NCBI GenBank assembly: GCA_039679675.1
Contig: JBDKUN010000033.1
Span: forward strand, 1 to 64,000
Length of the DNA stretch: 64,000 nucleotides
Direction of reading: 5' to 3'
Source: Armatimonadota bacterium
GTDB taxonomy: Bacteria > Armatimonadota > UBA5829 > DTLH01
In this document: in pieces, positions 1 through 64,000 of the stretch
Numbering within the stretch: position 1 is the first letter of the stretch
Layout: each line of letters opens with the position of its first letter
The notes under the pieces: model-generated
Databases searched by the model: none
What the model saw: the letters and a program-made list of their open reading frames with translations, nothing else
What the model was told of the DNA's origin: nothing
Program-made: the position numbers and the translations under genes

Positions 1-150
1 GGACACCTAACCAGTCATTGATACTGCTGTATCTGTTGGTTTTACACTCAAACTCGAAACTCTCCCGGAAGGAGTTTTGCCTAAAACAATGCTTAATACT
101 CGTTACATCAACTGGCAAAACTCTGTAGATGGCTCTTGGTTATGTATCGC
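1..150 (+). repeat. Leader motif copy F1 (GACACCT...GAAACTCTCCCG.AAG..TTTTG...AAAA.TCTGTAGATGG), expanded copy upstream of 219..2414
   Basis: Blocks 'gacacct', 'gaaactctcccggaag', 'aaaactctgtagatgg' recur at 2925-2985; F1 carries ~40-bp and ~30-bp insertions relative to F2. Confidence 0.45.
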
Positions 151-218
151 AGTAAAGATTAATGAGTATCTGTGACCTGGCAGGATAATGATAGCGTTGA
201 TAACAAAGGAGACGACAA

Positions 219-2414
219 ATGCGTATCGTAATGCTTTTCTGCTTATCTGTTTTATCGCTTGCTTCATCCATACCGGCAAGCGCTGAACTGATCAACGAAA
301 ATGGTATCAGTATTACCAGTCTTCTTACCAAGGCCAGGACTGCCTCCAAAGCCGAACTCTGGGCCAGTGACTCTGTAGCCAGAGATAAATTATGGGTGTA
401 TGTGGACTCCTTGTCTACGGATAAGGTGGAACAGGGGCTTGACCTATTGCCTGGATACCAGTGGATAAGCATCAAACCGGCAGATGGGACTGTATATAAG
501 GTGCTTGGACCGGACTACATAGAAAGAAGCAAGTGGAGCAGCCTCGCTGATGCCGCAGATGAGGCAGAAAAGAAGATGATCCGGCAATACGCAGAGAAGC
601 GTCTTGCAGAATACAGAGCAGCTCTAGCTCTTTCTAAAGACGGACTTCAGTCTCTTGAAACTAAAGACCCAAATCTTGTCTATGACCTTACTACCCCGTC
701 CTATCGTGTAGGTGTAGAAATACTTGCCAGTTTGAGCAATGAGCAGATGAACCAGGTCTTCAGCCCGGGAGGATTGAGAGTAAATGTCCGTAATTTACCT
801 CAAGACATGCAGAGAAAGCTTCTCGACAGTACTATTCGAGAAATGATAAATAAGTCAGCCGGAAGGCATGCACAACAGGATGGCAGCAATGCCCTGAGTG
901 CGAAGGAACTGGAAGGGGTGTTTATCAATAGCGGGGCTTTGCAGTTCTCCGGTTATGACGTGAATGGATTTTTTGTGACCATCAGCTCAGATGACTACTG
1001 GTTTGGAGGGAAGTCTATACTTGCCAGATCGGCATACCCGGAGTATTACGGATGCCGGATGCGTATCGTGAAACCAAAGTATTCTGATTTATTTGAGTCT
1101 CGTGCATTGCTACTGCAAGCAAAGGGCATGTCCATTAAAGCTTCTTGGAACTCAGTGAATGACGAAGAAGATGATTTCTGCACATTACGTTCTGATGTTG
1201 TAGAAAAAGAAAGAAAAACTCGCTTGGCCGAAACCCCTCCCCGGTTTGGATTGAGGACTGCTCCTGACGTCAAGATAGATCAACAACTTCTTAGCAAATT
1301 TGCGGAAGGCGGATACCCGTTTTATATTCGTACTATAAACTTTATCCCGACTATATGCGAACAGAAGGGATATTCGTTTTTTTCCCTTAGTCCTCATTTG
1401 ATGAGTGGCGCAGTAAAGGTTACAGATAATATAATACAGCTTGGCTATGCTCTTGATCTGGCAGCGGATGTTACGGGCGATATTAAAGACTTTCATGGTG
1501 ATTATGTTTGGGCTTACCAAAATGAGCAGATAATCCTTTCATCCAAACATTTTGCCAGTAATATTGATGGAAATATACCACTGTCTACTATAAATAGGCT
1601 CCGAGCTGTTGCAGCAAAAACCAATGGCGTATTCGATCTCGATGGACTGGTAGAGGTAGTCTCACTATTGAATCAGAGACAGCTTGATGCTTTACCGTTG
1701 AACTTACCGGATGATTTGGAGGATACAGGCATTGAATACGCTAAAACACAAAATAAATTCATACAGTTATATGCTTCCCTCAGTACCAGGCGGCGTGAAA
1801 AGGCATGCAATGGAGGCGTCTCATTCACAGTATTGGGAAGTAAGCAGAGAGACCTCTTCTATGAGGCATTGGGAAGTGCTGTAACCGCCATAGATTTGCT
1901 TCCTGAGCCTTCTTATTTCAGCGTCGATGATTGGGGTTCTCAGAATGGTAGGTATCACCTCCTGACTTTTGTATTCGGCTTTGTCGATGGGACAGGCTGG
2001 TCGTTTGATCTTATGTTGCCGGTTCCAAAGGTTAATAGTAAAACCGCTCAATCTGCTCCTAAGGCTGATGATAAGGTAGAGCCTACACAACCTCAGGTAC
2101 TGGCGGTGATGAATTCTCTTTCGGAATGGAACTATTCCGGCATGCGAGAGCATGATGATGACAATGAGCTTAAAGCGATCATGTATTCCCAAATAGGAGA
2201 TAAGCTCGTAAAACGCATACTAAAGGTAGGAGAAACCTTGGAAGGAGCAAAACTGGTTGAGATCGGAGAAAAATCCGCTATATTCACTCTCGACGGAGCA
2301 CAGATTACTTTTCCCATAACCCAAGCTGTCGCACTTGCGCCGTTCGAACCAACACCCTCTACTTCATTTATCAGTCTTTATGATAGACTGGATGACATTT
2401 TAATGCGTAAATGA
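219..2414 (+). CDS. Hypothetical secreted protein (731 aa), N-terminal signal peptide, no recognisable domain
   Basis: Long ORF; N-term MRIVMLFCLSVLSLASSIPASA hydrophobic signal-like; internal antisense ORFs are short. Confidence 0.6.
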   Translation: MRIVMLFCLSVLSLASSIPASAELINENGISITSLLTKARTASKAELWASDSVARDKLWVYVDSLSTDKVEQGLDLLPGYQWISIKPADGTVYKVLGPDYIERSKWSSLADAADEAEKKMIRQYAEKRLAEYRAALALSKDGLQSLETKDPNLVYDLTTPSYRVGVEILASLSNEQMNQVFSPGGLRVNVRNLPQDMQRKLLDSTIREMINKSAGRHAQQDGSNALSAKELEGVFINSGALQFSGYDVNGFFVTISSDDYWFGGKSILARSAYPEYYGCRMRIVKPKYSDLFESRALLLQAKGMSIKASWNSVNDEEDDFCTLRSDVVEKERKTRLAETPPRFGLRTAPDVKIDQQLLSKFAEGGYPFYIRTINFIPTICEQKGYSFFSLSPHLMSGAVKVTDNIIQLGYALDLAADVTGDIKDFHGDYVWAYQNEQIILSSKHFASNIDGNIPLSTINRLRAVAAKTNGVFDLDGLVEVVSLLNQRQLDALPLNLPDDLEDTGIEYAKTQNKFIQLYASLSTRRREKACNGGVSFTVLGSKQRDLFYEALGSAVTAIDLLPEPSYFSVDDWGSQNGRYHLLTFVFGFVDGTGWSFDLMLPVPKVNSKTAQSAPKADDKVEPTQPQVLAVMNSLSEWNYSGMREHDDDNELKAIMYSQIGDKLVKRILKVGETLEGAKLVEIGEKSAIFTLDGAQITFPITQAVALAPFEPTPSTSFISLYDRLDDILMRK

Positions 2415-2557
2415 TCACAGAGAAAATGGGAAGATGTTGTAATGATTGAGCAACATGACTGAGTTCATGCAATAAAACAGGTAATAATACAGACTGTTTG
2501 GGTACGCTTTTTGAAGTTGATAGAGTGAGGAAATAATGCAGGAAGGAAGTACCGCAT

Positions 2558-2863
2558 ATGAAAACACTCATCAGCAAGGAAAGCATAATATTATCACTGA
2601 TCTGTATGGCTGATATGTTCAGCACTTTAATAATGGTATCGATGGGATATGCTACCGAACAGAATCCATTGATGGCGTCATGTCTCCAACGCAGCGCATG
2701 GCTGTTTCTTGCTGCCAAGACTGCAAGTTTCCTCCCGTTTATAGTTGTTGTCGAGTGGTATAGGCGAAAAAAGCCGGCTTTTGCTCAGGCTGCCACCCGC
2801 GCGGCGATAGTCCTTTATCTTCTTGCTTATGTAACTATTACTGTTCGCGTCAATATGGCTTAA
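2558..2863 (+). CDS. Small hydrophobic membrane protein (101 aa, ~3 TM)
   Basis: ORF with three hydrophobic stretches and basic loop RRKKP; family not securely recognised. Confidence 0.4.
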   Translation: MKTLISKESIILSLICMADMFSTLIMVSMGYATEQNPLMASCLQRSAWLFLAAKTASFLPFIVVVEWYRRKKPAFAQAATRAAIVLYLLAYVTITVRVNMA

Positions 2864-2924
2864 AAATAGAAACAGAAGGATATAGAAGGATTAGTTAAGT
2901 GAATCGGTTGGCCGCGGGGTATTC

Positions 2925-2985
2925 AGATGACACCTGAAACTCTCCCGTAAGATTTTTGACATAGACGAAAATCTGTAGATGGAAG
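2925..2985 (+). repeat. Leader motif copy F2 immediately upstream of 2989..3525
   Basis: gacacctgaaactctcccgtaagatttttgac...gaaaatctgtagatgg matches blocks in 1-150. Confidence 0.45.
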
Positions 2986-2988
2986 CGG

Positions 2989-3525
2989 GTGGTGAAGATG
3001 TCGCTTCTGCAGCGATTCAAAAAAGAGAGCGACGAGCACAAACAGCGGCTGTCTAGAGTGCTGCACGCGATGGAGGTGCTGTTTATTGAACAGCGGTCCT
3101 CCGAAGTTGATCGTGACCGTGACCTAGACTGGGAATACGAGCACATGAACGACTCGGTCAAGTATGGTAAGATCCTTGCCAGACACCGCAATTTATCTCT
3201 AGACCTCGCAGCTTGCGCAGTAGCTCTCCAGAACATCGGGCGGATCAGCACAGGCAAATCGGAAGGGCATGCGGAGTCCGGTTACGAGCCAGCCAAGAGG
3301 TTTCTGGCCGCGCTGGGGTGCTTTACTCTGCAGGAGATTGAGCAGATTGCCTCAGCCGTCAAAAACCACAGCAGGAAAGAGCACATTGACGCACCTATGG
3401 ACGAGTTGGCAAAGGATGTAGATATTTATGTCAGGTACATCCACGGAGACGAGTTCAAAATGGCCCATGAGCACCGCCGGTTGTCTACGGTACTTATGGA
3501 ATTTCAGAAGAAAGTGAAAGCTTAG
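2989..3525 (+). CDS. Hypothetical protein (178 aa); possibly a degenerate HD-superfamily hydrolase
   Basis: ORF; weak H...H.ND...NIGR pattern reminiscent of HD domain but not canonical. Confidence 0.35.
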   Translation: MVKMSLLQRFKKESDEHKQRLSRVLHAMEVLFIEQRSSEVDRDRDLDWEYEHMNDSVKYGKILARHRNLSLDLAACAVALQNIGRISTGKSEGHAESGYEPAKRFLAALGCFTLQEIEQIASAVKNHSRKEHIDAPMDELAKDVDIYVRYIHGDEFKMAHEHRRLSTVLMEFQKKVKA

Positions 3526-4106
3526 CGCCTAGATACCCAGGCTGAATCATCGGCTGAGTAGAACCGCCAAAGCTCCTCTGCGCCCAGCTTGATGCCGACT
3601 CTGGTCGTCTGCACCAGGTTACGTGTCTCACATCCTTCCACAATACGCAGGCTCCCCGCGGTGAGGTCAGTGTGGTTAAGACAGCCATTAATTTTAAGTG
3701 CTTTTGTGAGTTTTCCCGGCCCACTGCAAAGGTTTTTAAGAAGAGTGGTGTGCCTCGCTTCGATCATGAGTGGTATTCCCTCCAGCGGCTCCAGTGCCCG
3801 GAGCAGGACAGCTTCAGCGACGCCTTCCGGCATGGTTACGGCGTTCAGACACCAGTGAGTGTGGATCATATATATGTAAGCATGCCCTGGAGGGCCGAAC
3901 ATCGCCTGGTTGCGTTTGGTCAAACCTCGTGTAGCGTGGTTCGCTGGGTCGCCTGTTATGTAGGCTTCGGTTTCGATTATTCTACCGGCAATTACACCAT
4001 CCGGGGTCTCATGCACAAGGAAATGCCCTATAAGCCGGCGTGCGACTGTAAGTGTATCCTGAAGATAAAAAGCCCGGTCAAGAGCCGGGCGGGTCAAGAG
4101 GTTCAT
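3522..4106 (-). CDS. mpg: DNA-3-methyladenine glycosylase (Mpg/AAG family)
   Basis: GRIIETEAYITGDPANHATRGLTKRNQAMFGPPGHAYIYMIHTHWCLN matches Mpg family core. Confidence 0.8.
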   Translation of the reverse strand: MNLLTRPALDRAFYLQDTLTVARRLIGHFLVHETPDGVIAGRIIETEAYITGDPANHATRGLTKRNQAMFGPPGHAYIYMIHTHWCLNAVTMPEGVAEAVLLRALEPLEGIPLMIEARHTTLLKNLCSGPGKLTKALKINGCLNHTDLTAGSLRIVEGCETRNLVQTTRVGIKLGAEELWRFYSADDSAWVSRR

Positions 4107-4172
4107 AAATTAATACCAGACAAGCTTAGATTGACCGAATGGTCTGCTATCGAATATAATTATACCAGCGAT

Positions 4173-4246
4173 TGCTGGGTCGTCCAATGGCAGGACGCGA
4201 GACTTTGGATCTCGTCATCTAGGTTCGAATCCTGGCCCAGCAGCCA
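4173..4246 (+). tRNA. tRNA-Gln (anticodon TTG), CCA encoded
   Basis: Cloverleaf by hand: acceptor TGCTGGG/CCCAGCA, D-stem GTCC/GGAC, anticodon stem CGAGA/TCTCG with loop CTTTGGA, T-arm CTAGG-TTCGAAT-CCTGG, discriminator G then CCA. Confidence 0.75.
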
Positions 4247-4312
4247 GATTATATATACGGGCTATTCTAGTAAGAGTTCAGAGTTGATGAGTAAGCATCA
4301 TGCGGAATGTCC

Positions 4313-4388
4313 ACAGCGTCATTTCGGGCTTGACTCAGCATCCAGGAAAAGAATGGACCCTGAAACTCCTTAGTTCAGGGTGATGTCT
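4313..4388 (+). repeat. MITE-like repeat family D, copy D1 (short/diverged), downstream of tRNA-Gln
   Basis: cgtcatttcgggcttgactcagcatccaggaaaagaatggaccctgaa..ttcagggtgatgtc; near-identical core at 41713-41772 and reverse-complement at 36596-36656. Confidence 0.7.
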
Positions 4389-4611
4389 TTCCATCCATGA
4401 TGACGTGTTGGTTATTCAAAATGATATATAATTCCTGCAATAGTGAACTATTACCAATATAGAGCTTCTATGAGAGCCATGGGAGCAGCATAATTGAATT
4501 TTATGGCAGACCAGTTGTATAATTGCCCTGCCTTCTTGTGTATTAAAGGCGCATGCCGGAATTTAGAGGACGATTTACCCCAAAAACAACGATACTTTTC
4601 AGGAGAAAACG

Positions 4612-5391
4612 ATGAAACCAGTAACTCTTATGTTTGTGTCAGTTTTTATCTTCCTGCTTATGGCAGGCGCGGTCGCTGACGATGCTGTCAAATCACCGAG
4701 GCTAATCACTGTCACCGGGGAAGCACAGGTAAATGTTATTCCTGACGAAGTGGCAATTAGCATCGGTGTGCAGGCGTGCGGAGACACAGCTACGGCGGCT
4801 AAACTTGCGGAGGAGGAGATTGCGAAGAAGGTTGTCGATGTCACAAAGCAGTTGAAAATCGAGAGCCGTTATGTGCAAACAACTAGTATCGAAATGGACC
4901 TGGTAAAGCCTGAGTCCTATGACTGGCGAGTGTGCTATCAGACCGATGAGTCCAGAAAGTACGGTGCGAGACAAATGATCCGGATCACCCTTAAAGATGT
5001 GCCCATCCTTGAGGATTTGCTCACTAAGTCGTTGGAGGCCGGCGCGATCAGAATTGTGGGGGTGGATTTCAGGACCTCGAATCTGCGAAAATATCGCGAC
5101 CAAGCACGCACGATGGCGATTAAGGCCGCCAAGGAAAAAGCAGCCCTTATGGCCGGTGAACTCGGCTGTAAAATCGGCCAGCCCCAGAGTATATCAGAGC
5201 AGCCCTCTTATGGGCGGGATTGGTACTATTATGGGTCAGGCTGGTGGGGCGGAGGCGGATATTCCTCCTCAGCAAACTCTGTCCAGAATATCTCATATGA
5301 GCCATCCTCGTCGTATGACAACACGGCACTTTCACTCGGACAGATCGCCGTGACGGCCAGGGTAACTGTTAGCTTTGAACTGAGTCAGTAA
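4612..5391 (+). CDS. SIMPL (DUF541) domain periplasmic protein with signal peptide and Gly/Ser/Tyr-rich insert
   Basis: ITVTGEAQVNVIPDEVAISIGVQ...VQTTSIEMD pattern typical of SIMPL/DUF541; signal peptide. Confidence 0.65.
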   Translation: MKPVTLMFVSVFIFLLMAGAVADDAVKSPRLITVTGEAQVNVIPDEVAISIGVQACGDTATAAKLAEEEIAKKVVDVTKQLKIESRYVQTTSIEMDLVKPESYDWRVCYQTDESRKYGARQMIRITLKDVPILEDLLTKSLEAGAIRIVGVDFRTSNLRKYRDQARTMAIKAAKEKAALMAGELGCKIGQPQSISEQPSYGRDWYYYGSGWWGGGGYSSSANSVQNISYEPSSSYDNTALSLGQIAVTARVTVSFELSQ

Positions 5392-5492
5392 CCTTTGGCG
5401 GAGCCGGAGGCAGATTATATCCCTCAAAGATGGTTAGCTCAATACCGCTCAACGTAAATATATGTACCAGATGGGGTATATGAAATGATATT

Positions 5493-5750
5493 ATGAGCAA
5501 ACTGGTATTCAGCGGGATACAGCCGACCGGTCTGGTCCATATCGGCAACTATTTAGGTGCGATCAAGCAATGGGTCGAGCTGCAGCATGAGCACGAGTCC
5601 ATTTTCTCCATCGTCGATTATCATGCCATAACAATCCCCTACGAACCTGCGGAAATGCAAAAGAACATCTTCGAGGCAGCCATTTTCATCCCCACTTTCA
5701 TTTCCCCCAGCATTTTTCTTGACCATCAGGCCTGTCAAGTGCTATTTTAG
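5493..5750 (+). pseudogene. trpS: Truncated tryptophanyl-tRNA synthetase N-terminal fragment (85 codons)
   Basis: VFSGIQPTGLVHIGNYLGAIKQWVELQ...IVDYHAIT matches TrpRS N-terminus incl. HIGH-like HIGN; ORF stops at ~aa 85 and runs into DUF885 gene. Confidence 0.6.
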
Positions 5751-5796
5751 ACTTAATGCTGTGTTTCCGGCAGCGGTCATCCCCGTGGAGGGTTCA

Positions 5797-7422
5797 ATGG
5801 ACGGTAAGACAGGGTTCTACAGTGCATTTGACGACTATCTAGCCTGGTTTATGCAGGAATCGCCGACTACGGCAACGGTCCTCGGTGTTCACGATCACGA
5901 CGACCGGCTTTCAGACTTGTCTATTTCCTCGCTTGACGATCAATACCGTAAAAACCAGCAATACCTCACACAGTTCGAGCCATTCCAACTTGCAGATGAT
6001 AAAGATGTCGCAGTAGATGCCGCTTTGGCTGTGTCCATGGTCCGTGATTCGATACGGGAATACGAAAAGCTGAAATTCAAGCTGAGGATGCCAGATGTTT
6101 ACCTGGAGGAATCGATTTTTGGATCGTACAGTCTTCTCCTAAAGGAGTTTGCGCCTCTTTCCGAACGGCTCAAAAACCTCACCGGCAGGCTTTCGGATGT
6201 TCCCCGTGTGTTGGAGCAGGGGAAAGCCAACCTCACAAACCCTCCAAAGATCTGGACCGAGATTGCGATAACCCATGCCAAAGGCGGGATAACGTTTTTT
6301 GAGGACACTATTCCGATAATCGCTTCACAGTGCCCGGATTTAGCCGGTAAGGTGATCGAATCAAGCGAAAAGGCTGCCGCGGCTATGAAAGACTTCCTCC
6401 GATTTCTGCAGACTGATCTCAAAGAGCGGTCGGATGGGGAGTTTGCGATAGGCGAGGAGTTGTTGAACGAGATAGTCCGAGAACAGCATATGCTGGACGC
6501 TGACGCGGACAGGATAGAGCGGACCGGCCACAGCCTGATCGCTTCCACCAGGGAGGCCATGTCCGAAGTTGCCCGGGAGATTGCTCCCGGCAGGGACAGG
6601 ATGGAAGTGCTGGATGAACTGCGTGAGCAGCATCCGCAGCCGGATGAATTGTTGAATGCTTACCGGGATGCAATGGACAGGTCTCGCCGGTTTATCATCG
6701 AGCATGACCTTGTGACGCTTCCGGAAGGTGAATGGCTCGAAATTCATGAGACGCCTGTATTCGAGCGGGCCACGCTTCCGTTTGCGGCATATCTCATGCC
6801 GGGGCCGTTCGAAAAGCAGCAGCAGGGAGTGTTCTGGGTCACACCAGCTGATCAAAGCCTGTCGGATGATGAGCTGGAAACAAGGCTCAGGGGCCAGCCA
6901 TACGGAAAAATCCCGGTCACGGCGGTGCATGAGGGGTATCCCGGCCATCATCTTCAGCTTGTAAGGGGTAATCAGGCAGCGACGATGCCACGTAAAGTCG
7001 GTGCTTCGACACTTTTCGTGGAAGGCTGGGCGTTTTACTGCGAAGAGATGATGGAACAGCAGGGATTCCTGACCGATCAAGCGTGCAGAATGCTCAGGCT
7101 GGCAGATCAATTATGGCGGGCGTGCCGCATAGTGATAGATGTAGGCCTCCATGTGAGAGGAATGTCCATAGATGACGCTGTTAGAATGCTTGTCGACGTG
7201 GCAGGGCTCGAAAGGCCGGACGCCGTGGCGGAAGTCCATCGCTACACCCAGTCTCCGACACAGCCGATGTGCTATCTGATAGGAAAGCTCGAGATTATGA
7301 AGATCGCTGATGAATTTCGAGCTAAAAACGGATCAGAATTCAACCTAAAGAGCTTCCATGACAAACTCCTGTCGTTTGGCTCGCTGACTCCGAAGCTTAT
7401 CAGAACTATGCTGTTCGATTGA
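5797..7422 (+). CDS. DUF885 family protein
   Basis: HEGYPGHHLQ and VEGWAFYCE motifs typical of DUF885; start chosen at MDGKTGFY (ORF-track start 5719 overlaps trpS fragment). Confidence 0.65.
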   Translation: MDGKTGFYSAFDDYLAWFMQESPTTATVLGVHDHDDRLSDLSISSLDDQYRKNQQYLTQFEPFQLADDKDVAVDAALAVSMVRDSIREYEKLKFKLRMPDVYLEESIFGSYSLLLKEFAPLSERLKNLTGRLSDVPRVLEQGKANLTNPPKIWTEIAITHAKGGITFFEDTIPIIASQCPDLAGKVIESSEKAAAAMKDFLRFLQTDLKERSDGEFAIGEELLNEIVREQHMLDADADRIERTGHSLIASTREAMSEVAREIAPGRDRMEVLDELREQHPQPDELLNAYRDAMDRSRRFIIEHDLVTLPEGEWLEIHETPVFERATLPFAAYLMPGPFEKQQQGVFWVTPADQSLSDDELETRLRGQPYGKIPVTAVHEGYPGHHLQLVRGNQAATMPRKVGASTLFVEGWAFYCEEMMEQQGFLTDQACRMLRLADQLWRACRIVIDVGLHVRGMSIDDAVRMLVDVAGLERPDAVAEVHRYTQSPTQPMCYLIGKLEIMKIADEFRAKNGSEFNLKSFHDKLLSFGSLTPKLIRTMLFD

Positions 7423-7492
7423 TTATGGAAGGAGGAATCCACCTGTCAGGGGACTAACTTGTTAGTGTTTAGTATAGCAAGGGGTACAGTTA

Positions 7493-8245
7493 GTGGCACA
7501 TACAGTAGTTCAAGAAGCAGAGGAAATCTTAGACAAAGAATATAAAGTTCTAAACCATGGGTTTGTGAGATTGGTTGATTATATGGGCGGTGATGCCAGG
7601 ATTGTGCAGTCCGCGCGGGTATCCTACGGCGCAGGGACGAAGACGGTTCGGGATGATACCAGGCTTATAAACTATCTCATGAGAAACGACCATTCATCCC
7701 CGTTCGAGCAGGTTGTATTCACTTTTCACATCAAGATGCCGATCTTTGTCGCCAGACAGTGGGTGAGGCACAGGACTGCCCGGATGAACGAGATTTCCGG
7801 GCGCTACAGCGTTATGACGGACGAGTGCTACCTTCCTGAGCGCATGCCGCTTCAACGGACAGATAACAAGCAGGGCAGTTCGGAAGAGTCATTAGCGCCG
7901 GATATGTCTAAAGAGTATCTTGACCTGATGGAAGAAGACCAGAAAAAGGTCTACGAACACTACCAGTCTATGATAGAAAAGGGCGTCTCCCGCGAAATAG
8001 CCAGAATCAACCTACCGCTTTCGCTTTATACCGAAGTCTACTGGCAGATGGACTTAAGGAACCTCTTCCACTTCTTGAAACTTCGCCTGGACGACCACGC
8101 GCAGTATGAGATCAGGTGCTACGCAGAAGTAATCGCCGAAATGGTGAAAAAAGTTGCCCCAATCGCCTGGAGCGCGTTTGAAGAGTACGTGCTCTATGCA
8201 AAGACTTTCTCTAGGTCTGAGCTTGAGAAGATGAAGAATAAATAA
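7493..8245 (+). CDS. thyX: FAD-dependent thymidylate synthase ThyX (GTG start)
   Basis: ThyX signature RHRTARMNEISGRYS (RHRxxxxxxxSxR). Confidence 0.85.
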   Translation: MAHTVVQEAEEILDKEYKVLNHGFVRLVDYMGGDARIVQSARVSYGAGTKTVRDDTRLINYLMRNDHSSPFEQVVFTFHIKMPIFVARQWVRHRTARMNEISGRYSVMTDECYLPERMPLQRTDNKQGSSEESLAPDMSKEYLDLMEEDQKKVYEHYQSMIEKGVSREIARINLPLSLYTEVYWQMDLRNLFHFLKLRLDDHAQYEIRCYAEVIAEMVKKVAPIAWSAFEEYVLYAKTFSRSELEKMKNK

Positions 8246-8273
8246 TCAGCAGGAACCAGAATACCTGCTGATT

Positions 8274-9560
8274 TTATCCGATCGTTCTTGCAGTTCTGAC
8301 CTGCGGTCTCGCTGAAGGCCGGTCGTCTTCATCTTCTTCCCAAAGCAGCTTTGCGAGCGGGAATGGGTCGAGTGCGCGGTCCAAAATGCCATGGACATAA
8401 GCGAGCGTGACGCCGTAATTCGTCATCGGAATGGATGCTTCTTTTGCTATACGCTGCCGGTATGCCACCTCTCGGGGGTTCAACGTACACGCGCCGCAGT
8501 GGATGATGAGATTATAATTCTTGAAGTCCTCCGGGAACTCTATACCGGAACTGAATCCGAACTCCAAGTCGCCTCCGACCGTTTGCCTAAGCCACCTTGG
8601 AATCTGGACGGTACCTATGTCGTCTCCCTGCCGGTGGTGCGTGCAGCCTTCGGAGATAAGGACTCTGTCGCCGGGTTTAAGCCGCTTAAGCGCTTTAGCG
8701 CCCGCGACGAACTCGTTCAGGTCACCCTTATAGCGCGCCATCAGGATGGAAAAACTCGTCATCCATATATCGCGCGGGGTATCGGCAGCGACCTTCAGAA
8801 ATACCTGTGAGTCGGTGATAACGAGCTTGGGCTTTCGGTTCAGGCTGTCGAGTGCGCTTTTCAGCTCCCGTTCCTTGACGACCATCGCATAGGCATCATT
8901 ATCGAGCGCGTCGCGGAGTGTCATTACCTGCGGGAGAATCAGCCGTCCTTTGGGAGCGGCTTTGTCAATCGGCACGACAAGGACCACAATATCGCCCGAA
9001 GATATAAGGTCGCCGATAATCGTCGGCTCGCCGAGACTTTCGGGCGCGGAAGCGATCATCGCGGACTTCAACCCGTCTATATTTTCGCCAGTGACTGCCG
9101 AGACGGCGACAAAAGGCATCTCTTTGGACTTTGCCCACTCTTCGACTGCCGATGTGTCGCGCACAAGGTCGATTTTATTTGCGACTGCGACTGCAGGGAT
9201 GCTACGCTCCTTGATCTTTGCTGCCAGGCTATTCTCGAACTCGCCCGGCTGCTGTCCGGCTTCGATGACAAGCACCGCAAGGTCGGTCTTTTCAAGTATA
9301 CGCAGGGTTTTTTCGATCCTGAGCTCACCCAGAGCGCCGATATCGTCTATTCCGGCAGTATCTGTGACGATCACAGGCCCGATGGGAAGTATCTCCATAG
9401 CTTTCGACACTGGATCGGTCGTAGTGCCTGGAATATCGGAGACTATGGCGAGCTTCTGGCTGGTCAGAGCGTTAATGAGGCTTGATTTGCCGGAGTTCCG
9501 CCGCCCGAATATGGTTATATGAAGCCGCTCCCCGGAGGGAGTCTGGTTCAAACTGGTCAT
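8274..9560 (-). CDS. hydF: [FeFe]-hydrogenase maturation GTPase HydF-like
   Basis: GTPase motifs GRRNSGKSSLINAL, DTAG, NKID; C-terminal CTHH...HCGAC (CxHx~45HCxxC) FeS-binding motif of HydF. Confidence 0.65.
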   Translation of the reverse strand: MTSLNQTPSGERLHITIFGRRNSGKSSLINALTSQKLAIVSDIPGTTTDPVSKAMEILPIGPVIVTDTAGIDDIGALGELRIEKTLRILEKTDLAVLVIEAGQQPGEFENSLAAKIKERSIPAVAVANKIDLVRDTSAVEEWAKSKEMPFVAVSAVTGENIDGLKSAMIASAPESLGEPTIIGDLISSGDIVVLVVPIDKAAPKGRLILPQVMTLRDALDNDAYAMVVKERELKSALDSLNRKPKLVITDSQVFLKVAADTPRDIWMTSFSILMARYKGDLNEFVAGAKALKRLKPGDRVLISEGCTHHRQGDDIGTVQIPRWLRQTVGGDLEFGFSSGIEFPEDFKNYNLIIHCGACTLNPREVAYRQRIAKEASIPMTNYGVTLAYVHGILDRALDPFPLAKLLWEEDEDDRPSARPQVRTARTIG

Positions 9561-9855
9561 TTATTCCTCGTTATGGAATTAGTACAACATTATACGCCGG
9601 AAGGTGCTGGCACTCAAGCTGAACAGTGGAATTTCAGAATAAGAGAGCTTGACATCTGTCTGTGAGGAGGATCGGTCTGTAAAGCTCAAATAATATTAAC
9701 AGATAGCATCACATATAATTCACACACTCTGGTAATACACTACTACCTGGGGTTGTGAGATTGAAACCAACTGGCATAATGTATACTATAGATAAGATAA
9801 CTTTTACAGTGTGACAATTCATTTTGCAACAAAAAAGGAGAAGCGAATTAAAATC

Positions 9856-11079
9856 ATGGTCAATATAGCAGCCTTGAGTCGAACCACAATCGGCGTATGG
9901 ATAGTGTTGATGATTATTGTTTTTGCAGGAGTTTCCACTGCCGCATCGGTTAAATCAGCGAGTGTTAAAAATACAGTAAATACTGTCGTAATCGATAGAT
10001 GTAAATCGGACTTATCCAAAAGGCTTAAGCAGGATGAGCAGGAAATAAAACTCGAAAGCGCGGAACAAGTCATTTGGCCAGACTCAGCACTGGGTATGCC
10101 GGAGCCAGGCAAAATATATGCACAAGCAGAGACACCCGGCTATAAAGTGATATTGAGATGGCAGGCTCAGAAATACCTTTACACCACAAGCACTAAGGTT
10201 ATCAAATACGGCGGCCCGCTGCAGATCTGGGTATATTCACTTTTATATCTGAAACCTGTTCCTAATGACCCGAATATGAATGGAGATTTATATCAGTGCT
10301 CTTTGCTCGGGACCAATGCTTTTCGTGTTGCATCCGACGTATCGGAATACTATCCGCAGAAAGATGGAACAGTAGTATATAAAAGGAGGACCTCGCGTTC
10401 AGGACACGACCTCTTTTATGTCGACGCTGCTCAACCCGGCAAAGAAAAGATGCTTTATCAGGGAGCTGATTTCTGCGGCGCTTCATTCGACAAAGCTCGA
10501 AATCAATGGGCGGCGATTGTAAGGCCGAAACTCGGAGACAAGTGGAATATTGCTCTGGGGGATAAAGAACACACCGGTTCAAACGCACGTTTACTGCCGA
10601 TTCCTGAAGGAGTCCGGCCTGCTGGCGTTGATTGGATGGACGACAAACTAACTATATCGACTGAGAACGACGACAATAGCCGCTCGATCTATGAAATGGA
10701 TCCCGCTGAAAAGCAGCTCAAATGGCAGGAGATCGGCATTTTCGAGAGTCAGCCTAAAAATGAATATCTGATCAACAGAAGCGTGACTCTAAAAATGAAC
10801 GAGCTGAAAGAGAACGGCAAAACGAACCTGGAGGTCACCCTGGTAAAGTTCACCGGCGAACGAAATGTTGTAGCAGAAATTGACGACTTTACCATGCAAA
10901 GCTGCAAGATTCTCTGGCCGTACATACTTATCTGGGGGCAAAACAGCGTCAATCCATCGGCATATATCATCGATAGCGAAACTTGCGAGTTGAATAAAAG
11001 CGCTTTAGCAGATGCTTCAAACATCGAGCTATTTACCTTGCCTCCGCATGATAGCCCTGCCCACACAGCTTCGAAATGA
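9856..11079 (+). CDS. Hypothetical secreted protein (first of tandem trio)
   Basis: ORF; start at ATG 9856 with AAGGAG ~17 nt upstream; hydrophobic signal-like N-term. Confidence 0.5.
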   Translation: MVNIAALSRTTIGVWIVLMIIVFAGVSTAASVKSASVKNTVNTVVIDRCKSDLSKRLKQDEQEIKLESAEQVIWPDSALGMPEPGKIYAQAETPGYKVILRWQAQKYLYTTSTKVIKYGGPLQIWVYSLLYLKPVPNDPNMNGDLYQCSLLGTNAFRVASDVSEYYPQKDGTVVYKRRTSRSGHDLFYVDAAQPGKEKMLYQGADFCGASFDKARNQWAAIVRPKLGDKWNIALGDKEHTGSNARLLPIPEGVRPAGVDWMDDKLTISTENDDNSRSIYEMDPAEKQLKWQEIGIFESQPKNEYLINRSVTLKMNELKENGKTNLEVTLVKFTGERNVVAEIDDFTMQSCKILWPYILIWGQNSVNPSAYIIDSETCELNKSALADASNIELFTLPPHDSPAHTASK

Positions 11080-11092
11080 TTGGGGTTAAGAA

Positions 11093-12256
11093 ATGGTGAA
11101 AATGATCCAGCATCGGCTAAAACTGCCGCTGATTATTCTGCTTGCTTCGTGTGTGATAGGGATCTGTAGCTCTCTTCCAGCAAGAGCAGGTGACTCAGAC
11201 TGGGCAATTCCATCCGGGCCTCTTCCTGACATACCTGAACCCAGTGATCCTGTCATAGTCATTGATACTACCGAGGATCAGGATTCAGACAGCAGTCCGG
11301 CCAACCAAAATTCGGCGGCTTCAAACAGTCAAACCGAAGAGAAAAAACCTGATGCGAGTACTCTGCCCAAAGCCGATGTGCAACCCAGCCGCGAAGAGCT
11401 CATTAAGCAGAAAAAAGAAGCTTTTCTAAAGGCATTTCAATTGCCTGCGGACCAGTCGCCCAATATAGTAGCATCTTCTCAGAACAGGTATTCGCCTGTT
11501 GTATCCGGCTGTAATGACCTGGGTGGAGGCCCTACCCCAAGCGGACTTTCTACCGAAGAATGGCAGGAAGCCGCGGATTGTCAGCAGGCACTAGGTACGC
11601 TTTATTCGAAATGGCCGCTCAGCAACGCGGAAATTAACGAGATAGACGAACTGCAGGCCAAGCGCGACGCTCTTTGGAAAAAAGCTGTCAGTATGCCTGG
11701 GTTGACACAGGCAGAGCGCGACAGGTTCAGGATCAAGCTGTATACGCCGAATTGGCCGAACGCTCAAGTCCCGTCGCTTAGCGAGAAGATGCTCAATAGT
11801 TGGGTGGCTCCGCCGCCGCTTCCCATGAGTAACGGAAAACCTTCCGAGCCGATGGTGAACCCTGTTACCAAATGGCTCGTCGACCAGATGCAGAACGCGG
11901 TCGAATCCGGCGGCGAGTCCGTTATGGATTACAAATACGAGGAAAATAATTACAGTGATGTGCTAGGGTTGAGCAAAATCGCTGTGGCTTACAAAAAAGG
12001 CGGAGCTGCTCCTGCGCTCGCTGAAAGCATGAACTTTCTGGTCGGTAAAATAAAAATTCCTCAGGCCGCCATGGCCGTCGATGGTGGCAGAAAATATGCC
12101 GATATTGTTTTTCAGGCGGAAAATAAATTCATGAATGACGCCTTGGCATCCGTCGGAGGGTCGTTCGATCAGAAGCAATTCTGGTCGGATTTTAAAGAAG
12201 ACTGCAATGTATGGCAGAAGGCAGTGATGGAGTGGATCGGCTATGCACCTGAATAA
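11093..12256 (+). CDS. Hypothetical secreted protein with Pro/Ser/Asp-rich linker (second of trio)
   Basis: ORF; signal peptide LKLPLIILLASCVIGICSSLPARA; no known domain. Confidence 0.5.
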   Translation: MVKMIQHRLKLPLIILLASCVIGICSSLPARAGDSDWAIPSGPLPDIPEPSDPVIVIDTTEDQDSDSSPANQNSAASNSQTEEKKPDASTLPKADVQPSREELIKQKKEAFLKAFQLPADQSPNIVASSQNRYSPVVSGCNDLGGGPTPSGLSTEEWQEAADCQQALGTLYSKWPLSNAEINEIDELQAKRDALWKKAVSMPGLTQAERDRFRIKLYTPNWPNAQVPSLSEKMLNSWVAPPPLPMSNGKPSEPMVNPVTKWLVDQMQNAVESGGESVMDYKYEENNYSDVLGLSKIAVAYKKGGAAPALAESMNFLVGKIKIPQAAMAVDGGRKYADIVFQAENKFMNDALASVGGSFDQKQFWSDFKEDCNVWQKAVMEWIGYAPE

Positions 12257-14609
12257 GATTCTCATTTTATCATCTATAGCATTGGCTGCGTTGACATCGG
12301 ATGTAGTATTAGCCGGCAACTCGCATGACGGTGGAAAAACACTTGTCCTTTCAAATACCGCGATAGCTCTGCCGGAAGGGTGTAAGGTAAAAGTACGGTG
12401 GGTAAGCCCGCCGCTGGATTCTTCTGTGGCGAGCAAAGCATCATTGCACAACCTGGATTTCGCGGTTGATTCCGCAGGAACACCATGGATCGGATATCAG
12501 CGCAAGTATATGATAAGCCCTGTAAAACAATGCCGGTTCAGCCTTCCCACGCTCTATACATCTTTCTCATGCACCAACAACGGCGCATTGTTGATGACAA
12601 CCAAGTCAGACTTATGCTTTGTTGTCCCGCCAAAGAAACTATCTCTCTCAAAGGACAACATTCCAGAGGCCGGGTATCAACCAATCGCAAACCTTCCAAC
12701 CTATTACAGCAAAGTGTTCGGCGGCTTGGACGGCAGCATCTTTCTTGTTGCCCCTCGCGGCGACGGCGGAAGTGATATCTTCAAGTATACGCCATGCAAA
12801 TCGGTTGTGCGAGGATATGAAAAGATCTTCACCAGCGATTATGGGGCGCGTGCTGTTTCAGGAGATGCAAACAATGTATTCGTGGCTGTGGAAGGCGCCA
12901 TTTTGAAGATATCTGTTCCTGACGGAAGCATAACCAAACTATATGCAGACCCCGACGAGGTCGTCGAAAGCTTGGCATATTATCCTGGGACAGGTCTTTT
13001 CTACTCGACTGGATCTTCCATCGGCTATATTGGGGCAAATGGCCCTATGCCGTTTATAACTGCTCCTGATACGCTCATCTCGCTGAGAAACGGCACTCTC
13101 TACATATTGTTTAAGAACTCTCTCGGAATAATCGCGCTGGACGATATCGGCGATATTAAAAGATTTGCCCGAGCTATAAAAAAAGTCCCGTTCCACACAA
13201 CAAAAGATGTGAAGCTTACCGGAATGCGTTTTTTTGAAGGTGGAGAAGAAGTTTCGGCAGGTTCCGACAAGCGGTATGCTTCAGTTTTTGATCGCCGGAC
13301 TACCAGATACATCTACTGTGAATTTGGCGTAGTGAATCTAAGGCAGAACCAAAACGTTCGTAATAAGAACCTTACGATGAAGTTGTACGAAGCCGGTTCG
13401 AACAAACCTATCAGCATTGGAAGACAGGACATAACATTCAAACCGGATTCTCCGAGTGTGACGGTTTGGAGGAAATACGGTTCGAGATACCCCGACACTA
13501 TATATCCGCTTAAATATGTTATGCGGATATACTCGAATGACACTCTGCTTGGCGAAAGCAGTTTCACTGTGACCGGCACCCCAACCATTGAAGAAGCCGT
13601 AGAACATGGTAACATCCAAGCTGCAGCCAATCTCATCAAATCAGGTGCGGATCTGAATACTGTCTCGGTATTCGGTTCCACGCTGCTTATTACGGCTGTA
13701 AAGGCATCGAATATCGAGATGGTAAAATTGCTTCTTGATTCTGGATCGGATGTAAATGCACAGGATAAAGACGGTAGGACCGCGCTCTACAATGCGGCTA
13801 TTCGCCTTAATTTGCCAGCCGTAAAGATTTTGCTGGAATACGGAGCAAAGACTGAGATAAAAGATGAAAGTGGTTTGACGGCATTGGCAGTTGCATACCT
13901 CGGAATTTGTCACGCAGATATTATCAATAGTCTACTCTCGCATGGAGCCGATCCAAATGCAGAATGCGCCGATGGTAATGCTGCTATATTCAACGCCATT
14001 GACGGCTATAACGCAGATGTGGTTTCAGAACTCGTGAAGCACGGTGCAAACGTAAATTCATCCTGTAAAGAACACAACGGCACGCAGCGCAGCGTTTTGG
14101 GTTATACTCTGCATAAGTATTATTTGGTCCAAGGAGACCGAAAATATCGGAACAATCTCCAAAAGATTGCTGTTATTCTGCAGGAAAATGGCGCAAACCT
14201 CAATACTGCAGAGTTTACTGATGCCTATTTCGAGGGAATTGACCAGCTACTCGACGAAAATCATATGTGCCGTTTGCTCGAGATGTCCGAAACTGCTGCC
14301 GGCCATTACGAAACTAACAATCCTTATCTGCAAAAAGCATGTCTTCGTGGGCTGCTGAATGCTGCGCGCAGGCGTATATCCGATGAGAATTACATAGCAG
14401 CAGAAAATCTCTGCAATGAGGCGATTCTATTCGCCATTAAGTTTGGGCTTGTTTCTTCTTTCCCTGAGGTATATTTCGATGCTGGGCTGGTAGCCGAGTA
14501 CAGCGGTAATTCAGGTTATGCACACAAATATTTGAAAGAGTATTTGAAGATAGCTCCTGCAGGCTCGTGTGCATCGCAAGCGAGAGAAATAATGAGTGGG
14601 TTGAAATAG
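12243..14609 (+). CDS. Secreted ankyrin-repeat protein (788 aa): N-term unknown domain, >=5 ankyrin repeats, C-term helical region
   Basis: Signal peptide; repeats G.TALY.AA...V..LL..GADVNA.DKDGRTAL; start overlaps previous gene by 14 nt. Confidence 0.6.
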   Translation: MHLNKILILSSIALAALTSDVVLAGNSHDGGKTLVLSNTAIALPEGCKVKVRWVSPPLDSSVASKASLHNLDFAVDSAGTPWIGYQRKYMISPVKQCRFSLPTLYTSFSCTNNGALLMTTKSDLCFVVPPKKLSLSKDNIPEAGYQPIANLPTYYSKVFGGLDGSIFLVAPRGDGGSDIFKYTPCKSVVRGYEKIFTSDYGARAVSGDANNVFVAVEGAILKISVPDGSITKLYADPDEVVESLAYYPGTGLFYSTGSSIGYIGANGPMPFITAPDTLISLRNGTLYILFKNSLGIIALDDIGDIKRFARAIKKVPFHTTKDVKLTGMRFFEGGEEVSAGSDKRYASVFDRRTTRYIYCEFGVVNLRQNQNVRNKNLTMKLYEAGSNKPISIGRQDITFKPDSPSVTVWRKYGSRYPDTIYPLKYVMRIYSNDTLLGESSFTVTGTPTIEEAVEHGNIQAAANLIKSGADLNTVSVFGSTLLITAVKASNIEMVKLLLDSGSDVNAQDKDGRTALYNAAIRLNLPAVKILLEYGAKTEIKDESGLTALAVAYLGICHADIINSLLSHGADPNAECADGNAAIFNAIDGYNADVVSELVKHGANVNSSCKEHNGTQRSVLGYTLHKYYLVQGDRKYRNNLQKIAVILQENGANLNTAEFTDAYFEGIDQLLDENHMCRLLEMSETAAGHYETNNPYLQKACLRGLLNAARRRISDENYIAAENLCNEAILFAIKFGLVSSFPEVYFDAGLVAEYSGNSGYAHKYLKEYLKIAPAGSCASQAREIMSGLK

Positions 14610-14613
14610 ATTC

Positions 14614-14650
14614 CAGCCGAGACTGGTGTTACCCGCCTCGGCTTCAATAT
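14614..14650 (+). terminator. Candidate intrinsic terminator after ankyrin gene
   Basis: AGCCGAG-(15 nt)-CTCGGCT stem followed by TTCAATAT; weak T-tract. Confidence 0.3.
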
Positions 14651-14738
14651 AAGTATACGGGCACATTCGTGGTTTCTGCTTCGAGAAGGGGTGTATTCCC
14701 GTCTAAGTAACATCCTGTCTTAATAGCGGGCCAGCTTT

Positions 14739-14795
14739 ATGTAGTGGCGGTCTCCGTGCAGGCCATCTACCCCGTGGACCCACCGGACCACGGGG
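14739..14795 (+). repeat. REP-like hairpin repeat family A (TGTAGTGGCCGG..), degenerate copy A1, in convergent spacer
   Basis: gtagtggcggtctccgtgcaggccatc ~ copies at 30356 and 36475; followed by second hairpin CCCCGTGG..CCACGGGG. Confidence 0.6.
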
Positions 14796-14915
14796 AGCTC
14801 TGCAAGAGCCGGACTCTACCATAGCTGCAACTTAGAAACGGAGACTACTTAGATCGCGGGTATTTACCTCTGCGCTTAGTGCCTTTGAATCTCAGCATCC
14901 ATCAGCTTGCCGCGT

Positions 14916-16361
14916 TCACTTATGGTTACCATTGTCTTTATGATACCCTGCCTTTTCCAACAAGCTCAGGCCAGCTATGCCGGGGTGGGTCATCTCGTTC
15001 GGAGCCATTATGACCTCAAGCTGCTCTTTGGTGAAGAGTTTTTTCTTAAGTGCAAGCTCACGTATCGTTTTTCCCGTAGAAAGCGCCTCTTTTGCGAGAT
15101 CAGAGGCTTCTTCATAGCCGATATACGGTGAAAGCGCCGTCACAAGCCCGAAACTTCTCTCCAGAAGCTCCATCGTGCGGTCTTCGTTAGCTGTAATGCC
15201 GTTTATACACTTCTCAGCAAGAAGTTTCGCAGCGGCTGTAAGCATTGTCAGTGACTGGAACAGGTTGTGAGAGAGCATCGGGAGGAACGCATTCAGTTCC
15301 AGTTGCCCGCTTGACGCCGCGAGCGTTATTGCCTGGTCGTTTGCCATTACCTGGAATGCTACCTGGCTTACGGCTTCCGTGGCGACCGGATTGACCTTTC
15401 CCGGCATTATCGACGACCCGGCCTGAAGCTCTGGCAGCTTGATCTCGGCAAACCCGGCTCTCGGACCGGATGACAGTATTCGCAGGTCGGATGCGATCTT
15501 CGCCAGGTTCGAAGCAGTGGCTTTCAGCATCCCGGATACTTCCACAAAAACATCGGTGTTCTGCGTTGCGTCGATCATATTCTCTGCACGGGCGAGCCCG
15601 ATTCCTGTGATTTCTCTCAATATTTCGACGACCATAAAAACATACTTCCGGTCGGCATTCAGTCCAGTTCCGATTGCCGTTCCACCGAGGTTTACCTGCC
15701 TCAAACGCTCCTCAACCTTGTAAAGCCTCCACCAGTCGCGCTGCACAGCCTGCGCCCATGCTGAGAACTCCTGGCCGAGCGTCATCGGCACTGCATCCTG
15801 CATTTCTGTTCTTCCGAGTTTAAGAATATGGGCAAATTCCTGTTCTTTCTTCTGCAGTTCGGCCTGGAGTTCGGCCATCGTCTTGCTGGTACTCTGCAGC
15901 AGCTGGATAGCCGTAATTCTGATAGCTGTCGGGACGACATCGTTTGTCGATTGGGAAAGATTTACGTGGTCCAGAGGGTGAACAAGGTGATAATCGCCCT
16001 TTGTTCCGCCGAGAATCTCGATTGCACGGTTTGCAATGACCTCATTCGAGTTCATATTCATCGAAGTCCCGGCTCCGCCCTGGAACGGGTCGGTGATGAA
16101 CTGGTCGGCAAGCGCTCCTGCGGCAATCTCGTCACATGCTGCAGCTATCGCATCACCGATAGACTTGTCCATATAACCAGTTTTTACGTTGGCGAGCGCG
16201 CAGGCTTTTTTGACCTGGGCCAGTGACCTTACCAGCTCAGGATGGATGTGAAGCCCGGAAATATGAAAGTTCGCAGCGGCGCGAACGGTATGGATTCCAT
16301 AGTATACATCGGACGGCACTTCCATCGTGCCGAGGAGGTCGTGTTCAGTTCTTGTTTTCAT
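14916..16361 (-). CDS. aspA: Aspartate ammonia-lyase
   Basis: N-term DLLGTMEVPSDVYYGIHTVRAAANF matches AspA; GSSIMPGKVNPV signature; start set at MKTRTEH (ORF-track start 16502 overlaps argS). Confidence 0.8.
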   Translation of the reverse strand: MKTRTEHDLLGTMEVPSDVYYGIHTVRAAANFHISGLHIHPELVRSLAQVKKACALANVKTGYMDKSIGDAIAAACDEIAAGALADQFITDPFQGGAGTSMNMNSNEVIANRAIEILGGTKGDYHLVHPLDHVNLSQSTNDVVPTAIRITAIQLLQSTSKTMAELQAELQKKEQEFAHILKLGRTEMQDAVPMTLGQEFSAWAQAVQRDWWRLYKVEERLRQVNLGGTAIGTGLNADRKYVFMVVEILREITGIGLARAENMIDATQNTDVFVEVSGMLKATASNLAKIASDLRILSSGPRAGFAEIKLPELQAGSSIMPGKVNPVATEAVSQVAFQVMANDQAITLAASSGQLELNAFLPMLSHNLFQSLTMLTAAAKLLAEKCINGITANEDRTMELLERSFGLVTALSPYIGYEEASDLAKEALSTGKTIRELALKKKLFTKEQLEVIMAPNEMTHPGIAGLSLLEKAGYHKDNGNHK

Positions 16362-16428
16362 ATCCAAATTACTTCGCTTTGCATGTATATTTTCGGCCAG
16401 TGGCGAAAATATATCGGGATGAGTTTCG

Positions 16429-18114
16429 TTACATCCGTTCCGGCGCGGAGATTCCCAGCATTCCGAGAACGTTCGAAAGCACCGTCTTGGCTGCCTGTGC
16501 AACTACCAGTCTTGCTGATGTGACATTGGCATCTTCACCAAGCACGCGGCAGTCGCGGTAGAATGCATGGAAAAGCGCCGCGAGGTCCATCGCGTAGCCC
16601 GTAAGGCGGTGCGGCTCGTAGTTAACAGCCGATCTTTCGACCAGTTCCGGCCATTCTCCGAACTTCTTGATCAGCTCTATCTCGGATGGATGGACTATGA
16701 GCGACAGGTCTACATCGGAAGCAGACGGCAGAGCTATATTATTCTCCTCTGCTGACCGCAGGATGCTGCAAATCCTTGCATGTGCATACTGCACATAGTA
16801 AACAGGGTTCTCGGATGACTGGGACTTTGCAAGCTCCAGATCGAAATCGAGCGGGCTGTCGGCGCTTCTCATCAACAGGAAGAACCTGGACGCGTCTTTT
16901 CCGACTTCGTTGACCAGTTCCGAGAGCGGGACAAGGTCGCCACGGCGTTTCGACATCATGACTAGTTCTCCGCCGGAGAAAAGCCTTACAACCTGGTATA
17001 TAAGGACATCCAGTTTGCCGGGGTCATAGCCGAGCGCCGCGATGGCTGCCTTTGTTCTTGCGATGTAGCCATGATGGTGCGGTCCCCAGACATTCAGCAG
17101 CCGGTCGAACCCTCTGTCGAACTTATCAGCGTGATACGCGGAGTCTGCGGCTATATAGGTCGGCTGGCCGTTCGAGCGGACGAGTGTCCTGTCTTTATCG
17201 TCGCCGAATGCTGTAGATCTGAGCCAGACTGCGCCTTCCTTATCGTATGCATAGCCTCGTTCCTTCAGGGTTTCGATGGCTTTCGATACTTTACCCGATG
17301 CATGCAGTGTTCTTTCCGAGAACCAGTTGTCGAATTTAACGCCGAAATCGGCAAGATCGGACTTCTGGAGCGCAATCATCGACTGTTCGCCTGTGTCGGT
17401 GAACTGCCTGACTCGTTCATCTTTCGGGAGGTGGACATACTTGTCACCATCCCGCTCGATTATATCTTTTGCGATCTGGATAACGTAATCACCCTGGTAG
17501 CCGTCCTCCGGCATCTTTGCGTCGTGTCCAAGGGACTGCAGGTATCGGACTTCGAGCGATTTTCCGAAATTCTGCATTTGTGTGCTGTTCAGCGCGTCGT
17601 TGATGTAGTATTCCCGGCAAACTTTATAGCCGACGGCTGAAAGGAGGTTCGAGACAACATCGCCGATCACTCCGCTTCGCGCGCTGCCGACCGTAACAGG
17701 CCCGTTGGGGTTGGCGCTGACGAACTCGACGAGTATGCTCTCTCCCGTGTGTTTGCTCGATGTTCCGTAGCGCTCTTTTTCGGTATCCACCATTCGGATT
17801 ATGTTGTGGTACCAATCCGGTTTGAGGTAGAAGTTGATGAACCCGGCTCCGGCAATCTGCACTTTCTCTATAATGCCGCCGCTCTGCATTATGCGGTCGA
17901 TCACCTGTTGTGCGACTTCACGAGGCGACTTTCCGAGTGTTCTTGCGAGCACCATTGCGACATTCGTAGAATAATCTCCGAATTCTTTCTTTTTCGGAAT
18001 GTCGATCTCTACCTCTGGAATCGCGTCGATTGCGAGATCACCGGACTTTTTTGCATCCTCAAGGGCTGTTTGTACGATTTTTACCAGTTCGTTTTTAATC
18101 ATTATCCATATCAC
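16429..18114 (-). CDS. argS: Arginyl-tRNA synthetase (alt start 18102 at MIKNELV)
   Basis: ArgRS architecture, anticodon-binding C-term, MMSKRRGD (KMSK-like); HIGH position reads PVTVGSAR. Confidence 0.85.
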   Translation of the reverse strand: MIWIMIKNELVKIVQTALEDAKKSGDLAIDAIPEVEIDIPKKKEFGDYSTNVAMVLARTLGKSPREVAQQVIDRIMQSGGIIEKVQIAGAGFINFYLKPDWYHNIIRMVDTEKERYGTSSKHTGESILVEFVSANPNGPVTVGSARSGVIGDVVSNLLSAVGYKVCREYYINDALNSTQMQNFGKSLEVRYLQSLGHDAKMPEDGYQGDYVIQIAKDIIERDGDKYVHLPKDERVRQFTDTGEQSMIALQKSDLADFGVKFDNWFSERTLHASGKVSKAIETLKERGYAYDKEGAVWLRSTAFGDDKDRTLVRSNGQPTYIAADSAYHADKFDRGFDRLLNVWGPHHHGYIARTKAAIAALGYDPGKLDVLIYQVVRLFSGGELVMMSKRRGDLVPLSELVNEVGKDASRFFLLMRSADSPLDFDLELAKSQSSENPVYYVQYAHARICSILRSAEENNIALPSASDVDLSLIVHPSEIELIKKFGEWPELVERSAVNYEPHRLTGYAMDLAALFHAFYRDCRVLGEDANVTSARLVVAQAAKTVLSNVLGMLGISAPERM

Positions 18115-18168
18115 CTACATTCGGCAGCGTTTCAATGCGCTGCCGGAAAAATCTCTCTTTTATATAAA

Positions 18169-19332
18169 TCAGGAAAGGATCGAAAGCCATGGGATCCTTA
18201 TAATCGTTGTCAGAACTGCAATTACCATGCTTACAGTGAAGAAACCGAAGCCTACCTGCAGAATACCTGTATTCCACAACCGTCCGAAGCCATTGGCTGT
18301 TTTGTTCGGCTCGCGCCGGTACTTTGCAAGGAGTTCCTCTCCTGACTTGATCCCGCTCTGAATGTGGCGGGGTGACGGCGGCTTGGTCGTTATATACTGT
18401 TGCATATAATAACCTATTGTGCGCCATCCCGCAAAGACAAGGATCAGTGCAATCACTATCGCTGCCTGCGTTCCTATGCCGTCGGCGATCAAGACGAAGA
18501 TCGCCATTGCAGCCATCAGGTTGGTCCCGCAGCGCGGGTGGGCTCTTGGCATACGTGCGACAATTTCAGGTGTCAGCGGCTCACCAGCCTCTATTGTGTG
18601 GACGACTTGATGTTCTGCCGCATGGTATCCCGTTATAGTGGACATCCTGAGGAACATGAGCATCAGCACCATTGAAAGCCCGACGATCACATAACGGACA
18701 CAATCGGCACTTATGGCCTGCCTGGTTGCGGCTCCGGTCATCGGCGATATCGCAAGCAGGTAAAAGTGCGTCCCGAACAGCTTGTCAACGGCCCATGTGA
18801 GTAAAACTGCGGCTACATTGGCTACAACCATCATGATGGCGAGCGATACTCCGGTCAAATACAGTCCCAGGCTTCCGGGACCTGCCGAGATAGACCCCGT
18901 AGTGAGATGTACCCCGATCGGTGTAGCCATTCCGGCTATCGTCGGAGGCTTTATAACATCCATCCGTGCTGCCAGGACATCACTTCCGGTCACTACACCA
19001 TGGAAACAGCCAAACTCGTCTATCACCGGAAGCACATCGGTATGGTTAGTGGTCATCACATCCGCTGCCTGATTGATAGACATGTGGATGTTCGCGCAGA
19101 CAGGGTTTCTGTCCATCACATCAGCAACTCTGAGGCTTTCGCTCCCGCCCGCAGCCAGGTGGGCGAGGATCAACTCTTCCGAGACCAGCCCAGAAACACG
19201 TCCTCCGCTCGTAACAGGAAGCGCAGGTATCTGCGCAGCGCGCAGCAGGCTGACAGCTCGTGCAAGACTGTCTTCCTGATCCAGAAACTTAGTATTTTTG
19301 ATTATATCAGTTATTGGTCTGTCGTTCATCAT
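18169..19332 (-). CDS. CBS-pair domain fused to polytopic membrane domain (YHAAEH motif, possibly DUF1385/YqhQ-like)
   Basis: N-term CBS-like repeats; C-term multi-TM with YHAAEHQVVH; 54-bp gap to argS suggests co-transcription. Confidence 0.45.
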   Translation of the reverse strand: MMNDRPITDIIKNTKFLDQEDSLARAVSLLRAAQIPALPVTSGGRVSGLVSEELILAHLAAGGSESLRVADVMDRNPVCANIHMSINQAADVMTTNHTDVLPVIDEFGCFHGVVTGSDVLAARMDVIKPPTIAGMATPIGVHLTTGSISAGPGSLGLYLTGVSLAIMMVVANVAAVLLTWAVDKLFGTHFYLLAISPMTGAATRQAISADCVRYVIVGLSMVLMLMFLRMSTITGYHAAEHQVVHTIEAGEPLTPEIVARMPRAHPRCGTNLMAAMAIFVLIADGIGTQAAIVIALILVFAGWRTIGYYMQQYITTKPPSPRHIQSGIKSGEELLAKYRREPNKTANGFGRLWNTGILQVGFGFFTVSMVIAVLTTIIRIPWLSILS

Positions 19333-19351
19333 TGATCAAAAGTAAATTGGG

Positions 19352-19381
19352 TTGCCAAGAAACCGGCGTATATGGTATTAT
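19352..19381 (+). promoter_or_regulatory. Candidate sigma70-type promoter for rpmB
   Basis: TTGCCA-18 bp-TATTAT, AGGAGGA RBS before ATG. Confidence 0.35.
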
Positions 19382-19422
19382 TCAGTGTTGCCCCATTCCT
19401 TTCAGGAGGATACTGAATAAAA

Positions 19423-19638
19423 ATGGCTAATGTTTGCGAAGTCTGCGGAAAAGGTCCGCAATTCGGACAAAATATAAGGCACGTCCACTCCGGGTCATGG
19501 GCGCTTAGAGCTCCCAGGACAAAAAGACGCTGGATGCCAAACCTGCAGACTGTTACAGTGCCTAACGGCGAATCAACAAAGAAGATTCGCATCTGCACAA
19601 AATGCTTGAAGGCGGGTAAAGTAGTCCGCGCGGTGTGA
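19423..19638 (+). CDS. rpmB: 50S ribosomal protein L28
   Basis: [34 protein letters not shown] matches L28. Confidence 0.8.
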
Positions 19639-19673
19639 TTATAAACCGTAAAAATCTACTAACATGACAAAAA

Positions 19674-19700
19674 GGGAGACTAAGCGCTCCCTTTTTTGTT
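19674..19700 (+). terminator. Rho-independent terminator after rpmB
   Basis: GGGAG-actaagcg-CTCCC followed by TTTTTTGTTT. Confidence 0.55.
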
Positions 19701-19794
19701 TGGTTCCCCGCAATCACTTGCAAATTATACCTTATCCAGCCTCTATTTTACAAGGCCGTTTACGCATCGAATATACCACAATAGCTCATCAATA

Positions 19795-19823
19795 TTGACA
19801 GCACGGTGAAAGAAGTATACACT
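19795..19823 (+). promoter_or_regulatory. Candidate promoter for flotillin-like gene
   Basis: TTGACA-17 bp-TACACT. Confidence 0.3.
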
Positions 19824-19959
19824 GACCTATAGAATTTCGGCTGATTAATTAACGGCCAATCATATATTGTCTGTTGCCGAAACTCTTTAGGTTGATAAAG
19901 GATGAAAAGGAACCCCGCGTTTCATCACTTCAACCCGGAATAAGATATTTCCATATATA

Positions 19960-22041
19960 GTGAGGGGAACAATGCCAGTCGAACAATCTATCAATTATGC
20001 CAGTATGTTTGGGTATGCGGTCTTATTCGTGTTGGTGGTTCTGATATTACCATCGATTCGTGTGATCGGCCCTACCGAAGTCGGTCTGGTGATGAAACGG
20101 TTCGGGTTCAAGAAGCTTTCCAATGACAACCCGATCGCGTTTGCCGGTGAAGCCGGTTATCAGGCAGAATTATTGATGCCGGGGCTCAGAATGAAGTTCT
20201 GGGTGCTCTACAAAGTCACTAAATTCCCGTGGGTTCAGATTCCAGCCGGGGAAATAGGTGTCGTAATCGCACAGGTCGGCGCTCCGCTCCCGATCGGTGC
20301 CAAATCGGCAGTATATAAACCGGAAATCGGCAATTTTTCCAATGTTGAGAAATTCCTGCATTTTGGCGGGCAGAAGGGTGTGCAGCGCCCTGTGTTACCT
20401 CCTGGAACGCTGCTTCCGATCCACCCGGTCGCTTTCCTGGTTATTACAAAACGCGAAGTTTATGGAATGCCTATCGCACCGGACTTGCAGCAGGTAGTAG
20501 AAAAATCCGGAAGGCTTTCCAGTGAAGCATTCGGACTCAATCCAAAGCAACTTGAACTCCTCAGAATAGAGCCGCAGCCGGGTGTAAACGGCGGTAAAGC
20601 CGTTGATATGGTCGGTATCGTAACTACTTACGAAGGCGATCCGCTTCCTTCAGGGGACATTGCCAGCCGCTTGGGCGGTTTCGAAGACATCGATAAGCTG
20701 GATAAGTCAGGTGCTAACGATAGCGTCATCATAGAGACCCTTTTGGGCAACAAGAACAAACTGCATAACAACTATCAGGACTTCCAGGCGTTCATCGACC
20801 AGGGCGGAAAGATCGGGCTTCAGCACGACCCGCTTCTCTACGGCGCTTATGCCATAAACCCGTTCCTGGTGGGTGTCGAACTCGTCCCAATGCTTGTTAT
20901 AGAGCAGGGCCAGGTTGCTGTCATCAAGGCTTATGTCGGTATGGTTACGGAAGATACATCCGGTTCCGAGTTCAAATTCGGAAGCCTTGTCCGGCCTGGA
21001 CGCCGTGGAATTTGGGAAGAGCCGCTCCGCACAGGAAAATACCCGATCAACCCAAGGTGCTACCAGGCGGAGATCGTTCCGACTGCTATTTTGACTCTTA
21101 ACTGGGCAAATGTCGTGTCGCAGGCACATAATCTGGATATGAGGCTGGAGCAGATCGAAGCGAAGAGCCGCGAAGGCTTCGTTTTTAAGATCGATTTGCA
21201 GGTCCAGATTCACGTACCGGATACCAAAGCGCCGAGAGTTATTTCAAGCGTCGGAACAATGTTCAACCTGGTGAACGAAGTGCTGCAGGCTGCGGTAGGC
21301 AACCACTTCCGAGACAAACTGCAGAGCATGCCGGCGGTCACATTCATCGAGACCCGCCAAAAAGTGCAGCAGGAAGCTTTTGCTCTCATAAGCCAGCAAT
21401 TGGCAGAGTACCAGGTAGAGACAAAAGGTGTTTATATCCAGGATGTTGTCCTGCCTGAAGACTTGGTTATGGTGCTGACGCAGAGAGAAATCGCAAATCA
21501 GGAGATTCAGACTTTTGAGAAGCAGCGCGCCGCACAGGACCAGAGAATCTCAATGGAGCAGGCCAAGGGAACAGCCGATATGCAGGCATCTCTCGCGCAG
21601 TCCAAGGTCAATGTCGACATTGCTCTCAATAACGCTAATGCCAAGAAGGCGGAAGCAGACGGAGAATCCACATACATTCGCCAAACCGGTGCTGCAAAGG
21701 GTGCTGAGGTAGAAGCTGTCGGACTTGCCCGCGCCAAAGCCTTCCAGGAGCAGGTCCGGGCACTCGGACAGAACCCGACTGCGCTGGTCAACGCCATCAC
21801 GGTCCTTGCTGAGAGGAATGCCAAGTTCATGCCGGAGATACTGGTAATGGGCGGAAACGGTGGTGGAGGATCTCTTGACGGACTGGCCGCTACCCTGATG
21901 AGTTATCTTGGAAAGGTTGCGAACCAGGGCATGATGGAATCGGAAAAGGCCGGTATAGCCAAACCGATTCGCTCTGGCAAGCCGAAGATCACAGGTTCCA
22001 CGGCTTCAAAGCCTGAACCGCCGGAACAACCATTGTCGTAA
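19960..22041 (+). CDS. Flotillin-like SPFH/band-7 protein with N-terminal TM and long C-terminal Ala/Gln/Glu coiled coil
   Basis: N-term TM then SPFH-like region; C-term AQ..EQAKGTADMQASLAQSKVNVDIALNNANAKKAEADGE.. resembles flotillin/YqiK tails. Confidence 0.7.
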   Translation: MRGTMPVEQSINYASMFGYAVLFVLVVLILPSIRVIGPTEVGLVMKRFGFKKLSNDNPIAFAGEAGYQAELLMPGLRMKFWVLYKVTKFPWVQIPAGEIGVVIAQVGAPLPIGAKSAVYKPEIGNFSNVEKFLHFGGQKGVQRPVLPPGTLLPIHPVAFLVITKREVYGMPIAPDLQQVVEKSGRLSSEAFGLNPKQLELLRIEPQPGVNGGKAVDMVGIVTTYEGDPLPSGDIASRLGGFEDIDKLDKSGANDSVIIETLLGNKNKLHNNYQDFQAFIDQGGKIGLQHDPLLYGAYAINPFLVGVELVPMLVIEQGQVAVIKAYVGMVTEDTSGSEFKFGSLVRPGRRGIWEEPLRTGKYPINPRCYQAEIVPTAILTLNWANVVSQAHNLDMRLEQIEAKSREGFVFKIDLQVQIHVPDTKAPRVISSVGTMFNLVNEVLQAAVGNHFRDKLQSMPAVTFIETRQKVQQEAFALISQQLAEYQVETKGVYIQDVVLPEDLVMVLTQREIANQEIQTFEKQRAAQDQRISMEQAKGTADMQASLAQSKVNVDIALNNANAKKAEADGESTYIRQTGAAKGAEVEAVGLARAKAFQEQVRALGQNPTALVNAITVLAERNAKFMPEILVMGGNGGGGSLDGLAATLMSYLGKVANQGMMESEKAGIAKPIRSGKPKITGSTASKPEPPEQPLS

Positions 22042-22087
22042 TTAGTTTATCTGAAGTGTGCTCCGGGATTATCTCAGTCCCGGAGCA
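22038..22087 (+). repeat. Repeat family E copy E3 (aattagt..TGCTCCGGGA-loop-TCCCGGAGCA), overlaps flotillin stop; may double as terminator
   Basis: Same stem design as 41648-41677 and 36868-36897; 9-bp GC-rich stem. Confidence 0.6.
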
Positions 22088-22125
22088 TTGTTATCTCAGG
22101 TGCTGAGTCCAGAGTTGCTTAGTTC

Positions 22126-22175
22126 AATGTCATGTTGAACTACCACAACGTCATTCAGAGCTTGACTCGGAAGCT
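22126..22175 (+). repeat. Repeat family D copy D4 (5' half only: atgtcatgttgaactaccacaacgtcattcagagcttgactcgg)
   Basis: 37/37-like match to 41684-41722; truncated at ECF sigma stop codon. Confidence 0.6.
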
Positions 22176-23415
22176 AGGAAGGTTTATGTTCATCTTCTAG
22201 CGTTTCTGCAAATTTCAATCGCTCTGCCCAATTGCCTTTCTGTCGGCTCGTGTCAAGCTGATTAGGATACCAGAGTAGAACTGCCAATATGGCGAATATG
22301 GTCTCCAAGACCGCAGACTCTTCGGCGAATTTCAAGATACTAATGAACGACTGAGTAAAAACATCAGTGTGCGTTAACATTGCATCTGCGATGTGTTCTC
22401 CTTTCAGTAGGTGCTGAGCAACATCAGACATTACATCAGCTGTTTCGACTGATCTTTTTGCAGACATATCCATAGCTTGTGGAAAAGGAACACCGGATGT
22501 CAGAAGGCAAGCCACCGCAGAGCAATAATCCCCCAGCTGACTATTACTTATCGGAGAAATTTTATGGGTAAGTCCTTCGTCTAGAAGTTGAGGGATTATC
22601 TCCAGCATCTTGTGTCGCTGCTTAACTTGGGCGGCGATGTGCAGCAGAGCATTTGCACCAGATGGAATTGCTCGAGTGATTAACAGTGATCGCTCCAAAG
22701 ACCCTACACGTTGGATCATTTCGGAAAGGCTGCCAGCAACAGCTGATAGATCAGTGGCATCTGATTCCCTTGCAATCCGCTCGAGTTCAGCAGGTGAGCC
22801 CGGATTTTCTGCCTTAGCCAACTCTTGCAAGAGATGATTGATGGTTTTTGGCGTGAATTCAATGTCATATTCTTTGTTTTGTCCTAACATTTGAATTACC
22901 TCCTTCTGTAACTTCTGACGTGCTCTTTGCGCAAGCGATTTTACTGCACCCTCACTCCTACCGATTTGGGATCCAATCTCTGAATAACTATAGCCATAGA
23001 TGAGATTGGATTTAAGTACCGTACATTCGATTTCGCTCAACGAAAGCCATACTTCTTCAAGCGCGATACAGGAACTAGACGATACTTGGGTAGCAGATCT
23101 AGCATACAAGTCAAGCATAATGTAGTACAATTCGCCTTGTTTTCTACGTTCGCGGGCAAGTCGCCAACTCCGACGCTTAACAATTTTAGTGAGCCATGGC
23201 CTTAGGCTTGAATTTTTTTCTAGACCTTTGATTGACTTATAAGCCTCAATGAAGCTATCTTGAGCGGCATCCCTAGCGTCCTCGCGATTAAGAAGATACG
23301 AGTAAGCAATGGCGTAAGCCAAGTTTCGGTACTTGTCGACGATCTTACCGAAGGACTCTACATCACCAGTTTTAAATTTTTGAATTAACACTTCATCGTT
23401 CAGGTCCATAAACAT
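22174..23415 (-). CDS. ECF (sigma-70 family) sigma factor with ~230-aa C-terminal extension
   Basis: Region 2 (DARDAAQDSFIEAYKSI..RPWLTKIVKRR) and region 4 HTH (LSEIECTVLKSNLIYGYSYSEIGSQIGRSEGAVKSLAQRAR); C-terminal extension of unknown function, weak GspF/PilC-like pattern. Confidence 0.7.
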   Translation of the reverse strand: MFMDLNDEVLIQKFKTGDVESFGKIVDKYRNLAYAIAYSYLLNREDARDAAQDSFIEAYKSIKGLEKNSSLRPWLTKIVKRRSWRLARERRKQGELYYIMLDLYARSATQVSSSSCIALEEVWLSLSEIECTVLKSNLIYGYSYSEIGSQIGRSEGAVKSLAQRARQKLQKEVIQMLGQNKEYDIEFTPKTINHLLQELAKAENPGSPAELERIARESDATDLSAVAGSLSEMIQRVGSLERSLLITRAIPSGANALLHIAAQVKQRHKMLEIIPQLLDEGLTHKISPISNSQLGDYCSAVACLLTSGVPFPQAMDMSAKRSVETADVMSDVAQHLLKGEHIADAMLTHTDVFTQSFISILKFAEESAVLETIFAILAVLLWYPNQLDTSRQKGNWAERLKFAETLEDEHKPS

Positions 23416-23756
23416 ATCCTACATTAATATAGTGTTCATTAATAGACTGAAAAGTATCGACTAAGAATTTATTTATTAGGCTGTCAATACAGCACGATGT
23501 GGCAGCGCGTGCGCTGATTGGCATCGGACGCTGTCAGATACACATATCCAAGATATTGTCGGTCTTCGGTAGCAAGAGGAAAGACATCCATCGGAATAGC
23601 CCCTCCGATCACTCTTTCCATGTGAAAACTTACTGAAACCAACAGGGATTACCTAGAATAAGATTCGTTTGCCCGTCTTCACTTGGTAGACGCGATACAC
23701 CTTTTGTGCTAATCTTGTTGCTGATAAAACCGCTTTCTGAAAGGTGATTTTCCCAA

Positions 23757-25634
23757 GTGAGTGAAATCTTCTCTTTGTCAGCAGAACCGATGACTCCATC
23801 GGAGATAATAAAACTTCTTGAATCCGATCAGCCCGAAGTAGATCATTACTTGGGACAGCAAATATATGTCAATCCTGACCCTGATTACCTTGCGCAGCAG
23901 AGAAAACGGCTTGCGGAGACTGTCAGGCTCCATAGAGAGCGGGTGGGGGAGAAACCGACATTTCTTCTGCGTGCCCCCGGCAGGCTAAATGCATTTCTCG
24001 AATACCTGGACATGTGCGCAGGCGACCATATGTCGACTACTATCGACGGTGACATACCTGTAGCGGTATCACTGAGAGCCGATGATACTCTGAGTGTCGC
24101 AAACGCAAACCCGCTTTTTGCATCGGAAGAACTGTCCCTCTCGGAAGAATTTCAGCGTTTTCAAAATGCTCCGTGGGAAAAGTATGCGAATGAACTGGAA
24201 GATAATTGGGATAACCGTTCATTGATCTACCCCCATTACGGCCGTTCACAGGGGTGTTGGCTGAACTATCTTCTCAGCCCATATATGAGAGTGCTTTGGG
24301 ACAGCCCCGAACTGAAGCCTAGAGGCGCCGATATGACATTCGGCAAGGCTACCGCGCCGTTTCGGGCAGGTACAAGCTCGTCGTCTGCCGTGGTGGTACT
24401 GTCATTTCTTACTCTTTATCTCTGTAACAATGACCGGCTGCAGAAATTAGGCGTCGAGCAGGTATGCAAGCTCCTTGGCGAAGCGGAATGGTATGTCGGC
24501 ACACACGGTGGGGCTAACGACCAGACGACTATTCTCCGAAATCGGGCGAATACCGTGCTTTATAACCGGCATTCCAGAACTGATCTCGAATCAACGCCGC
24601 TTCCATTCGTAAAAGGCGTTCATGTCGTCCTTGCCAACTCGCTCTGGGAGGTCAATAAGAGCATGGGCGGCAACCAGAGCTTCAATATGAGAAAAGGCTG
24701 GATGCAGATGGGCGACGAGTTGATGAAACTCGTCATATCCGCCGTCCGGCAGTCTCAGAAAGATGGAAAAGCATCCGGTGAAGGATGGCTTTCGGCTCTG
24801 GTGAACGAAAAGTTCAAATTTACCCCCGGAGGAAAGCTGCCGCTCCTCGAATCTCATCCTGAATACTGGGAAAATATCGAAAAGAACTATCATAGGTTCG
24901 GAAGCCTCCATGAAGACATCCTCGGCATCCCGAATGATGCCATCGAAGAGCTTATTTTGATCCTCCCCGTTAAGATAAGGCCGGAGCAGGCTGCGAGAAT
25001 ACTCGGCAAAGAACCGAAGACGATAGAGCGGATCTACACCCGCCCCAAGAGAAAGATAGGGGGGTATCACATCCGCACGACAGCCAGGTTTTTCCACAGG
25101 GAGAACGTAATAGGTAAGGCTCTTGAGGGAATTTTCATCGAAGCCGAGCGCAGGGTAAGCTCTGGTGGACTTTCCGTGGACTCGCCGGATTACGATGAGT
25201 ATCGCGTCCGCGTAGGACAGATGGTGGATGAGCTTCAGGATGCGCTTTCCTTTGATTTCAGGGTCTCGAACCCGCAGCTCGATCTGTTTTTGACTATCGC
25301 AAGGCGCGGGCCGGGATACCTCGGCGGCAAGCTCACCGGCGCGGGCAAGGGCGGATGCGTATCTATACTCGTAAGGGAGAGCGAGTCCGAGTCAATGTGC
25401 GAGTATCTCGATAAAGAATACTACGGCAAGCCTGAGCGGTTCGAGTTCTACCGGCAGGTGCTTGAAGATGAGCGTAGATTCTGCGCACCGGGGACACCTG
25501 AGTATGAGTCTGCTGAAGAAAGGCTCAAAATCTTGGACATTGCGCTTAAATCGATAAAAGACCAGAGGCGTGTAGTTACCTTCAGCCGCGGCGCATGCGC
25601 GCTGGAGTTGTGGAATCTTAGCAGAATAGTATAG
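23757..25634 (+). CDS. GHMP-family sugar kinase (galactokinase-like), unusually long (625 aa; GTG start, alt ATG 23790)
   Basis: RAPGRLNAFLEYLD (galactokinase-like N motif), AGTSSSSAVVV (GHMP motif II), KLTGAGKGGCVSILV (motif III). Confidence 0.6.
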   Translation: MSEIFSLSAEPMTPSEIIKLLESDQPEVDHYLGQQIYVNPDPDYLAQQRKRLAETVRLHRERVGEKPTFLLRAPGRLNAFLEYLDMCAGDHMSTTIDGDIPVAVSLRADDTLSVANANPLFASEELSLSEEFQRFQNAPWEKYANELEDNWDNRSLIYPHYGRSQGCWLNYLLSPYMRVLWDSPELKPRGADMTFGKATAPFRAGTSSSSAVVVLSFLTLYLCNNDRLQKLGVEQVCKLLGEAEWYVGTHGGANDQTTILRNRANTVLYNRHSRTDLESTPLPFVKGVHVVLANSLWEVNKSMGGNQSFNMRKGWMQMGDELMKLVISAVRQSQKDGKASGEGWLSALVNEKFKFTPGGKLPLLESHPEYWENIEKNYHRFGSLHEDILGIPNDAIEELILILPVKIRPEQAARILGKEPKTIERIYTRPKRKIGGYHIRTTARFFHRENVIGKALEGIFIEAERRVSSGGLSVDSPDYDEYRVRVGQMVDELQDALSFDFRVSNPQLDLFLTIARRGPGYLGGKLTGAGKGGCVSILVRESESESMCEYLDKEYYGKPERFEFYRQVLEDERRFCAPGTPEYESAEERLKILDIALKSIKDQRRVVTFSRGACALELWNLSRIV

Positions 25635-25643
25635 AGGAGTCTC

Positions 25644-26600
25644 ATGCCGCTTACACCAAGAGATAGATTTATAAAGGCCCTAAACAGAGAGCCGCTTACA
25701 GGCCGCGTGCCTCATTTTGAGCTTGTTTTCTTCCTCACGATGGAAGCATTCGGTAAGCTCCACACCAGCCAGCGGAGTTACCAGCAGTGGGGACAGATGG
25801 AGGAGAAAGAACGTCAGCTTCACCGCGAGGATATGGCCGATATGTTCATCCAAACAGCCGAGCGGTTCGAACACAGCGCGATATTCCTGCATCCGAACCC
25901 ATGCGACCGGGAAGAGATTTTCAGGCTTATAGATATAATCAGAGATAAAACCGGCGACAGATACTTCCTGATGCTTGATCGTGATGCAACCTACAGCATC
26001 CCGCCTGGAGACCAGATGCTTGAGTTCAGCTACCGGATGGCCGATGACCCCGAAGGGATGAAAGCCGAAGCTGACCGCCGGGTTAATTCAATAATTGAAG
26101 ACGCCGAAGCGTTTGCAAAACATGGCGGGCTCGATGGGTTCTCCATGTGTGCGGACTACTGCCTGAACAGCGGTCCGTTTATGAGCCCGGCGCAGTTCAG
26201 TGAGTTCGTAGCTCCGTACCTTGCCAAGCAGATAAAAGGTTACAGGGACCTCGGGTTCTACACAATCAAGCACACGGACGGCAACATCATGCCGATCCTC
26301 GATCAGCTCGTCGAAGCGAACCCCCACGCGCTTCATTCCATCGACCCACAGGCTGGAGTCGATATAGCAGAGGTAAAACGCCTGTATGGGGACAGGATAT
26401 GCCTGATCGGAAATGTTAACTGCGGCAAGCTCGACACTGGGACAGATGAAGAAGTCATAGAATCTGCAAAATATGCACTGAAGCACGGGATGCCCGGCGG
26501 CGGATATATCTTCTCGACCAGCAACTGCATCTACACAGGCATGCGCCTGGCGCGGTATGAGCTGATGCTGAATGTCTGGCGCGAGTTCGGTAACTATTAG
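25644..26600 (+). CDS. Uroporphyrinogen decarboxylase (URO-D) superfamily protein (MtaA/CmuA-like)
   Basis: C-terminal GGYIFSTSNCIYTGMRLARYELM and overall URO-D-like pattern. Confidence 0.6.
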   Translation: MPLTPRDRFIKALNREPLTGRVPHFELVFFLTMEAFGKLHTSQRSYQQWGQMEEKERQLHREDMADMFIQTAERFEHSAIFLHPNPCDREEIFRLIDIIRDKTGDRYFLMLDRDATYSIPPGDQMLEFSYRMADDPEGMKAEADRRVNSIIEDAEAFAKHGGLDGFSMCADYCLNSGPFMSPAQFSEFVAPYLAKQIKGYRDLGFYTIKHTDGNIMPILDQLVEANPHALHSIDPQAGVDIAEVKRLYGDRICLIGNVNCGKLDTGTDEEVIESAKYALKHGMPGGGYIFSTSNCIYTGMRLARYELMLNVWREFGNY

Positions 26601-26650
26601 GATTTGGGACAAAGATTCACCACCTGAACCCTGAATCCTCTCATTCCCCA

Positions 26651-26679
26651 TTGACAGCCAGGCTGCCTGCGGGTATACT
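26651..26679 (+). promoter_or_regulatory. Candidate sigma70 promoter for mla operon
   Basis: TTGACA-17 bp-TATACT. Confidence 0.45.
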
Positions 26680-26723
26680 TTTGCTTGTTCCTGCAGTAAT
26701 ACTTCTACGCGACGGGGCGGGCA

Positions 26724-27608
26724 ATGAGACGGAATGAGCCTGAAGGTGAAAGAACGCCTCGCAGCGAGGCTGTAAACGATATTATCCACGAAGTGGGAGA
26801 TGAGATCACGGCGGCCGTAGCGGTCCCCGGTGAGATCACTTACCTTACCCTCGATAGGTTTTTCACGTTTATTGGAGGCACGTCTGTTCTATTCTGGCGG
26901 GCGCTTTCTTACGTCGTAAGGGGTGCTGTCGATATGCGCGAAACTATCAGCCAGATGTCGATTATCGGCGTGGCTTCTCTTCCTATAGTGCTGATTACAG
27001 TCACATTCTCCGGGATGGTGCTTGCTCTTTATTCCGCACAAACACTTGTAGCCTATGGTTTCGGCGGCCAGTTTGTCGGCGGCGGGGTAGGTTTGGCGAT
27101 TGCAAGGGAGATAGGCCCGGCATTGACTGCTGTTGTTGTTGCAGCGCGGGCAGGATCGTCTATGGCTGCGGAGATAGGCAGCATGAAGGTCACAGAACAA
27201 GTGGACGCTCTTCGCGCACTTGCTGTAGACCCTGTGCAATACCTCGTTGTTCCGAGGTTTCTCGCAGCGCTTGTTATGCTCCCTGCGATAACGATTATCG
27301 CGGACATTGTAGGCATAGCCGGTGGCTACCTGGTAGCTATGGTGAATGGCGTTCCCAGCGGAAGTTTTATATCTTCCCTACGCATTCTGGCTGAGACAAA
27401 CGACTTTACGATGGGACTTGTGAAAACGTTCTTTTTCGCTGCGATTATCTCGATAGTCGGCTGTTATGAAGGACTTCAGACGGAAGGCGGTGCAAGCGGA
27501 GTCGGCAGGTCAACAACACGTGCTGTAGTCCTATCAATTGTGTTGATCTACATATCGAATTTCTTCCTGGCATATGTTTTATTCCAGGGTCGCACCTCAG
27601 GGCCTTAA
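26724..27608 (+). CDS. mlaE: ABC transporter permease MlaE family
   Basis: MlaE/YrbE-like polytopic permease; followed by MlaF and MCE genes. Confidence 0.75.
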   Translation: MRRNEPEGERTPRSEAVNDIIHEVGDEITAAVAVPGEITYLTLDRFFTFIGGTSVLFWRALSYVVRGAVDMRETISQMSIIGVASLPIVLITVTFSGMVLALYSAQTLVAYGFGGQFVGGGVGLAIAREIGPALTAVVVAARAGSSMAAEIGSMKVTEQVDALRALAVDPVQYLVVPRFLAALVMLPAITIIADIVGIAGGYLVAMVNGVPSGSFISSLRILAETNDFTMGLVKTFFFAAIISIVGCYEGLQTEGGASGVGRSTTRAVVLSIVLIYISNFFLAYVLFQGRTSGP

Positions 27609-27611
27609 CAG

Positions 27612-28355
27612 TTGATTACAATTAACCATTTATCGTATAGAGTAAGCGGCAAAACTGTTTTAAGGCGGCTCGATTTGAAGATCGAGCGGGGTGAGACATT
27701 TGCCGTAATGGGCATGTCCGGAGTCGGCAAAAGCACACTCCTGAAGTGTATCGCTATGCTGATAAGACCGGGTGCCGGCGAAGTTATAATTGAAGGGCAG
27801 AACATTACGGCGATGCCTGAACGGAGACTCCGGGACGTGCGGCGAAAAGTCGGTATGGTTTTCCAATATGCAGCGCTTTTTGACTCGCTGAATGTATACG
27901 AAAATGTATCTTTCGGGCTCCGGCGGAACCGTAATTTGAGCGAGGATGAGATCCGCACTGTTGTTACGGAGAAGTTAGCACTTGTAGGTCTTTCCGGGAC
28001 AGAAGATAAAATGCCGTCCCAATTGTCGGGAGGCATGCAGAAGCGGGTAGGGTTGGCAAGGGCACTTGCACTGGATCCCCGGATATTGCTCTATGATGAG
28101 CCGACAGCCGGACTGGACCCGATAACTGCGGCAACGATCAGCAATTTGATTATCCGTATGCGCGACCAACTCGGAGTGACATCCGTTGTAGTATCGCATG
28201 ACCTTTCACTTATAAAACATGTGTCGAACAGAGTCGGGATGCTCCATAGCGGCAGGATTGTCCAGGTCGGGACTTGGGACGAGATGGAAAAGTCCGAAAA
28301 CCCTGTCGTGAAACAGTTCATTGCGGGCAGTATGGAAGGCCCGATCAAGTTGTAG
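27612..28355 (+). CDS. mlaF: ABC transporter ATP-binding protein MlaF family
   Basis: Walker A GMSGVGKST, signature LSGGMQKRVGLARAL, Walker B LLYDEPTAGLDP. Confidence 0.8.
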   Translation: MITINHLSYRVSGKTVLRRLDLKIERGETFAVMGMSGVGKSTLLKCIAMLIRPGAGEVIIEGQNITAMPERRLRDVRRKVGMVFQYAALFDSLNVYENVSFGLRRNRNLSEDEIRTVVTEKLALVGLSGTEDKMPSQLSGGMQKRVGLARALALDPRILLYDEPTAGLDPITAATISNLIIRMRDQLGVTSVVVSHDLSLIKHVSNRVGMLHSGRIVQVGTWDEMEKSENPVVKQFIAGSMEGPIKL

Positions 28356-28388
28356 GGAAGGCTGATAGCTGAAAACTGAAAGCTGAAA

Positions 28389-29807
28389 ATGAGATTTAGA
28401 CCTGAAGTAAAAGTAGGATTGATTGTCTTTCTGTGTCTCGTTGCCCTGGTGATAATCTATTGGTTCTTCGGAGGACTGGGGCTTCGCGCGGGCAACTATC
28501 AGATATGCGCGGTATTTGACGATGTCATGCGGCTGTCCCGCGGAACTGATGTCAGAATGGCCGGTGTCAGGATAGGCATGGTACAGGACATTACCCTTAC
28601 TGCAGACAAACGAGCGCAGGTTATAATGCTGATAAACAAAAAGTATGAGGGCGCTGTCCCGGAAGACTCCAATGCTCGTGTGACTACCGGAGGAGTGATA
28701 GGTGTCGGCGAGTATTACGTCGAAATCCTGCCGGGTTCAAGCAAAAAAGCCATCGCGAACAATGAATGCCTTCGAACAGTAAGGATGCCGACACTGGATG
28801 ATGTGCTTCCTGACGTGAAAGTGCTGGTCAGCGGTCTGAAGAGGACTATTAACTCGGTCAACGATGTCATAGACAACCCGAAAGTGCGCGCATCTCTTAA
28901 GAATATAGTGGCTAACACGGATGCCACTACTAAAAATATGGCGGAGCTTACGGGTGATATGCGGACGCTTATCGCTCAAAATAGCGCAGAAATAGGGCAG
29001 ATTATTGCCAATGTAGACAGTGCATCGAGAGATTTTGCCGGTCTTAGCCAGGAAGTCGGCCGGATGGTGTCATCAGGAAGGCCGGATATCGATCGAACGC
29101 TCGCGAATGTCAGGTCTGCTTCCGATGACTTTGCATCGTTCAGCAAAAGCCTGCGAAAGACTCTTGAAGGCGGCGGTGCAGAAGACATAAGCGAGCTTGT
29201 TTCAAGCGCAAAGTCGACTGTGGAGAATCTTGAGGCAGTAAGCAAGCAATTGCGGGCGCTCGCGGAAGATGAGACCATTTCGACCGAGATACGGGAGACT
29301 ATCAAAAACGCTTCTGTGGCAGCAAAAGGCGCGGCTGATATTGTTGACCGTGTTGGAAAGATCGTCGGTGTAGGAAAGCAGTCAGCGCGTCCATCCAGGA
29401 CTGCGGAACCGGTGTCTGAGATTGGTTCACAGCTTGATGCGCTTGTTCAGCCCGAAGATAACAGCCTGCGTCTGGATTACAACTACAGGCTTGCAGGCCA
29501 CGGGAACCGGTTCTATCGCCTTGGACTTCTTGATTTTGGTCATAAGCCGAAGCTGAATGCACAGGTCGGCGGAGTCATCGACAATCTGAGCGCTTACAGA
29601 TACGGTATTTATGCTTCCAGAATCGGTATTGGCTATGACCGGATACTCGGCGATAATCTAAGGCTGAGCCTGGATTTATACCATCCGGATGATCCAAGAC
29701 TCGAAACAAAGATGAGGTATGATTTTGCCCCGGATATGGGGATTTGGGCGGGGGCCGACGATATCTTCGACGGCGAATGGATGGTTGGACTTCAGTATCG
29801 AAGATAA
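28389..29807 (+). CDS. mlaD: MCE/MlaD family protein with long C-terminal extension
   Basis: N-terminal TM + MCE domain (VFDDVMRLSRGTDVRMAGVRIGMVQDI), 472 aa. Confidence 0.7.
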   Translation: MRFRPEVKVGLIVFLCLVALVIIYWFFGGLGLRAGNYQICAVFDDVMRLSRGTDVRMAGVRIGMVQDITLTADKRAQVIMLINKKYEGAVPEDSNARVTTGGVIGVGEYYVEILPGSSKKAIANNECLRTVRMPTLDDVLPDVKVLVSGLKRTINSVNDVIDNPKVRASLKNIVANTDATTKNMAELTGDMRTLIAQNSAEIGQIIANVDSASRDFAGLSQEVGRMVSSGRPDIDRTLANVRSASDDFASFSKSLRKTLEGGGAEDISELVSSAKSTVENLEAVSKQLRALAEDETISTEIRETIKNASVAAKGAADIVDRVGKIVGVGKQSARPSRTAEPVSEIGSQLDALVQPEDNSLRLDYNYRLAGHGNRFYRLGLLDFGHKPKLNAQVGGVIDNLSAYRYGIYASRIGIGYDRILGDNLRLSLDLYHPDDPRLETKMRYDFAPDMGIWAGADDIFDGEWMVGLQYRR

Positions 29808-29855
29808 CATATAAGTCCGGCTTGGAACCGGCATTATTTTAATTCAGGAGAAGCT

Positions 29856-30302
29856 ATGAAAGTCATATTGAAACAGGACATTAAAGCTGTAGGCAAGATG
29901 GATGACGTGGTGAATGTTACTCCCGGATATGCCAGGAATTATCTTTTTCCGAGGAGCCTGGCGGTAGAAGCGACCGATCAGAACCTCACAGCGTTGAAGC
30001 GAAAACACGATGCAATCGAGAAAAAAGGCGAGAAGCTGGTGGCGGAGTGCCGCGAGATCGCAGATAATCTTACGGGAAAGAAGATCACTATCACAGCAAA
30101 AGCAGGTGCGGGATCGAAACTCTATGGCTCAATCACTTCTCAGGATATAGCGGATGCCGTGAAGTCCCAGACCGGCATGGAACTGGACAAGCGGAAGATT
30201 AACGTTGCCGATCCGATAAAAACAGCCGGAACCCACAGCATACCCGTCCGGCTTCATAAAGAAGTAGGGTTCGAACTCTCCGTGGAGGTAGTGACTGAAT
30301 AA
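29856..30302 (+). CDS. rplI: 50S ribosomal protein L9
   Basis: MKVILKQDIKAVGKMDDVVNVTPGYARNYLFP matches L9. Confidence 0.85.
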   Translation: MKVILKQDIKAVGKMDDVVNVTPGYARNYLFPRSLAVEATDQNLTALKRKHDAIEKKGEKLVAECREIADNLTGKKITITAKAGAGSKLYGSITSQDIADAVKSQTGMELDKRKINVADPIKTAGTHSIPVRLHKEVGFELSVEVVTE

Positions 30303-30355
30303 AAGGGAATAAGGGATAGTAAAAGCTGATCCCTGGTCGTGTGGTCACTTACGAG

Positions 30356-30399
30356 TGTAGTGGCCGGGCTCTGTCCCGGCCAGAGGCATCAAAGATGCC
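30356..30399 (+). repeat. REP-like hairpin repeat family A copy A2 (between rplI and dnaB)
   Basis: tgtagtggccgggctctgtcccggcca + second hairpin GGCATCaaaGATGCC. Confidence 0.65.
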
Positions 30400-30454
30400 T
30401 TGCTACACAAAATATCGTGCACCACACCCGCTAGACCTTCCCTTTGGCAAAACC

Positions 30455-31870
30455 ATGGAACGTTTGTCTGCATTAGAACGTGTGCCACCACAAAATATCG
30501 AGGCGGAGCAGTCGACTTTAGGGTCGATGATGCTCGACCGTGCGGCTATTGAGAAGGCTGCCGAGATCCTGAGGGATATCGACTTCTACAGGCCGAGCCA
30601 CGGCATCATATTCGATGCTATGTGCTCGCTCAGCGAGCGGGACGAGCCGGTAGACCTCATTACCCTGCAGGAAGAGCTGAGAAACAGGAACAAGCTGGAG
30701 GAGGTCGGCGGCACAGAATACCTGATGGCGCTTCTTTCGCAGGTGCCGTCCGCATCGCGGGTCGAGTACTATGCAAGGATAGTCGAACAGAAGTCGATAC
30801 TTCGAAGGCTTCTTGCCGCGTCGGCTGAAATAACAGGCATGGTGCATCAGGAAGCCGATGATGTCGACGCCATAACGGACAAAGCCGAACAACTTATCTT
30901 CCAGGTGGCACAGCGGCGGCTTGGACAGTATTTTTCGCCGATTGCGCCTGTCGTTATGGAGGCATGGGACAGGCTGAACGCGCAGTGGGAGCAGGGGAGC
31001 ATCATTTCCGGGCTTGAGACTGGGTTCAGGGACCTCGATCTTATGACTTCGGGGCTCCAGAACGGCGATATGATCATTGTAGCAGCCCGGCCTTCCATGG
31101 GAAAGACATCTTTCGCGCTCGATATAGCGAGCCACGTAGCTATACGTCAAAAACTGCCTGTTGCCCTCTTCAGTATAGAAATGTCGAAAGAGCAGCTAGC
31201 CTTGAGACTCCTTTCGTCACACGCTCAGGTCGAGTCCCAGCGGCTTCGCGCGGGGTTTGTGCATGACGATGAGATCAACAAGGTCTCAAGAGCCGCAAAC
31301 GAGCTTTTCCAGGCTCCGATATTCATAGACGACTCGACGGACATATCCCCGATGGGCATGAGAACGAAGTGCAGGAGACTGAAAGCCGAGCAAGGCGGCC
31401 TATCTCTTGTTGTGGTCGACTACCTGCAGCTTCTCAAATGGCACAGGCAAATAGATAACCGCGTGCAGGAGATTTCGGAGATTGCGCGGGCGCTCAAAAG
31501 CCTCGCAAGAGAGCTTAAAGTCCCGGTGATTGCGCTTTCTCAGTTGTCCAGACGCGTTGAGCAGAGGGATGACAAGCGGCCGATACTCTCGGACCTCAGA
31601 GAAAGCGGTTCCATCGAAGCTGAAGCCGACCTCGTTATGATGCTTTACAGGCCTAAATACTACGAGCGCAAGGAAATGGTCGATGCTGAGGAGACCGTTG
31701 GCCTGGATTCAGCCACAGGCAAGGTAAAGAAGCACGATCTCGGCGTGGAAGACACGGAAGAGGCTGAAGTCATCATCGGCAAACAGCGAAATGGCCCTAC
31801 AGGTACGATCAAGATGGGTTTTCTGAGCCACTACGCGCATTTTGTGGATATAGAGAAATTTCGAGATTAG
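30455..31870 (+). CDS. dnaB: Replicative DNA helicase DnaB
   Basis: N-term PPQNIEAEQSTLGSMML; Walker A GKTSFAL; start set at MERLSALE (ORF-track start 30341 lies in repeat A2). Confidence 0.85.
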   Translation: MERLSALERVPPQNIEAEQSTLGSMMLDRAAIEKAAEILRDIDFYRPSHGIIFDAMCSLSERDEPVDLITLQEELRNRNKLEEVGGTEYLMALLSQVPSASRVEYYARIVEQKSILRRLLAASAEITGMVHQEADDVDAITDKAEQLIFQVAQRRLGQYFSPIAPVVMEAWDRLNAQWEQGSIISGLETGFRDLDLMTSGLQNGDMIIVAARPSMGKTSFALDIASHVAIRQKLPVALFSIEMSKEQLALRLLSSHAQVESQRLRAGFVHDDEINKVSRAANELFQAPIFIDDSTDISPMGMRTKCRRLKAEQGGLSLVVVDYLQLLKWHRQIDNRVQEISEIARALKSLARELKVPVIALSQLSRRVEQRDDKRPILSDLRESGSIEAEADLVMMLYRPKYYERKEMVDAEETVGLDSATGKVKKHDLGVEDTEEAEVIIGKQRNGPTGTIKMGFLSHYAHFVDIEKFRD

Positions 31871-31882
31871 CAAGGAGTCTTT

Positions 31883-33172
31883 ATGCGTCAAAACAACCTG
31901 AACGTCCTGGTTATCGGAAGCGGCGGCAGAGAACATGCCCTGGTATGGAAAATAGCGAAAAGCCCGCGCGTCGACAAGGTCTTTTGCGCGCCTGGGAATG
32001 CCGGGACTGCTGCGATTGGTGAGAATCTTCCAATAAAACCTACAGAATTCGACCGGCTGATAGAGGTCTCAAAGGAAAAGAAGATCGATCTTGTTGTAGT
32101 CGGCCCGGAGACTCCGCTTATTGCGGGAATAGTAGATGCGTTCAGTGCTACAGGCATACCCGTGTTTGGCCCGACCAGGCTTGGCGCGCAGCTTGAAGGC
32201 AGCAAAGTCTTTACAAAAGAGCTTCTCCTTGAGAACAACATCCCTACAGGTGGTTTTGCTGCGTTCGACGATCCTGAAAAGGCAATTGCAGATGTTAAAA
32301 AGCATTTCGCAGGTGAGAGTAAGCCGATAGTCATAAAGGCAGACGGTGAAGCCGCTGGAAAAGGCGTGATCATCGCAAATACCGAGGCTGAGGCTCTTGA
32401 TGCGGTCGATATGATTATGGTCAAGAAGGCATTCGGGGCGTCAGGCAATAAGATCATCATCGAAGAGTTTCTGGAAGGCCAGGAAGCGTCCATTATGGCT
32501 TTTGTAAGCGGCGGCGCAGTTCAGGGTATGCTTCCGGCGCAGGACTACAAGCGGGCGCAGGATAGCGACAAAGGGCCGAACACCGGCGGAATGGGGTGTT
32601 ATTCGTGCGTTCCAGCCGTTACTCCTGAGATTTATGATACTGTGATCGAGAAGATAATCCGCCCGACGATCAAAGGGCTTGCCGCGAAGGGGATCGATTA
32701 CTGCGGGGTGCTCTACGCCGGTGTAATATTGACCGCTGATGGCCCCAAACTTCTTGAGTACAACTGCCGGTTAGGTGATCCCGAAACAGAGGTCGTGCTG
32801 CCGCTTCTTGAGACTGATCTGGTGGACATTATCGAGGCGGCAATCGAGCACCGACTCGACGGAATCGAGATAAAATGGTACAATAAAAAGGCAGTATGCG
32901 TGGTTCTGGCCTCAAAAGGTTACCCGGGAAGTTACGATACAGGATTTCCGATCAGCGGCATTGCAAATGCCGAGTCTATCGGGGCGATTGTTTTCCATGC
33001 CGGAACAAAACTTGTCGATGGCCGGGTGGTGACATCCGGCGGTCGGGTGCTCGGCGTCACGGCAACAGGCGGGACGTTTCGGGATGCGGTCGCTGCTGCG
33101 TACGAGGCAGTCGAAAAGATCAGCTTCGAAGGAATGACATATCGCAAGGATATTGGAGCGAGGGTTCTCTAG
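31883..33172 (+). CDS. purD: Phosphoribosylamine--glycine ligase
   Basis: MRQNNLNVLVIGSGGREHALVWKIAKSP.. canonical PurD. Confidence 0.9.
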   Translation: MRQNNLNVLVIGSGGREHALVWKIAKSPRVDKVFCAPGNAGTAAIGENLPIKPTEFDRLIEVSKEKKIDLVVVGPETPLIAGIVDAFSATGIPVFGPTRLGAQLEGSKVFTKELLLENNIPTGGFAAFDDPEKAIADVKKHFAGESKPIVIKADGEAAGKGVIIANTEAEALDAVDMIMVKKAFGASGNKIIIEEFLEGQEASIMAFVSGGAVQGMLPAQDYKRAQDSDKGPNTGGMGCYSCVPAVTPEIYDTVIEKIIRPTIKGLAAKGIDYCGVLYAGVILTADGPKLLEYNCRLGDPETEVVLPLLETDLVDIIEAAIEHRLDGIEIKWYNKKAVCVVLASKGYPGSYDTGFPISGIANAESIGAIVFHAGTKLVDGRVVTSGGRVLGVTATGGTFRDAVAAAYEAVEKISFEGMTYRKDIGARVL

Positions 33173-33631
33173 GTGCATAAGGTAGCAGTATTAATGGGCA
33201 GTAAATCGGACATGCAGGTTATGCAGCCTGCAGCGGACGTGCTCATTCAGAAGTTTGGTATTGAGAGCGAAATACATGTAATCTCCGCGCACAGGACACC
33301 TCACAAAGTTGCTGAATTTGCTTCAAATGCTGCCGCTAACGGATTTGATGTGATAATCGCCGGAGCAGGGATGGCAGCTCACCTCGCAGGTGTGCTCGCC
33401 GCGTTTACCCCGCTTCCGGTCATTGGTGTTCCGATCAAAAGTGCATCTTTCGAAGGAATGGACGCACTTTTGTCGATGGTCCAGATGCCGTCCGGCGTGC
33501 CGGTCGCAACGGTTGCTGTAAACGGTGCAAAAAACGCAGGAATTCTGGCTGCGCAGATCATTGGAGTCGGCGACCCAGAGGTTAGGAAGAAAATCGAGGA
33601 TTACAAGCGAACGTTGGCGGAAGCTAAGTAG
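33173..33631 (+). CDS. purE: N5-carboxyaminoimidazole ribonucleotide mutase (GTG start)
   Basis: KVAVLMGSKSDMQVM..AHRTPHK..IIAGAGMAAHLAG canonical PurE. Confidence 0.85.
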   Translation: MHKVAVLMGSKSDMQVMQPAADVLIQKFGIESEIHVISAHRTPHKVAEFASNAAANGFDVIIAGAGMAAHLAGVLAAFTPLPVIGVPIKSASFEGMDALLSMVQMPSGVPVATVAVNGAKNAGILAAQIIGVGDPEVRKKIEDYKRTLAEAK

Positions 33632-33638
33632 GTGATCC

Positions 33639-35159
33639 ATGCCCGGTCGGTCTCGTTGGCTAGATTATCTTTTTATATTGGTTGTGGCTGGGGCATTGAT
33701 CTATCAGCTATTTGTGCCTCCTATCATTGGCTTGGCCAATAGCGGCGATTTTGAGAGGCTGATGAGGACCATCGGGCTGAGCTACCAGACAGATAATTGC
33801 TACGACAAGTATAATCTATTCGTAAACCGGGAGTTCATGTGGGACAGCAAATTTGATCCAAGCTATCCGACGTCAGAGCTACTCTTCCTAGGTGGAGGAT
33901 CACTGCTCAACGGTGCGGTGTCCAGTGACGATACATTTGACATTCGTGGACTTGGCTTGGTTCATGCTATCACGTTCCTGCTGGTTACAGCGCTACTGGT
34001 TCTGTATGCGAGATCGCTGACTGCTTGGCGGAGGCTGTTGCTGTACGCGCTTGTGGCATTCATTTTTACTGATATTGGGTACGTTGCGTATTTTAACTCG
34101 CTCTATTCGGAGCCGTCGTCGCTTATATTTTTCTGTGCTGCCGTTGTATTCGCGCTGGCTGGAATAGCGAAAGGGCAGTCGAACGACCGTGGCTGGCTTT
34201 TCATAATAGGCTACTTTGCGGCCTCTGCACTGTTCGTGACGGCGAAGTTCCAGAATGCGTTTCTTGGGTTTCCGATGGCGTTCTTTGGCTGGCGGCTCTA
34301 CGGGATGGTTACTCCAGCAAGCAAAAGGCTTATGCCGCGGTTTCGATGGCTTGGTGTCGGGCTTGTAATTCTGCTCACGCTTGCTTCGGCCGGGTTCTAT
34401 GGGCTTTACACAGAGCTTTCTGCTCACGCCAGGCCCGCAAATCTATATGATACCGTGTTTGAGGAGATTCTGGGACACTCGAAGACTCCTGAAGCAGACG
34501 CGGCAGCTTTGGGATTGCCCGTGTCGCTTGCCAAGTATGCTGGTACATCAGCTTACTCGACGGATGTCCCTGCGGAAGTGAAATCGGAGATTGTTTCCAG
34601 AGTGGGTTACACTAACGTAATAAAGTTTTATTTAACCCATCCTGGGCGGCTGTGGAACTTGGCTGGGCGCAGCGCAGCGAGTTCACTTTCCATGCGCCCG
34701 AGCTATTTGGGGAATTTGGAACCATCGGCTGTTGACCAAGATAAGCTGGCAGGTCAGCAGATAAATCCGTCGGCCCTGCCGGATGATTTTCGAAGCCGCA
34801 AGTTCTCCGCATGGAGTACGATTAAGAAAAACTGTGTTCCGAAGACGCTGTGGTTCCTTGGCTTGTTCCTTGGCGTGAATGTTGCGACTGTTGTTCTAAA
34901 ATGGAGATATTTCGATAAGATGGTAAAGGATTATAAGATCAGTGAGTTGCACGCTGTGCTGATTCTGATGGCGGTGTTGCAGTTCTTCATCGTTATAATC
35001 GGTGAAGGTGAGCACGAAATAGTGAAGCATCTTTTCCTCTTTAACCTGTTGAGCGAGATATGCTTTATCTTTCTCATAATGTATATGGTGAGCGGCGTCG
35101 CCTATCTGTGGCAGCGAAAGACGATGCGCCCACGGCAATTGGTGATTCAGAATGATTGA
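33639..35159 (+). CDS. Uncharacterised polytopic membrane protein (506 aa) embedded in pur operon
   Basis: Many hydrophobic helices; 8-nt gap after purE and 8-nt overlap with purB indicate co-transcription/translational coupling. Confidence 0.5.
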   Translation: MPGRSRWLDYLFILVVAGALIYQLFVPPIIGLANSGDFERLMRTIGLSYQTDNCYDKYNLFVNREFMWDSKFDPSYPTSELLFLGGGSLLNGAVSSDDTFDIRGLGLVHAITFLLVTALLVLYARSLTAWRRLLLYALVAFIFTDIGYVAYFNSLYSEPSSLIFFCAAVVFALAGIAKGQSNDRGWLFIIGYFAASALFVTAKFQNAFLGFPMAFFGWRLYGMVTPASKRLMPRFRWLGVGLVILLTLASAGFYGLYTELSAHARPANLYDTVFEEILGHSKTPEADAAALGLPVSLAKYAGTSAYSTDVPAEVKSEIVSRVGYTNVIKFYLTHPGRLWNLAGRSAASSLSMRPSYLGNLEPSAVDQDKLAGQQINPSALPDDFRSRKFSAWSTIKKNCVPKTLWFLGLFLGVNVATVVLKWRYFDKMVKDYKISELHAVLILMAVLQFFIVIIGEGEHEIVKHLFLFNLLSEICFIFLIMYMVSGVAYLWQRKTMRPRQLVIQND

Positions 35160-36444
35160 TAGATATTCTCTCCCGAAAATGAGAGCCGTCTGGAGCGAGG
35201 AGAACAAGTTCCGGACATGGCTCGATGTCGAAATAGCCGTATGTGAGGCACAAGAGCACTTCGGCAATATCCCCAAAGGGACTTCCGAGAAGGTGAAAGC
35301 CGGTGCGAAGTTCTCCGTAGAACGGATCGAGAAAATTGAGCAGGAAACGCATCATGACCTGATAGCGTTCGTCAAAGCCGTCACGGAAAACCTCGGAGAC
35401 GAAGGAAAATATGTCCACTATGGAGTGACAAGTTACGATATAGAGGACACGGCGATGGCTATAAGGATACGGCAGTCAGCCGACCTGATTTTGGAAGACC
35501 TCGAAGCCCTTAAGACAGTCATCGGCAAGCTCGCGAGAGAGCATAAGTCGACAGTGATGATCGGAAGGACGCATGGAGTCCACGCCGAGCCGATCACTTT
35601 CGGTTTTAAGATGGCTGTATGGTATTCCCAGATAATGCGCGACATCGAGCGGGTCAAAGCAGCGAGAGAAGCGATCAGCTACGGCAAAATTTCCGGCGCA
35701 GTAGGGATATTCGGGAATATCGACCCCAAGATCGAAGCATTTGTATGTGAGAGGTTGGGGCTCAAGGTAGCGCCCGTATCTACGCAGATCATCCAGCGCG
35801 ACAGGCATGCGCAGTTTATGACAGCACTTGGGATAGCTGCATCATCCGCAGAGAACTTCGCAACCGAGATGAGGAACCTCCAGCGGACTGAGATACTCGA
35901 AGTCCAGGAAATGTTCCTTCCGGGACAGCGTGGATCGTCCGCAATGCCGCACAAGAGGAACCCATGGCGGTTCGAGACGATTGTCGGGCTTGCTAGAGTA
36001 GTCCGCACGAACGTCATCCCAGCTATGGAGAACGTAACCTCCTGGCATGAGCGCGATAACACCAACTCAGCCTGCGAGCGGATTATTATCCCTGATAGCT
36101 GCCAGGCAACAGATTTTCTCCTTCAGTCCCTCACCAAGCTGATGACCCGGCTTGAGATCAACACTGAAAATATGCAGAAGAACCTCACGAAGATGGGCCA
36201 GCTTGTTTTCTCCGAGCACGTGCTCCTTGCTCTTGTAAAGAAGGGCATGACGAGGGAAGAAGGCTACAAGGTCTGCCAGAGAAACGCCGCAAAGTGCTGG
36301 GACGAAGGAGTATCTTTCAGGCAGGCGCTTGAGAAGGACGAAGACGTAAAGCGGCTGCTTTCAGACGAAGAACTCGCAAAGTGCTTCGACCTGGAGCACC
36401 ACCTGCGAAACGTCGAGACGATTTTGGAGAGATTAGGGATTTAG
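35152..36444 (+). CDS. purB: Adenylosuccinate lyase
   Basis: MIDRYSLPKMRAVWSEENKFRTWLDVE.. and SSAMPHKRNP signature. Confidence 0.9.
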   Translation: MIDRYSLPKMRAVWSEENKFRTWLDVEIAVCEAQEHFGNIPKGTSEKVKAGAKFSVERIEKIEQETHHDLIAFVKAVTENLGDEGKYVHYGVTSYDIEDTAMAIRIRQSADLILEDLEALKTVIGKLAREHKSTVMIGRTHGVHAEPITFGFKMAVWYSQIMRDIERVKAAREAISYGKISGAVGIFGNIDPKIEAFVCERLGLKVAPVSTQIIQRDRHAQFMTALGIAASSAENFATEMRNLQRTEILEVQEMFLPGQRGSSAMPHKRNPWRFETIVGLARVVRTNVIPAMENVTSWHERDNTNSACERIIIPDSCQATDFLLQSLTKLMTRLEINTENMQKNLTKMGQLVFSEHVLLALVKKGMTREEGYKVCQRNAAKCWDEGVSFRQALEKDEDVKRLLSDEELAKCFDLEHHLRNVETILERLGI

Positions 36445-36474
36445 CTTTTAATCACGAAAGCACGAAATAAGAAA

Positions 36475-36520
36475 TGTAGTGGCCGGTCTCCGTGCCGGCC
36501 ATCGACCTCGTAGAGGTCGG
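36475..36520 (+). repeat. REP-like hairpin repeat family A copy A3
   Basis: tgtagtggccggtctccgtgccggccatc + hairpin GACCTCgtagGAGGTC. Confidence 0.65.
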
Positions 36521-36529
36521 ACATGAAAA

Positions 36530-36660
36530 TAGCTATCAGCAATCAGCCGTCAGCTATCAGTAAATATGTCACTCTGAGTAACCAATACGACACCCTGAAC
36601 TTGATTCAGGGTCCATTCTTTTCCTGGATTCCGAGTCAAGCTCGGAATGACGTGGTGAAT
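36530..36660 (-). repeat. MITE-like repeat family D copy D3 (full length, inverted orientation)
   Basis: Reverse complement aligns to 41690-41845 across core (..gagcttgactcggaatccaggaaaagaatggaccctgaatcaagttcagggtg..) and 3' tail (tcagagtgacat..tgacggctga..agctgatagctat). Confidence 0.7.
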
Positions 36661-36854
36661 TAGTGGAGACTTGTGCTGTTTGCTTTTTAGTAATGGTGCT
36701 TCAAATTGATATGTTTTGTTGCATCGGACTGCTTGCTGCCGATGCGGGCCGGTAGGCCCGAAAAACAATGAGACGGCATATGTTGTTTCTCGACACCTGC
36801 GGTGTCGGCTTCGGTAGCAAGCGAACCGAAGCAAATTAAACGCGAAATAGGAAT

Positions 36855-36900
36855 TAGTGGAGACTCATGCTTCGGGACGAAAAGCGGTTCCGAAGCATAA
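36855..36900 (+). repeat. Repeat family E copy E2 (aattagtggagactca-TGCTTCGGGACGAaaagcGGTTCCGAAGCA)
   Basis: Near-identical to 41636-41680; a truncated 5' copy aattagtggagacttgtgct at 36658-36683. Confidence 0.65.
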
Positions 36901-36933
36901 TGATAGTGCAAGAAAAACAAAGCGAGGAGCCGA

Positions 36934-37176
36934 ATGGCAAAGGTAAAAGTCTACGTAACGTTAAAGCCGACCCTTCTGGATGCACAGGGCCGCGTGGTTA
37001 TGACCGCGCTTGAGAACCTGGGGCATACAAACATCGAAAACGTGAGGATTGGCAAGTATATCGAGGTCGAGGTTGCCGATAACGGCCGGAATATCAACGA
37101 GCAGATGGATGAAATCTGCCGTAATCTGCTCTCCAACCCGGTTATCGAGAACTACCGCTATGAGGTGACGGAGTGA
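36934..37176 (+). CDS. purS: FGAM synthase subunit PurS
   Basis: 80-aa [19 protein letters not shown].. canonical PurS. Confidence 0.85.
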
Positions 37177-37862
37177 AATTCGGTGTAGTAGTCTTCCCAG
37201 GCTCGAACTGCGACCAGGATGCATACTACGCCGTCCGCGACGTCCTGAAGCAGCCTGTGGAGTATATATGGCATCAGGATAAAGACCTGAAAGGCTCCGA
37301 TTGTATCATCCTGCCGGGCGGGTTCTCTTATGGTGACTACCTTAGAACAGGCGCTGTAGCCCGGTTTTCCCCGGTCATGGAAGCTGTGCAGGAGCATGCG
37401 GCAAAGGGCGGCTATATCATCGGGATATGTAACGGCTTCCAGATCCTCTGCGAGGCACATCTTCTTCCGGGCGCGCTTGTATCGAACACTGGACTCAAGT
37501 TCATATGCAAGTATGTTAATCTTCAACCCGAAAACTTGAACACTCCGTGGACGAATAAATGCAATGAAGGCCAGGCGCTCCGTATCCCAATCGCCCACCA
37601 GGGCGGCAACTACACCTGCGACCCAGAGACTCTTCAGCGAATAGAAGACAATGGGCAGGTTATCCTCCGCTATTGCGATGAGCGAGGAGTCGTATCACCT
37701 GAAGTGAACCCGAACGGTTCGTTGAACAATATCGCAGGGATAACCAACGAACAGGGTAACGTCGCTGGGATGATGCCGCATCCTGAGAGAGCGGTCGAGA
37801 AGATTCTCGGTAGCGACGACGGTTTAGCAATTTTAAGATCTGTTATTGAGTGGGCTGGATAA
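37173..37862 (+). CDS. purQ: FGAM synthase glutaminase subunit PurQ
   Basis: [16 protein letters not shown].. catalytic Cys in GICNGFQ; triad His/Glu MPHPER. Confidence 0.9.
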
Positions 37863-40159
37863 TGATAAAAGAACCAGGAAGCAAAGTAGTCGATAAGAAC
37901 ACACTACCCATACCTGCGGAAGTCTACCGCGAGATGGGGTTATCTGATGAGGAATACAAAAAGGTCGTAGGTGTCCTCGGCAGGCATCCTACATACACCG
38001 AGGTCGGGATGTATGCCGTTATGTGGAGCGAACACTGCGGCTATAAGTACTCTCGGCCGGTGCTCCGGCTGTTCAAGAAGTACAAAGAGGCGCTGGACGG
38101 CGAAGGGCTCGAAAATGCCGGTGTAATCGACATCGGCGACGGGCTCGGCATTGTCATGAAGATGGAAACTCACAACCATCCATCCGCTGTGGAGCCGTTC
38201 CAGGGCGCAGCGACCGGGGTAGGGGGCATTTTAAGAGACATCTTCACGATGGGCGCCCGTCCAATCGCATGCCTCAATTCTCTCAGGTTCGGCTCGCTCG
38301 ATGATCCTCATAACAAATACCTTTTTGAGAATGTCGTGGCAGGCATCGCTCATTACGGCAACTGCGTAGGCGTTCCGACTATTGGCGGTGAGGTTGTTTT
38401 TGATGAGTGTTACTCCGGCAACTGCCTCGTAAACGCGATGTCCGCCGGAATCATCAAAACGGATGAAATCGCCTCGGCCTGCGCGAAGGGAGTCGGAAAC
38501 GCTGTTCTGTATGTTGGTTCCAGGACAGGATGCGACGGTATCCACGGCGCGACATTTGCCTCAGTCGAACTTGGGCCTGATTCGGAGTCAAGAAGACCGA
38601 ATGTACAGATCGGCGACCCGTTCCAGGAGAAATTGCTTATCGAAGCGACTCTTGAAGCCCTGAAGACCGGCTGCATAGTCGGAATCCAGGATATGGGAGC
38701 TGCCGGTATCACCTGCGGATCGTGCGAGACAGCTGCAAAGGGCCGGTCAGGGATGGAAATAGACGTCCTCAAGGTCCCGCGCCGTCAGGAAGGGATGACA
38801 CCTTACGAAGTCATGCTTTCAGAGTCGCAGGAGAGGATGCTCGCGATAGTCGAAAAAGGCAAAGAGGACGAAGTCGCGTCTGTATTCAAGAAATGGGGGC
38901 TGAGCGCGGTAGTCATAGGTCATGTCATAGACAGCGATTTAGTGCGAGTCTTCGAAGGCGATCAGTTAGTGGCCGAAATCCCCGCAAAATCCCTTGCGGA
39001 TGATGCGCCGACTTATTATCTTGAAACAGAAGAGCCTGATTATCTGGCTGAAGTCCGAGAGTTTGATCTGTCGAAGATACCTGAGCCTAAAGACTATAAC
39101 GAAGCGCTCGAAAAACTGCTCGCATCGCCTTCTATTTCAAGTAAAGAGTGGGTCTACAGGCAGTATGACCACATGGTCCAGACAAATACGGCCGTTATGC
39201 CGGGATCGGATGCCGCCGCGCTCCGAATAAGAGGCACGAAGAAGGCTATCGCGCTTGTCGCGGACTGTAATGGCCGGTATTGCTACCTCGATCCGTTCGT
39301 GGGTGCTCAGATAGCCGTCGCAGAAGCCGCAAGGAACCTTGCTTGTACCGGTGCGAAGGCTTTGGGTGTTACGGACTGTGTGAGCTTCGGCAATCCTGAA
39401 AAGCCGCAGGTGTTCTGGCAGTTCAAGAGAGCAATTGAGGGTATGGCCGAGGCCTGCGAAGCATTTGGAACCCCTGTCGTGAGCGGAAACGTGAGTTTCT
39501 ACAACGAGACGCCGGTAAGTGCGATCTACCCGACACCTGTAGTCGGTATGCTTGGGCTGATCGAAGACGCTGAAAAGCACTGCACAAGTGAATTCAAGCA
39601 TGAAGGTGATGTCATAGCACTCCTTTCGGGGAAGAGAGCTGCATCGGATAATGATTCCGATGCGGCAGTATGCGCTGCGAACGATCTCGGCGGAACTGAG
39701 TATCTTAAAGTAATGCACAACGTTGTAGCAGGAACTCCCCCGGCCATCAATATGGACGCAGAGAAACGGCTTCATGCTGCTCTCATAGAGGTAATACAGG
39801 AAGGCTATGTTTCTTCGGCGCATGACTGCTCGGACGGCGGGCTTGCTTTAGCTGTCGCAGAATCGGCAATTGCAGGTAATCTAGGTGCAGAGATCAGCGT
39901 GACCTCTGATTGCGGAGCGGCTGTCGCACTCTTTGGAGAAGCTCAGTCGCGGGTCGTCGTTTCCCTCTCGCCGGATATGCTTGGTGAGATGCGGGAGATA
40001 GTCGACAAGCATAACGTAGAGTGCACGATACTTGGAAAAGTCCACGGAAACAGGCTGAAGGTCGCCGTGAATGGTGTGAATGTGATCGACAGGCCTGTCG
40101 AGCGAGTTGCAAAAATCTGGAAGAACGCAATTCCTGATAGAATGGAAGGCCGGGATTGA
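37862..40159 (+). CDS. purL: FGAM synthase large subunit PurL (start ATG overlaps purQ TAA; alt 37850)
   Basis: Canonical PurL (ETHNHPSAVEPFQGAATGVGG.., two AIR-synthase-like modules). Confidence 0.9.
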   Translation: MIKEPGSKVVDKNTLPIPAEVYREMGLSDEEYKKVVGVLGRHPTYTEVGMYAVMWSEHCGYKYSRPVLRLFKKYKEALDGEGLENAGVIDIGDGLGIVMKMETHNHPSAVEPFQGAATGVGGILRDIFTMGARPIACLNSLRFGSLDDPHNKYLFENVVAGIAHYGNCVGVPTIGGEVVFDECYSGNCLVNAMSAGIIKTDEIASACAKGVGNAVLYVGSRTGCDGIHGATFASVELGPDSESRRPNVQIGDPFQEKLLIEATLEALKTGCIVGIQDMGAAGITCGSCETAAKGRSGMEIDVLKVPRRQEGMTPYEVMLSESQERMLAIVEKGKEDEVASVFKKWGLSAVVIGHVIDSDLVRVFEGDQLVAEIPAKSLADDAPTYYLETEEPDYLAEVREFDLSKIPEPKDYNEALEKLLASPSISSKEWVYRQYDHMVQTNTAVMPGSDAAALRIRGTKKAIALVADCNGRYCYLDPFVGAQIAVAEAARNLACTGAKALGVTDCVSFGNPEKPQVFWQFKRAIEGMAEACEAFGTPVVSGNVSFYNETPVSAIYPTPVVGMLGLIEDAEKHCTSEFKHEGDVIALLSGKRAASDNDSDAAVCAANDLGGTEYLKVMHNVVAGTPPAINMDAEKRLHAALIEVIQEGYVSSAHDCSDGGLALAVAESAIAGNLGAEISVTSDCGAAVALFGEAQSRVVVSLSPDMLGEMREIVDKHNVECTILGKVHGNRLKVAVNGVNVIDRPVERVAKIWKNAIPDRMEGRD

Positions 40160-41607
40160 ACTTAGCAGTACCAGAGATCAAAGAAGAGTGCGGCGTAACC
40201 GGGATATTCGCGCCTGGTGAGGAGGCTGGTAGGTTAGCTTTCTTCAGCCTCTTTGCACTCCAGCATAGAGGCCAAGAGAGCGCCGGTATAGCTGTTGCTG
40301 ACGGCAGCAAAATCACCGTCCATAAGGATATGGGGCTTGTCACTCAGGTCTTTACTGAGGATGTGCTCTCAAAACTCGGCGGCGGGATTGCCATAGGCCA
40401 CACCAGGTATTCAACAACGGGATCGAGTATTTTGCGAAATGTGCAGCCCATTGAATGTACCCGGAAGAACAATGAGTGCTTCGCGCTCGCTCACAACGGA
40501 GATCTCGTCAATGCCGCGGAAGTGCGCGCAGAGATGGAAGCAGAAGGTGTCGAGTTTGAAACGACGAATGACACTGAAGTAATAGCAAAAATTATCGCTA
40601 ACAGCTCCGCGGAGACTATCGAAGAAGCTATAACTGAGGCGATGCAGCGGATCAAAGGCGCGTATGCGGTCGTAATCCTGACAAAAGACAAGTTGATCGC
40701 GATTAGAGATGCCTTTGGAATACGCCCGCTTTGTATAGGCAAGATCAACGGCGAGCACTACATTGTCGCTTCGGAAACATGTGCCTTAAACGTCATCGGC
40801 GCGAGCTTTACACGCGCCGTCGAACCCGGCGAGATGATCGTGATTGACGAGAGCGGCGTAAAAGAGATTCAGGCGATACCGATGGAAAGGCATGCGCTCT
40901 GTATATTTGAGTTCATCTACTTCGCCAGACCGGACAGTATGATGTACGGAAGGACGCTTCACGAGGCGAGGAGGAGGATGGGACATGAGCTCGCGAGAGA
41001 GCATCCCGTCCCGAATGCACACATCGTTTTCCCGATACCGGACACCGGCACACCGGCGGCCATCGGGTTTGCGGAAGCATCCAGGATCCCGTATGCAGAG
41101 GGAGTCATCAAAAACCGCTATATCCACCGGACTTTCATCCAGCCGAACCAGAGGATGCGTGACCTTGGTGTCAGGATGAAGCTGACGCCATTAAAAGAAA
41201 GCCTTGCAGGGCGAAGAGTCGTTATGGTAGAGGACAGTATCGTGCGTGGCACAACGACCGGGCAGACGGTAAAGATGATCCGGGATGCGGGAGCAGTTGA
41301 GGTCCATGTAAGGATTGCAGCGCCGCCCTATAAGTGGCCTTGTTTCTACGGTATCGACACGGCTTCCCAGAATGAACTTATCGCTGCGAAGCTGTCGGTA
41401 GAAGAGATCAGGGACTACATAGGCGCAGACAGTTTGGGCTATTTGAGCATACAGGGGCTGACGAGGGCTATCGGTGTCAAAAAAGAGAATTTTTGCCGGG
41501 CGTGCCTGGATGGAAAATACCCGATTCCGATCCCAGATGCCGCAAAGCTCCAAAAGTTTATCTTCGAGGACAAAAAGTCGGGCGATAAAGCTAAGAAAGA
41601 TATCTAG
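40156..41607 (+). CDS. purF: Amidophosphoribosyltransferase (with short propeptide before catalytic Cys)
   Basis: EECGVTGIF N-terminal nucleophile; PRTase motif VVMVEDSIVRGTT. Confidence 0.9.
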   Translation: MNLAVPEIKEECGVTGIFAPGEEAGRLAFFSLFALQHRGQESAGIAVADGSKITVHKDMGLVTQVFTEDVLSKLGGGIAIGHTRYSTTGSSILRNVQPIECTRKNNECFALAHNGDLVNAAEVRAEMEAEGVEFETTNDTEVIAKIIANSSAETIEEAITEAMQRIKGAYAVVILTKDKLIAIRDAFGIRPLCIGKINGEHYIVASETCALNVIGASFTRAVEPGEMIVIDESGVKEIQAIPMERHALCIFEFIYFARPDSMMYGRTLHEARRRMGHELAREHPVPNAHIVFPIPDTGTPAAIGFAEASRIPYAEGVIKNRYIHRTFIQPNQRMRDLGVRMKLTPLKESLAGRRVVMVEDSIVRGTTTGQTVKMIRDAGAVEVHVRIAAPPYKWPCFYGIDTASQNELIAAKLSVEEIRDYIGADSLGYLSIQGLTRAIGVKKENFCRACLDGKYPIPIPDAAKLQKFIFEDKKSGDKAKKDI

Positions 41608-41635
41608 TTGTTTTTTTATCATGTTAACTAAGCAC

Positions 41636-41680
41636 TAGTGGATGTCGTGCTTCGGGACGAACTGCGGTCCCGAAGCATAG
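41636..41680 (+). repeat. Repeat family E copy E1 (ctagtggatgtcg-TGCTTCGGGACGAactgcGGTCCCGAAGCA)
   Basis: 10-bp perfect stem; forms composite with D2 immediately downstream. Confidence 0.65.
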
Positions 41681-41683
41681 GGT

Positions 41684-41845
41684 ATGTCATGTTGGACTAC
41701 CACAACGTCATGCTGAGCTTGACTCAGCATCCAGGAAAAGAATGGACCCTGAATCAAGTTCAGGGTGACGTCGTTGTTGTTCAGAGTTACATTTTTCTCT
41801 ACTGACGGCTGAAAGCTAATAGCTGACAGCTATAAACCCTCGACT
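41684..41845 (+). repeat. MITE-like repeat family D copy D2 (full length ~160 bp) in purF|purM spacer
   Basis: atgtcatgttggactaccacaacgtcatgctgagcttgactcagcatccaggaaaagaatggaccctgaatcaagttcagggtgacgtcg...tcagagttacat..tgacggctga..; TIR-like ATGTCA / TTACAT-TGACGT ends. Confidence 0.7.
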
Positions 41846-41857
41846 GAGGAGGTCATA

Positions 41858-42889
41858 TTGAACGAAGAGATTACCTACCGCAATGCGGGTGTAGATATAG
41901 ATGCCGGTATAGAGACCGTGCAGAGGATGAAAGAGAGCGTCAGAGCGACATACACAGACTCTGTACTAACGGATGTCGGTTCGTTCGGCGGGATGTTCAA
42001 GCTCGGCGATGACATGATGGAGCCTGTGCTGGTCTCCAGCATCGACGGTGTTGGCACAAAGGTCAAAATTGCAGTTGCGATGGGCAAGCACAATACCATC
42101 GGCAAAGACCTCGTAAACCACAGCGTGAATGATATTCTCGTCCAGGGCGCAAAACCGCTTTTCTTCCTCGATTATTATGCGACAAGCCCTCTCGACCCTA
42201 TAGTAGCCTCTGATGTCGTCAGAGGCGCAGCTGAAGCCTGCAAAGAGATCGGTTGCGTGCTGATCGGCGGCGAGACGGCTGAGATGCCGGGTGTCTACAT
42301 TGAAGGTGAGTATGACCTTGCCGGATGCATAGTCGGAGCTGTAGATAGAGCGAAGATAATCGATGGTTCTAAGGTCATGGCCGGGGATATGATCGTCGGG
42401 CTTGCATCGAGCGGACTGCATACGAACGGCTATTCACTTGCCCGAAAGGTTTTGCTTGATCACGGCGGGCTAAAGCTCGATCAGTACATCCCAGAAATAG
42501 GGAAAATCCTGGGTGATGAACTCCTGGAGACTCACAGGTGCTATTTTAAAGCCGTCTGGGAGGTCATGAAGGAATATGATGTGCATGCGATGGCGCACAT
42601 AACGGGCGGCGGGTTCTATGACAATCTGCCGAGAGTAATTCCTGAAGACTGCCAGATTACGCTGGAGCGCCGCAGTTGGCCCGCACCGCCTATCTTTAAG
42701 CTAATACAAGATACTGGCGGAATCGCGGATTACGAGATGTACCGCACGTTCAATATGGGAATCGGTCTGGTCATGATCGTAGCGAAACACAGAGCCGTAG
42801 AAATCGTAGACCAGCTTGAGAAGCTCGGCGAGCGTGCATGGATAATCGGCGAAGTCCGAAAAGGCGGGAGAGAGGTAGCTGTCCTGTGA
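41858..42889 (+). CDS. purM: Phosphoribosylformylglycinamidine cyclo-ligase
   Basis: YRNAGVDIDAG.., DLAGCIVGAV, canonical AIR synthase. Confidence 0.9.
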   Translation: MNEEITYRNAGVDIDAGIETVQRMKESVRATYTDSVLTDVGSFGGMFKLGDDMMEPVLVSSIDGVGTKVKIAVAMGKHNTIGKDLVNHSVNDILVQGAKPLFFLDYYATSPLDPIVASDVVRGAAEACKEIGCVLIGGETAEMPGVYIEGEYDLAGCIVGAVDRAKIIDGSKVMAGDMIVGLASSGLHTNGYSLARKVLLDHGGLKLDQYIPEIGKILGDELLETHRCYFKAVWEVMKEYDVHAMAHITGGGFYDNLPRVIPEDCQITLERRSWPAPPIFKLIQDTGGIADYEMYRTFNMGIGLVMIVAKHRAVEIVDQLEKLGERAWIIGEVRKGGREVAVL

Positions 42890-43524
42890 ATCAGGTAAGG
42901 ATAGCGGTGCTGGTGTCCGGTCATGGGCGCGGAACGAACATGCAGGCGATTATAGATGCCTGCAAAGACGGCAAAATAACCGGTGAGGTGGTTGTCGTCA
43001 TAGGTGTTCGCCCGGACGCTCCCGCAATGGAGCGCGCTGACGCATCATGCGTCGAAACAGCGGTCGTGAACCCTAAAGAATATAACTCGGCGGGGGATTA
43101 TGACCTTGCGCTTCTCGATGTGCTTCAGTCGCGACGCATCGATCTCATTTGTCTTGCTGGCTATATGAGAAAAGTCGGCCAGCCGGTAATAGATGCTTAC
43201 CGAGACCGGATTATGAATATCCACCCTGCGCTTATCCCGATGTTTTTCGGCAAAGGGATGTATGGAAGCCATGTTCATGAGGCAGCGATAGAGCGGGGAG
43301 TGAAATACTCCGGTTGTACTGTGCATTTTGTAGACGAAGATTACGATACGGGGCCGATAATTGCCCAGACTGTCGTGCCGGTTATGGAAGACGATACGCC
43401 TGAATCTCTTGCGGCGCGGATATTGATTGAGGAACACAAGACCTATGCTGCAGCCATACAGCTTTTTGCCGAAGGCAGGTTGAAAGTGGTTGGACGAAGG
43501 GTTTTGGTAGAGAAAAGAAACTAA
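42886..43524 (+). CDS. purN: Phosphoribosylglycinamide formyltransferase (GTG start overlapping purM stop, GTGA)
   Basis: RIAVLVSGHGRGTNMQAII.., NIHPALIP, canonical PurN. Confidence 0.85.
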   Translation: MNQVRIAVLVSGHGRGTNMQAIIDACKDGKITGEVVVVIGVRPDAPAMERADASCVETAVVNPKEYNSAGDYDLALLDVLQSRRIDLICLAGYMRKVGQPVIDAYRDRIMNIHPALIPMFFGKGMYGSHVHEAAIERGVKYSGCTVHFVDEDYDTGPIIAQTVVPVMEDDTPESLAARILIEEHKTYAAAIQLFAEGRLKVVGRRVLVEKRN

Positions 43525-44258
43525 AGTATAAGTCTTTGAAGAACGGCTGCCCGTCTGGGCGGCTGTTCTATATCTTTATCGAGTGCCGTGCGGAGCACTT
43601 TAACGATTTTGGGATCGAACTGTGTGCCGGAGCAGCGCTCTATCTCGTCCAGCGCTTTTTCCTGTGACAGCGCGTCCCGCCATGGAACATCGGTCGTAAG
43701 TATATCGAAAGCCTCTGCAATAGCGATAATCCTTGCACCAAGCGGTATTTCCTCTCCTGCAAGCCCATCGGGATAGCCTTCTCCATTGTAATGCTCGTGG
43801 TGGTGCTTGATCATGGGAACTGCACCGCTGAGACCTTCGACTTTGCTCAAAATCCTGACTGCTACCATCGAATGCCGCCGCATTATATCGAATTCTTCAT
43901 CTGTAAGCCGGCCAAATTTGTTTAATATTTTGCTCGATACCGCAACTTTTCCGATGTCGTGAAGGCTCGCTGCATAATCAATATCTCTGGCATTCTCGGA
44001 GGATATATTACCAAGCGCGGATACGATTGCAGATGCGTAATGCCTGACCCGCTCGCTGTGACCTTCGGCGGTTGAGTCATGCTCGCCTGCTGCCGCGACG
44101 AGCGCGTTGATCGTCTGGCGATAGAATTTATCCATTCCGTTAAATTCGGTGCCGCTGTTCATCTTTGACCGGTTTCCTTTGCTTTTAGTAAATAGGTTAC
44201 TCACATATTCGGCTGAAAACTGTCCTCTCGTTAGATATTGGATTGAGCGATTTACCAA
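43521..44258 (-). CDS. HD-GYP domain protein (c-di-GMP phosphodiesterase family)
   Basis: HDIGK ... HHHEHYNGEGYPDGL motifs. Confidence 0.75.
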   Translation of the reverse strand: MVNRSIQYLTRGQFSAEYVSNLFTKSKGNRSKMNSGTEFNGMDKFYRQTINALVAAAGEHDSTAEGHSERVRHYASAIVSALGNISSENARDIDYAASLHDIGKVAVSSKILNKFGRLTDEEFDIMRRHSMVAVRILSKVEGLSGAVPMIKHHHEHYNGEGYPDGLAGEEIPLGARIIAIAEAFDILTTDVPWRDALSQEKALDEIERCSGTQFDPKIVKVLRTALDKDIEQPPRRAAVLQRLIL

Positions 44259-44827
44259 TAATTTTGCATTGAGTTTCAGGTGTCATCGGAGGCTCTTCTG
44301 GAAGAATATTTGCTAATAACATGTATGCGATTAATTGTTATATGGATGATAATATTAGTTCAAACTAAGCAATAAAACAGGTATAATTACTGGGGAAAGG
44401 TGACGTGCGTTCGGATTGACATTGACACTGAACGGCGTGCCGTGATACCATCGAAACGATGAGTTTAGGTGTATAAAGTGCATTCCAGCACAGGATATTA
44501 CGCAGGCTATCATAGACATCTCCGTTCTGCTATTCCAGAAGATTTCCATAGAAGTGAGTTCGTTTGGGAACCGGCAGCATATTGCTGAGCGTAATATTAA
44601 ATGGCGGGCAGACTGTTCAGTATTTATTCGCCAAATGAATAAAGTAGCCTAAAGACGCAGGACGTATAGTCAATAATTGATATGTATGGCTGGTGATTTT
44701 AGTGAGTTCGGCAGTACACTGCGAGATTTTCGGCAACAGACAATATATGACTGGCCGTTAATTAATCAGCCGAAAATCTATAGGTAGGGGGAATGAAGCT
44801 GTATGGTAAACAGAGGTAGGGGGAAAG

Positions 44828-45757
44828 ATGTATAGAAAAATTGCGGTTGTTCTAGCGCTTTTTGTGCTGGCGTCGGTTAGCCTGTCTGCGATGGCCGATT
44901 CGGTTAGCCTGTCTACGCCAGCCAGTGATTATATCCTTGCTCCTGATGATGTTATAGAGATGAATGTATGGAGAGAGACGGAGCTTTCCAAGAGGCAGTT
45001 TCGCATCAATGCAGAAGGCAATATTACCGTTCCATACCTCAATTACGTCATCAAAGCCGCTGGCCTTACTCAACAGCAGTTAGCCCAATTGCTGACAGAT
45101 GAATACGAAAAGGCTGAAATCCTCGTTAATCCCAAGATCGATGTCAATGTAATTATAAGACATACAATGGCGGTCATGGTGCTGGGTCAGGTGAACCGGC
45201 CTGGAAAAGTCGAGTTCAAGGAAGGTGATACGATTACCTCCGCTATCGCTCAGGCGGGAAGCTATACTGATGCAGCCCGTCTGGAATCTGCTGTTTTGAC
45301 CCGGCGAGGATCTGATAAAACGATCCCTATTGACCTAAGGAAACTCTACCACGATGGGGATCTCAGCCAGAACTATCAACTTCAAGAGGATGATGTCATA
45401 TACGTCCCGGAAGACACATTTAACCGGTTTTACGTCCTTGGGGAAGTTACAAGACCTGGCCTTTATATGCTGAAAGATAATGCAAGCGTGCTATCTGCAG
45501 TCAGCCAGGCAGGCGGGCCAACGGAACGTGGCTCGATGAAGGGCGTGATGCTGGTGCGCGGAGATATCAACAATCCTGAAAAGCGCTCTGTTGATCTGAA
45601 TAAAATGATCAAGGGAGACTTGTCTCAGGATGTAAAGCTCGAGGCAGGAGACGTAGTCTATGTGCCCGAGACCAACAAACCAGACTGGGGCAAGATCTCT
45701 CAGATACTCAATGCTCTTGCTTCAATCGGATCAATCAAACGATACGGGATCTTTTAG
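44828..45757 (+). CDS. Polysaccharide export protein (Wza-like, SLBB domains) with signal peptide
   Basis: Signal peptide; polysaccharide-export/SLBB-like repeats (GDTITSAIAQAGS.., KDNASVLSAVSQAGG). Confidence 0.7.
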   Translation: MYRKIAVVLALFVLASVSLSAMADSVSLSTPASDYILAPDDVIEMNVWRETELSKRQFRINAEGNITVPYLNYVIKAAGLTQQQLAQLLTDEYEKAEILVNPKIDVNVIIRHTMAVMVLGQVNRPGKVEFKEGDTITSAIAQAGSYTDAARLESAVLTRRGSDKTIPIDLRKLYHDGDLSQNYQLQEDDVIYVPEDTFNRFYVLGEVTRPGLYMLKDNASVLSAVSQAGGPTERGSMKGVMLVRGDINNPEKRSVDLNKMIKGDLSQDVKLEAGDVVYVPETNKPDWGKISQILNALASIGSIKRYGIF

Positions 45758-45775
45758 TCCGTCCAGGAGGAATAA

Positions 45776-47923
45776 GTGGAACTTTGGCGCTATTATAGGA
45801 TACTGCGTCGGCGGAGATGGCTTATACTTGGATGCTGGGCAATTTGCTTCGGCCTTGTCTCCTTCCAATGTTTGAAGAGAACGCCGCCAATGTATAAGGG
45901 CGAGACTAAGGTTATGGAACGACAACCTACTGAGGCGGGTGTTCCCGTCTATGGAGGGCCTTACGTCGTCCAATCGGATATCCAGATGCATCTGGCTGAC
46001 CTTGCCTATATCGCAAGCAGCAACACTGTTCTTACTGGTGCAAGAGACACGCTCAAGCAACTTGGTGTCCTTAACTCGGATGATCTGATGAAGACATTGG
46101 ATATCAAGCCGGTTACCGATACGCAGATTCTTGCGATCAGCGTGGTCTCGAATAATGCCGACGATGCAAAAACTGCGGCTGATGTCATTGCCATGGAGTT
46201 CAAAAGGTTCTATAACGAACTTGTAAGCGATGCCGCTGAACAGAGCCGTGAGTTCATTGAAAAGCAGTTGAAAGATGCTAAAGTCAAGTTGACCGAGAGC
46301 AGGGAAGCCCGCGCTGCCTACAAGGAGAAGAACTCGTTGGTAGAGCTTGGTGAACAGACCTCCGTGCTTGTCCAGCGTGCCGCAGCCATCGAGACTGATG
46401 TGGTTAATGCATCGGTGGATGCAGATAATGCTCGTGGAAGGCTTAAGTCGATTGAAGCTCAGATCAATGGCAAGCCGGAGATGCGGCTTTCTGCAAAATC
46501 TGTGGCTAATAACCCGGTGTATCAGAGTCTTCTCGGCCAGTTGGTTGCCGCCGAGTCGGATCTTGGGACAATGCTTGGCAAAGAAGGCGGCTCTGGAAAA
46601 GGTAAGAACCACCCGGAAGTACAGGAATTAACGAAGCGTATAGAGGAACTGAAAAAACAGATAAAATCCCAGTCTCCGATGATAGTAAGCCAGGAAACTA
46701 CAGCGCTCGATCAGGTAATTACAAGTGCTATAAGCAATAAAATGAGCATAGAAGCTGAACTGGCCGGTGCTGAAGCCCGCCGTGGTGCTCTTGCGACTGC
46801 GCTTCAAGAAGAGAAAGCTAAGTTGAACGTACTGCCGGAGCAGGAGATGCGGATGGCACAGCTCGATATGGATGTGACAGCCGCTGAAGATACCTACAAA
46901 TTGCTTCAGTCAAAATTGGAAGAAGCGCGAATAAAAGCGAGTGAGACCAGTAAATCAAGCACTATCCAGGTTATCACTCCTGCTTATGTGTATCCGGTTG
47001 ATCCCAAGACATCGATAAAGCTGGCGCTTGCGTTCTTCCTGAGTCCTCTGCTTGGTATAGGTGTAGCATTTCTGCTGAATTACATGGACAACTCGGTCAA
47101 AACACCTGCCGAGGCAGAAGAACTGCTTGGGCTTCCTATCAGCTCGGTTATACCGCTTCGGCGTTCACATGCACTTGCCCGCCGTCCTGATAATGAACCG
47201 CTTATAGCGAGCTATGCAATGCTTACGACTCAGCTTTGGCGGGTTTTCGATAAGTCCAGCCAGCCGGTAATCCTTGTTGCGAGCGCAGAGCCGGATTCAG
47301 GCAGGACCACAACGGCTGCCAACCTGGCTGTTACGCTGGCAAAAGATGGTGCGCGCGTCATACTTGTCGATGCTGATATGCGTAAACCGGACCAGCATTC
47401 TATGTTCGGTGTGTCAGGAAAACCAGGGTTGAGCAATGTGCTTACTGGGGTGGTTGAAATAGAAGACGCCCTTGTTCCAACAAAGGTTGATGGACTTTTG
47501 CTTATGCCTGCCGGTCCTGCACCGGATAATCCCATAAGACTTCTTAGAACGCAGCAGATGACTGATTTCATCAAGGAAATTGGAACTCTTGCGGATTATG
47601 TAGTATTTGATAGCCCTGCTGGGGTCACATTTGCGGACGCAACGATGCTGGCATCACGGATCAAGAATGTTGTTCTTGTATACTCTGCCGGTAGAGTCCC
47701 GCGCGGCGCGGAAGTTGAGTTTAGAAACAGGCTGAACTCGGCGGGAGCACGTATTCTCGGTGTAGTGCTGAACAGGGTCAAACCTGAAGACAGCCACGGT
47801 TACTTCTACTACAAACGGTTCTATCAGGATATCACAGCTCAAAGCATTGCTTCTGTTCCAATGAGCGTGAAATCAATACCGCAGGCAGGACCAAACGACA
47901 CTAATGATGATAATAATGTGTAG
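45776..47923 (+). CDS. Polysaccharide chain-length determinant / BY-kinase (Wzc/GumC-like)
   Basis: N-term Wzz-like TM + coiled coil; C-term P-loop ATPase (SGRTTTAANLA, VDADMRKP) and Tyr-rich tail HGYFYYKRFYQ. Confidence 0.75.
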   Translation: MELWRYYRILRRRRWLILGCWAICFGLVSFQCLKRTPPMYKGETKVMERQPTEAGVPVYGGPYVVQSDIQMHLADLAYIASSNTVLTGARDTLKQLGVLNSDDLMKTLDIKPVTDTQILAISVVSNNADDAKTAADVIAMEFKRFYNELVSDAAEQSREFIEKQLKDAKVKLTESREARAAYKEKNSLVELGEQTSVLVQRAAAIETDVVNASVDADNARGRLKSIEAQINGKPEMRLSAKSVANNPVYQSLLGQLVAAESDLGTMLGKEGGSGKGKNHPEVQELTKRIEELKKQIKSQSPMIVSQETTALDQVITSAISNKMSIEAELAGAEARRGALATALQEEKAKLNVLPEQEMRMAQLDMDVTAAEDTYKLLQSKLEEARIKASETSKSSTIQVITPAYVYPVDPKTSIKLALAFFLSPLLGIGVAFLLNYMDNSVKTPAEAEELLGLPISSVIPLRRSHALARRPDNEPLIASYAMLTTQLWRVFDKSSQPVILVASAEPDSGRTTTAANLAVTLAKDGARVILVDADMRKPDQHSMFGVSGKPGLSNVLTGVVEIEDALVPTKVDGLLLMPAGPAPDNPIRLLRTQQMTDFIKEIGTLADYVVFDSPAGVTFADATMLASRIKNVVLVYSAGRVPRGAEVEFRNRLNSAGARILGVVLNRVKPEDSHGYFYYKRFYQDITAQSIASVPMSVKSIPQAGPNDTNDDNNV

Positions 47924-48027
47924 CGATAGTTTCGTTGCACGCGAATAAACAATATTTACCAGCTAATTCGGCTTGAAGTGCCGTATAGAGATGCAGTTGA
48001 GCATGTTCGGATAGATTAACCGGGCAT

Positions 48028-48954
48028 GTGTATGGAGGATTCTTGGCTACACCAACTGTTGATGCTGTAAAAGAAAAACAGAAGACCTGCTGGCCATCTG
48101 TTGAGGATATTATAAAGCACAAGCTGTGGTTTGTGATCGCATTTGTGTGGGCAGCTCTCATTGCTATCACATATTTATTCCCGTTCAAGTGGTGGTGGGG
48201 TGAGTGGTGGAGAGACGAGAGTTATTACTCACATGGCATCCTGATTCCCATAATGTCGGGCTTCATTATCTGGTTCAACTGGAACAGGATAAAAAAGATA
48301 CATATCGAGCCTTCGATCTGGGGTTTTGTTATAATACTGCCGATGCTGTTTCTGAACTATAAAGCTCAGGTAAGCAGTTTAGCAAGTATCGGTGGGATAA
48401 CATTTCCAATAATGCTGGTGGGAATGGCGCTTTTGCTTTTCGGTAAGGCTGTCGTGAGGGAATTGCTCTTTCCCGCAGGGTTTCTATATTTTATGGTGGT
48501 TCCGCCGACATCTATTCTGGAACCGCTCAGCTTTAAGATACAGATTGCATCCACAAATATTGCGGTGATGGGGTTGCATCTGCTGGGGCTTGATGCCGTT
48601 CAGACAGGGACACAGATTCAACTGCCCAATGGTCTTCCGATGGTTGTAGGTGCACCTTGCAGTGGTTTTCGAATGTTGATTGCACTCTTGGCATTTACTG
48701 TTTTCTTCGTTTTTATGAAGAAAGGCCCCAAGTGGGGAAAACTCAGCATGGTTGCTATTGTATTGCCGCTTAGTTTGTTAGCTAACTCAGTGAGAGTGCT
48801 TATGATTGCGCTTGTTGGTGAATATTACGGCGAGGATGCTATGCATGCATTCCACGATTATTCCGGTTATATAGTTCTTGTTATAACTTTTGCAGTGCTA
48901 GTTCTTTTTGCTAAGGTGGTAAAATGCAGAGATTTCAAATCTATGCCTGCGTAA
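48028..48954 (+). CDS. Exosortase (EpsH/Xrt family)
   Basis: 8-TM protein with conserved VGAPCSGFRML Cys motif and Arg; followed by EpsI. Confidence 0.65.
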   Translation: MYGGFLATPTVDAVKEKQKTCWPSVEDIIKHKLWFVIAFVWAALIAITYLFPFKWWWGEWWRDESYYSHGILIPIMSGFIIWFNWNRIKKIHIEPSIWGFVIILPMLFLNYKAQVSSLASIGGITFPIMLVGMALLLFGKAVVRELLFPAGFLYFMVVPPTSILEPLSFKIQIASTNIAVMGLHLLGLDAVQTGTQIQLPNGLPMVVGAPCSGFRMLIALLAFTVFFVFMKKGPKWGKLSMVAIVLPLSLLANSVRVLMIALVGEYYGEDAMHAFHDYSGYIVLVITFAVLVLFAKVVKCRDFKSMPA

Positions 48955-49610
48955 TAACTGTTTTACTGGTCTGTAGTGCAGCTATGGATAGCACTGTGTC
49001 ACGTGCGGGAATGATGCGGATAAAAGGGAATTATGATGGTATTCCTCTGGAAATTTCTCAATGGAAGGGCGAGAACGAAAACCCGGATTTGACTAGCTTG
49101 AAGATGCTGGCTACTGCAAGTATCCTTGCGCGTAGATATAAAAATGACATGGGAGATGTAGCAGATCTTTCAATAGTTCACGCACAGAACCTTGGAGACC
49201 TCCATCAGCCGGAGAAGTGTATGGAAGGAACGGGGTTCAAGCGGTCAAAAAAGACATCGGTGTGGATAACGCCCAACAACGGCAAAAAGCATGAAGCTAC
49301 GATGGTTGTCTTTGCTGACAATAATGGCAACGAAGTAGTTATGATTTACTGGTTCTATATAGACAGCAAAATAGCGTCGAACATGGACAACAAAGGGACG
49401 GCATTCTGGCATTTCCTATGGAGCGGTGCCAAACCTTGCGCAATGATAAAATATACAACCAGTTCCGTAACCGGAGAAGATGATGCGAAGAAAGTATTGC
49501 TATCTCTCGCAGGTTATATAGATTCGTCTGTTCTTGATGTGGTAAAGGTCACTCCTGCGCTTGAGCCAAACAATCTGGCTGTGGATCGGCAGGAAAAATC
49601 CCAAAAATAG
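48924..49610 (+). CDS. Exosortase-associated EpsI family protein
   Basis: LHQPEKCMEGTGFK matches EpsI H.PE.C..G.GW motif; start overlaps exosortase 3' end. Confidence 0.55.
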   Translation: MQRFQIYACVITVLLVCSAAMDSTVSRAGMMRIKGNYDGIPLEISQWKGENENPDLTSLKMLATASILARRYKNDMGDVADLSIVHAQNLGDLHQPEKCMEGTGFKRSKKTSVWITPNNGKKHEATMVVFADNNGNEVVMIYWFYIDSKIASNMDNKGTAFWHFLWSGAKPCAMIKYTTSSVTGEDDAKKVLLSLAGYIDSSVLDVVKVTPALEPNNLAVDRQEKSQK

Positions 49611-49739
49611 ACCCGTGCTTATATTGACCTATATTGGTATGTAAGGAGTATTTAGTATTAATTGTCTTCTGATGATGCCCCGTAGTATTTTGCCTGCAAA
49701 GTAAAGCCAGGAAGACATATTGGCGATACTAATATCGAA

Positions 49740-50894
49740 ATGAAAATTGCCATGCTTGGAACAAAAGGCATCCCCGCCACATGGGGGGGCGTAGAGCGGC
49801 ATGTCGAAGAAATCGCGACCCGGTTTGTTAAAATGGGGCACGATGTCACGGTATACTGCCGCCCGTATTATACGACTACGAATGATGAGTTCTATAAAGG
49901 TGTGCGCCTCAAAGTGCTGCCTACAATCCAAAGCAAGAACTACGACGCAATCACTCATACTTTTATAGCCACGATGCATCTCCTGATGAAGGATTATGAT
50001 ATAGTCCACTATCATGCTCTCGGTCCGGCGACGATGTCGTTGCTGCCGAGACTCGTAGGCAAAAAAACCGTCGCCACAGTCCATGGGCTGGATTGGCAGC
50101 GTGAGAAGTGGGGTCATCTTGCCAAATATTATCTAAAATTTGGGGAACGCGCTGCGGCGGTATTTCCACATGCTACCGTTGCTGTCTCAAAATACCTGAA
50201 GGAATACTTGGAAGCGGGGTATAAGCGCAATGTTTATTATATTCCAAGCGGAGTAATCGAGCCGGAGTTCCTGTCTCCTTCAATTATTCGTTCGTACGGC
50301 CTCGAAGGGGGAGATTACATACTCTTCGTAGCACGTCTAGTCCCTGAAAAGGGCTGCCATTATCTTATCGATGCATATAAACGGCTCAACACTGACAAAA
50401 AACTGGTGATTGCTGGCGGTTCCAGCCATTCGGATGCATATGTCAAAGAATTGCAGGCTTCCGCAAGCGATAAGGTGATTTTTACGGGTTACGTGCATGG
50501 CGCTGAACTGCAGGAGCTGTTTTCCAACGCTTATTGCTATGTTCAACCCTCTACGATAGAAGGGCTTGCCATAACTTTACTGGAGGCGATATCTTACGGC
50601 AGATGTGTTATCACAAGTGATATTCCGCCGAATCTTGAGGCTGCCGAGAATATCGGACTTATTTTTGAAAACAAGAATGTCGATGATCTGGAGCGCGTAC
50701 TCAGGATGGCTGTAGAGGATCCTGATATGGTTGCGGAGTATGGCCAGCGTGCCCGCACGGCCGGAGTCGCTGAATACGGATTCGACAGTGTAGCCGCTAA
50801 GATCGAAAAAGTATACACCGCGATTGCAGACGGTAAAAAAGGCCAAATCGTGGATCTCGATACGCACTCTCACGAGCCGACAATACCGGTATAA
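49740..50894 (+). CDS. Glycosyltransferase family 4 (GT-B)
   Basis: MKIAMLGTKGIPATWGGVERHVEE.. and C-terminal E..E motif region typical of GT4. Confidence 0.75.
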   Translation: MKIAMLGTKGIPATWGGVERHVEEIATRFVKMGHDVTVYCRPYYTTTNDEFYKGVRLKVLPTIQSKNYDAITHTFIATMHLLMKDYDIVHYHALGPATMSLLPRLVGKKTVATVHGLDWQREKWGHLAKYYLKFGERAAAVFPHATVAVSKYLKEYLEAGYKRNVYYIPSGVIEPEFLSPSIIRSYGLEGGDYILFVARLVPEKGCHYLIDAYKRLNTDKKLVIAGGSSHSDAYVKELQASASDKVIFTGYVHGAELQELFSNAYCYVQPSTIEGLAITLLEAISYGRCVITSDIPPNLEAAENIGLIFENKNVDDLERVLRMAVEDPDMVAEYGQRARTAGVAEYGFDSVAAKIEKVYTAIADGKKGQIVDLDTHSHEPTIPV

Positions 50895-50934
50895 CCAGCC
50901 GGTAATCTATAAGAATCAGGAAGGTAGTAGATAT

Positions 50935-51876
50935 TTGGAAGGGATTCTAGTAGCCACATACCGCTGCAACGCGCGGTGCCATATGTGCAATACATGGCAG
51001 TTCCCCAGTTCTCCTGAAGAGGAACTTGATATTAAATATTATGAGCGGCTTCCAAATATGAAGTTTCTCAATATAACAGGAGGAGAACCGTTCATAAGAC
51101 AGGACCTGGCGGAAATAGTCCGCATAGTCAAGCCGAAAGCCGATAGAATATGCATAAGCACGAACGGTTATTTTACGGATAGAGTGGTTGCTCTGGCTGA
51201 AAAATATCCTGATCTGGGTTTCAGAGTCAGCCTTGAAGGGCTTCCTGCGGCAAACGACGAGCTCCGGGGCATTAAAGATGGGTTTGACCACGGGCTCAGG
51301 ACCATCTTGCAGCTCAGGCGAATGGGTGTGAAAGACATCGGGTTCGGCATTACTGTCTCTGATAGGAACGCAAAGGACCTGCTGGAGCTTTACGAGCTTG
51401 CAAACGGGCTGAATGTCGAGTTTGCCACTGCCGTCGTTCATAACGGATACTATTTTCACAAAGAGGATAACGTTATCCAGAAAAAGGAAGAGGTATCCGA
51501 GTGCTTCAGACAGCTTATCCGCGAGTTTTTTAAGACGAAGCGGCCTAAGAACTGGTTCCGAGCCTACTTTAATCACGGGCTTATCAACAAAGTCAACGGC
51601 GGTAAGAGGTTTCTGCCGTGTGAGATGGGTGCCAATGTCTTCCTGGTCGATCCATTCGGTGAGATTTATCCCTGTAATGTACTTCCGGAGAGTATGGGCA
51701 ATATCAAAGACGGGCCATGGGACAAAGTCTGGAACAGCGCAAGGGCGCAGGAGGTTCGTTGCAAGACTCACAACTGCGATAAAGAGTGCTGGATGATCGG
51801 AAGCGCCAGTCCTGCGATAAAAAAGTGTAAATGGTCCGTGCTCAGGTGGATATTGAAGAACAAGTGGAGCTATTAG
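50935..51876 (+). CDS. Radical SAM/SPASM-domain protein (start uncertain; TTG with AGGAAGG RBS proposed)
   Basis: CNARCHMC (Cx3Cx2C) cluster; C-terminal Cys-rich SPASM-like region; ORF-track start 50824 overlaps GT4. Confidence 0.6.
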   Translation: MEGILVATYRCNARCHMCNTWQFPSSPEEELDIKYYERLPNMKFLNITGGEPFIRQDLAEIVRIVKPKADRICISTNGYFTDRVVALAEKYPDLGFRVSLEGLPAANDELRGIKDGFDHGLRTILQLRRMGVKDIGFGITVSDRNAKDLLELYELANGLNVEFATAVVHNGYYFHKEDNVIQKKEEVSECFRQLIREFFKTKRPKNWFRAYFNHGLINKVNGGKRFLPCEMGANVFLVDPFGEIYPCNVLPESMGNIKDGPWDKVWNSARAQEVRCKTHNCDKECWMIGSASPAIKKCKWSVLRWILKNKWSY

Positions 51877-51957
51877 CGAAAGATTGTTTTTGGTATTATA
51901 TAGTGAGCAATCGGAGCGGCCTCTGACAGGCTGCTCCTTTTTATGTGGGGGTTATAG

Positions 51958-52848
51958 ATGCGATTATTCAGAGGCATATTCCAGAAGGTAGACCAACTGC
52001 TTACAGGGCGGCGGCCTGTGGACGATGAGTTGTTTGATGAGCTTGAAGAGATCCTGGTGCAGTCCGATATAAGTATCTATACAGCTACACGGCTTGTTGA
52101 TGAGCTGAGGGATATGACCCGCCGGGAACGGCTGAAGGATACGGATGAGGTCCGTGCGAGATTGGAACAACAGTTGGTAAGTATCCTCGAGGTTGGAGGT
52201 AATTCCGGTCTTGTTGTTTCCCCGGAACCACCGACGGTTTACCTGATGGTCGGTGTTAATGGGGTGGGGAAGACAACGACAATATCGAAGTTGGCGTACC
52301 GTTTCAAGAAACAGGGGAAAAAGGTGCTGCTGGCCGCTGCTGATACGTTTCGCGCAGCAGCCATTGACCAGCTTGAGATATGGGCAGGCCGCGTTGGAGT
52401 GGACATAGTGAAGCACCAGCCGGGCGCAGACCCGTCTGCCGTGCTTTTTGACGCGGTGCAGGCTGGTGTGGCCCGGCACGTTGATTATATAATCGCCGAT
52501 ACCGCCGGGAGGCTTCATACCAAATCGAACCTGATGGACGAACTGAAGAAGATGTCAAGGGTAGTCGAACGTGCGCTGGGGCGTACGCCGGATGAGACGA
52601 TACTGGTTCTGGATGCCACTACCGGGCAAAATGCGATTAACCAGGCCAAGGAGTTCGTAGCCGCCGTCAAAGCCACAGGGATCGCTCTTGCGAAGCTGGA
52701 CGGCACATCGAGAGGCGGAATCGTGATTACTATTAAAGATGAACTCGGCATACCTATCAAGCTCATAGGGACTGGCGAGCACCTGGACGATCTCGATGAT
52801 TTTGATCCCAAAGAGTTCGTCAAAGCGCTTGTTGAAGGCCAGAGCTGA
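51958..52848 (+). CDS. ftsY: Signal recognition particle receptor FtsY (NG domain only)
   Basis: [25 protein letters not shown]-GTPase NG architecture. Confidence 0.85.
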
Positions 52849-53024
52849 TATTATTCAACATTTTATGTTAATCATTCTTCTCCACCATGGAAGAACTTGA
52901 TTGGCGGGCCAGTGATATGCGATGGACGCAACTCTGGGCCGCAGCAGAACCGTAAAAAACCATATCAAGCGGTTACTGCAGATGGTCTCACACCATGCGA
53001 GCCTGGAGGAGGTAGAACGAAAAT

Positions 53025-53414
53025 ATGTTGTGGTTAAGAGGAAAGAAGAGTAAGGGAGGTTTCACCCTGATCGAGATTATGATCGTTGTCTTGATCATTG
53101 GAATCCTCCTCGCCATCGCGATCCCGAACTTCCTTAGAGCAAGGGAATCGTCAAGAGCGAAGAGTTGCCAGGGTAACCTCAGGCAGATCGAGACTGCCAA
53201 AGAGCAGTGGGCAATGGATACAAAGGCTGCATCCGATGCAACACCAGATTTGTCGGGAGGCGCAGGCACTCCTCTGGTACCTAATTATATCAAGTCCGCG
53301 CCAGCTTGCCCGTCGAACGGCACTTACACTGTTGGCAATATGTCGACAAGACCGACTTGTAGCGTAGGTGCTACCCAAACAGCCGGTGCTTATGACGCTC
53401 ACATTCTGCCGTAA
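53025..53414 (+). CDS. Prepilin-type N-terminal cleavage/methylation domain protein (pseudopilin-like)
   Basis: GFTLIEIMIVVLIIGILLAIAIPNF class III signal; small 129 aa. Confidence 0.7.
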   Translation: MLWLRGKKSKGGFTLIEIMIVVLIIGILLAIAIPNFLRARESSRAKSCQGNLRQIETAKEQWAMDTKAASDATPDLSGGAGTPLVPNYIKSAPACPSNGTYTVGNMSTRPTCSVGATQTAGAYDAHILP

Positions 53415-53417
53415 ATC

Positions 53418-53470
53418 AGTTTAGACAGTAGTAACCTTGGGTGGCAGGCATATCTGCTGCCCAGGGTTAT
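53418..53470 (+). terminator. Possible terminator hairpin between the two pilin-like genes
   Basis: cttgggtggcaggcat-atc-tgctgcccaggg imperfect stem followed by TTATTTCCATTTTTATT. Confidence 0.3.
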
Positions 53471-53498
53471 TTCCATTTTTATTCCCCTAAATAATCAC

Positions 53499-53855
53499 AT
53501 GCATACCAAGAAGATTCCATATAAACAACACAGAAGTTTCGGCTTTACCCTGCTTGAGATGATGATTGTATTGCTGATTATCAGTACACTTCTTATGATC
53601 GCAATACCATCATACCTGACTGTAAGGGCAAACTCTCAAGAATGCCTGTGCTGCACACACCTGAGGCACCTGCAGGATGCGAAAGAGCGCTGGGCGATGG
53701 AAAATAAGAAGAAGAATACTGACACCCCGGCATTTGATGACCTCATCCCCGCTTATCTGAAGGAAATCCCGAAATGCCCATGCGGCGGAGAGTATAAGCT
53801 TGGAAGTGTGGGTGAGAATACTACCTGCACAATCCCGAACCACAAAATCTACTGA
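53499..53855 (+). CDS. Prepilin-type N-terminal cleavage/methylation domain protein, Cys-rich C-terminus
   Basis: GFTLLEMMIVLLIISTLLMIAIPSY; paralog of preceding gene. Confidence 0.7.
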   Translation: MHTKKIPYKQHRSFGFTLLEMMIVLLIISTLLMIAIPSYLTVRANSQECLCCTHLRHLQDAKERWAMENKKKNTDTPAFDDLIPAYLKEIPKCPCGGEYKLGSVGENTTCTIPNHKIY

Positions 53856-54761
53856 TTATCGGACAGCTCTCGTGCGGAGAAGGTCCTCGTAGTATAGAAA
53901 TTCCTGCGCCCAACCTGCATAATTGCCAAACTTATTCCAAAATACTTGAACAATCTTATTATAAGCGGCAGGCGTGATCGTCTTGGTCTTAAGCTCAGGC
54001 ATGAAGTACCGTACAGCCACCTGCCTGATATGAGTATCGACAGGCACAGCTTCGTCTTTGTCCAATGCAAAAAGGCATATGCAATCGGCGATCTTTGCGC
54101 CGATTCCCCTGATGTTCATGAGCTCGGACTTGGCTTCACCATAACTTGCATCTCTCAGTGATTCAAGCCATCCGGGGGGGCGAGAAAGGATCTGTCTTGC
54201 GACATCTACGATATTAGCACCCCGCCAGCCGAGATTGCCGACTGCGGAGAGTTCATCGGGGTCTGCTTCGGCAAGAGACTCTACAGTTGGAAATGAATAA
54301 TGCTCGCGCCCGCCTATTGTCGTGATGTGCCTGCCGTATCTGCGGGAAAAGCGTTCGATTGCGCTCGATATCCTTGAGACTGAGTTAGCCGTAGAGCATA
54401 TATATGAGAGCGTTGTTTCGTAGGGGTCTTGTCTGACGATCCTGAGGCCTCTAAACCGGCATATGAGCTCACTCATATGCGTGTCAGAGGCTGAAAGATG
54501 CTTGTATATCGCGGGAACATCGTCATTCAGCCGGAAATAGTCCGTAATCAGCTCCAGGCCGGCGTCTGAGGGGTAAGTCTCCCAGAGAAACCCCGAATCA
54601 TCCTCCTTGATCCGTATCAATTTCCTGCGGACAGGGGCAGACCACCAGTTATCGTCGTCAAGCTGCCATCTGAACGCCTGTCCGCACGCCAGCGTGTAGG
54701 CAAGGTTCAAGTATTCTCTAGGATAATTCAGTAAATCGCTCATTTTGCGGGTCAAAAACAA
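53856..54761 (-). CDS. ogg: 8-oxoguanine DNA glycosylase (Ogg, HhH-GPD)
   Basis: N-term LAYTLACGQAFRWQ; HhH-GPD IRGIGAKIADCICLFALD..PVDTH. Confidence 0.75.
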   Translation of the reverse strand: MFLTRKMSDLLNYPREYLNLAYTLACGQAFRWQLDDDNWWSAPVRRKLIRIKEDDSGFLWETYPSDAGLELITDYFRLNDDVPAIYKHLSASDTHMSELICRFRGLRIVRQDPYETTLSYICSTANSVSRISSAIERFSRRYGRHITTIGGREHYSFPTVESLAEADPDELSAVGNLGWRGANIVDVARQILSRPPGWLESLRDASYGEAKSELMNIRGIGAKIADCICLFALDKDEAVPVDTHIRQVAVRYFMPELKTKTITPAAYNKIVQVFWNKFGNYAGWAQEFLYYEDLLRTRAVR

Positions 54762-54822
54762 GAAGGGGCATCCCTCAAACAGGAGCCCCCTCGTGAATAT
54801 TCCAATCTATTCCGCGGAGATA

Positions 54823-55353
54823 CTATTCCTCATACATAGCTGCTTGCTCAATTACGGCTTCGGCCATGAAAATTGGGGCTTTTGCCCTGAGTCCCAAAGC
54901 TATAGCATCACTTGGTCTGGAATCTATCTCCATGGTGTTGCCATTCATCGAGATGTGGACTTTGGCGTAATAGGTCTCATTCCAGAGATCGTCTATCACG
55001 ATCCGCTCGATGGTGCCACCAAGTCTGGAAATGATGTTCTTCATCAGGTCATGGGTCATAGGGCGGTCTGCGGAAGCCCCCTCAAGTGCCACCGATATGG
55101 AAAACGCTTCCGGCCTGCCGATCCATATGATCACTGACCTGCCTCTGGCATCTCGAAGCAGTACGAAAGCAAGCGGCTGCGCAGTAGTGGCATCCTGATG
55201 TTCATAGACGCCGACTACAGTTACTTCCTTTTCTTCCAGGTCACGCTCTTCGGATAGTTCATCTTCCGGCAGTTCGCCGAAATCCGGAATGCCGTCCGGC
55301 GGAACCCCCTCATCAGGATTTTCGTTTTCCTCGAAGTCTGGATCCTGTTCCAC
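54823..55353 (-). CDS. Bifunctional nuclease family protein (DUF151) with acidic N-terminal tail
   Basis: ..RPMTHDLMKNIISRLGG..IDSRPSDAIALGLRAKAPIF pattern of DUF151. Confidence 0.6.
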   Translation of the reverse strand: MEQDPDFEENENPDEGVPPDGIPDFGELPEDELSEERDLEEKEVTVVGVYEHQDATTAQPLAFVLLRDARGRSVIIWIGRPEAFSISVALEGASADRPMTHDLMKNIISRLGGTIERIVIDDLWNETYYAKVHISMNGNTMEIDSRPSDAIALGLRAKAPIFMAEAVIEQAAMYEE

Positions 55354-55411
55354 GATACCGTATCCCTTCGTTATTAGCTATCAAGACCAATTTACCCTGC
55401 CGCCGCTGGGC

Positions 55412-56683
55412 CTAATCCATATCTGTAGATTTGAGTGTTTTATCTACAATCTTGAGGAAGTCTCTATTAGTCTTGGTATGGCGTAACCGGTCGATCAGAA
55501 GCTCTGTGGCCTCGACTGATCCGAGAGCTGCAAGCAGCCTGTGCAGTTGCCATACTCTCTTGAGCGTATCCTCATCGTATAAAAGCTCATCATGGCGGGT
55601 TCCTGACCGTTTAACGTCTACGGCGGGGAACAGCCTCCGTTCTGCGATATTTCTGTCGAGAACAAGCTCCATATTACCCGTAGCTTTGAATTCTTCAAAA
55701 ATCGCATCATCCATCCGGCTGCCTGTCTCAACAAGCGCTGTTCCTATTACGGTCAAACTGCCGCCTTCTTCTATATTACGGGCAGCTCCAATAAAACGTT
55801 TCGGGCGGTAGAGCGCTGAAGGGTCGAGTCCTCCTGAGAGTGTTCGTCCGCTTGGTGTTACCGTAAGGTTGGAAGCCCTAGATAGCCTTGTTATACTGTC
55901 GAGCAGAACCACTACGTCTCTGCCGGATTCCACGAGCCTTTTTGCTTTTTCAAGCACGATGTCCGCGACCCGCATGTGGTTTTCGGGAAGCTCGTCAAAG
56001 GTGGAGCTTACTACTTCTCCGTTTACAGACCGGCGAATATCCGTTACTTCTTCAGGTCTTTCATCAATGAGGAGAACAATCAGGTAGACATCGGGGTGGT
56101 TTTTGGTTACGCTGTTTGCTATGGTTTTCAGAAGGGTTGTTTTTCCTGCCTTAGGCGGTGCGACAATCAGTCCTCGCTGCCCTTTTCCGATCGGCGCTAT
56201 CAGATCGATAAACCTCGCCGAAATGTTCTCTGGTGTCGTCTCCAGGACAAGCCTTTCGTTGGGGTAGATCGGGGTGAGGTCGTCGAAGTGCTTTCTGCTT
56301 CTGGCCGCATCAGGATCAGCCCCATTTACGGCTTTTACCCTCAGAAGGCTATAGTATTTCTCACTGTCCTTAGGCGGGCGCACCTCTCCTGTGATCGTGT
56401 CGCCTGTTTTCAACGCGAATCTCTTTATCTGGGATTGAGAGACATACACATCCGTAGGGGAGGGTGAAAAATTATTGTGCCGGAGGAATCCCCATCCGTC
56501 CGGAAGTATTTCAAGCACGCCTTGATCGAATATCAGGCCGCTCTGCTCGGTCACGGTAGCGAGGATTTTGAACACAAGGTCCTGTTTTTTCTGAAACCCG
56601 TCCTCTATCCCGAGTCCTTTTGCGATTTCCTGGAGTTCCTCGAATGTTTTTCTCTCCAAATCTGCTAGTTCAAGCTGGTCCAC
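55412..56683 (-). CDS. rho: Transcription termination factor Rho
   Basis: N-term RNA-binding, Walker A GKTTLL, canonical Rho. Confidence 0.9.
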   Translation of the reverse strand: MDQLELADLERKTFEELQEIAKGLGIEDGFQKKQDLVFKILATVTEQSGLIFDQGVLEILPDGWGFLRHNNFSPSPTDVYVSQSQIKRFALKTGDTITGEVRPPKDSEKYYSLLRVKAVNGADPDAARSRKHFDDLTPIYPNERLVLETTPENISARFIDLIAPIGKGQRGLIVAPPKAGKTTLLKTIANSVTKNHPDVYLIVLLIDERPEEVTDIRRSVNGEVVSSTFDELPENHMRVADIVLEKAKRLVESGRDVVVLLDSITRLSRASNLTVTPSGRTLSGGLDPSALYRPKRFIGAARNIEEGGSLTVIGTALVETGSRMDDAIFEEFKATGNMELVLDRNIAERRLFPAVDVKRSGTRHDELLYDEDTLKRVWQLHRLLAALGSVEATELLIDRLRHTKTNRDFLKIVDKTLKSTDMD

Positions 56684-56916
56684 GTTTACTCACCTCGTCG
56701 TTGGCATAACCTGCCATAGGGCAATAAAGAATAGTTGCAACAGGCACTCTCAGCTGGGCAATAAACTTGCATCATGGAAGAGTTTGCACGACACTTACGT
56801 GAGCGCCTGTGCTGGTTGAAGTTTAGTGTTTAGAATGATGGCTAAAGAAGCTATGGCCGCCACTTTTTCGGCCGGTTGAGGTCTTCTTATGGCTCCATCG
56901 GGTATTATACAATAGA

Positions 56917-56945
56917 TGCCGCAAAATGTCTAGTGCGGCATCTCT
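56917..56945 (-). terminator. Hairpin downstream of hpt (GATGCCGCA-loop-TGCGGCATC), possible terminator before rho leader
   Basis: Perfect 9-bp stem; flanked by AT-rich sequence on both strands. Confidence 0.35.
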
Positions 56946-56977
56946 ATATTTACGCTTTAAATCATGTCGGTATGAGT

Positions 56978-57547
56978 CTATCCGCCGCCGTAAACTTCCG
57001 GTTTCAAGACTCCGATAAACGGCAGGCTTCTATATCTGCCGTCATAATCCAGTCCATAGCCGACTACATATCTATCTTCCACTATGAACCCGTAATAATC
57101 AATACCTACGTCGACGGCCCTTCTGCTCGGCTTGTCGAGCAACGTGCAGACCTTCACACTTGCCGCTTTTCTCGACCGAAGGTTCTCCACTATATAACTG
57201 AGCCGCAGTGTCCAACCCGTATCGACAATATCTTCGACTACAAGCACATGCTTGCTTTCAATGCTGGAATCAAGGTCTTTTAAGAGCCTTACTACACCGG
57301 ATGATCTCGTATCAGCCCCGTAGCTTGAGATAGCTACGAAGTCATAGTCTACAGGAATAGTTATATACCTCACGAGGTCAGCCAGAAATATTGCGGCTCC
57401 CTTTAATATACCCACTAAAACGAGTTCTTTACCCTCGTAATCTTTCGATATTTGTTCGCCCAGAGCTTTGACTCTCTCCTTGATAACATCCTCTGAGATC
57501 AATATCTGTGCGAGGTCACCGACCAATGGATTTTTGCTTTGTCCCAT
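56978..57547 (-). CDS. hpt: Hypoxanthine phosphoribosyltransferase
   Basis: VLVVEDIVDTGWTL PRTase motif, canonical Hpt. Confidence 0.85.
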   Translation of the reverse strand: MGQSKNPLVGDLAQILISEDVIKERVKALGEQISKDYEGKELVLVGILKGAAIFLADLVRYITIPVDYDFVAISSYGADTRSSGVVRLLKDLDSSIESKHVLVVEDIVDTGWTLRLSYIVENLRSRKAASVKVCTLLDKPSRRAVDVGIDYYGFIVEDRYVVGYGLDYDGRYRSLPFIGVLKPEVYGGG

Positions 57548-57557
57548 TGTGACTAAA

Positions 57558-59129
57558 TCACTCCCACTCTATAGTCGCTGGCGGCTTGGAACTGACATCA
57601 TAAACAAGCCTGTTGACGCCCTGGACTTCATTTATTACACGGTTGCTGATCCTTTCCAGGACCTCCCAGGGGAGTCTCGCCCAATCCGCCGTCATTGCAT
57701 CTTCACTTGTTACCGCTCTAAGCACGATCGGATAAGCATAAGTCCTCTGGTCTCCCATAACACCTACGCTTCTGATCGGAGCCAGAATAGCAAACGCCTG
57801 CCAGCATGTTTTATAAAGGCCTGCGCGCTTGATCTCTTCCGCAACAATAGCATCGGCATCTCTTAAAGTTTCCAGCCGATCCTTTGTGACTTCACCTATA
57901 ATTCGTATGGCAAGTCCGGGGCCGGGGAACGGCTGCCTCCAGACTATGTCAGTCGGCAATTCCAGTTCCTCTGCAACGCGCCTTACCTCATCTTTGAAAA
58001 GGAACCTGAGAGGTTCGACCAGCTTCAGGTTCATGTTCTCAGGGAGTCCGCCCACGTTGTGGTGTGTCTTGATCTTCGCTGCCTGCCTGGTCCCGCTTTC
58101 GATTACGTCAGGATAGAGCGTGCCTTGCGCAAGATAATCTACTTTTGCGAGCTTTTTCGCTTCTTCCTCAAAAACCCTGATGAACTCTTCTCCGATGATC
58201 TTTCTTTTCTGCTCAGGGTCAGTGACGCCTGCAAGACGCGTGAGGAACCTTTCTTCGGCGTCTATGTAGATCAGCTTTATCTTGAAGTTTTCCGCGAATG
58301 TCTCTCTGACATTTTCGGCTTCACCCTTACGCAGCAGGCCATGGTTTACGAATATGCATGTAAGCTGGTCGCCGATGGCTTTATGGACCAGCGCTGCTAC
58401 GGTGGCTGAATCGATTCCGCCTGAAAGAGCGCAAAGGACTGACTTATCGCCTACCTGCCTCTTTATCTGATCGCAGGAGAGCTTGACGAAGGACTCCATC
58501 GTCCAGAGCCCCTGGCATCCGCAGCAATTGTAAAGGAAGTTGCGAATAATCTCCACGCCCCATGGGGTGTGGACTACTTCGGGGTGGAACTGGACTCCAT
58601 AGAGTCTCTTTTCGTGGTTAGCCATGGCTGCAACCGGCGAGTTCGCCGTGCGTGCAGTCACTTTGAAGCCAGGAGGAGGGCTCTGAACTGCATCACCGTG
58701 GCTCATCCAGCAGATGAGCTTCGGGTTGAGTCCGGCGAACAGATCAGCATTGTCTACGACATCAAGCTCGGTCTTGCCGTATTCTCTTCTGTCACCTGGA
58801 ACGACGCCGCCGCCGAGTTGATACGACATCAACTGCATCCCGTAGCAGATGCCGAGAATCGGGATTCTCAGGTCATACAGCCTTGGGTCGCAAGTCGGAG
58901 CGGCATCTTCATAGACGCTCGAAGGACCGCCTGAAAATATGATGCCTGACGGCTGCCTTCTGATTATCTCATCGACCGGAGTGTCATACGGCATAATCTC
59001 GCAGTAGACTTTGCATTCACGCACGCGCCGCGCGATCAACTGGCTGTACTGCGCGCCGAAGTCCAGCACGATCACGAGCTGTTTCGTAGCTTGCTTTGTG
59101 GAAATATTAACTTTCGGCGTCATCGCCAC
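57558..59129 (-). CDS. guaA: GMP synthase (glutamine-hydrolysing)
   Basis: GATase ICYGMQ + ATP-PPase SGGIDS, canonical GuaA. Confidence 0.9.
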
Positions 59130-60319
59130 TGTCCTACACCCTGGGCACGCTGAGCTGTTTTGCCTTCACTTGGAAGCGATGGCGCGATAACAAGCTCCGC
59201 CTGCTGCATTTCTTTGATATTATGAGCGCCGCAGTAGCTCATTGCAAACTGCAGAGCGCCTACAAGGTTCATAGTGCCGTTGTCGGTCTTTGCCGGACCG
59301 TAAAGAAGCTCTTCAAGCGTTCCGTTGATCCCGACATGAACGCGAGTGCCTCTCGGAAGCCCTGGGCTTGAAGTCGCCATGCCCCAGTGATAGCCTTTGC
59401 CGGGAGCTTCAGCAGTCGTCGAGACTGGAGAACCGATCATAACAGCGTCAGCGCCAGCGACTATAGCCTTCACAATGTCGCCGCCGCATCTCATGCCGCC
59501 GTCTGCGATAACAGGGACGTATCTGCCCGTTTTGGCTTCATAATCGTCTCTTGCTGCGGCTGCATCGGCGGTTGCCGTGATTTGCGGGACTCCGATAGCA
59601 CAGACTTTTCGGGTTGTGCAGGCCGCGCCCGGCCCTACGCCTGAAAGAACAGCGGCAGCGCCAGCTTCCATGTAGCTAAGTGCGCTTTCGTAGGACGAAC
59701 AGTTGCCGATAATAACCGGAATATTCGACTCTTTGCAGAAATCGGCCAAGTCCATTCCGGCGTCCTTGGAAGAAACGAACTTTGTGCTTGTGACTGAGGA
59801 TTGGATAACGGCGACATCAGCACCTGCATCAAAAATGGTCTTCGCGAGTCTCTTCATCCCCATAGGGGTTGCTGCGACTGCTGCAAGCTGCCCTGCGGCT
59901 TTAATCTCTTTGATTCTTTTTGCTACAAGTTCGGGTTTGATTGGTTCCTGGTAAATCTTTTGAATGGTGGGGATGACTGATTCGGCGGGAGCTTCGATGA
60001 TTTGCTTAATGGCGGCATCAGCGTCTTCATAACGCGCCTGGACGCCTTCAATGTTCACAACAGCAAGTCCGCCGAGCTTTCCCATCGCAATGGCGAGCCT
60101 GGGATCGGCAGTGCCGTCCATAGCCGATGCAAGGATCGGGATTCGAAACGCATGATTGCCCAAATGCCAGCCTGTATCGACATCTGCGACATCAATGCTG
60201 ACCGCCGCGGGCACAACGGCCACCTCGTCAAAACCATAGGCTCGCCTGGCCTTTTTCCTGCCCCCGACAACTACTTCCAAAATGCACTTTCCTCCTGGCT
60301 TTTCGGAATATGATAGCAA
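59120..60319 (-). CDS. guaB: IMP dehydrogenase family protein lacking CBS subdomain (399 aa)
   Basis: Catalytic loop [16 protein letters not shown] barrel; too short to contain CBS pair; overlaps guaA start. Confidence 0.7.
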
Positions 60320-60427
60320 AGGAAGAGCTGGAAGTCAATCGGATTCGGGTTCAACCGGTGATATTTCGCGAATTATGTTGTTTTTAGGCCGTAATCTGTT
60401 GATAATCCATCCTGAATAGAAGATGGA

Positions 60428-61435
60428 CTAATACATAAGCGACACATCGAAGCGGGGAGTACGGCCTCTGCGGATCTTCTTTATCCATTTATCCAGTTGG
60501 CTTTGACCATTATTCCAAAACTCTTTGCATAGTGCCAGATACTCAAGAACGACTTCCTTCTCGCCAAGCTCCAGCAATTCCTTTGCGAGCATCATACCAG
60601 GATCGAATTTAAAGAATCCTTGTGAATCAGGTATGTGACCAGAGTTCAACAGATATTCCTTGGCTTTTGGTAAATCATCTTTGATAAGCGCAACTCGGCC
60701 AAGTGTCAAATTCCCTGCGTGAAAAGCCTCCTGGAAATTAAAGTAATCTTTGTGCTTTACAAGTTTCTGAAGCAATTTGTCAGCATATATTGCTGCTTTA
60801 TCGGTGTCTTCGGCACTAAACGCCGATTTAGCAAGATTCTCCAGTATAGATATTTGACCAAAATCATGATCTTGAGAAGATAGTCTATATGCTTTTTCGA
60901 ATTCCTCTAAAGCAACCGCTGCGTTAGTCCGGATTCTCTCAGTAGTATTATGAATAGGTAATGTATCCAGCATGTATACATGGCCTAGTTTATCAGGCCA
61001 TGTAGGGTTATCGGGCTCGATTATTTGTGCCTTTTTGAGGAGTTCGATTGCAATCTCTCGCTCATGGATTGTGAAGAAGTTTGCTGCATTGCCGAGTATT
61101 TTTGTGTTCTCTGGCTTTGCACTGACATGATTCAGCCAAAGGGTTTTTGCTATAGGGTAAGTATCTTTATCTATTATAGGGTTGAGAATAAATGGAGGCA
61201 TCCCAGCAATGCAATCTTCGGGACAATTTTCAATGACCCAAAGCACATGCTGCCCTCTTTTTTGGCGAGCAGCAATTCCTCTTCCTGCGAAGCAATATCC
61301 AATCAACATTGCACGTGAGTTTATATCTTCCGGATTGACCTTGAGTTTTTTCTCTAATTCATCAGCTTTATCCGGTGAGAGGTCTACTCCTTCGAAGAAT
61401 ATTGAATGAGTAAGATATTCGTCGCTCTCGTCCAT
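60428..61435 (-). CDS. TPR-repeat protein
   Basis: Repeated helical TPR-like units. Confidence 0.55.
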   Translation of the reverse strand: MDESDEYLTHSIFFEGVDLSPDKADELEKKLKVNPEDINSRAMLIGYCFAGRGIAARQKRGQHVLWVIENCPEDCIAGMPPFILNPIIDKDTYPIAKTLWLNHVSAKPENTKILGNAANFFTIHEREIAIELLKKAQIIEPDNPTWPDKLGHVYMLDTLPIHNTTERIRTNAAVALEEFEKAYRLSSQDHDFGQISILENLAKSAFSAEDTDKAAIYADKLLQKLVKHKDYFNFQEAFHAGNLTLGRVALIKDDLPKAKEYLLNSGHIPDSQGFFKFDPGMMLAKELLELGEKEVVLEYLALCKEFWNNGQSQLDKWIKKIRRGRTPRFDVSLMY

Positions 61436-61440
61436 GCTTG

Positions 61441-62052
61441 CTACTCCCAGAGGTTTAACTGTTCCTTTTCGACGCTTTTAGTCTGTTGATCGGATGGTTT
61501 CGCCGGTCTTGACGGCTTATCCTTGCCGAACTGGCGAGGACTCTTGGATGGAGTGCTCTTCTTTGCGGCTGACGAGCCACGCGAGGATGGCTTTGCAGGT
61601 TTCGCCTTTTCCTTCTTTGCAGCTCGTGCCGGGCCTTCGGGATGGTAGTCGGCTCTCCGTCGAGCGGCATCGCTTGCCAGCCTATCGGCATGGGCGTTCT
61701 CTCTGCGCGGTACATGGGCAATCCGAGCATCGGGAAAATGCGAAAACAGCTCTTTTACTTCGTAATACATGACCGCAAGGTGTTCGGCCCTTACTTTGTA
61801 AACCCCGCCGACCTGTTTCGCGAGGAGTTCGCTGTCTGTAGTAACTCGAATTTGCTTCACACCGAGCTTCAGAGCTTCCTTGAGTCCCCTGATCAGTGCG
61901 GAATATTCGGCGACATTGTTGGTTGTCTCTCCGATGTATTCGCCGATCTCTTTTATCACTTCTCCGGCTTCGTTATAAATAACGACTCCGATGCCTGCTG
62001 CGCCGGGGTTGCCCTTCGAAGCGCCGTCTATGGCAAGTCTAACACTCGTCAT
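61441..62052 (-). CDS. rnhA: Ribonuclease HI with Lys/Pro/Ser-rich basic C-terminal tail
   Basis: LAIDGASKGNPGAAGIGVV..AEYSALIRGL..TDSELLAKQ RNase H fold; tail AKKEKAKPAKPSS..AKKSTPSKSPR. Confidence 0.75.
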   Translation of the reverse strand: MTSVRLAIDGASKGNPGAAGIGVVIYNEAGEVIKEIGEYIGETTNNVAEYSALIRGLKEALKLGVKQIRVTTDSELLAKQVGGVYKVRAEHLAVMYYEVKELFSHFPDARIAHVPRRENAHADRLASDAARRRADYHPEGPARAAKKEKAKPAKPSSRGSSAAKKSTPSKSPRQFGKDKPSRPAKPSDQQTKSVEKEQLNLWE

Positions 62053-62801
62053 TATTCATCCAGAAACAGTATCCTGCCGCAGCTTTCGCAAACCTGATAC
62101 TGTTCACCTTCCTTTAGGAGTCTTTGAGCGTAAGGAGTCAATCCGACATGGCATCCGCCGCACTGGTTGTTTTCTACTTTGGCAAGTCCGGTGTCCTTGT
62201 GCCGTGATTTGATGGACTCGTAGCGCTGAAGGATGGCGCGGTCCGTGACTGCCGATGTGCGCTTTTGCCGCTCCGCATTCAACTGTTCGATAAGCGCGCT
62301 CAATTCTTTGTGTTTTGCCTGATACTTGCTCACGATATTGGCCACATGCTGCCTGAACTGTTTCAATACGTCTTCCAGCTTGTTTGCATCAGCGCGTCTG
62401 GTCTCGATGGCCTCGTAGAGCTCAAGTATGTGCTCATCGAGCTTTTCCCTGGACTTTCCGAGCATTGCGATCTCTTTTTCCATGCTCGAAAGCTCTTTGG
62501 GATTGGCGACCTGGCCCGTGTAGAGCTTCTTCTCGCAGTTCTGTTTCTTGGTTTCGACGGTTTTTAGGTTGAGTTCGCTGTCCTTAAGATCGGATTCGAG
62601 CTTTTTGATGTCTCCTAATGAAGACTGGAGTTTCTTTTCCGCATCGGATAGCTGTTTTTGAAGCGCTGCACCGTTATCGAGTGCCGCGAGGGCTTTATTG
62701 GCCGCGGCGATCTGCAGGTCTACTTGCTGAAGTTCATATAGAGCCCTAAGTTGTGATTTCATCCGAGGCTCCTTCCAAACCGCGTATTTGCGGTAGAGCA
62801 A
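62052..62801 (-). CDS. Zinc-ribbon coiled-coil protein (COG1579-like)
   Basis: Long coiled coil; C-terminal CGGCHVGLTP...CESCGRILF zinc ribbon. Confidence 0.6.
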   Translation of the reverse strand: MLYRKYAVWKEPRMKSQLRALYELQQVDLQIAAANKALAALDNGAALQKQLSDAEKKLQSSLGDIKKLESDLKDSELNLKTVETKKQNCEKKLYTGQVANPKELSSMEKEIAMLGKSREKLDEHILELYEAIETRRADANKLEDVLKQFRQHVANIVSKYQAKHKELSALIEQLNAERQKRTSAVTDRAILQRYESIKSRHKDTGLAKVENNQCGGCHVGLTPYAQRLLKEGEQYQVCESCGRILFLDE

Positions 62802-62831
62802 TTTTAGCAGTAATTACAGCTGCAATCAATC

Positions 62832-63515
62832 CTATAATCGAACGTAGGGCCGCATTTGTTCAAGTTTCTTCGGCCCTATTCCTTTTACGTTCTCAAGCTG
62901 CTCTATTGTGCTGAACCTGCCGACTTGATTTCGATAGTCGATGATTTTCTGTGCAGTGACGGGGCCTACTCCCGGCAGTTGATCGAGTTCTGCCAGCCCG
63001 GCAGTGTTGATGTTGACCATTACCGCACCGGATGTGCTGCCGGAAGCTCTGGATGGGGGAGGGGCTAAAGCCGCAGCCCTGCTGTTATCGATTGGTTGGC
63101 CGACGGCAGGGGCCGCTGGGCTTTTCGAGGGTACCAGTATCTGCGTTCCGTCCTGGACTTTGGCTGCAAGGTTTATCGCATCGAGCCGGGCGTCGCTTGT
63201 AGGCCCGCCAGCCATATGGATTGCATCGATCACGCGGCTGTCGGGGCTGAGACGGTAGACGCTGGGCTTTTTAACGCAGCCCGCAACGTGGACGACTACT
63301 TCGCGGGTGGCACCGGATGGTCTTGATGGTGTGATCGCCGGGGCGTCCGACGTAATACCGGTGTTTGATCCTCCGTCTACAATAGATACTCTCGAACTAT
63401 TCAAGGTAGGCCTGTTCGCGTTGCGAATGCGGCTGTAAGCCAGCCCCAAAAGAGAGATTCCTACGATAAATACCAGTGCAATTTGTGCATTTTTGGAGAA
63501 ATTGAGGTTTGTCAA
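62832..63515 (-). CDS. comEA: Competence protein ComEA (SLBB + tandem HhH)
   Basis: VNINTAGLAELDQLPGVGPVTAQKIIDYR..GIGPKKLEQMRPYV. Confidence 0.7.
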   Translation of the reverse strand: MTNLNFSKNAQIALVFIVGISLLGLAYSRIRNANRPTLNSSRVSIVDGGSNTGITSDAPAITPSRPSGATREVVVHVAGCVKKPSVYRLSPDSRVIDAIHMAGGPTSDARLDAINLAAKVQDGTQILVPSKSPAAPAVGQPIDNSRAAALAPPPSRASGSTSGAVMVNINTAGLAELDQLPGVGPVTAQKIIDYRNQVGRFSTIEQLENVKGIGPKKLEQMRPYVRL

Positions 63516-63720
63516 TTTATGTCACCCATTCGGATAATTATTGTTTGGAGTGACAATTCCTCCTGAGGCTGCCTAATGAAATCAAACTTCTTTGCGCAGC
63601 CTGTGTGATTATGGTAAACTTAAAACCGGCAAAGCAGCGCTTTGTGCTGCGTCAATAATTCTTGTGAATCCTTTGGAGACGGCCGGTTGCAAGCGACTGT
63701 TGCACCGGCCTCGTAATATA

Positions 63721-64000
63721 ATGAGATCAGCAATTTGGTGGGTAATCCCAGTCCTGGCAATTGCACTTCTGGCGGGATGTTCCAGGGTGGAGAAGCCGCA
63801 GACGGAAAATTTGGGTAATCAGGCAAAGCAACAGGTCAAATCGCCTGGAGAGCCTTCCGGTAAACCGGGCTCCAAGCCGGCTAAGCCGGATACAGAGTCT
63901 CAAAGCGGTAAAAAAGAAGAACCGGCTGCACCGAAGCTTAAAGTAGTCGGCCAAAAGGTGAGTCTGAATTGGCAGGAGGGCGGCAAACCCAAGCTTTCAG
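63721..64000 (+). CDS. Lipoprotein (5' partial; runs off window end)
   Basis: MRSAIWWVIPVLAIALLAGCS lipobox; open frame to end of window. Confidence 0.45.
   Translation, partial: MRSAIWWVIPVLAIALLAGCSRVEKPQTENLGNQAKQQVKSPGEPSGKPGSKPAKPDTESQSGKKEEPAAPKLKVVGQKVSLNWQEGGKPKLS

Follow-up and report, generated by a model that had tools for sequence, protein, structure and literature searches.

The window (the whole 64-kb stretch of DNA that was analysed) carries a co-directional pur cluster in which a palindromic repeat cluster lies between purB and purS and a second nest lies between purF and purM. The genes and features of this region are listed below, with the strand of the non-genic features where one applies.

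31883-33172, purD, co-directional pur cluster
33173-33631, purE, co-directional pur cluster
33639-35159, WsfD-like glycosyltransferase gene, between purE and purB
35152-36444, purB (TIGR00928, 8e-154)
36445-36933, purB-purS spacer of 489 bp, palindromic repeat cluster
36924-36929, plus strand, GAGGAG, Shine-Dalgarno-like, 4 nt 5' of the purS ATG and intact despite the nest
36934-37176, purS (PurS, 4e-29)
Downstream of purS, purQ, purL and purF, with the end of purF at 41607
41608-41857, plus strand, second nest (purF-purM spacer, 250 bp), with E at 41634-41679, the D core at 41706-41770 and a heptamer tract at 41802-41833
41858-42889, purM, after the 250-bp gap
42838-43524, purN, last pur gene of the cluster
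43540-43569, terminator-like hairpin of 13 bp, after purN

The first-pass annotation had described a 490-bp nest of stacked repeats that divides the pur operon between purB and purS. Its named elements were copy A3 of a hairpin repeat, an inverted copy of D, a truncated 5' end of E, four further strong hairpins and a full copy of E about 35 nt before the purS ATG. All of these were found at their sites, and the stacked-repeat anatomy stood; it had not been recognised that A and D are members of REP superfamilies already in the literature, or that the four hairpins make up one element. The elements of the spacer, and the other copies of D, were delimited as follows.

36476-36519, plus strand, element A, predicted GTAG-tagged REP doublet, tag GTAG at 36476-79
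36531-36560, minus strand, heptamer tract adjoining D (TRF), about 4.3 copies of AGCTATC, which is (GCTGAnn)n on the minus strand
36568-36661, minus strand, element D, predicted head-to-head dimer of CGTC-tagged REP hairpins, core 36588-36652
36657-36676, plus strand, E', 5' fragment of E, 20 nt (AATTAGTGGAGACTTGTGCT)
36712-36842, X/Y palindromic composite of about 125 nt, a unit of two hairpins present twice in inverted orientation around a 31-nt centre
36852-36899, plus strand, element E, head TTAGTGGAGAC followed by a 12-bp hairpin (ATGCTTCGGGAC / GAAAAGCG / GTTCCGAAGCAT)
41697-41790, intact copy of D in the purF-purM spacer, core 41706-41770
4308-4405 and 22140-22180, decayed copies of D

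Repeat copies were dispersed in the window, with three of A, four of D and three of E. The predicted fold of the spacer (489 nt, plus strand) had an energy of -184.4 kcal/mol compared with -140 ± 6.7 in dinucleotide shuffles, giving z = -6.7 on the plus strand and -5.5 on the minus strand. At the Rfam gathering score, tRNA alone passed in the whole window. An Rfam/Infernal-type check of the spacer for a known structured RNA, proposed earlier, returned nothing relevant even at E <= 10, the best matches (E = 0.22 and 2.5) being to unrelated families. Two minus-strand ORFs were present in the spacer, at 36550-36834 (94 aa) and 36687-36920 (77 aa). Both begin with TTG, run through the repeats and gave no Pfam match, and the earlier description of the spacer as non-coding was retained on these grounds.

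Element A comprises the GTAG tag, hairpin 1 (36480-36501; TGGCCGG / loop TCTCCGTG / CCGGCCA) and hairpin 2 (36503-36519; CGACCTC-GTA-GAGGTCG). Copy A3 (36474-36503) was 93% identical to 14739-14767 and 89% identical to 30356-30382, which agrees with its earlier designation as a repeat copy. The GTAG tags of the three copies are at 36476, 30358 and 14741, and the copy at 30357(+)/30406(-) is a dimer with GTAG on both outer ends. At a relative's locus (L006, 18496/18564) the unit GTAG-GGGCAGG-TCTCCGTG-CCTGCCC has the tag and loop of the window copies; its stems differ yet pair, and are thus covarying. GTAG-tagged REPs are defined by GTAG beside a hairpin of 6-13 bp, and are multi-copy and often dimeric (PMC3733652). 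Element A is multi-copy, occurs as dimers and has GTAG directly 5' of a GC-rich hairpin of 7-8 bp; from its sequence it is assigned to the GTAG-tagged REP/REPIN kind. As in those elements, the tagged hairpin is paired with a second hairpin and lies approximately 30-50 nt downstream of stop codons. It differs from them in its long loop of 8 nt (TCTCCGTG) and in a variable second hairpin, which in the spacer copy has a degenerate tag. Elsewhere, GTAG REPs are associated with RAYT tyrosine (Y1 HUH) transposases, whose genes they flank; neither recognition nor mobilisation was demonstrated in PMC3733652 or PMC11893778. No RAYT (Y1_Tnp) gene was found among the 48 window ORFs scanned.

The spacer copy of D (36562-36657) matched 41701-41796 in inverted orientation with 86% identity over 96 nt, and covariance model R1 scored 102 bits on the minus strand, in accord with the inverted D copy recorded earlier. 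The layout of D is CGTC-AT-GCTGAG-CTTGA-CTCAGC-AT-CCA ... TGG-A-CCCTGAA-TCAAG-TTCAGGG-T-GACG, which is two inverted hairpins of about 25 nt with CGTC on the outside. The minus-strand unit of the spacer copy (36625-36652) reads CGTC-AT-TCCGAG-CTTGA-CTCGGA-AT-CCA, and the tag of its plus-strand unit (36588-36615) is mutated to CGAC (36588-91). CGTC tags are at 41706-09 and, on the minus strand, at 41770-67 and 36652-49. The stems are ATGCTGAG/CTTGA/CTCAGCAT + CCA and ATTCCGAG/CTTGA/CTCGGAAT + CCA. Those of the partner units are ACCCTGAA/..../TTCAGGGT + CCA, in which the second pair is C-G and not T-A. Between copies, the stems carried compensatory changes (GC/CG/TA) while loop and tag were fixed; over 33 distinct D-type units the free stem positions were paired in 95% of cases, compared with 74% in shuffles.

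CGTC-tagged REPs have an unpaired tag (CGTC, TGTC or CCTC), a stem of 8-9 bp beginning with A-T pairs, a loop of 4-5 nt and a tail near CCA, and occur mostly as head-to-head dimers whose spacers have complementary ends (PMC3733652). D has the tag, stem, loop and tail of this group and is found as multi-copy, dispersed head-to-head dimers. Its stem is 8 bp and starts with A-T, its loop is 5 nt, and the short spacer between its units has complementary ends. D thus agrees point for point with the superfamily of CGTC-tagged REPs that Di Nocera et al. described in 2013 (PMC3733652). A cloverleaf or tRNA-like structure was rejected for D, since both of its conserved hairpins represent one unit in opposite orientations and the score of the reverse strand is nearly as high. 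The four D copies grade from intact to decayed, which suggests an old and slowly eroding population.

A 21-mer from one D hairpin was present in more than 120 metagenome contigs among the matches listed, and in two IMG/VR contigs. A full D dimer was found by covariance model in nearly all of the 82 loci searched among those contigs, whose G+C ranged from 0.28 to 0.71, and a D-type dimer was also detected in this way on a Novosphingobium megaplasmid. The tags always pointed outward (four copies in the 64 kb, two in the relative's locus L013, and the more than 120 metagenome contigs listed). The genes beside the metagenome copies were diverse housekeeping genes; D was not tied to any particular family of neighbouring genes, and tandem, convergent and divergent contexts numbered 14, 12 and 11. 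No target-site duplication was found around 65 D dimers.

The heptamer tract in the spacer has an inverted match at 41802-41824, and the tract adjoins D in both nests. Three (GCTGAnn)n tracts are present in the window (28362-28389, 36531-36560 and 41802-41833); no period-7 CTGA runs were expected from shuffles. Tracts of this kind were found in pur-operon spacers of three genomes (the window, L004 and L013), often 0-35 nt upstream of start codons, an association that is biased because the relatives' loci were all picked through purB.

The remaining elements share a stem type. Segment 36868-36899 of E was 91% identical to 41648-41679 in the purF-purM nest (89-91% for the wider copy at 41634-41679), and a covarying relative of E is at 22051-22090. 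E ends 34-35 nt before the purS ATG, so that the full E copy at about 35 nt was correctly placed. The truncated 5' end was likewise confirmed by 15/15 identity between E' (36657-36671) and E (36851-36865). The four further strong hairpins have the sequences described earlier and appear in the minimum free energy fold; they are not independent, being parts of the single X/Y composite. Its left copy consists of GCATCGG..CCGATGC and GGGCCggtaGGCCC and its right copy of CGACACCtgcGGTGTCG and GCTTCGG..CCGAAGC. The inverted arms (36719-36745 / 36808-36834) are 78% complementary over 27 nt, and the segment forms a single large DNA fold (z = -6.15). The stem of E (GCTTCGGGAC) is of the GCWTCGG type, as are the X/Y unit and E', and X/Y, E and E' are accordingly read as one putative local family of GCWTCGG-stem hairpins. 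A canonical GTAG or CGTC tag is absent from E and the X/Y unit. Their assignment as GTAG REPs was considered and rejected, the tag being TTAG/CTAG/GTTG and not adjacent to the stem.

Copies of E and X/Y were local to the window, plus one copy in a distant relative (L007). The left X/Y unit (36716-36763; the X + GGGCC double hairpin, approximately 50 nt) was identical at about 42 of 50 positions to L007 4946-4995, at the equivalent position upstream of purS; L007 excepted, it was not found in 1.9 Mb of collected loci. This shared double hairpin may be inherited or may represent another shared REP family, and its conserved position could indicate function rather than junk.

PurB puts the window among Armatimonadota/Abditibacteriota-like MAGs, and the locus was compared with those of relatives. 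The best PurB match was 87% identical (L001), and that of L002 was 83%. The sequence of the window spacer was absent from both of these closest relatives. Across 12 related Armatimonadota genomes, the purB-purS spacer was 28-72 bp in six. In five others an unrelated gene had been inserted: L001 has one for a 505-aa repeat protein, L023 has purC, and L004, L006 and L013 have genes for what are predicted to be small or membrane proteins. The twelfth (L007) had a 97-aa ORF and two hairpins. When both nests were compared by BLAST with 80 orthologous loci, matches were confined to D and a heptamer tract, and to L013, in which two copies of D were present. The first-pass annotation had expected a short spacer where the elements are absent, and had held that a conserved orthologous spacer would point to a functional RNA. 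The expected short form was seen in the six genomes, most of the others having unrelated inserted genes, and no relative carried the same spacer; the insertion-nest reading therefore stands. Among 11 relatives, the purF-purM spacer measured 2-54 bp in eight, the two closest having 15-21 bp, and was longer in L023 (104 bp), L012 (134 bp) and L022 (1249 bp), compared with 250 bp in the window.

An exact PurB look-up gave no strain variants of the spacer on record. An exact PurS look-up gave one match, an identical 4.9-kb contig. This public short-read (Logan) contig is identical to 36805-41671 and both of its ends lie inside hairpins, as expected of repeated palindromes.

D-type hairpins were also found beside nuclease genes in other genomes. 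GIY-YIG genes of 95-109 aa (PF01541) lay between two D-type hairpins in five hairpin-selected loci, and in all seven independent, protein-selected loci D-type hairpins were less than 300 bp from the GIY-YIG gene. Up to 300 bp from the gene, hairpins numbered 5.0 units/kb, compared with 0.14/kb in the remaining flanks, a 36-fold difference. The collected proteins belong to the Ssn family, their hhalign probability against the gonococcal protein being 99.9%. Units of the CTGAAC-TTGW type bracket Ssn-family genes in L101, L124, L141, L165, L193, L205, L213, L215, L216, L219, L222 and L223. In other genomes, then, the hairpin flanks ssn (cd10448-type GIY-YIG) genes; such flanking, on one or both sides, is a defining feature of Ssn-related motifs (SRM). 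Of six cultured-isolate replicons inspected, four (those of N. aromaticivorans, S. meliloti, A. caviae and N. gonorrhoeae) have Ssn homologues flanked by CGTC REP variants of their own. No Ssn/GIY-YIG gene was found among the 48 window ORFs scanned.

Ssn, a GIY-YIG nuclease of about 95 aa, was given its name by Chenal et al. in 2025 (PMC11893778). The SsnA protein of N. meningitidis binds the NTS hairpin (CGTCATTCCCGCG..GCGGGAATC) when this is single-stranded DNA and not otherwise, and its cut lies a few nucleotides upstream; for the NTS-ssnA-NTS architecture an IS-like or domesticated origin was proposed, not demonstrated, and Ssn-driven mobility of CGTC REPs is likewise a hypothesis and not a demonstrated reaction (PMC11893778). 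The association between GIY-YIG genes and CGTC hairpins is thus already published (PMC11893778) and not new. The 2013 CGTC classification is not mentioned in the main text of the Ssn paper (PMC11893778); the 'CGTC REPs without a transposase' of 2013 and the 'SRM' of 2025 appear to be one thing. The published SRM string, transcribed as HGTCWYN(0-2)YYVSBRHN(0-5)WNVSBRGN(0-2)RNCYNB, matched NTS and not the D units of the window, and gave no match to the units flanking Ssn homologues in S. meliloti, N. aromaticivorans and L205. As transcribed, and judged by these matches, the string does not cover all of the hairpins that flank Ssn genes.

The spacer is probably a BIME-like cluster of extragenic palindromes, comprising at least three repeat families that accreted at an insertion-tolerant site. 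Because its elements are of known kinds and are missing in close relatives, it is best regarded as ordinary selfish or semi-domesticated DNA and not as a dedicated purine-control RNA, an assessment made at the level of sequence. The first-pass annotation had left two alternatives, a possible regulatory role (as attenuators, RNase processing sites or sRNA sources) and selfish DNA accumulating at a tolerated site; the second is favoured by the short or unrelated orthologous spacers and by the second nest. Such repeats are DNA-level elements, and in the CGTC type a hairpin with an unpaired tag, as single-stranded DNA, is the recognition site of a dedicated nuclease, Ssn (PMC11893778). Copies would be spread or maintained by such enzymes, encoded outside the window or formerly present, and would persist and decay where harmless. 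The likeliest consequence for the pur genes would be passive: the hairpins would be transcribed through in a purD...purN message ending at the terminator-like hairpin after purN, and purS would retain its own ribosome-binding site. At most, the stable hairpins might have the effects shown for E. coli REP/BIME elements: they might keep 3' exonucleases away from the upstream purD-purB part of the message, or cause a slight drop in the expression of the genes that follow. Read-through with at most a REP-like stabilisation of the upstream message would be the most economical reading.

It is unlikely that all or part of the spacer serves as a cis-regulatory RNA (an attenuator, processing platform or protein-binding leader) by which purS-purN would be controlled apart from purD-purB. 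The predicted structure is very stable, and the X + GGGCC double hairpin of about 50 nt is kept at the equivalent position in L007; however, Rfam gave no match with a limit as loose as E <= 10, the two closest relatives by PurB (L001 with 87%, L002 with 83%) are without any of the spacer, and its components are found elsewhere in both orientations beside unrelated genes. The recurrence of (GCTGAnn)n tracts in pur spacers of three genomes, often 0-35 nt before starts, would fit cis regulation but is subject to the purB-based selection of loci noted above. The sense-strand D hairpin followed by CCATTCTTTT gives a weak terminator-like score (36592-36612). No convincing intrinsic terminator (a GC-rich hairpin and a following U-tract) is present in the spacer; the other hairpins are without T-runs, and chance alone would give 0.8 ± 1.0 terminator-like hits, compared with the one found.

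Division of the cluster into two transcription units is slightly less likely again. In that case transcription would be ended by the hairpins after purB, as a terminator that either depends on a factor or has no U-tract, and an unrecognised promoter in the AT-rich segments 36677-36720 or 36833-36850 would drive purS onward. The GTAG REP 32 nt after the purB stop and the E copy 27 nt after the purF stop are at typical REP sites, and no promoter consensus is known for this phylum. Against this, no sigma-70-like promoter scored in the spacer, the hairpins have no U-tracts, genes separated by 28-72 bp in relatives are typical of one operon, and a clear terminator-like hairpin is present solely after purN. 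A minus-strand small protein gene (the 94-aa frame at 36550-36834 or the 77-aa frame at 36687-36920) is highly improbable: the frames are open, but they have TTG starts and no Pfam family, cross repeats that are found in both orientations in other intergenic regions, and are absent from all relatives.

The BIME-like reading of the spacer invites comparison with several known systems. In E. coli BIMEs, too, several palindromes are clustered in one transcribed intergenic spacer; BIME subtypes are defined by IHF, gyrase or Pol I sites. NIME and RIME arrays (Neisseria, Rhizobium) resemble the spacer as mosaic stacks of small repeat families, including dRS3/CGTC-type hairpins, that fill intergenic gaps. 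They differ in host and in their other repeat families, and NIMEs lie beside genes for surface proteins and do not split a biosynthetic operon. Like the long imperfect palindromes of the ERIC/MITE type, X/Y (about 125 nt, 27-nt inverted ends) and the D dimer each form one long hairpin when folded, and both occur in either orientation within spacers that are transcribed; in contrast to them, no target-site duplication was found (65 D dimers) and X/Y has no known transposase-bearing parent. The CGTC-tagged REPs (PMC3733652), among them Neisseria dRS3/NTS and Rickettsia RPE-4/-6, which today go by the name of Ssn-related motifs (PMC11893778), share with D the tag, stem, loop, tail, dimer form and dispersal. 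The differences are that an Armatimonadota-like host phylum is in neither PMC3733652 nor PMC11893778, that the stem/loop type (N)CTGAAC-TTGW-GTTCAG(N) is unmatched by the published string, that no ssn gene lies within the 64 kb, and that one spacer unit has a CGAC tag. The elements are known kinds of extragenic palindromes, and the host lineage is new.

It is doubtful, but conceivable, that two further statements hold: that the X + GGGCC double hairpin and (GCTGAnn)n are selected pur cis elements, and that the CTGAAC-TTGW hairpin represents a large Ssn-recognition class. If so, the former would be lineage-specific cis elements of pur mRNA or DNA in this Armatimonadota clade, perhaps protein-bound, and the latter, missed by the published SRM motif, would extend Ssn/SRM systems to Armatimonadota.

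For Ssn work, the widespread unit (C/T)GTCA-YNCTGAAC-TTGW-GTTCAGNR-TCC may be useful, as it flanks Ssn genes in several phyla and falls outside the published SRM string. Nests of this type also carry practical warnings: they break short-read assemblies, yield spurious ORFs and resemble structured regulatory RNAs in fold-energy screens. With A and D assigned as above, both classical REP superfamilies are present in an under-studied phylum (Armatimonadota/Abditibacteriota-like), and REPs can accumulate within an essential biosynthetic operon while gene order is kept.

Elements of kinds that also occur in the purB-purS spacer form a second repeat nest in the purF-purM spacer. The orthologous purF-purM spacer measures 2-54 bp in 8 of 11 relatives. 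This nest and the runs of (GCTGAnn)n heptamers are set out below.

Repeat features of the purF-purM nest and heptamer tracts
41608-41857, window: second repeat nest, between purF and purM
41634-41679, window: E hairpin element in this nest
41706-41770, window: D dimer core in this nest, the least decayed D dimer
41802-41833, window: (GCTGAnn)n heptamer tract in this nest
28362-28389, window: (GCTGAnn)n run
36531-36560, window: (GCTGAnn)n run
9311-9386, fetched locus L004: (GCTGAnn)n run
12602-12629, fetched locus L013: (GCTGAnn)n run
12904-12924, L013: (GCTGAnn)n run
18389-18409, L013: (GCTGAnn)n run

Each run comprised 3-5 heptamers against an expectation of 0 from shuffles, in a sample biased towards pur loci. 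Start codons were located 0-35 nt downstream of several runs (an MlaD-like gene, purM, purS and purL). Window positions 41802-41831 and a heptamer copy in L013 were 97% identical over 30 nt.

A double hairpin (GCATCGG..CCGATGC followed by GGGCC..GGCCC) was common to the window (36716-36763) and to L007 (4946-4995), a relative whose PurB is only 78% identical to that of the window. The two copies were approximately 84% identical and occupied the same position, upstream of purS. No other copy was found among the fetched loci.

The palindromes of the pur nests break up short-read assemblies. The only public contig encoding the exact PurS of the window, L081 (Logan SRR15035648), matched window 36805-41671 at 100% identity; one of its ends fell inside the CGACACC/GCTTCGG hairpins and the other inside an E hairpin.

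Foreign genes often occupy pur operon junctions in the clade of the window. Within the pur operon, a WsfD-like glycan hexose transferase gene (33639-35159; NF051875, 6e-108) separated purE from purB and overlapped the purB start by 8 nt. A WsfD-like gene was also present at this position in the relative L002 (40% identity) and was absent there from L001 and most other relatives.

Further repeats were recorded elsewhere in the window. A decayed D dimer (4308-4405) began 65 nt downstream of a tRNA gene (4173-4243); its first stem was broken, its second loop enlarged and its tag mutated. An 829-bp intergenic region following an ankyrin-repeat gene (14610-15438) had no ORF of at least 90 aa and contained a degenerate GTAG REP doublet (14739-14800). 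Two 62-nt segments (19825-19886 and 44724-44785) formed an inverted repeat pair with 95% complementarity; each preceded a plus-strand gene, by approximately 75 nt (SPFH/Band-7 protein) and 45 nt (polysaccharide-export protein). Rfam gave no match at either copy, and the pair could be a further repeat family or a common regulatory site. Unrelated to the pur spacer, an RNase H/RVT_3-type protein (PF13456, 1e-25) was encoded at 61441-62052 on the minus strand, next to a gene for a CT398-like zinc-ribbon coiled-coil protein.

Some D-type dimers were located within long open reading frames of fetched loci (L088, 475-1062; L162, 1-480; L089; L083), reminiscent of the REP/RPE elements reported as in-frame insertions in Rickettsia and others. 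One example was an HD-domain protein reading ...RHPELDSGSEF...

Hairpins bracketing genes of the Ssn family (small GIY-YIG ssDNA nucleases) at eight loci (L205, L213, L216, L219, L222, L223, L225 and L226) did not match the published degenerate search string for the Ssn-related motif, SRM (Chenal et al. 2025, PMC11893778). These came from Cyanobacteriota-labelled, Sulfuricurvum, Sulfurovum, Desulfobacterales, S. meliloti and N. aromaticivorans sequences. Ssn-related motifs are probably under-counted by this string.

Follow-up and report, generated by a model that had tools for sequence, protein, structure and literature searches.

A probable remnant of an IS66/ISBst12-type MITE in the purF–purM spacer of an uncultured Armatimonadota bacterium

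In the 64,000-nucleotide stretch of Armatimonadota DNA analysed here (hereafter the window; forward strand of contig JBDKUN010000033.1, assembly GCA_039679675.1), purF, coding for amidophosphoribosyltransferase (40156–41607, + strand; Pfam GATase_6/GATase_7; syntenic with its counterparts in the relatives L109–L112), is followed by purM, whose product carries an AIRS domain. The purF gene ends with a TAG stop codon at 41605–41607, its product being eight residues longer at the C-terminus than that of the closest relative, L109; the purM start region (41846–41860, + strand), composed of the ribosome-binding site GAGGAGG at 41846–41852 and of a TTG start codon at 41858, is conserved with L109 and has not been damaged by insertion. 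The spacer between the two genes measures 250 bp, about 240 bases of which are extra.

The extra DNA, extending from about 41618 to 41833, can be divided into several parts. A candidate remnant of a MITE left arm, ATCATGTTAACTAAGCA (41618–41634, + strand), aligns weakly (about 10 of 14 positions match) to the inner half of the left terminal inverted repeat (TIR) and the first unit of a copy of the same element found elsewhere (L031, see below). Module E (41635–41679, + strand) comes next and consists of the head CTAGTGGATGTCG, with TAGTGG at 41636–41641, an 11-bp stem in which TGCTTCGGGA(C) at 41648–41658 is paired with (G)TCCCGAAGCA at 41667–41677, and the tail TA. Module D (41684–41792, + strand) starts with ATGTCATG, ends with GTTACAT and is followed by ACTGACGGCTGA; it contains subterminal units, a first hairpin (41707–41731, + strand) made of GTC, ATGCTGAG/CTTGA/CTCAGCAT and a C, an architecture resembling that of the Neisseria NTS sequence discussed below, the centre CCAGGAAAAGAATGG, a second hairpin (41745–41769, − strand) which is the same unit inverted (GTC, ACCCTGAA/CTTGA/TTCAGGGT and C), and the right subterminal repeat GTTGTTCAGAGTTACAT. 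To the right of D lies the heptanucleotide tract ACTGACG GCTGAAA GCTAATA GCTGACA GCTAT (41801–41833, + strand). The whole region has a predicted folding energy of −92.4 kcal/mol (z = −6.4 with respect to shuffled sequences). Both modules had been described at this location in the original prediction, and their sequences are indeed found there; the motifs ACGTCA/TGACGT and ATGTCA/TTACAT, taken at that time for TIRs, are instead internal subterminal units present one to five times per arm, while the true 22-nt TIRs are missing from this copy. Compared with complete copies, D is here a core from which ~26 nt at the left end (left TIR) and ~27–45 nt at the right end (right TIR) are missing, and a search for a target-site duplication (TSD) around it returned none.

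Further copies of D occur in the window. The core sequence GCTTGACTCNGNANCNAGGAA is present four times (at 4328, 22160 and 41717 on the + strand and at 36621 on the − strand), against about 0.15 occurrences expected and with none of 100 shuffled sequences reaching four; perfect GTCA-headed 8-bp hairpins are three, against 0.03 expected, and a repeat search of the window recovers the D copies and the E pair. The paralogy already proposed for the two modules is thus borne out, E itself recurring at 36852–36899 and 22056–22087, even if the extent of the single D copies had to be redrawn. The one recorded earlier as a core copy at 4313–4388 is the sole complete element of the window (185 bp, 4270–4454, + strand; left TIR 4270–4291, right TIR 4433–4454); it starts 23 nt downstream of tRNA-Gln, and no recognisable TSD was found around it. 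The inverted copy at 36530–36660, previously regarded as full-length, has no TIRs and consists of a D core (36566–36657, − strand; 96 nt, 86% in the repeat search) with an adjoining heptamer tract (36529–36561, − strand), in a repeat nest of about 480 bp between purB and purS. Of the remaining copy (22101–22183, + strand) only the 5′ half is left: its left TIR, GAGTCCAGAGTTGCTTAG, is degenerate, the sequence breaks off after the core, and the stop codon of a convergent gene (22174–23415, − strand) falls inside it. The four contexts are mutually unrelated, one copy separating tRNA-Gln from a SIMPL/DUF541 gene, one a Band_7 gene from a sigma-70-like gene that converges on it, one purB from purS and one purF from purM, and both orientations are represented. 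The window also carries a separate, REP-like family of GTAG-headed hairpins (TGTAGTGGCCGG...CCGGCCA) at 14742, 30356 and 36475, and a mosaic repeat cluster at 36445–36925.

A sequence scan for D carried out on one genome per species, in eight-kb blocks, returned at least 23 blocks, all of them in the MAG Armatimonadota bacterium 6_bin.213, where the family has no fewer than 23 loci, spread over 21 contigs and with unrelated flanks; the other matches listed by the scan, outside this MAG, are chance ones. D is multicopy, in contexts that are not homologous. At the DNA level the matches between the window and 6_bin.213 are limited to repeats (73–96% identity), the D core of the purF–purM spacer being 84–96% identical to the MAG copies. 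An independent assembly of the window sequence (a Logan contig) begins at 41746, inside D, as contigs assembled from short reads are expected to do at a multicopy repeat.

Twelve complete copies, including that at 4270–4454 of the window, could be delimited; they are 162–311 bp long, carry 22-nt TIRs and contain no ORF. Their left part is composed, in this order, of the left TIR GTAAGAGTTCAGAGTTGATGAG, of one to three units ACATCATGCTGAAC / CACAACGTCATGCTGAGC, of hairpin 1 and of the centre CCAGGAAAAGAATGG; their right part comprises hairpin 2, with or without an internal insert of about 70 nt, one to five units GTTCAGGGTGAYGT and the right TIR, ending with AGAGTGAACTCTTAC. Perfect 8-bp TSDs (8/8) flank the copies of L027 (AAAAGTAG), L057 (TAAGATTA), L083 (AGCGAATG) and, as read from the flanking sequence, L080 (CTACTGCT); in L060 (TCAAATTG) the duplication is 8/8 solely if the boundary of the element is moved by 1 nt, in L084 (7/8) and L010 (TATTCTA) it is near-perfect, and in L116, a short relative from a metagenome, it is TATCCATA. 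A clear TSD is missing in five of the twelve complete copies, that of the window among them. Given that an 8-bp TSD has a chance of 1.5e-5 per site, these duplications are conclusive evidence of transposition in which the target is cut with an 8-bp stagger; the search for TSDs proposed at the outset was successful for seven of the twelve complete members of the family, but not for the copy at 41.6 kb.

The ends of the element point to its probable partner. In the IS66 family the inverted repeats start with GTAAGCG and the direct repeats (DRs) are of 8 bp (PMC11946415); ISDge4 of Deinococcus geothermalis, belonging to the ISBst12 group, has the TIR GTAACTGCTCAGCA, a single transposase of 449 residues and an 8-bp DR (PMC12898284). 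Metagenome contigs were scanned with the TIR plus a following base chosen so as to exclude the MITE interior, and 22 loci were obtained where chance would give one or two; they include further families of MITEs that share these ends, and complete elements of 1426–1573 bp, bounded by the inverted TIR and each containing a single ORF of 446–490 residues. This ORF matches PF03050 (DDE_Tnp_IS66) with E = 1.7e-44 and 2.3e-36, a zf-IS66 match lying just under the cutoff, and in L119 the end of the insertion sequence is the same as the left end of the MITE at 22 of 22 positions. The TIR identity of insertion sequences found in this way holds by construction, but the presence of an adjacent IS66 transposase and of an inverted second TIR at the distance of an insertion sequence does not. 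The complete insertion sequences whose TIRs are identical belong to other organisms, most of them of high GC; among 120 homologues of the transposase the sole named ones are annotated as "IS66 family transposase" of Armatimonadota or Armatimonadia. P0198, one of these, has 196 contigs listed for it and a GC content of 49%, the same as the window; its insertion sequence is 1479 bp long, has the ends GTAACAGTTCAG and GTAAGAGTTCAG (in longer form GTAACAGTTCAGTCT and GTAAGAGTTCAGTCT) and is flanked by an 8-bp duplication, TTGCTTGC, pieced together from two assemblies (L137 and L138). In the MITE-bearing MAG itself a truncated IS66 remnant is found (L041:208–597), in a locus that was not retrieved through the TIR; with the C-terminal 121 residues of P0198 it shares 77% identity, and its tip is the same as the right end of the MITE at 17 of 17 positions. 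A tblastn search of the window for IS66-family transposases returned none, which supports, as far as this family is concerned, the earlier remark that no transposase is present there; the related autonomous element sought with the same TIRs is represented by the IS66-family elements of 1.43–1.57 kb of other organisms and, in the MAG, by the truncated remnant.

With inverted repeats of the GTAAG(CG)/GTAAC type (here GTAAC.G.TCAG), an 8-bp duplication and a single DDE_Tnp_IS66 ORF of about 450–490 residues, the partner elements match the ISBst12 group as exemplified by ISDge4, the ends of both starting with GTAA(G/C); the MITE interior, made of GTC-headed hairpin units, shares nothing with the interior of the insertion sequences, and the copy at 41.6 kb, unlike a canonical member, has lost both ends. 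Since the ends of the D family are those of the ISBst12 group, a transposase of this kind would mobilise its members in trans, and the 1.43–1.57-kb insertion sequences are, judging from their sequences, its likely mobilisers. Being short, non-coding and dispersed, and having TIRs, a fixed TSD and ends in common with a transposase-encoding element, the D family displays the features by which MITEs are recognised; the evidence supports the original view of non-autonomous mobile elements rather than regulatory sites, and the assignment to an IS66/ISBst12-type MITE of an uncultured phylum, an ordinary kind of selfish DNA, is well supported. No report of an IS66/ISBst12-derived MITE was found in the literature searched, which on Armatimonadetes MITEs and GTCAT-type repeats yielded nothing beyond the paper on the Ssn nucleases (PMC11893778). 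Armatimonadota genomes thereby gain a MITE family defined in its ends, in its TSD length and in its likely transposase.

As for the copy in the purF–purM spacer, once E is removed it is collinear over about 160 nt with L031, a complete copy of the MAG, with both tips missing (local alignment, score 188). L031 carries the heptamer tract between the right-hand units and the right TIR, and the copy at 41.6 kb is assigned by its sequence to this MITE subtype with a (GCTGAnn)n tract. Without either TIR and without TSD, it is an immobile, truncated and dead fossil; for the same reason, it is membership of the family alone that points to its arrival by transposition. Taken together, these observations suggest a scheme in which an ISBst12-type DDE transposase would cut or copy D elements in trans by means of their 22-nt ends and the element would insert by duplicating 8 bp of the target; the purF–purM copy, presumably complete on arrival and eroded later, would then have lost both terminal repeats and with them the ability to move, E, a second hairpin of about 45 nt and of independent origin as a unit, would have nested in its left arm, and what is left would be inert and presumably neutral DNA, transcribed with the operon and folding into very stable hairpins. 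A caution follows for annotation, in that palindromic subterminal repeats are easily mistaken for TIRs and the best-looking copy may be a dead one.

The relationship between E and D deserves a separate comment, because the original prediction considered them as modules of one composite element. E, a hairpin of about 45 nt, recurs as a repeat in its own right at eight further sites (in the window and in MAG loci), often directly 5′ of a CGTCAT unit. In the window an E-like unit with the stem TGCTCCGGGA / TCCCGGAGCA lies at 22040–22089 (+ strand; E match 22056–22087), a second good copy, with TTAGTGGAGACTCA and the stem ATGCTTCGGGAC / GTTCCGAAGCAT, at 36852–36899 (+ strand; 89% in the repeat search), and an isolated E head at 36658–36678, abutting D. 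In the MAG locus L027, E is clearly inserted in the centre of D, without TSD, and at 41.6 kb the 13–17 nt located 5′ of E (41618–41634) align, albeit weakly, to the left arm of D, which suggests that E was probably inserted into D and is not simply its neighbour; both modules of the supposed composite are thus present, but nesting describes them better. The arrangement at 22038–22175, which had been considered the same, does contain an E-like unit and a D half-copy; the junction there, however, is of 17 nt followed by the degenerate left TIR, while at 41.6 kb it is of 6 nt followed by D without its TIR, a difference indicative of recurrent association and not of the duplication of one composite.

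The two core hairpins of D are a single unit in opposite orientations, GTC plus an 8-bp stem, CTTGA, the complementary stem and C. Six stem variants are present across the copies, all of them paired at 8/8 positions and all retaining the GTC-palindrome-C organisation; the local-hairpin model has 98.8% pairing across ten aligned cores, a score reached by none of 500 shuffles, and in hairpin 1 three pairs change on both sides. As the ten cores are related and amount to about three independent variants, this covariation is modest evidence of constraint. The long-range stem appearing in the minimum free energy fold was rejected, because natural substitutions break it in five of ten sequences and leave the local hairpin 100% paired. 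The unit recalls the Neisseria NTS, CGTCATTCCCGCGMAVGCGGGAATCYRG, which is bound as single-stranded DNA and cut just upstream by SsnA, a GIY-YIG nuclease of 94 residues, the critical positions for which are the three nucleotides that precede the palindrome and the C that directly follows it (PMC11893778); motifs of this class are associated with a cd10448 GIY-YIG (ssn) gene, which they often flank. In its ATTCCGAG variant, hairpin 1 of D reads CGTCATTCCGAGCTTGACTCGGAATCCAG (CGTCATTCCGAG-CTTGA-CTCGGAATCCAG), with the outer 9 + 9 nt identical to the NTS consensus (common CGTCATTCC...GGAATCCAG), and the SsnA-critical positions (GTC...C) are invariant in all D variants. As in the NTS/dRS3 sequences of Neisseria (PMC11893778) and the NIME mosaics built from them, D has an oriented CGTCAT head, a hairpin of about 20 nt and an ATCC(A)G tail, and occurs in inverted pairs and in mosaic intergenic clusters; in contrast to NTS, where inner stem and loop are CGCG-MAV-GCG, those of D are GAG-CTTGA-CTC, and the hairpin pair of D is packaged between transposon ends with TSDs.

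On these grounds a different history might be envisaged, in which the D core devoid of TIRs would be an inverted pair of NTS-like, Ssn-related hairpins spread or maintained by a single-stranded DNA mechanism (a GIY-YIG nuclease of the Ssn type) or by recombination, the IS66-type ends having been acquired secondarily by some copies and never by that of the purF–purM spacer. Besides the shared outer nucleotides, the invariant critical positions and the covarying, fully paired stems, such a history would accommodate the observation that several copies without TIRs begin exactly at the unit boundary CACAACGTCAT, which is unexpected under random erosion and counts against the MITE reading; the frequent position of E directly 5′ of a CGTCAT unit; the solitary copies of the D hairpin found in two other phyla (L072 and L078, a Deferribacterales MAG and an unclassified MAG); and, in the purF–purM spacer of the relative L143 (85% PurM identity), a different palindromic element of about 115 bp with two GTCAT-headed hairpins, no other copy of which was detected by BLAST against all the retrieved loci. 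Solitary hairpins and the L143 element fit a wider class of GTCAT-hairpin elements. The published degenerate pattern for Ssn-related motifs (SRM), HGTCWYN(0-2)YYVSBRHN(0-5)WNVSBRGN(0-2)RNCYNB, matches no D hairpin, however, its one match in 229 kb being unrelated; no GIY-YIG ORF was detected in the window or in the 144 retrieved loci, which cover a small fraction of any genome (phmmer, of limited sensitivity); complete copies show classical DDE-type TIRs with 8-bp TSDs; and the copy at 41.6 kb is collinear with a complete, TIR-bearing one, the heptamer tract included. This history is accordingly rather unlikely, and the pattern mismatch and the lack of a GIY-YIG ORF make of the NTS likeness a resemblance and not a membership. 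A related idea, compatible with the MITE reading, is that the cargo of the element would be an inverted pair of Ssn-type recognition hairpins, IS66/ISBst12-type MITEs acting as the vehicle by which targets of single-strand-specific GIY-YIG nucleases would spread through Armatimonadota and other organisms; it is doubtful, but, if true, it would provide a concrete mechanism for the proliferation of these hairpins, left open by the Ssn paper, and would tie together two mobile or defence-like systems. An NTS-like core, if real, would offer a testable route for the multiplication of Ssn-type hairpins.

It is far less probable that the modules are of the REP/BIME type and moved by a REP-associated tyrosine transposase (RAYT) instead of a DDE transposase. 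The mosaic repeat cluster at 36445–36925, the GTAG-headed hairpins at 14742, 30356 and 36475, and E itself, with its TAGTGG head and its insertion without TSD, would suit this proposal, which may fit E and the GTAG hairpins but not D, whose copies have no GTAG head and possess the TIRs and 8-bp TSDs typical of DDE transposition. Like the REP/BIME sequences of enterobacteria and pseudomonads, D is a short intergenic palindrome, found in mosaic clusters and co-transcribed in operons; unlike them it has TIRs and TSDs and no GTAG head, the REP-like look being confined in the window to the separate family of GTAG hairpins. Another parallel is offered by Correia elements and other MITEs inserted in operons, which are likewise small, TIR-bounded, non-coding and of high copy number, are co-transcribed, form long hairpins and break short-read assemblies; Correia elements differ from D in the TIR sequence, in the length of the TSD (TA, against 8 bp here) and in the presumed transposase family.

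The best named matches to the PurM of the window are from Armatimonadota, and comparison with relatives bears directly on the origin of the block. The purF–purM spacer is of 33 bp in L109 (88% PurM identity), 24 bp in L110 and L111 (83%), −4 bp, i.e. an overlap, in L112 (80%), and 42 bp in L144 (82%); it does not exceed 42 bp in four of five relatives. L109 is collinear with the window from 29694 to 43498, with about 80% nucleotide identity, and the gaps of the alignment are limited to repeat-bearing spacers (30301–30455, 36444–36913 and 41577–41848) and to one extra ORF; the purB–purS spacer is likewise empty in relatives. The short spacers indicate that the block is a lineage-specific insertion and exclude a conserved regulatory element. 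The D family thus accounts both for assembly breaks and for enlarged spacers between genes of a pur operon that is conserved in other respects, and the block at about 41618–41833 is in all likelihood a lineage-specific insertion of selfish repeat DNA with no functional site of the operon in it. That its RNA could control the pur operon in cis, be it as leader, attenuator, riboswitch or processing site, the other copies regulating other genes, has a negligible probability and is effectively refuted by the empty orthologous sites of four relatives, since its sense-strand position within the operon, its very stable predicted fold and the covariation of hairpin 1 are outweighed also by the lack of any Rfam family at gathering or relaxed thresholds, by copies that face either way and have unrelated surroundings (a tRNA upstream, convergent genes on the two sides, other repeats around them), by the TIRs and TSDs of complete copies and by the absence of a predicted promoter or sense-strand terminator. 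A search of Rfam, run on the whole window with the gathering threshold and on 41600–41870 with E <= 10, returned only tRNA-Gln and sub-threshold generic hairpins (plant miRNA precursors); promoter prediction on the purF–purM spacer gave no site, and the sole terminator-like site predicted there is antisense.

Lying between the purF stop codon (41605–41607) and the Shine-Dalgarno sequence of purM (41846–41852), the block must be transcribed together with the operon. REP/BIME sequences can stabilise the upstream mRNA, and REP and Correia hairpins act as exonuclease barriers or processing sites; by analogy, the hairpins of the purF–purM spacer could affect mRNA stability or processing in either of these ways. 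The nested hairpins of the purF–purM and purB–purS mRNA may therefore shift the stoichiometry of the operon, and the relatives without inserts provide a direct comparison. One detail concerns the closest of them: the "empty" purF–purM spacer of L109 contains GAAAGCTGACAGCT, corresponding to two units of the heptamer tract, so that the block is in part ancestral or else an older insertion has been lost from L109, the tract being its scar.

The purB-purS spacer, which is 87 bp long in the related locus L109, measures ~480 bp in the window (36445-36925), where it forms a nest of six or more repeat modules: a GTAG hairpin, a CGACCTCGTAGAGGTCG hairpin, a tract of the heptamer (GCTGAnn)n, an inverted copy of D (the MITE core with two inverted GTC-headed hairpins), the head of E (the ~45-nt hairpin repeat beginning with TAGTGG), further GC hairpins, and E. 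Since D is inverted here, the sense strand reads hairpin 2 and then CCATTCTTTT, so that a terminator-like arrangement lies between purB and purS. The purE/purB interval of the window contains an ORF of 506 aa (33639-35159, + strand), for which no Pfam match was found and of which L109 has no counterpart; in the relatives L110 and L111 a HEAT-repeat gene of 501 aa is located in the same operon but in another spacer (purB|purS).

In L143, a relative whose PurM is 85% identical to that of the window, the purF|purM spacer carries a palindromic element of ~115 bp (L143:3775-3895), different from the one found in the window, and this points to a recurrent occupation of the spacer. The L143 element carries two inverted GTCAT-headed hairpins (GTCATCCTGAACGCAGTGAAGGATC ... 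GAGATTCTTCGCTACGCTCAGAATGAC) as well as GTAAGATATAGGAT-type ends, and it encloses the stop codon of purF. An insertion of D appears to have reshaped the 3' end of a window gene encoding sigma-70 r2/r4 domains and a T2SSF-like region (22174-23415, - strand), because the stop codon of this gene and the two or three codons before it are contained in a truncated D remnant.

Further MITE families, of ~160-240 bp, are present in the metagenome contigs L114, L117, L118, L124, and L127; their interiors are unrelated, while the IS66-type ends GTAA(G/C)AGTTCACACTTGATGAGG are shared, and therefore one transposase lineage seems to serve several MITE families. Seven genomes of Micrarchaeota (MAG loci L005, L011, L020, L022, L030, L087, and L089) also match the D-core pattern, in a stretch that is conserved among them (…GCCGCTTGACTCCTCCTCAAGGAA…); the surrounding DNA is alignable and looks like one conserved gene, which is unrelated to the repeat. 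Solitary hairpins whose loop and flanks are those of hairpin 1 in D, but with compensating stems, occur in unrelated phyla, namely GTCATCCCGG-GCTTGAC-TCGGGATCCAGGAA in L072 (MAG bacterium BP7.bin63) and GTCATTGCGG-GCTTGAC-TCGCAATCCAGGAA in L078 (a Deferribacterales MAG), the latter ~10 nt 5' of a thymidylate-kinase-like start codon.

The (GCTGAnn)n tract is also found alone in the window (28362-28386), 3 nt 5' of the ATG of an MlaD-domain gene. In the MAG Armatimonadota 6_bin.213 it lies exactly where an IS66 remnant is truncated (L041:596-632) and, likewise, where several D copies are (further tract loci: L037 and L048); the tract may be a marker of junctions left by deletion or recombination, or else a separate module.

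GTAG-headed hairpins TGTAGTGGCCGGnCTCnGTnCCGGCCA, which have a REP-like form with an imperfect palindrome after the GTAG, lie on the + strand of the window at 14742-14770, 30356-30382, and 36475-36501, and are also carried by L016 and L027. Finally, a 62-nt palindromic repeat, CCTATAGAWTTTCGGCTGATTAATTAACGGCCARTCATATATTGTCTGTTGCCGAAA, occurs twice in the window, at 19825-19886 (+) and 44724-44785 (-), both copies (95% identical) being located in divergent intergenic regions; it is also present, at 95-97% identity, in the Armatimonadota MAG (L031:105-164).
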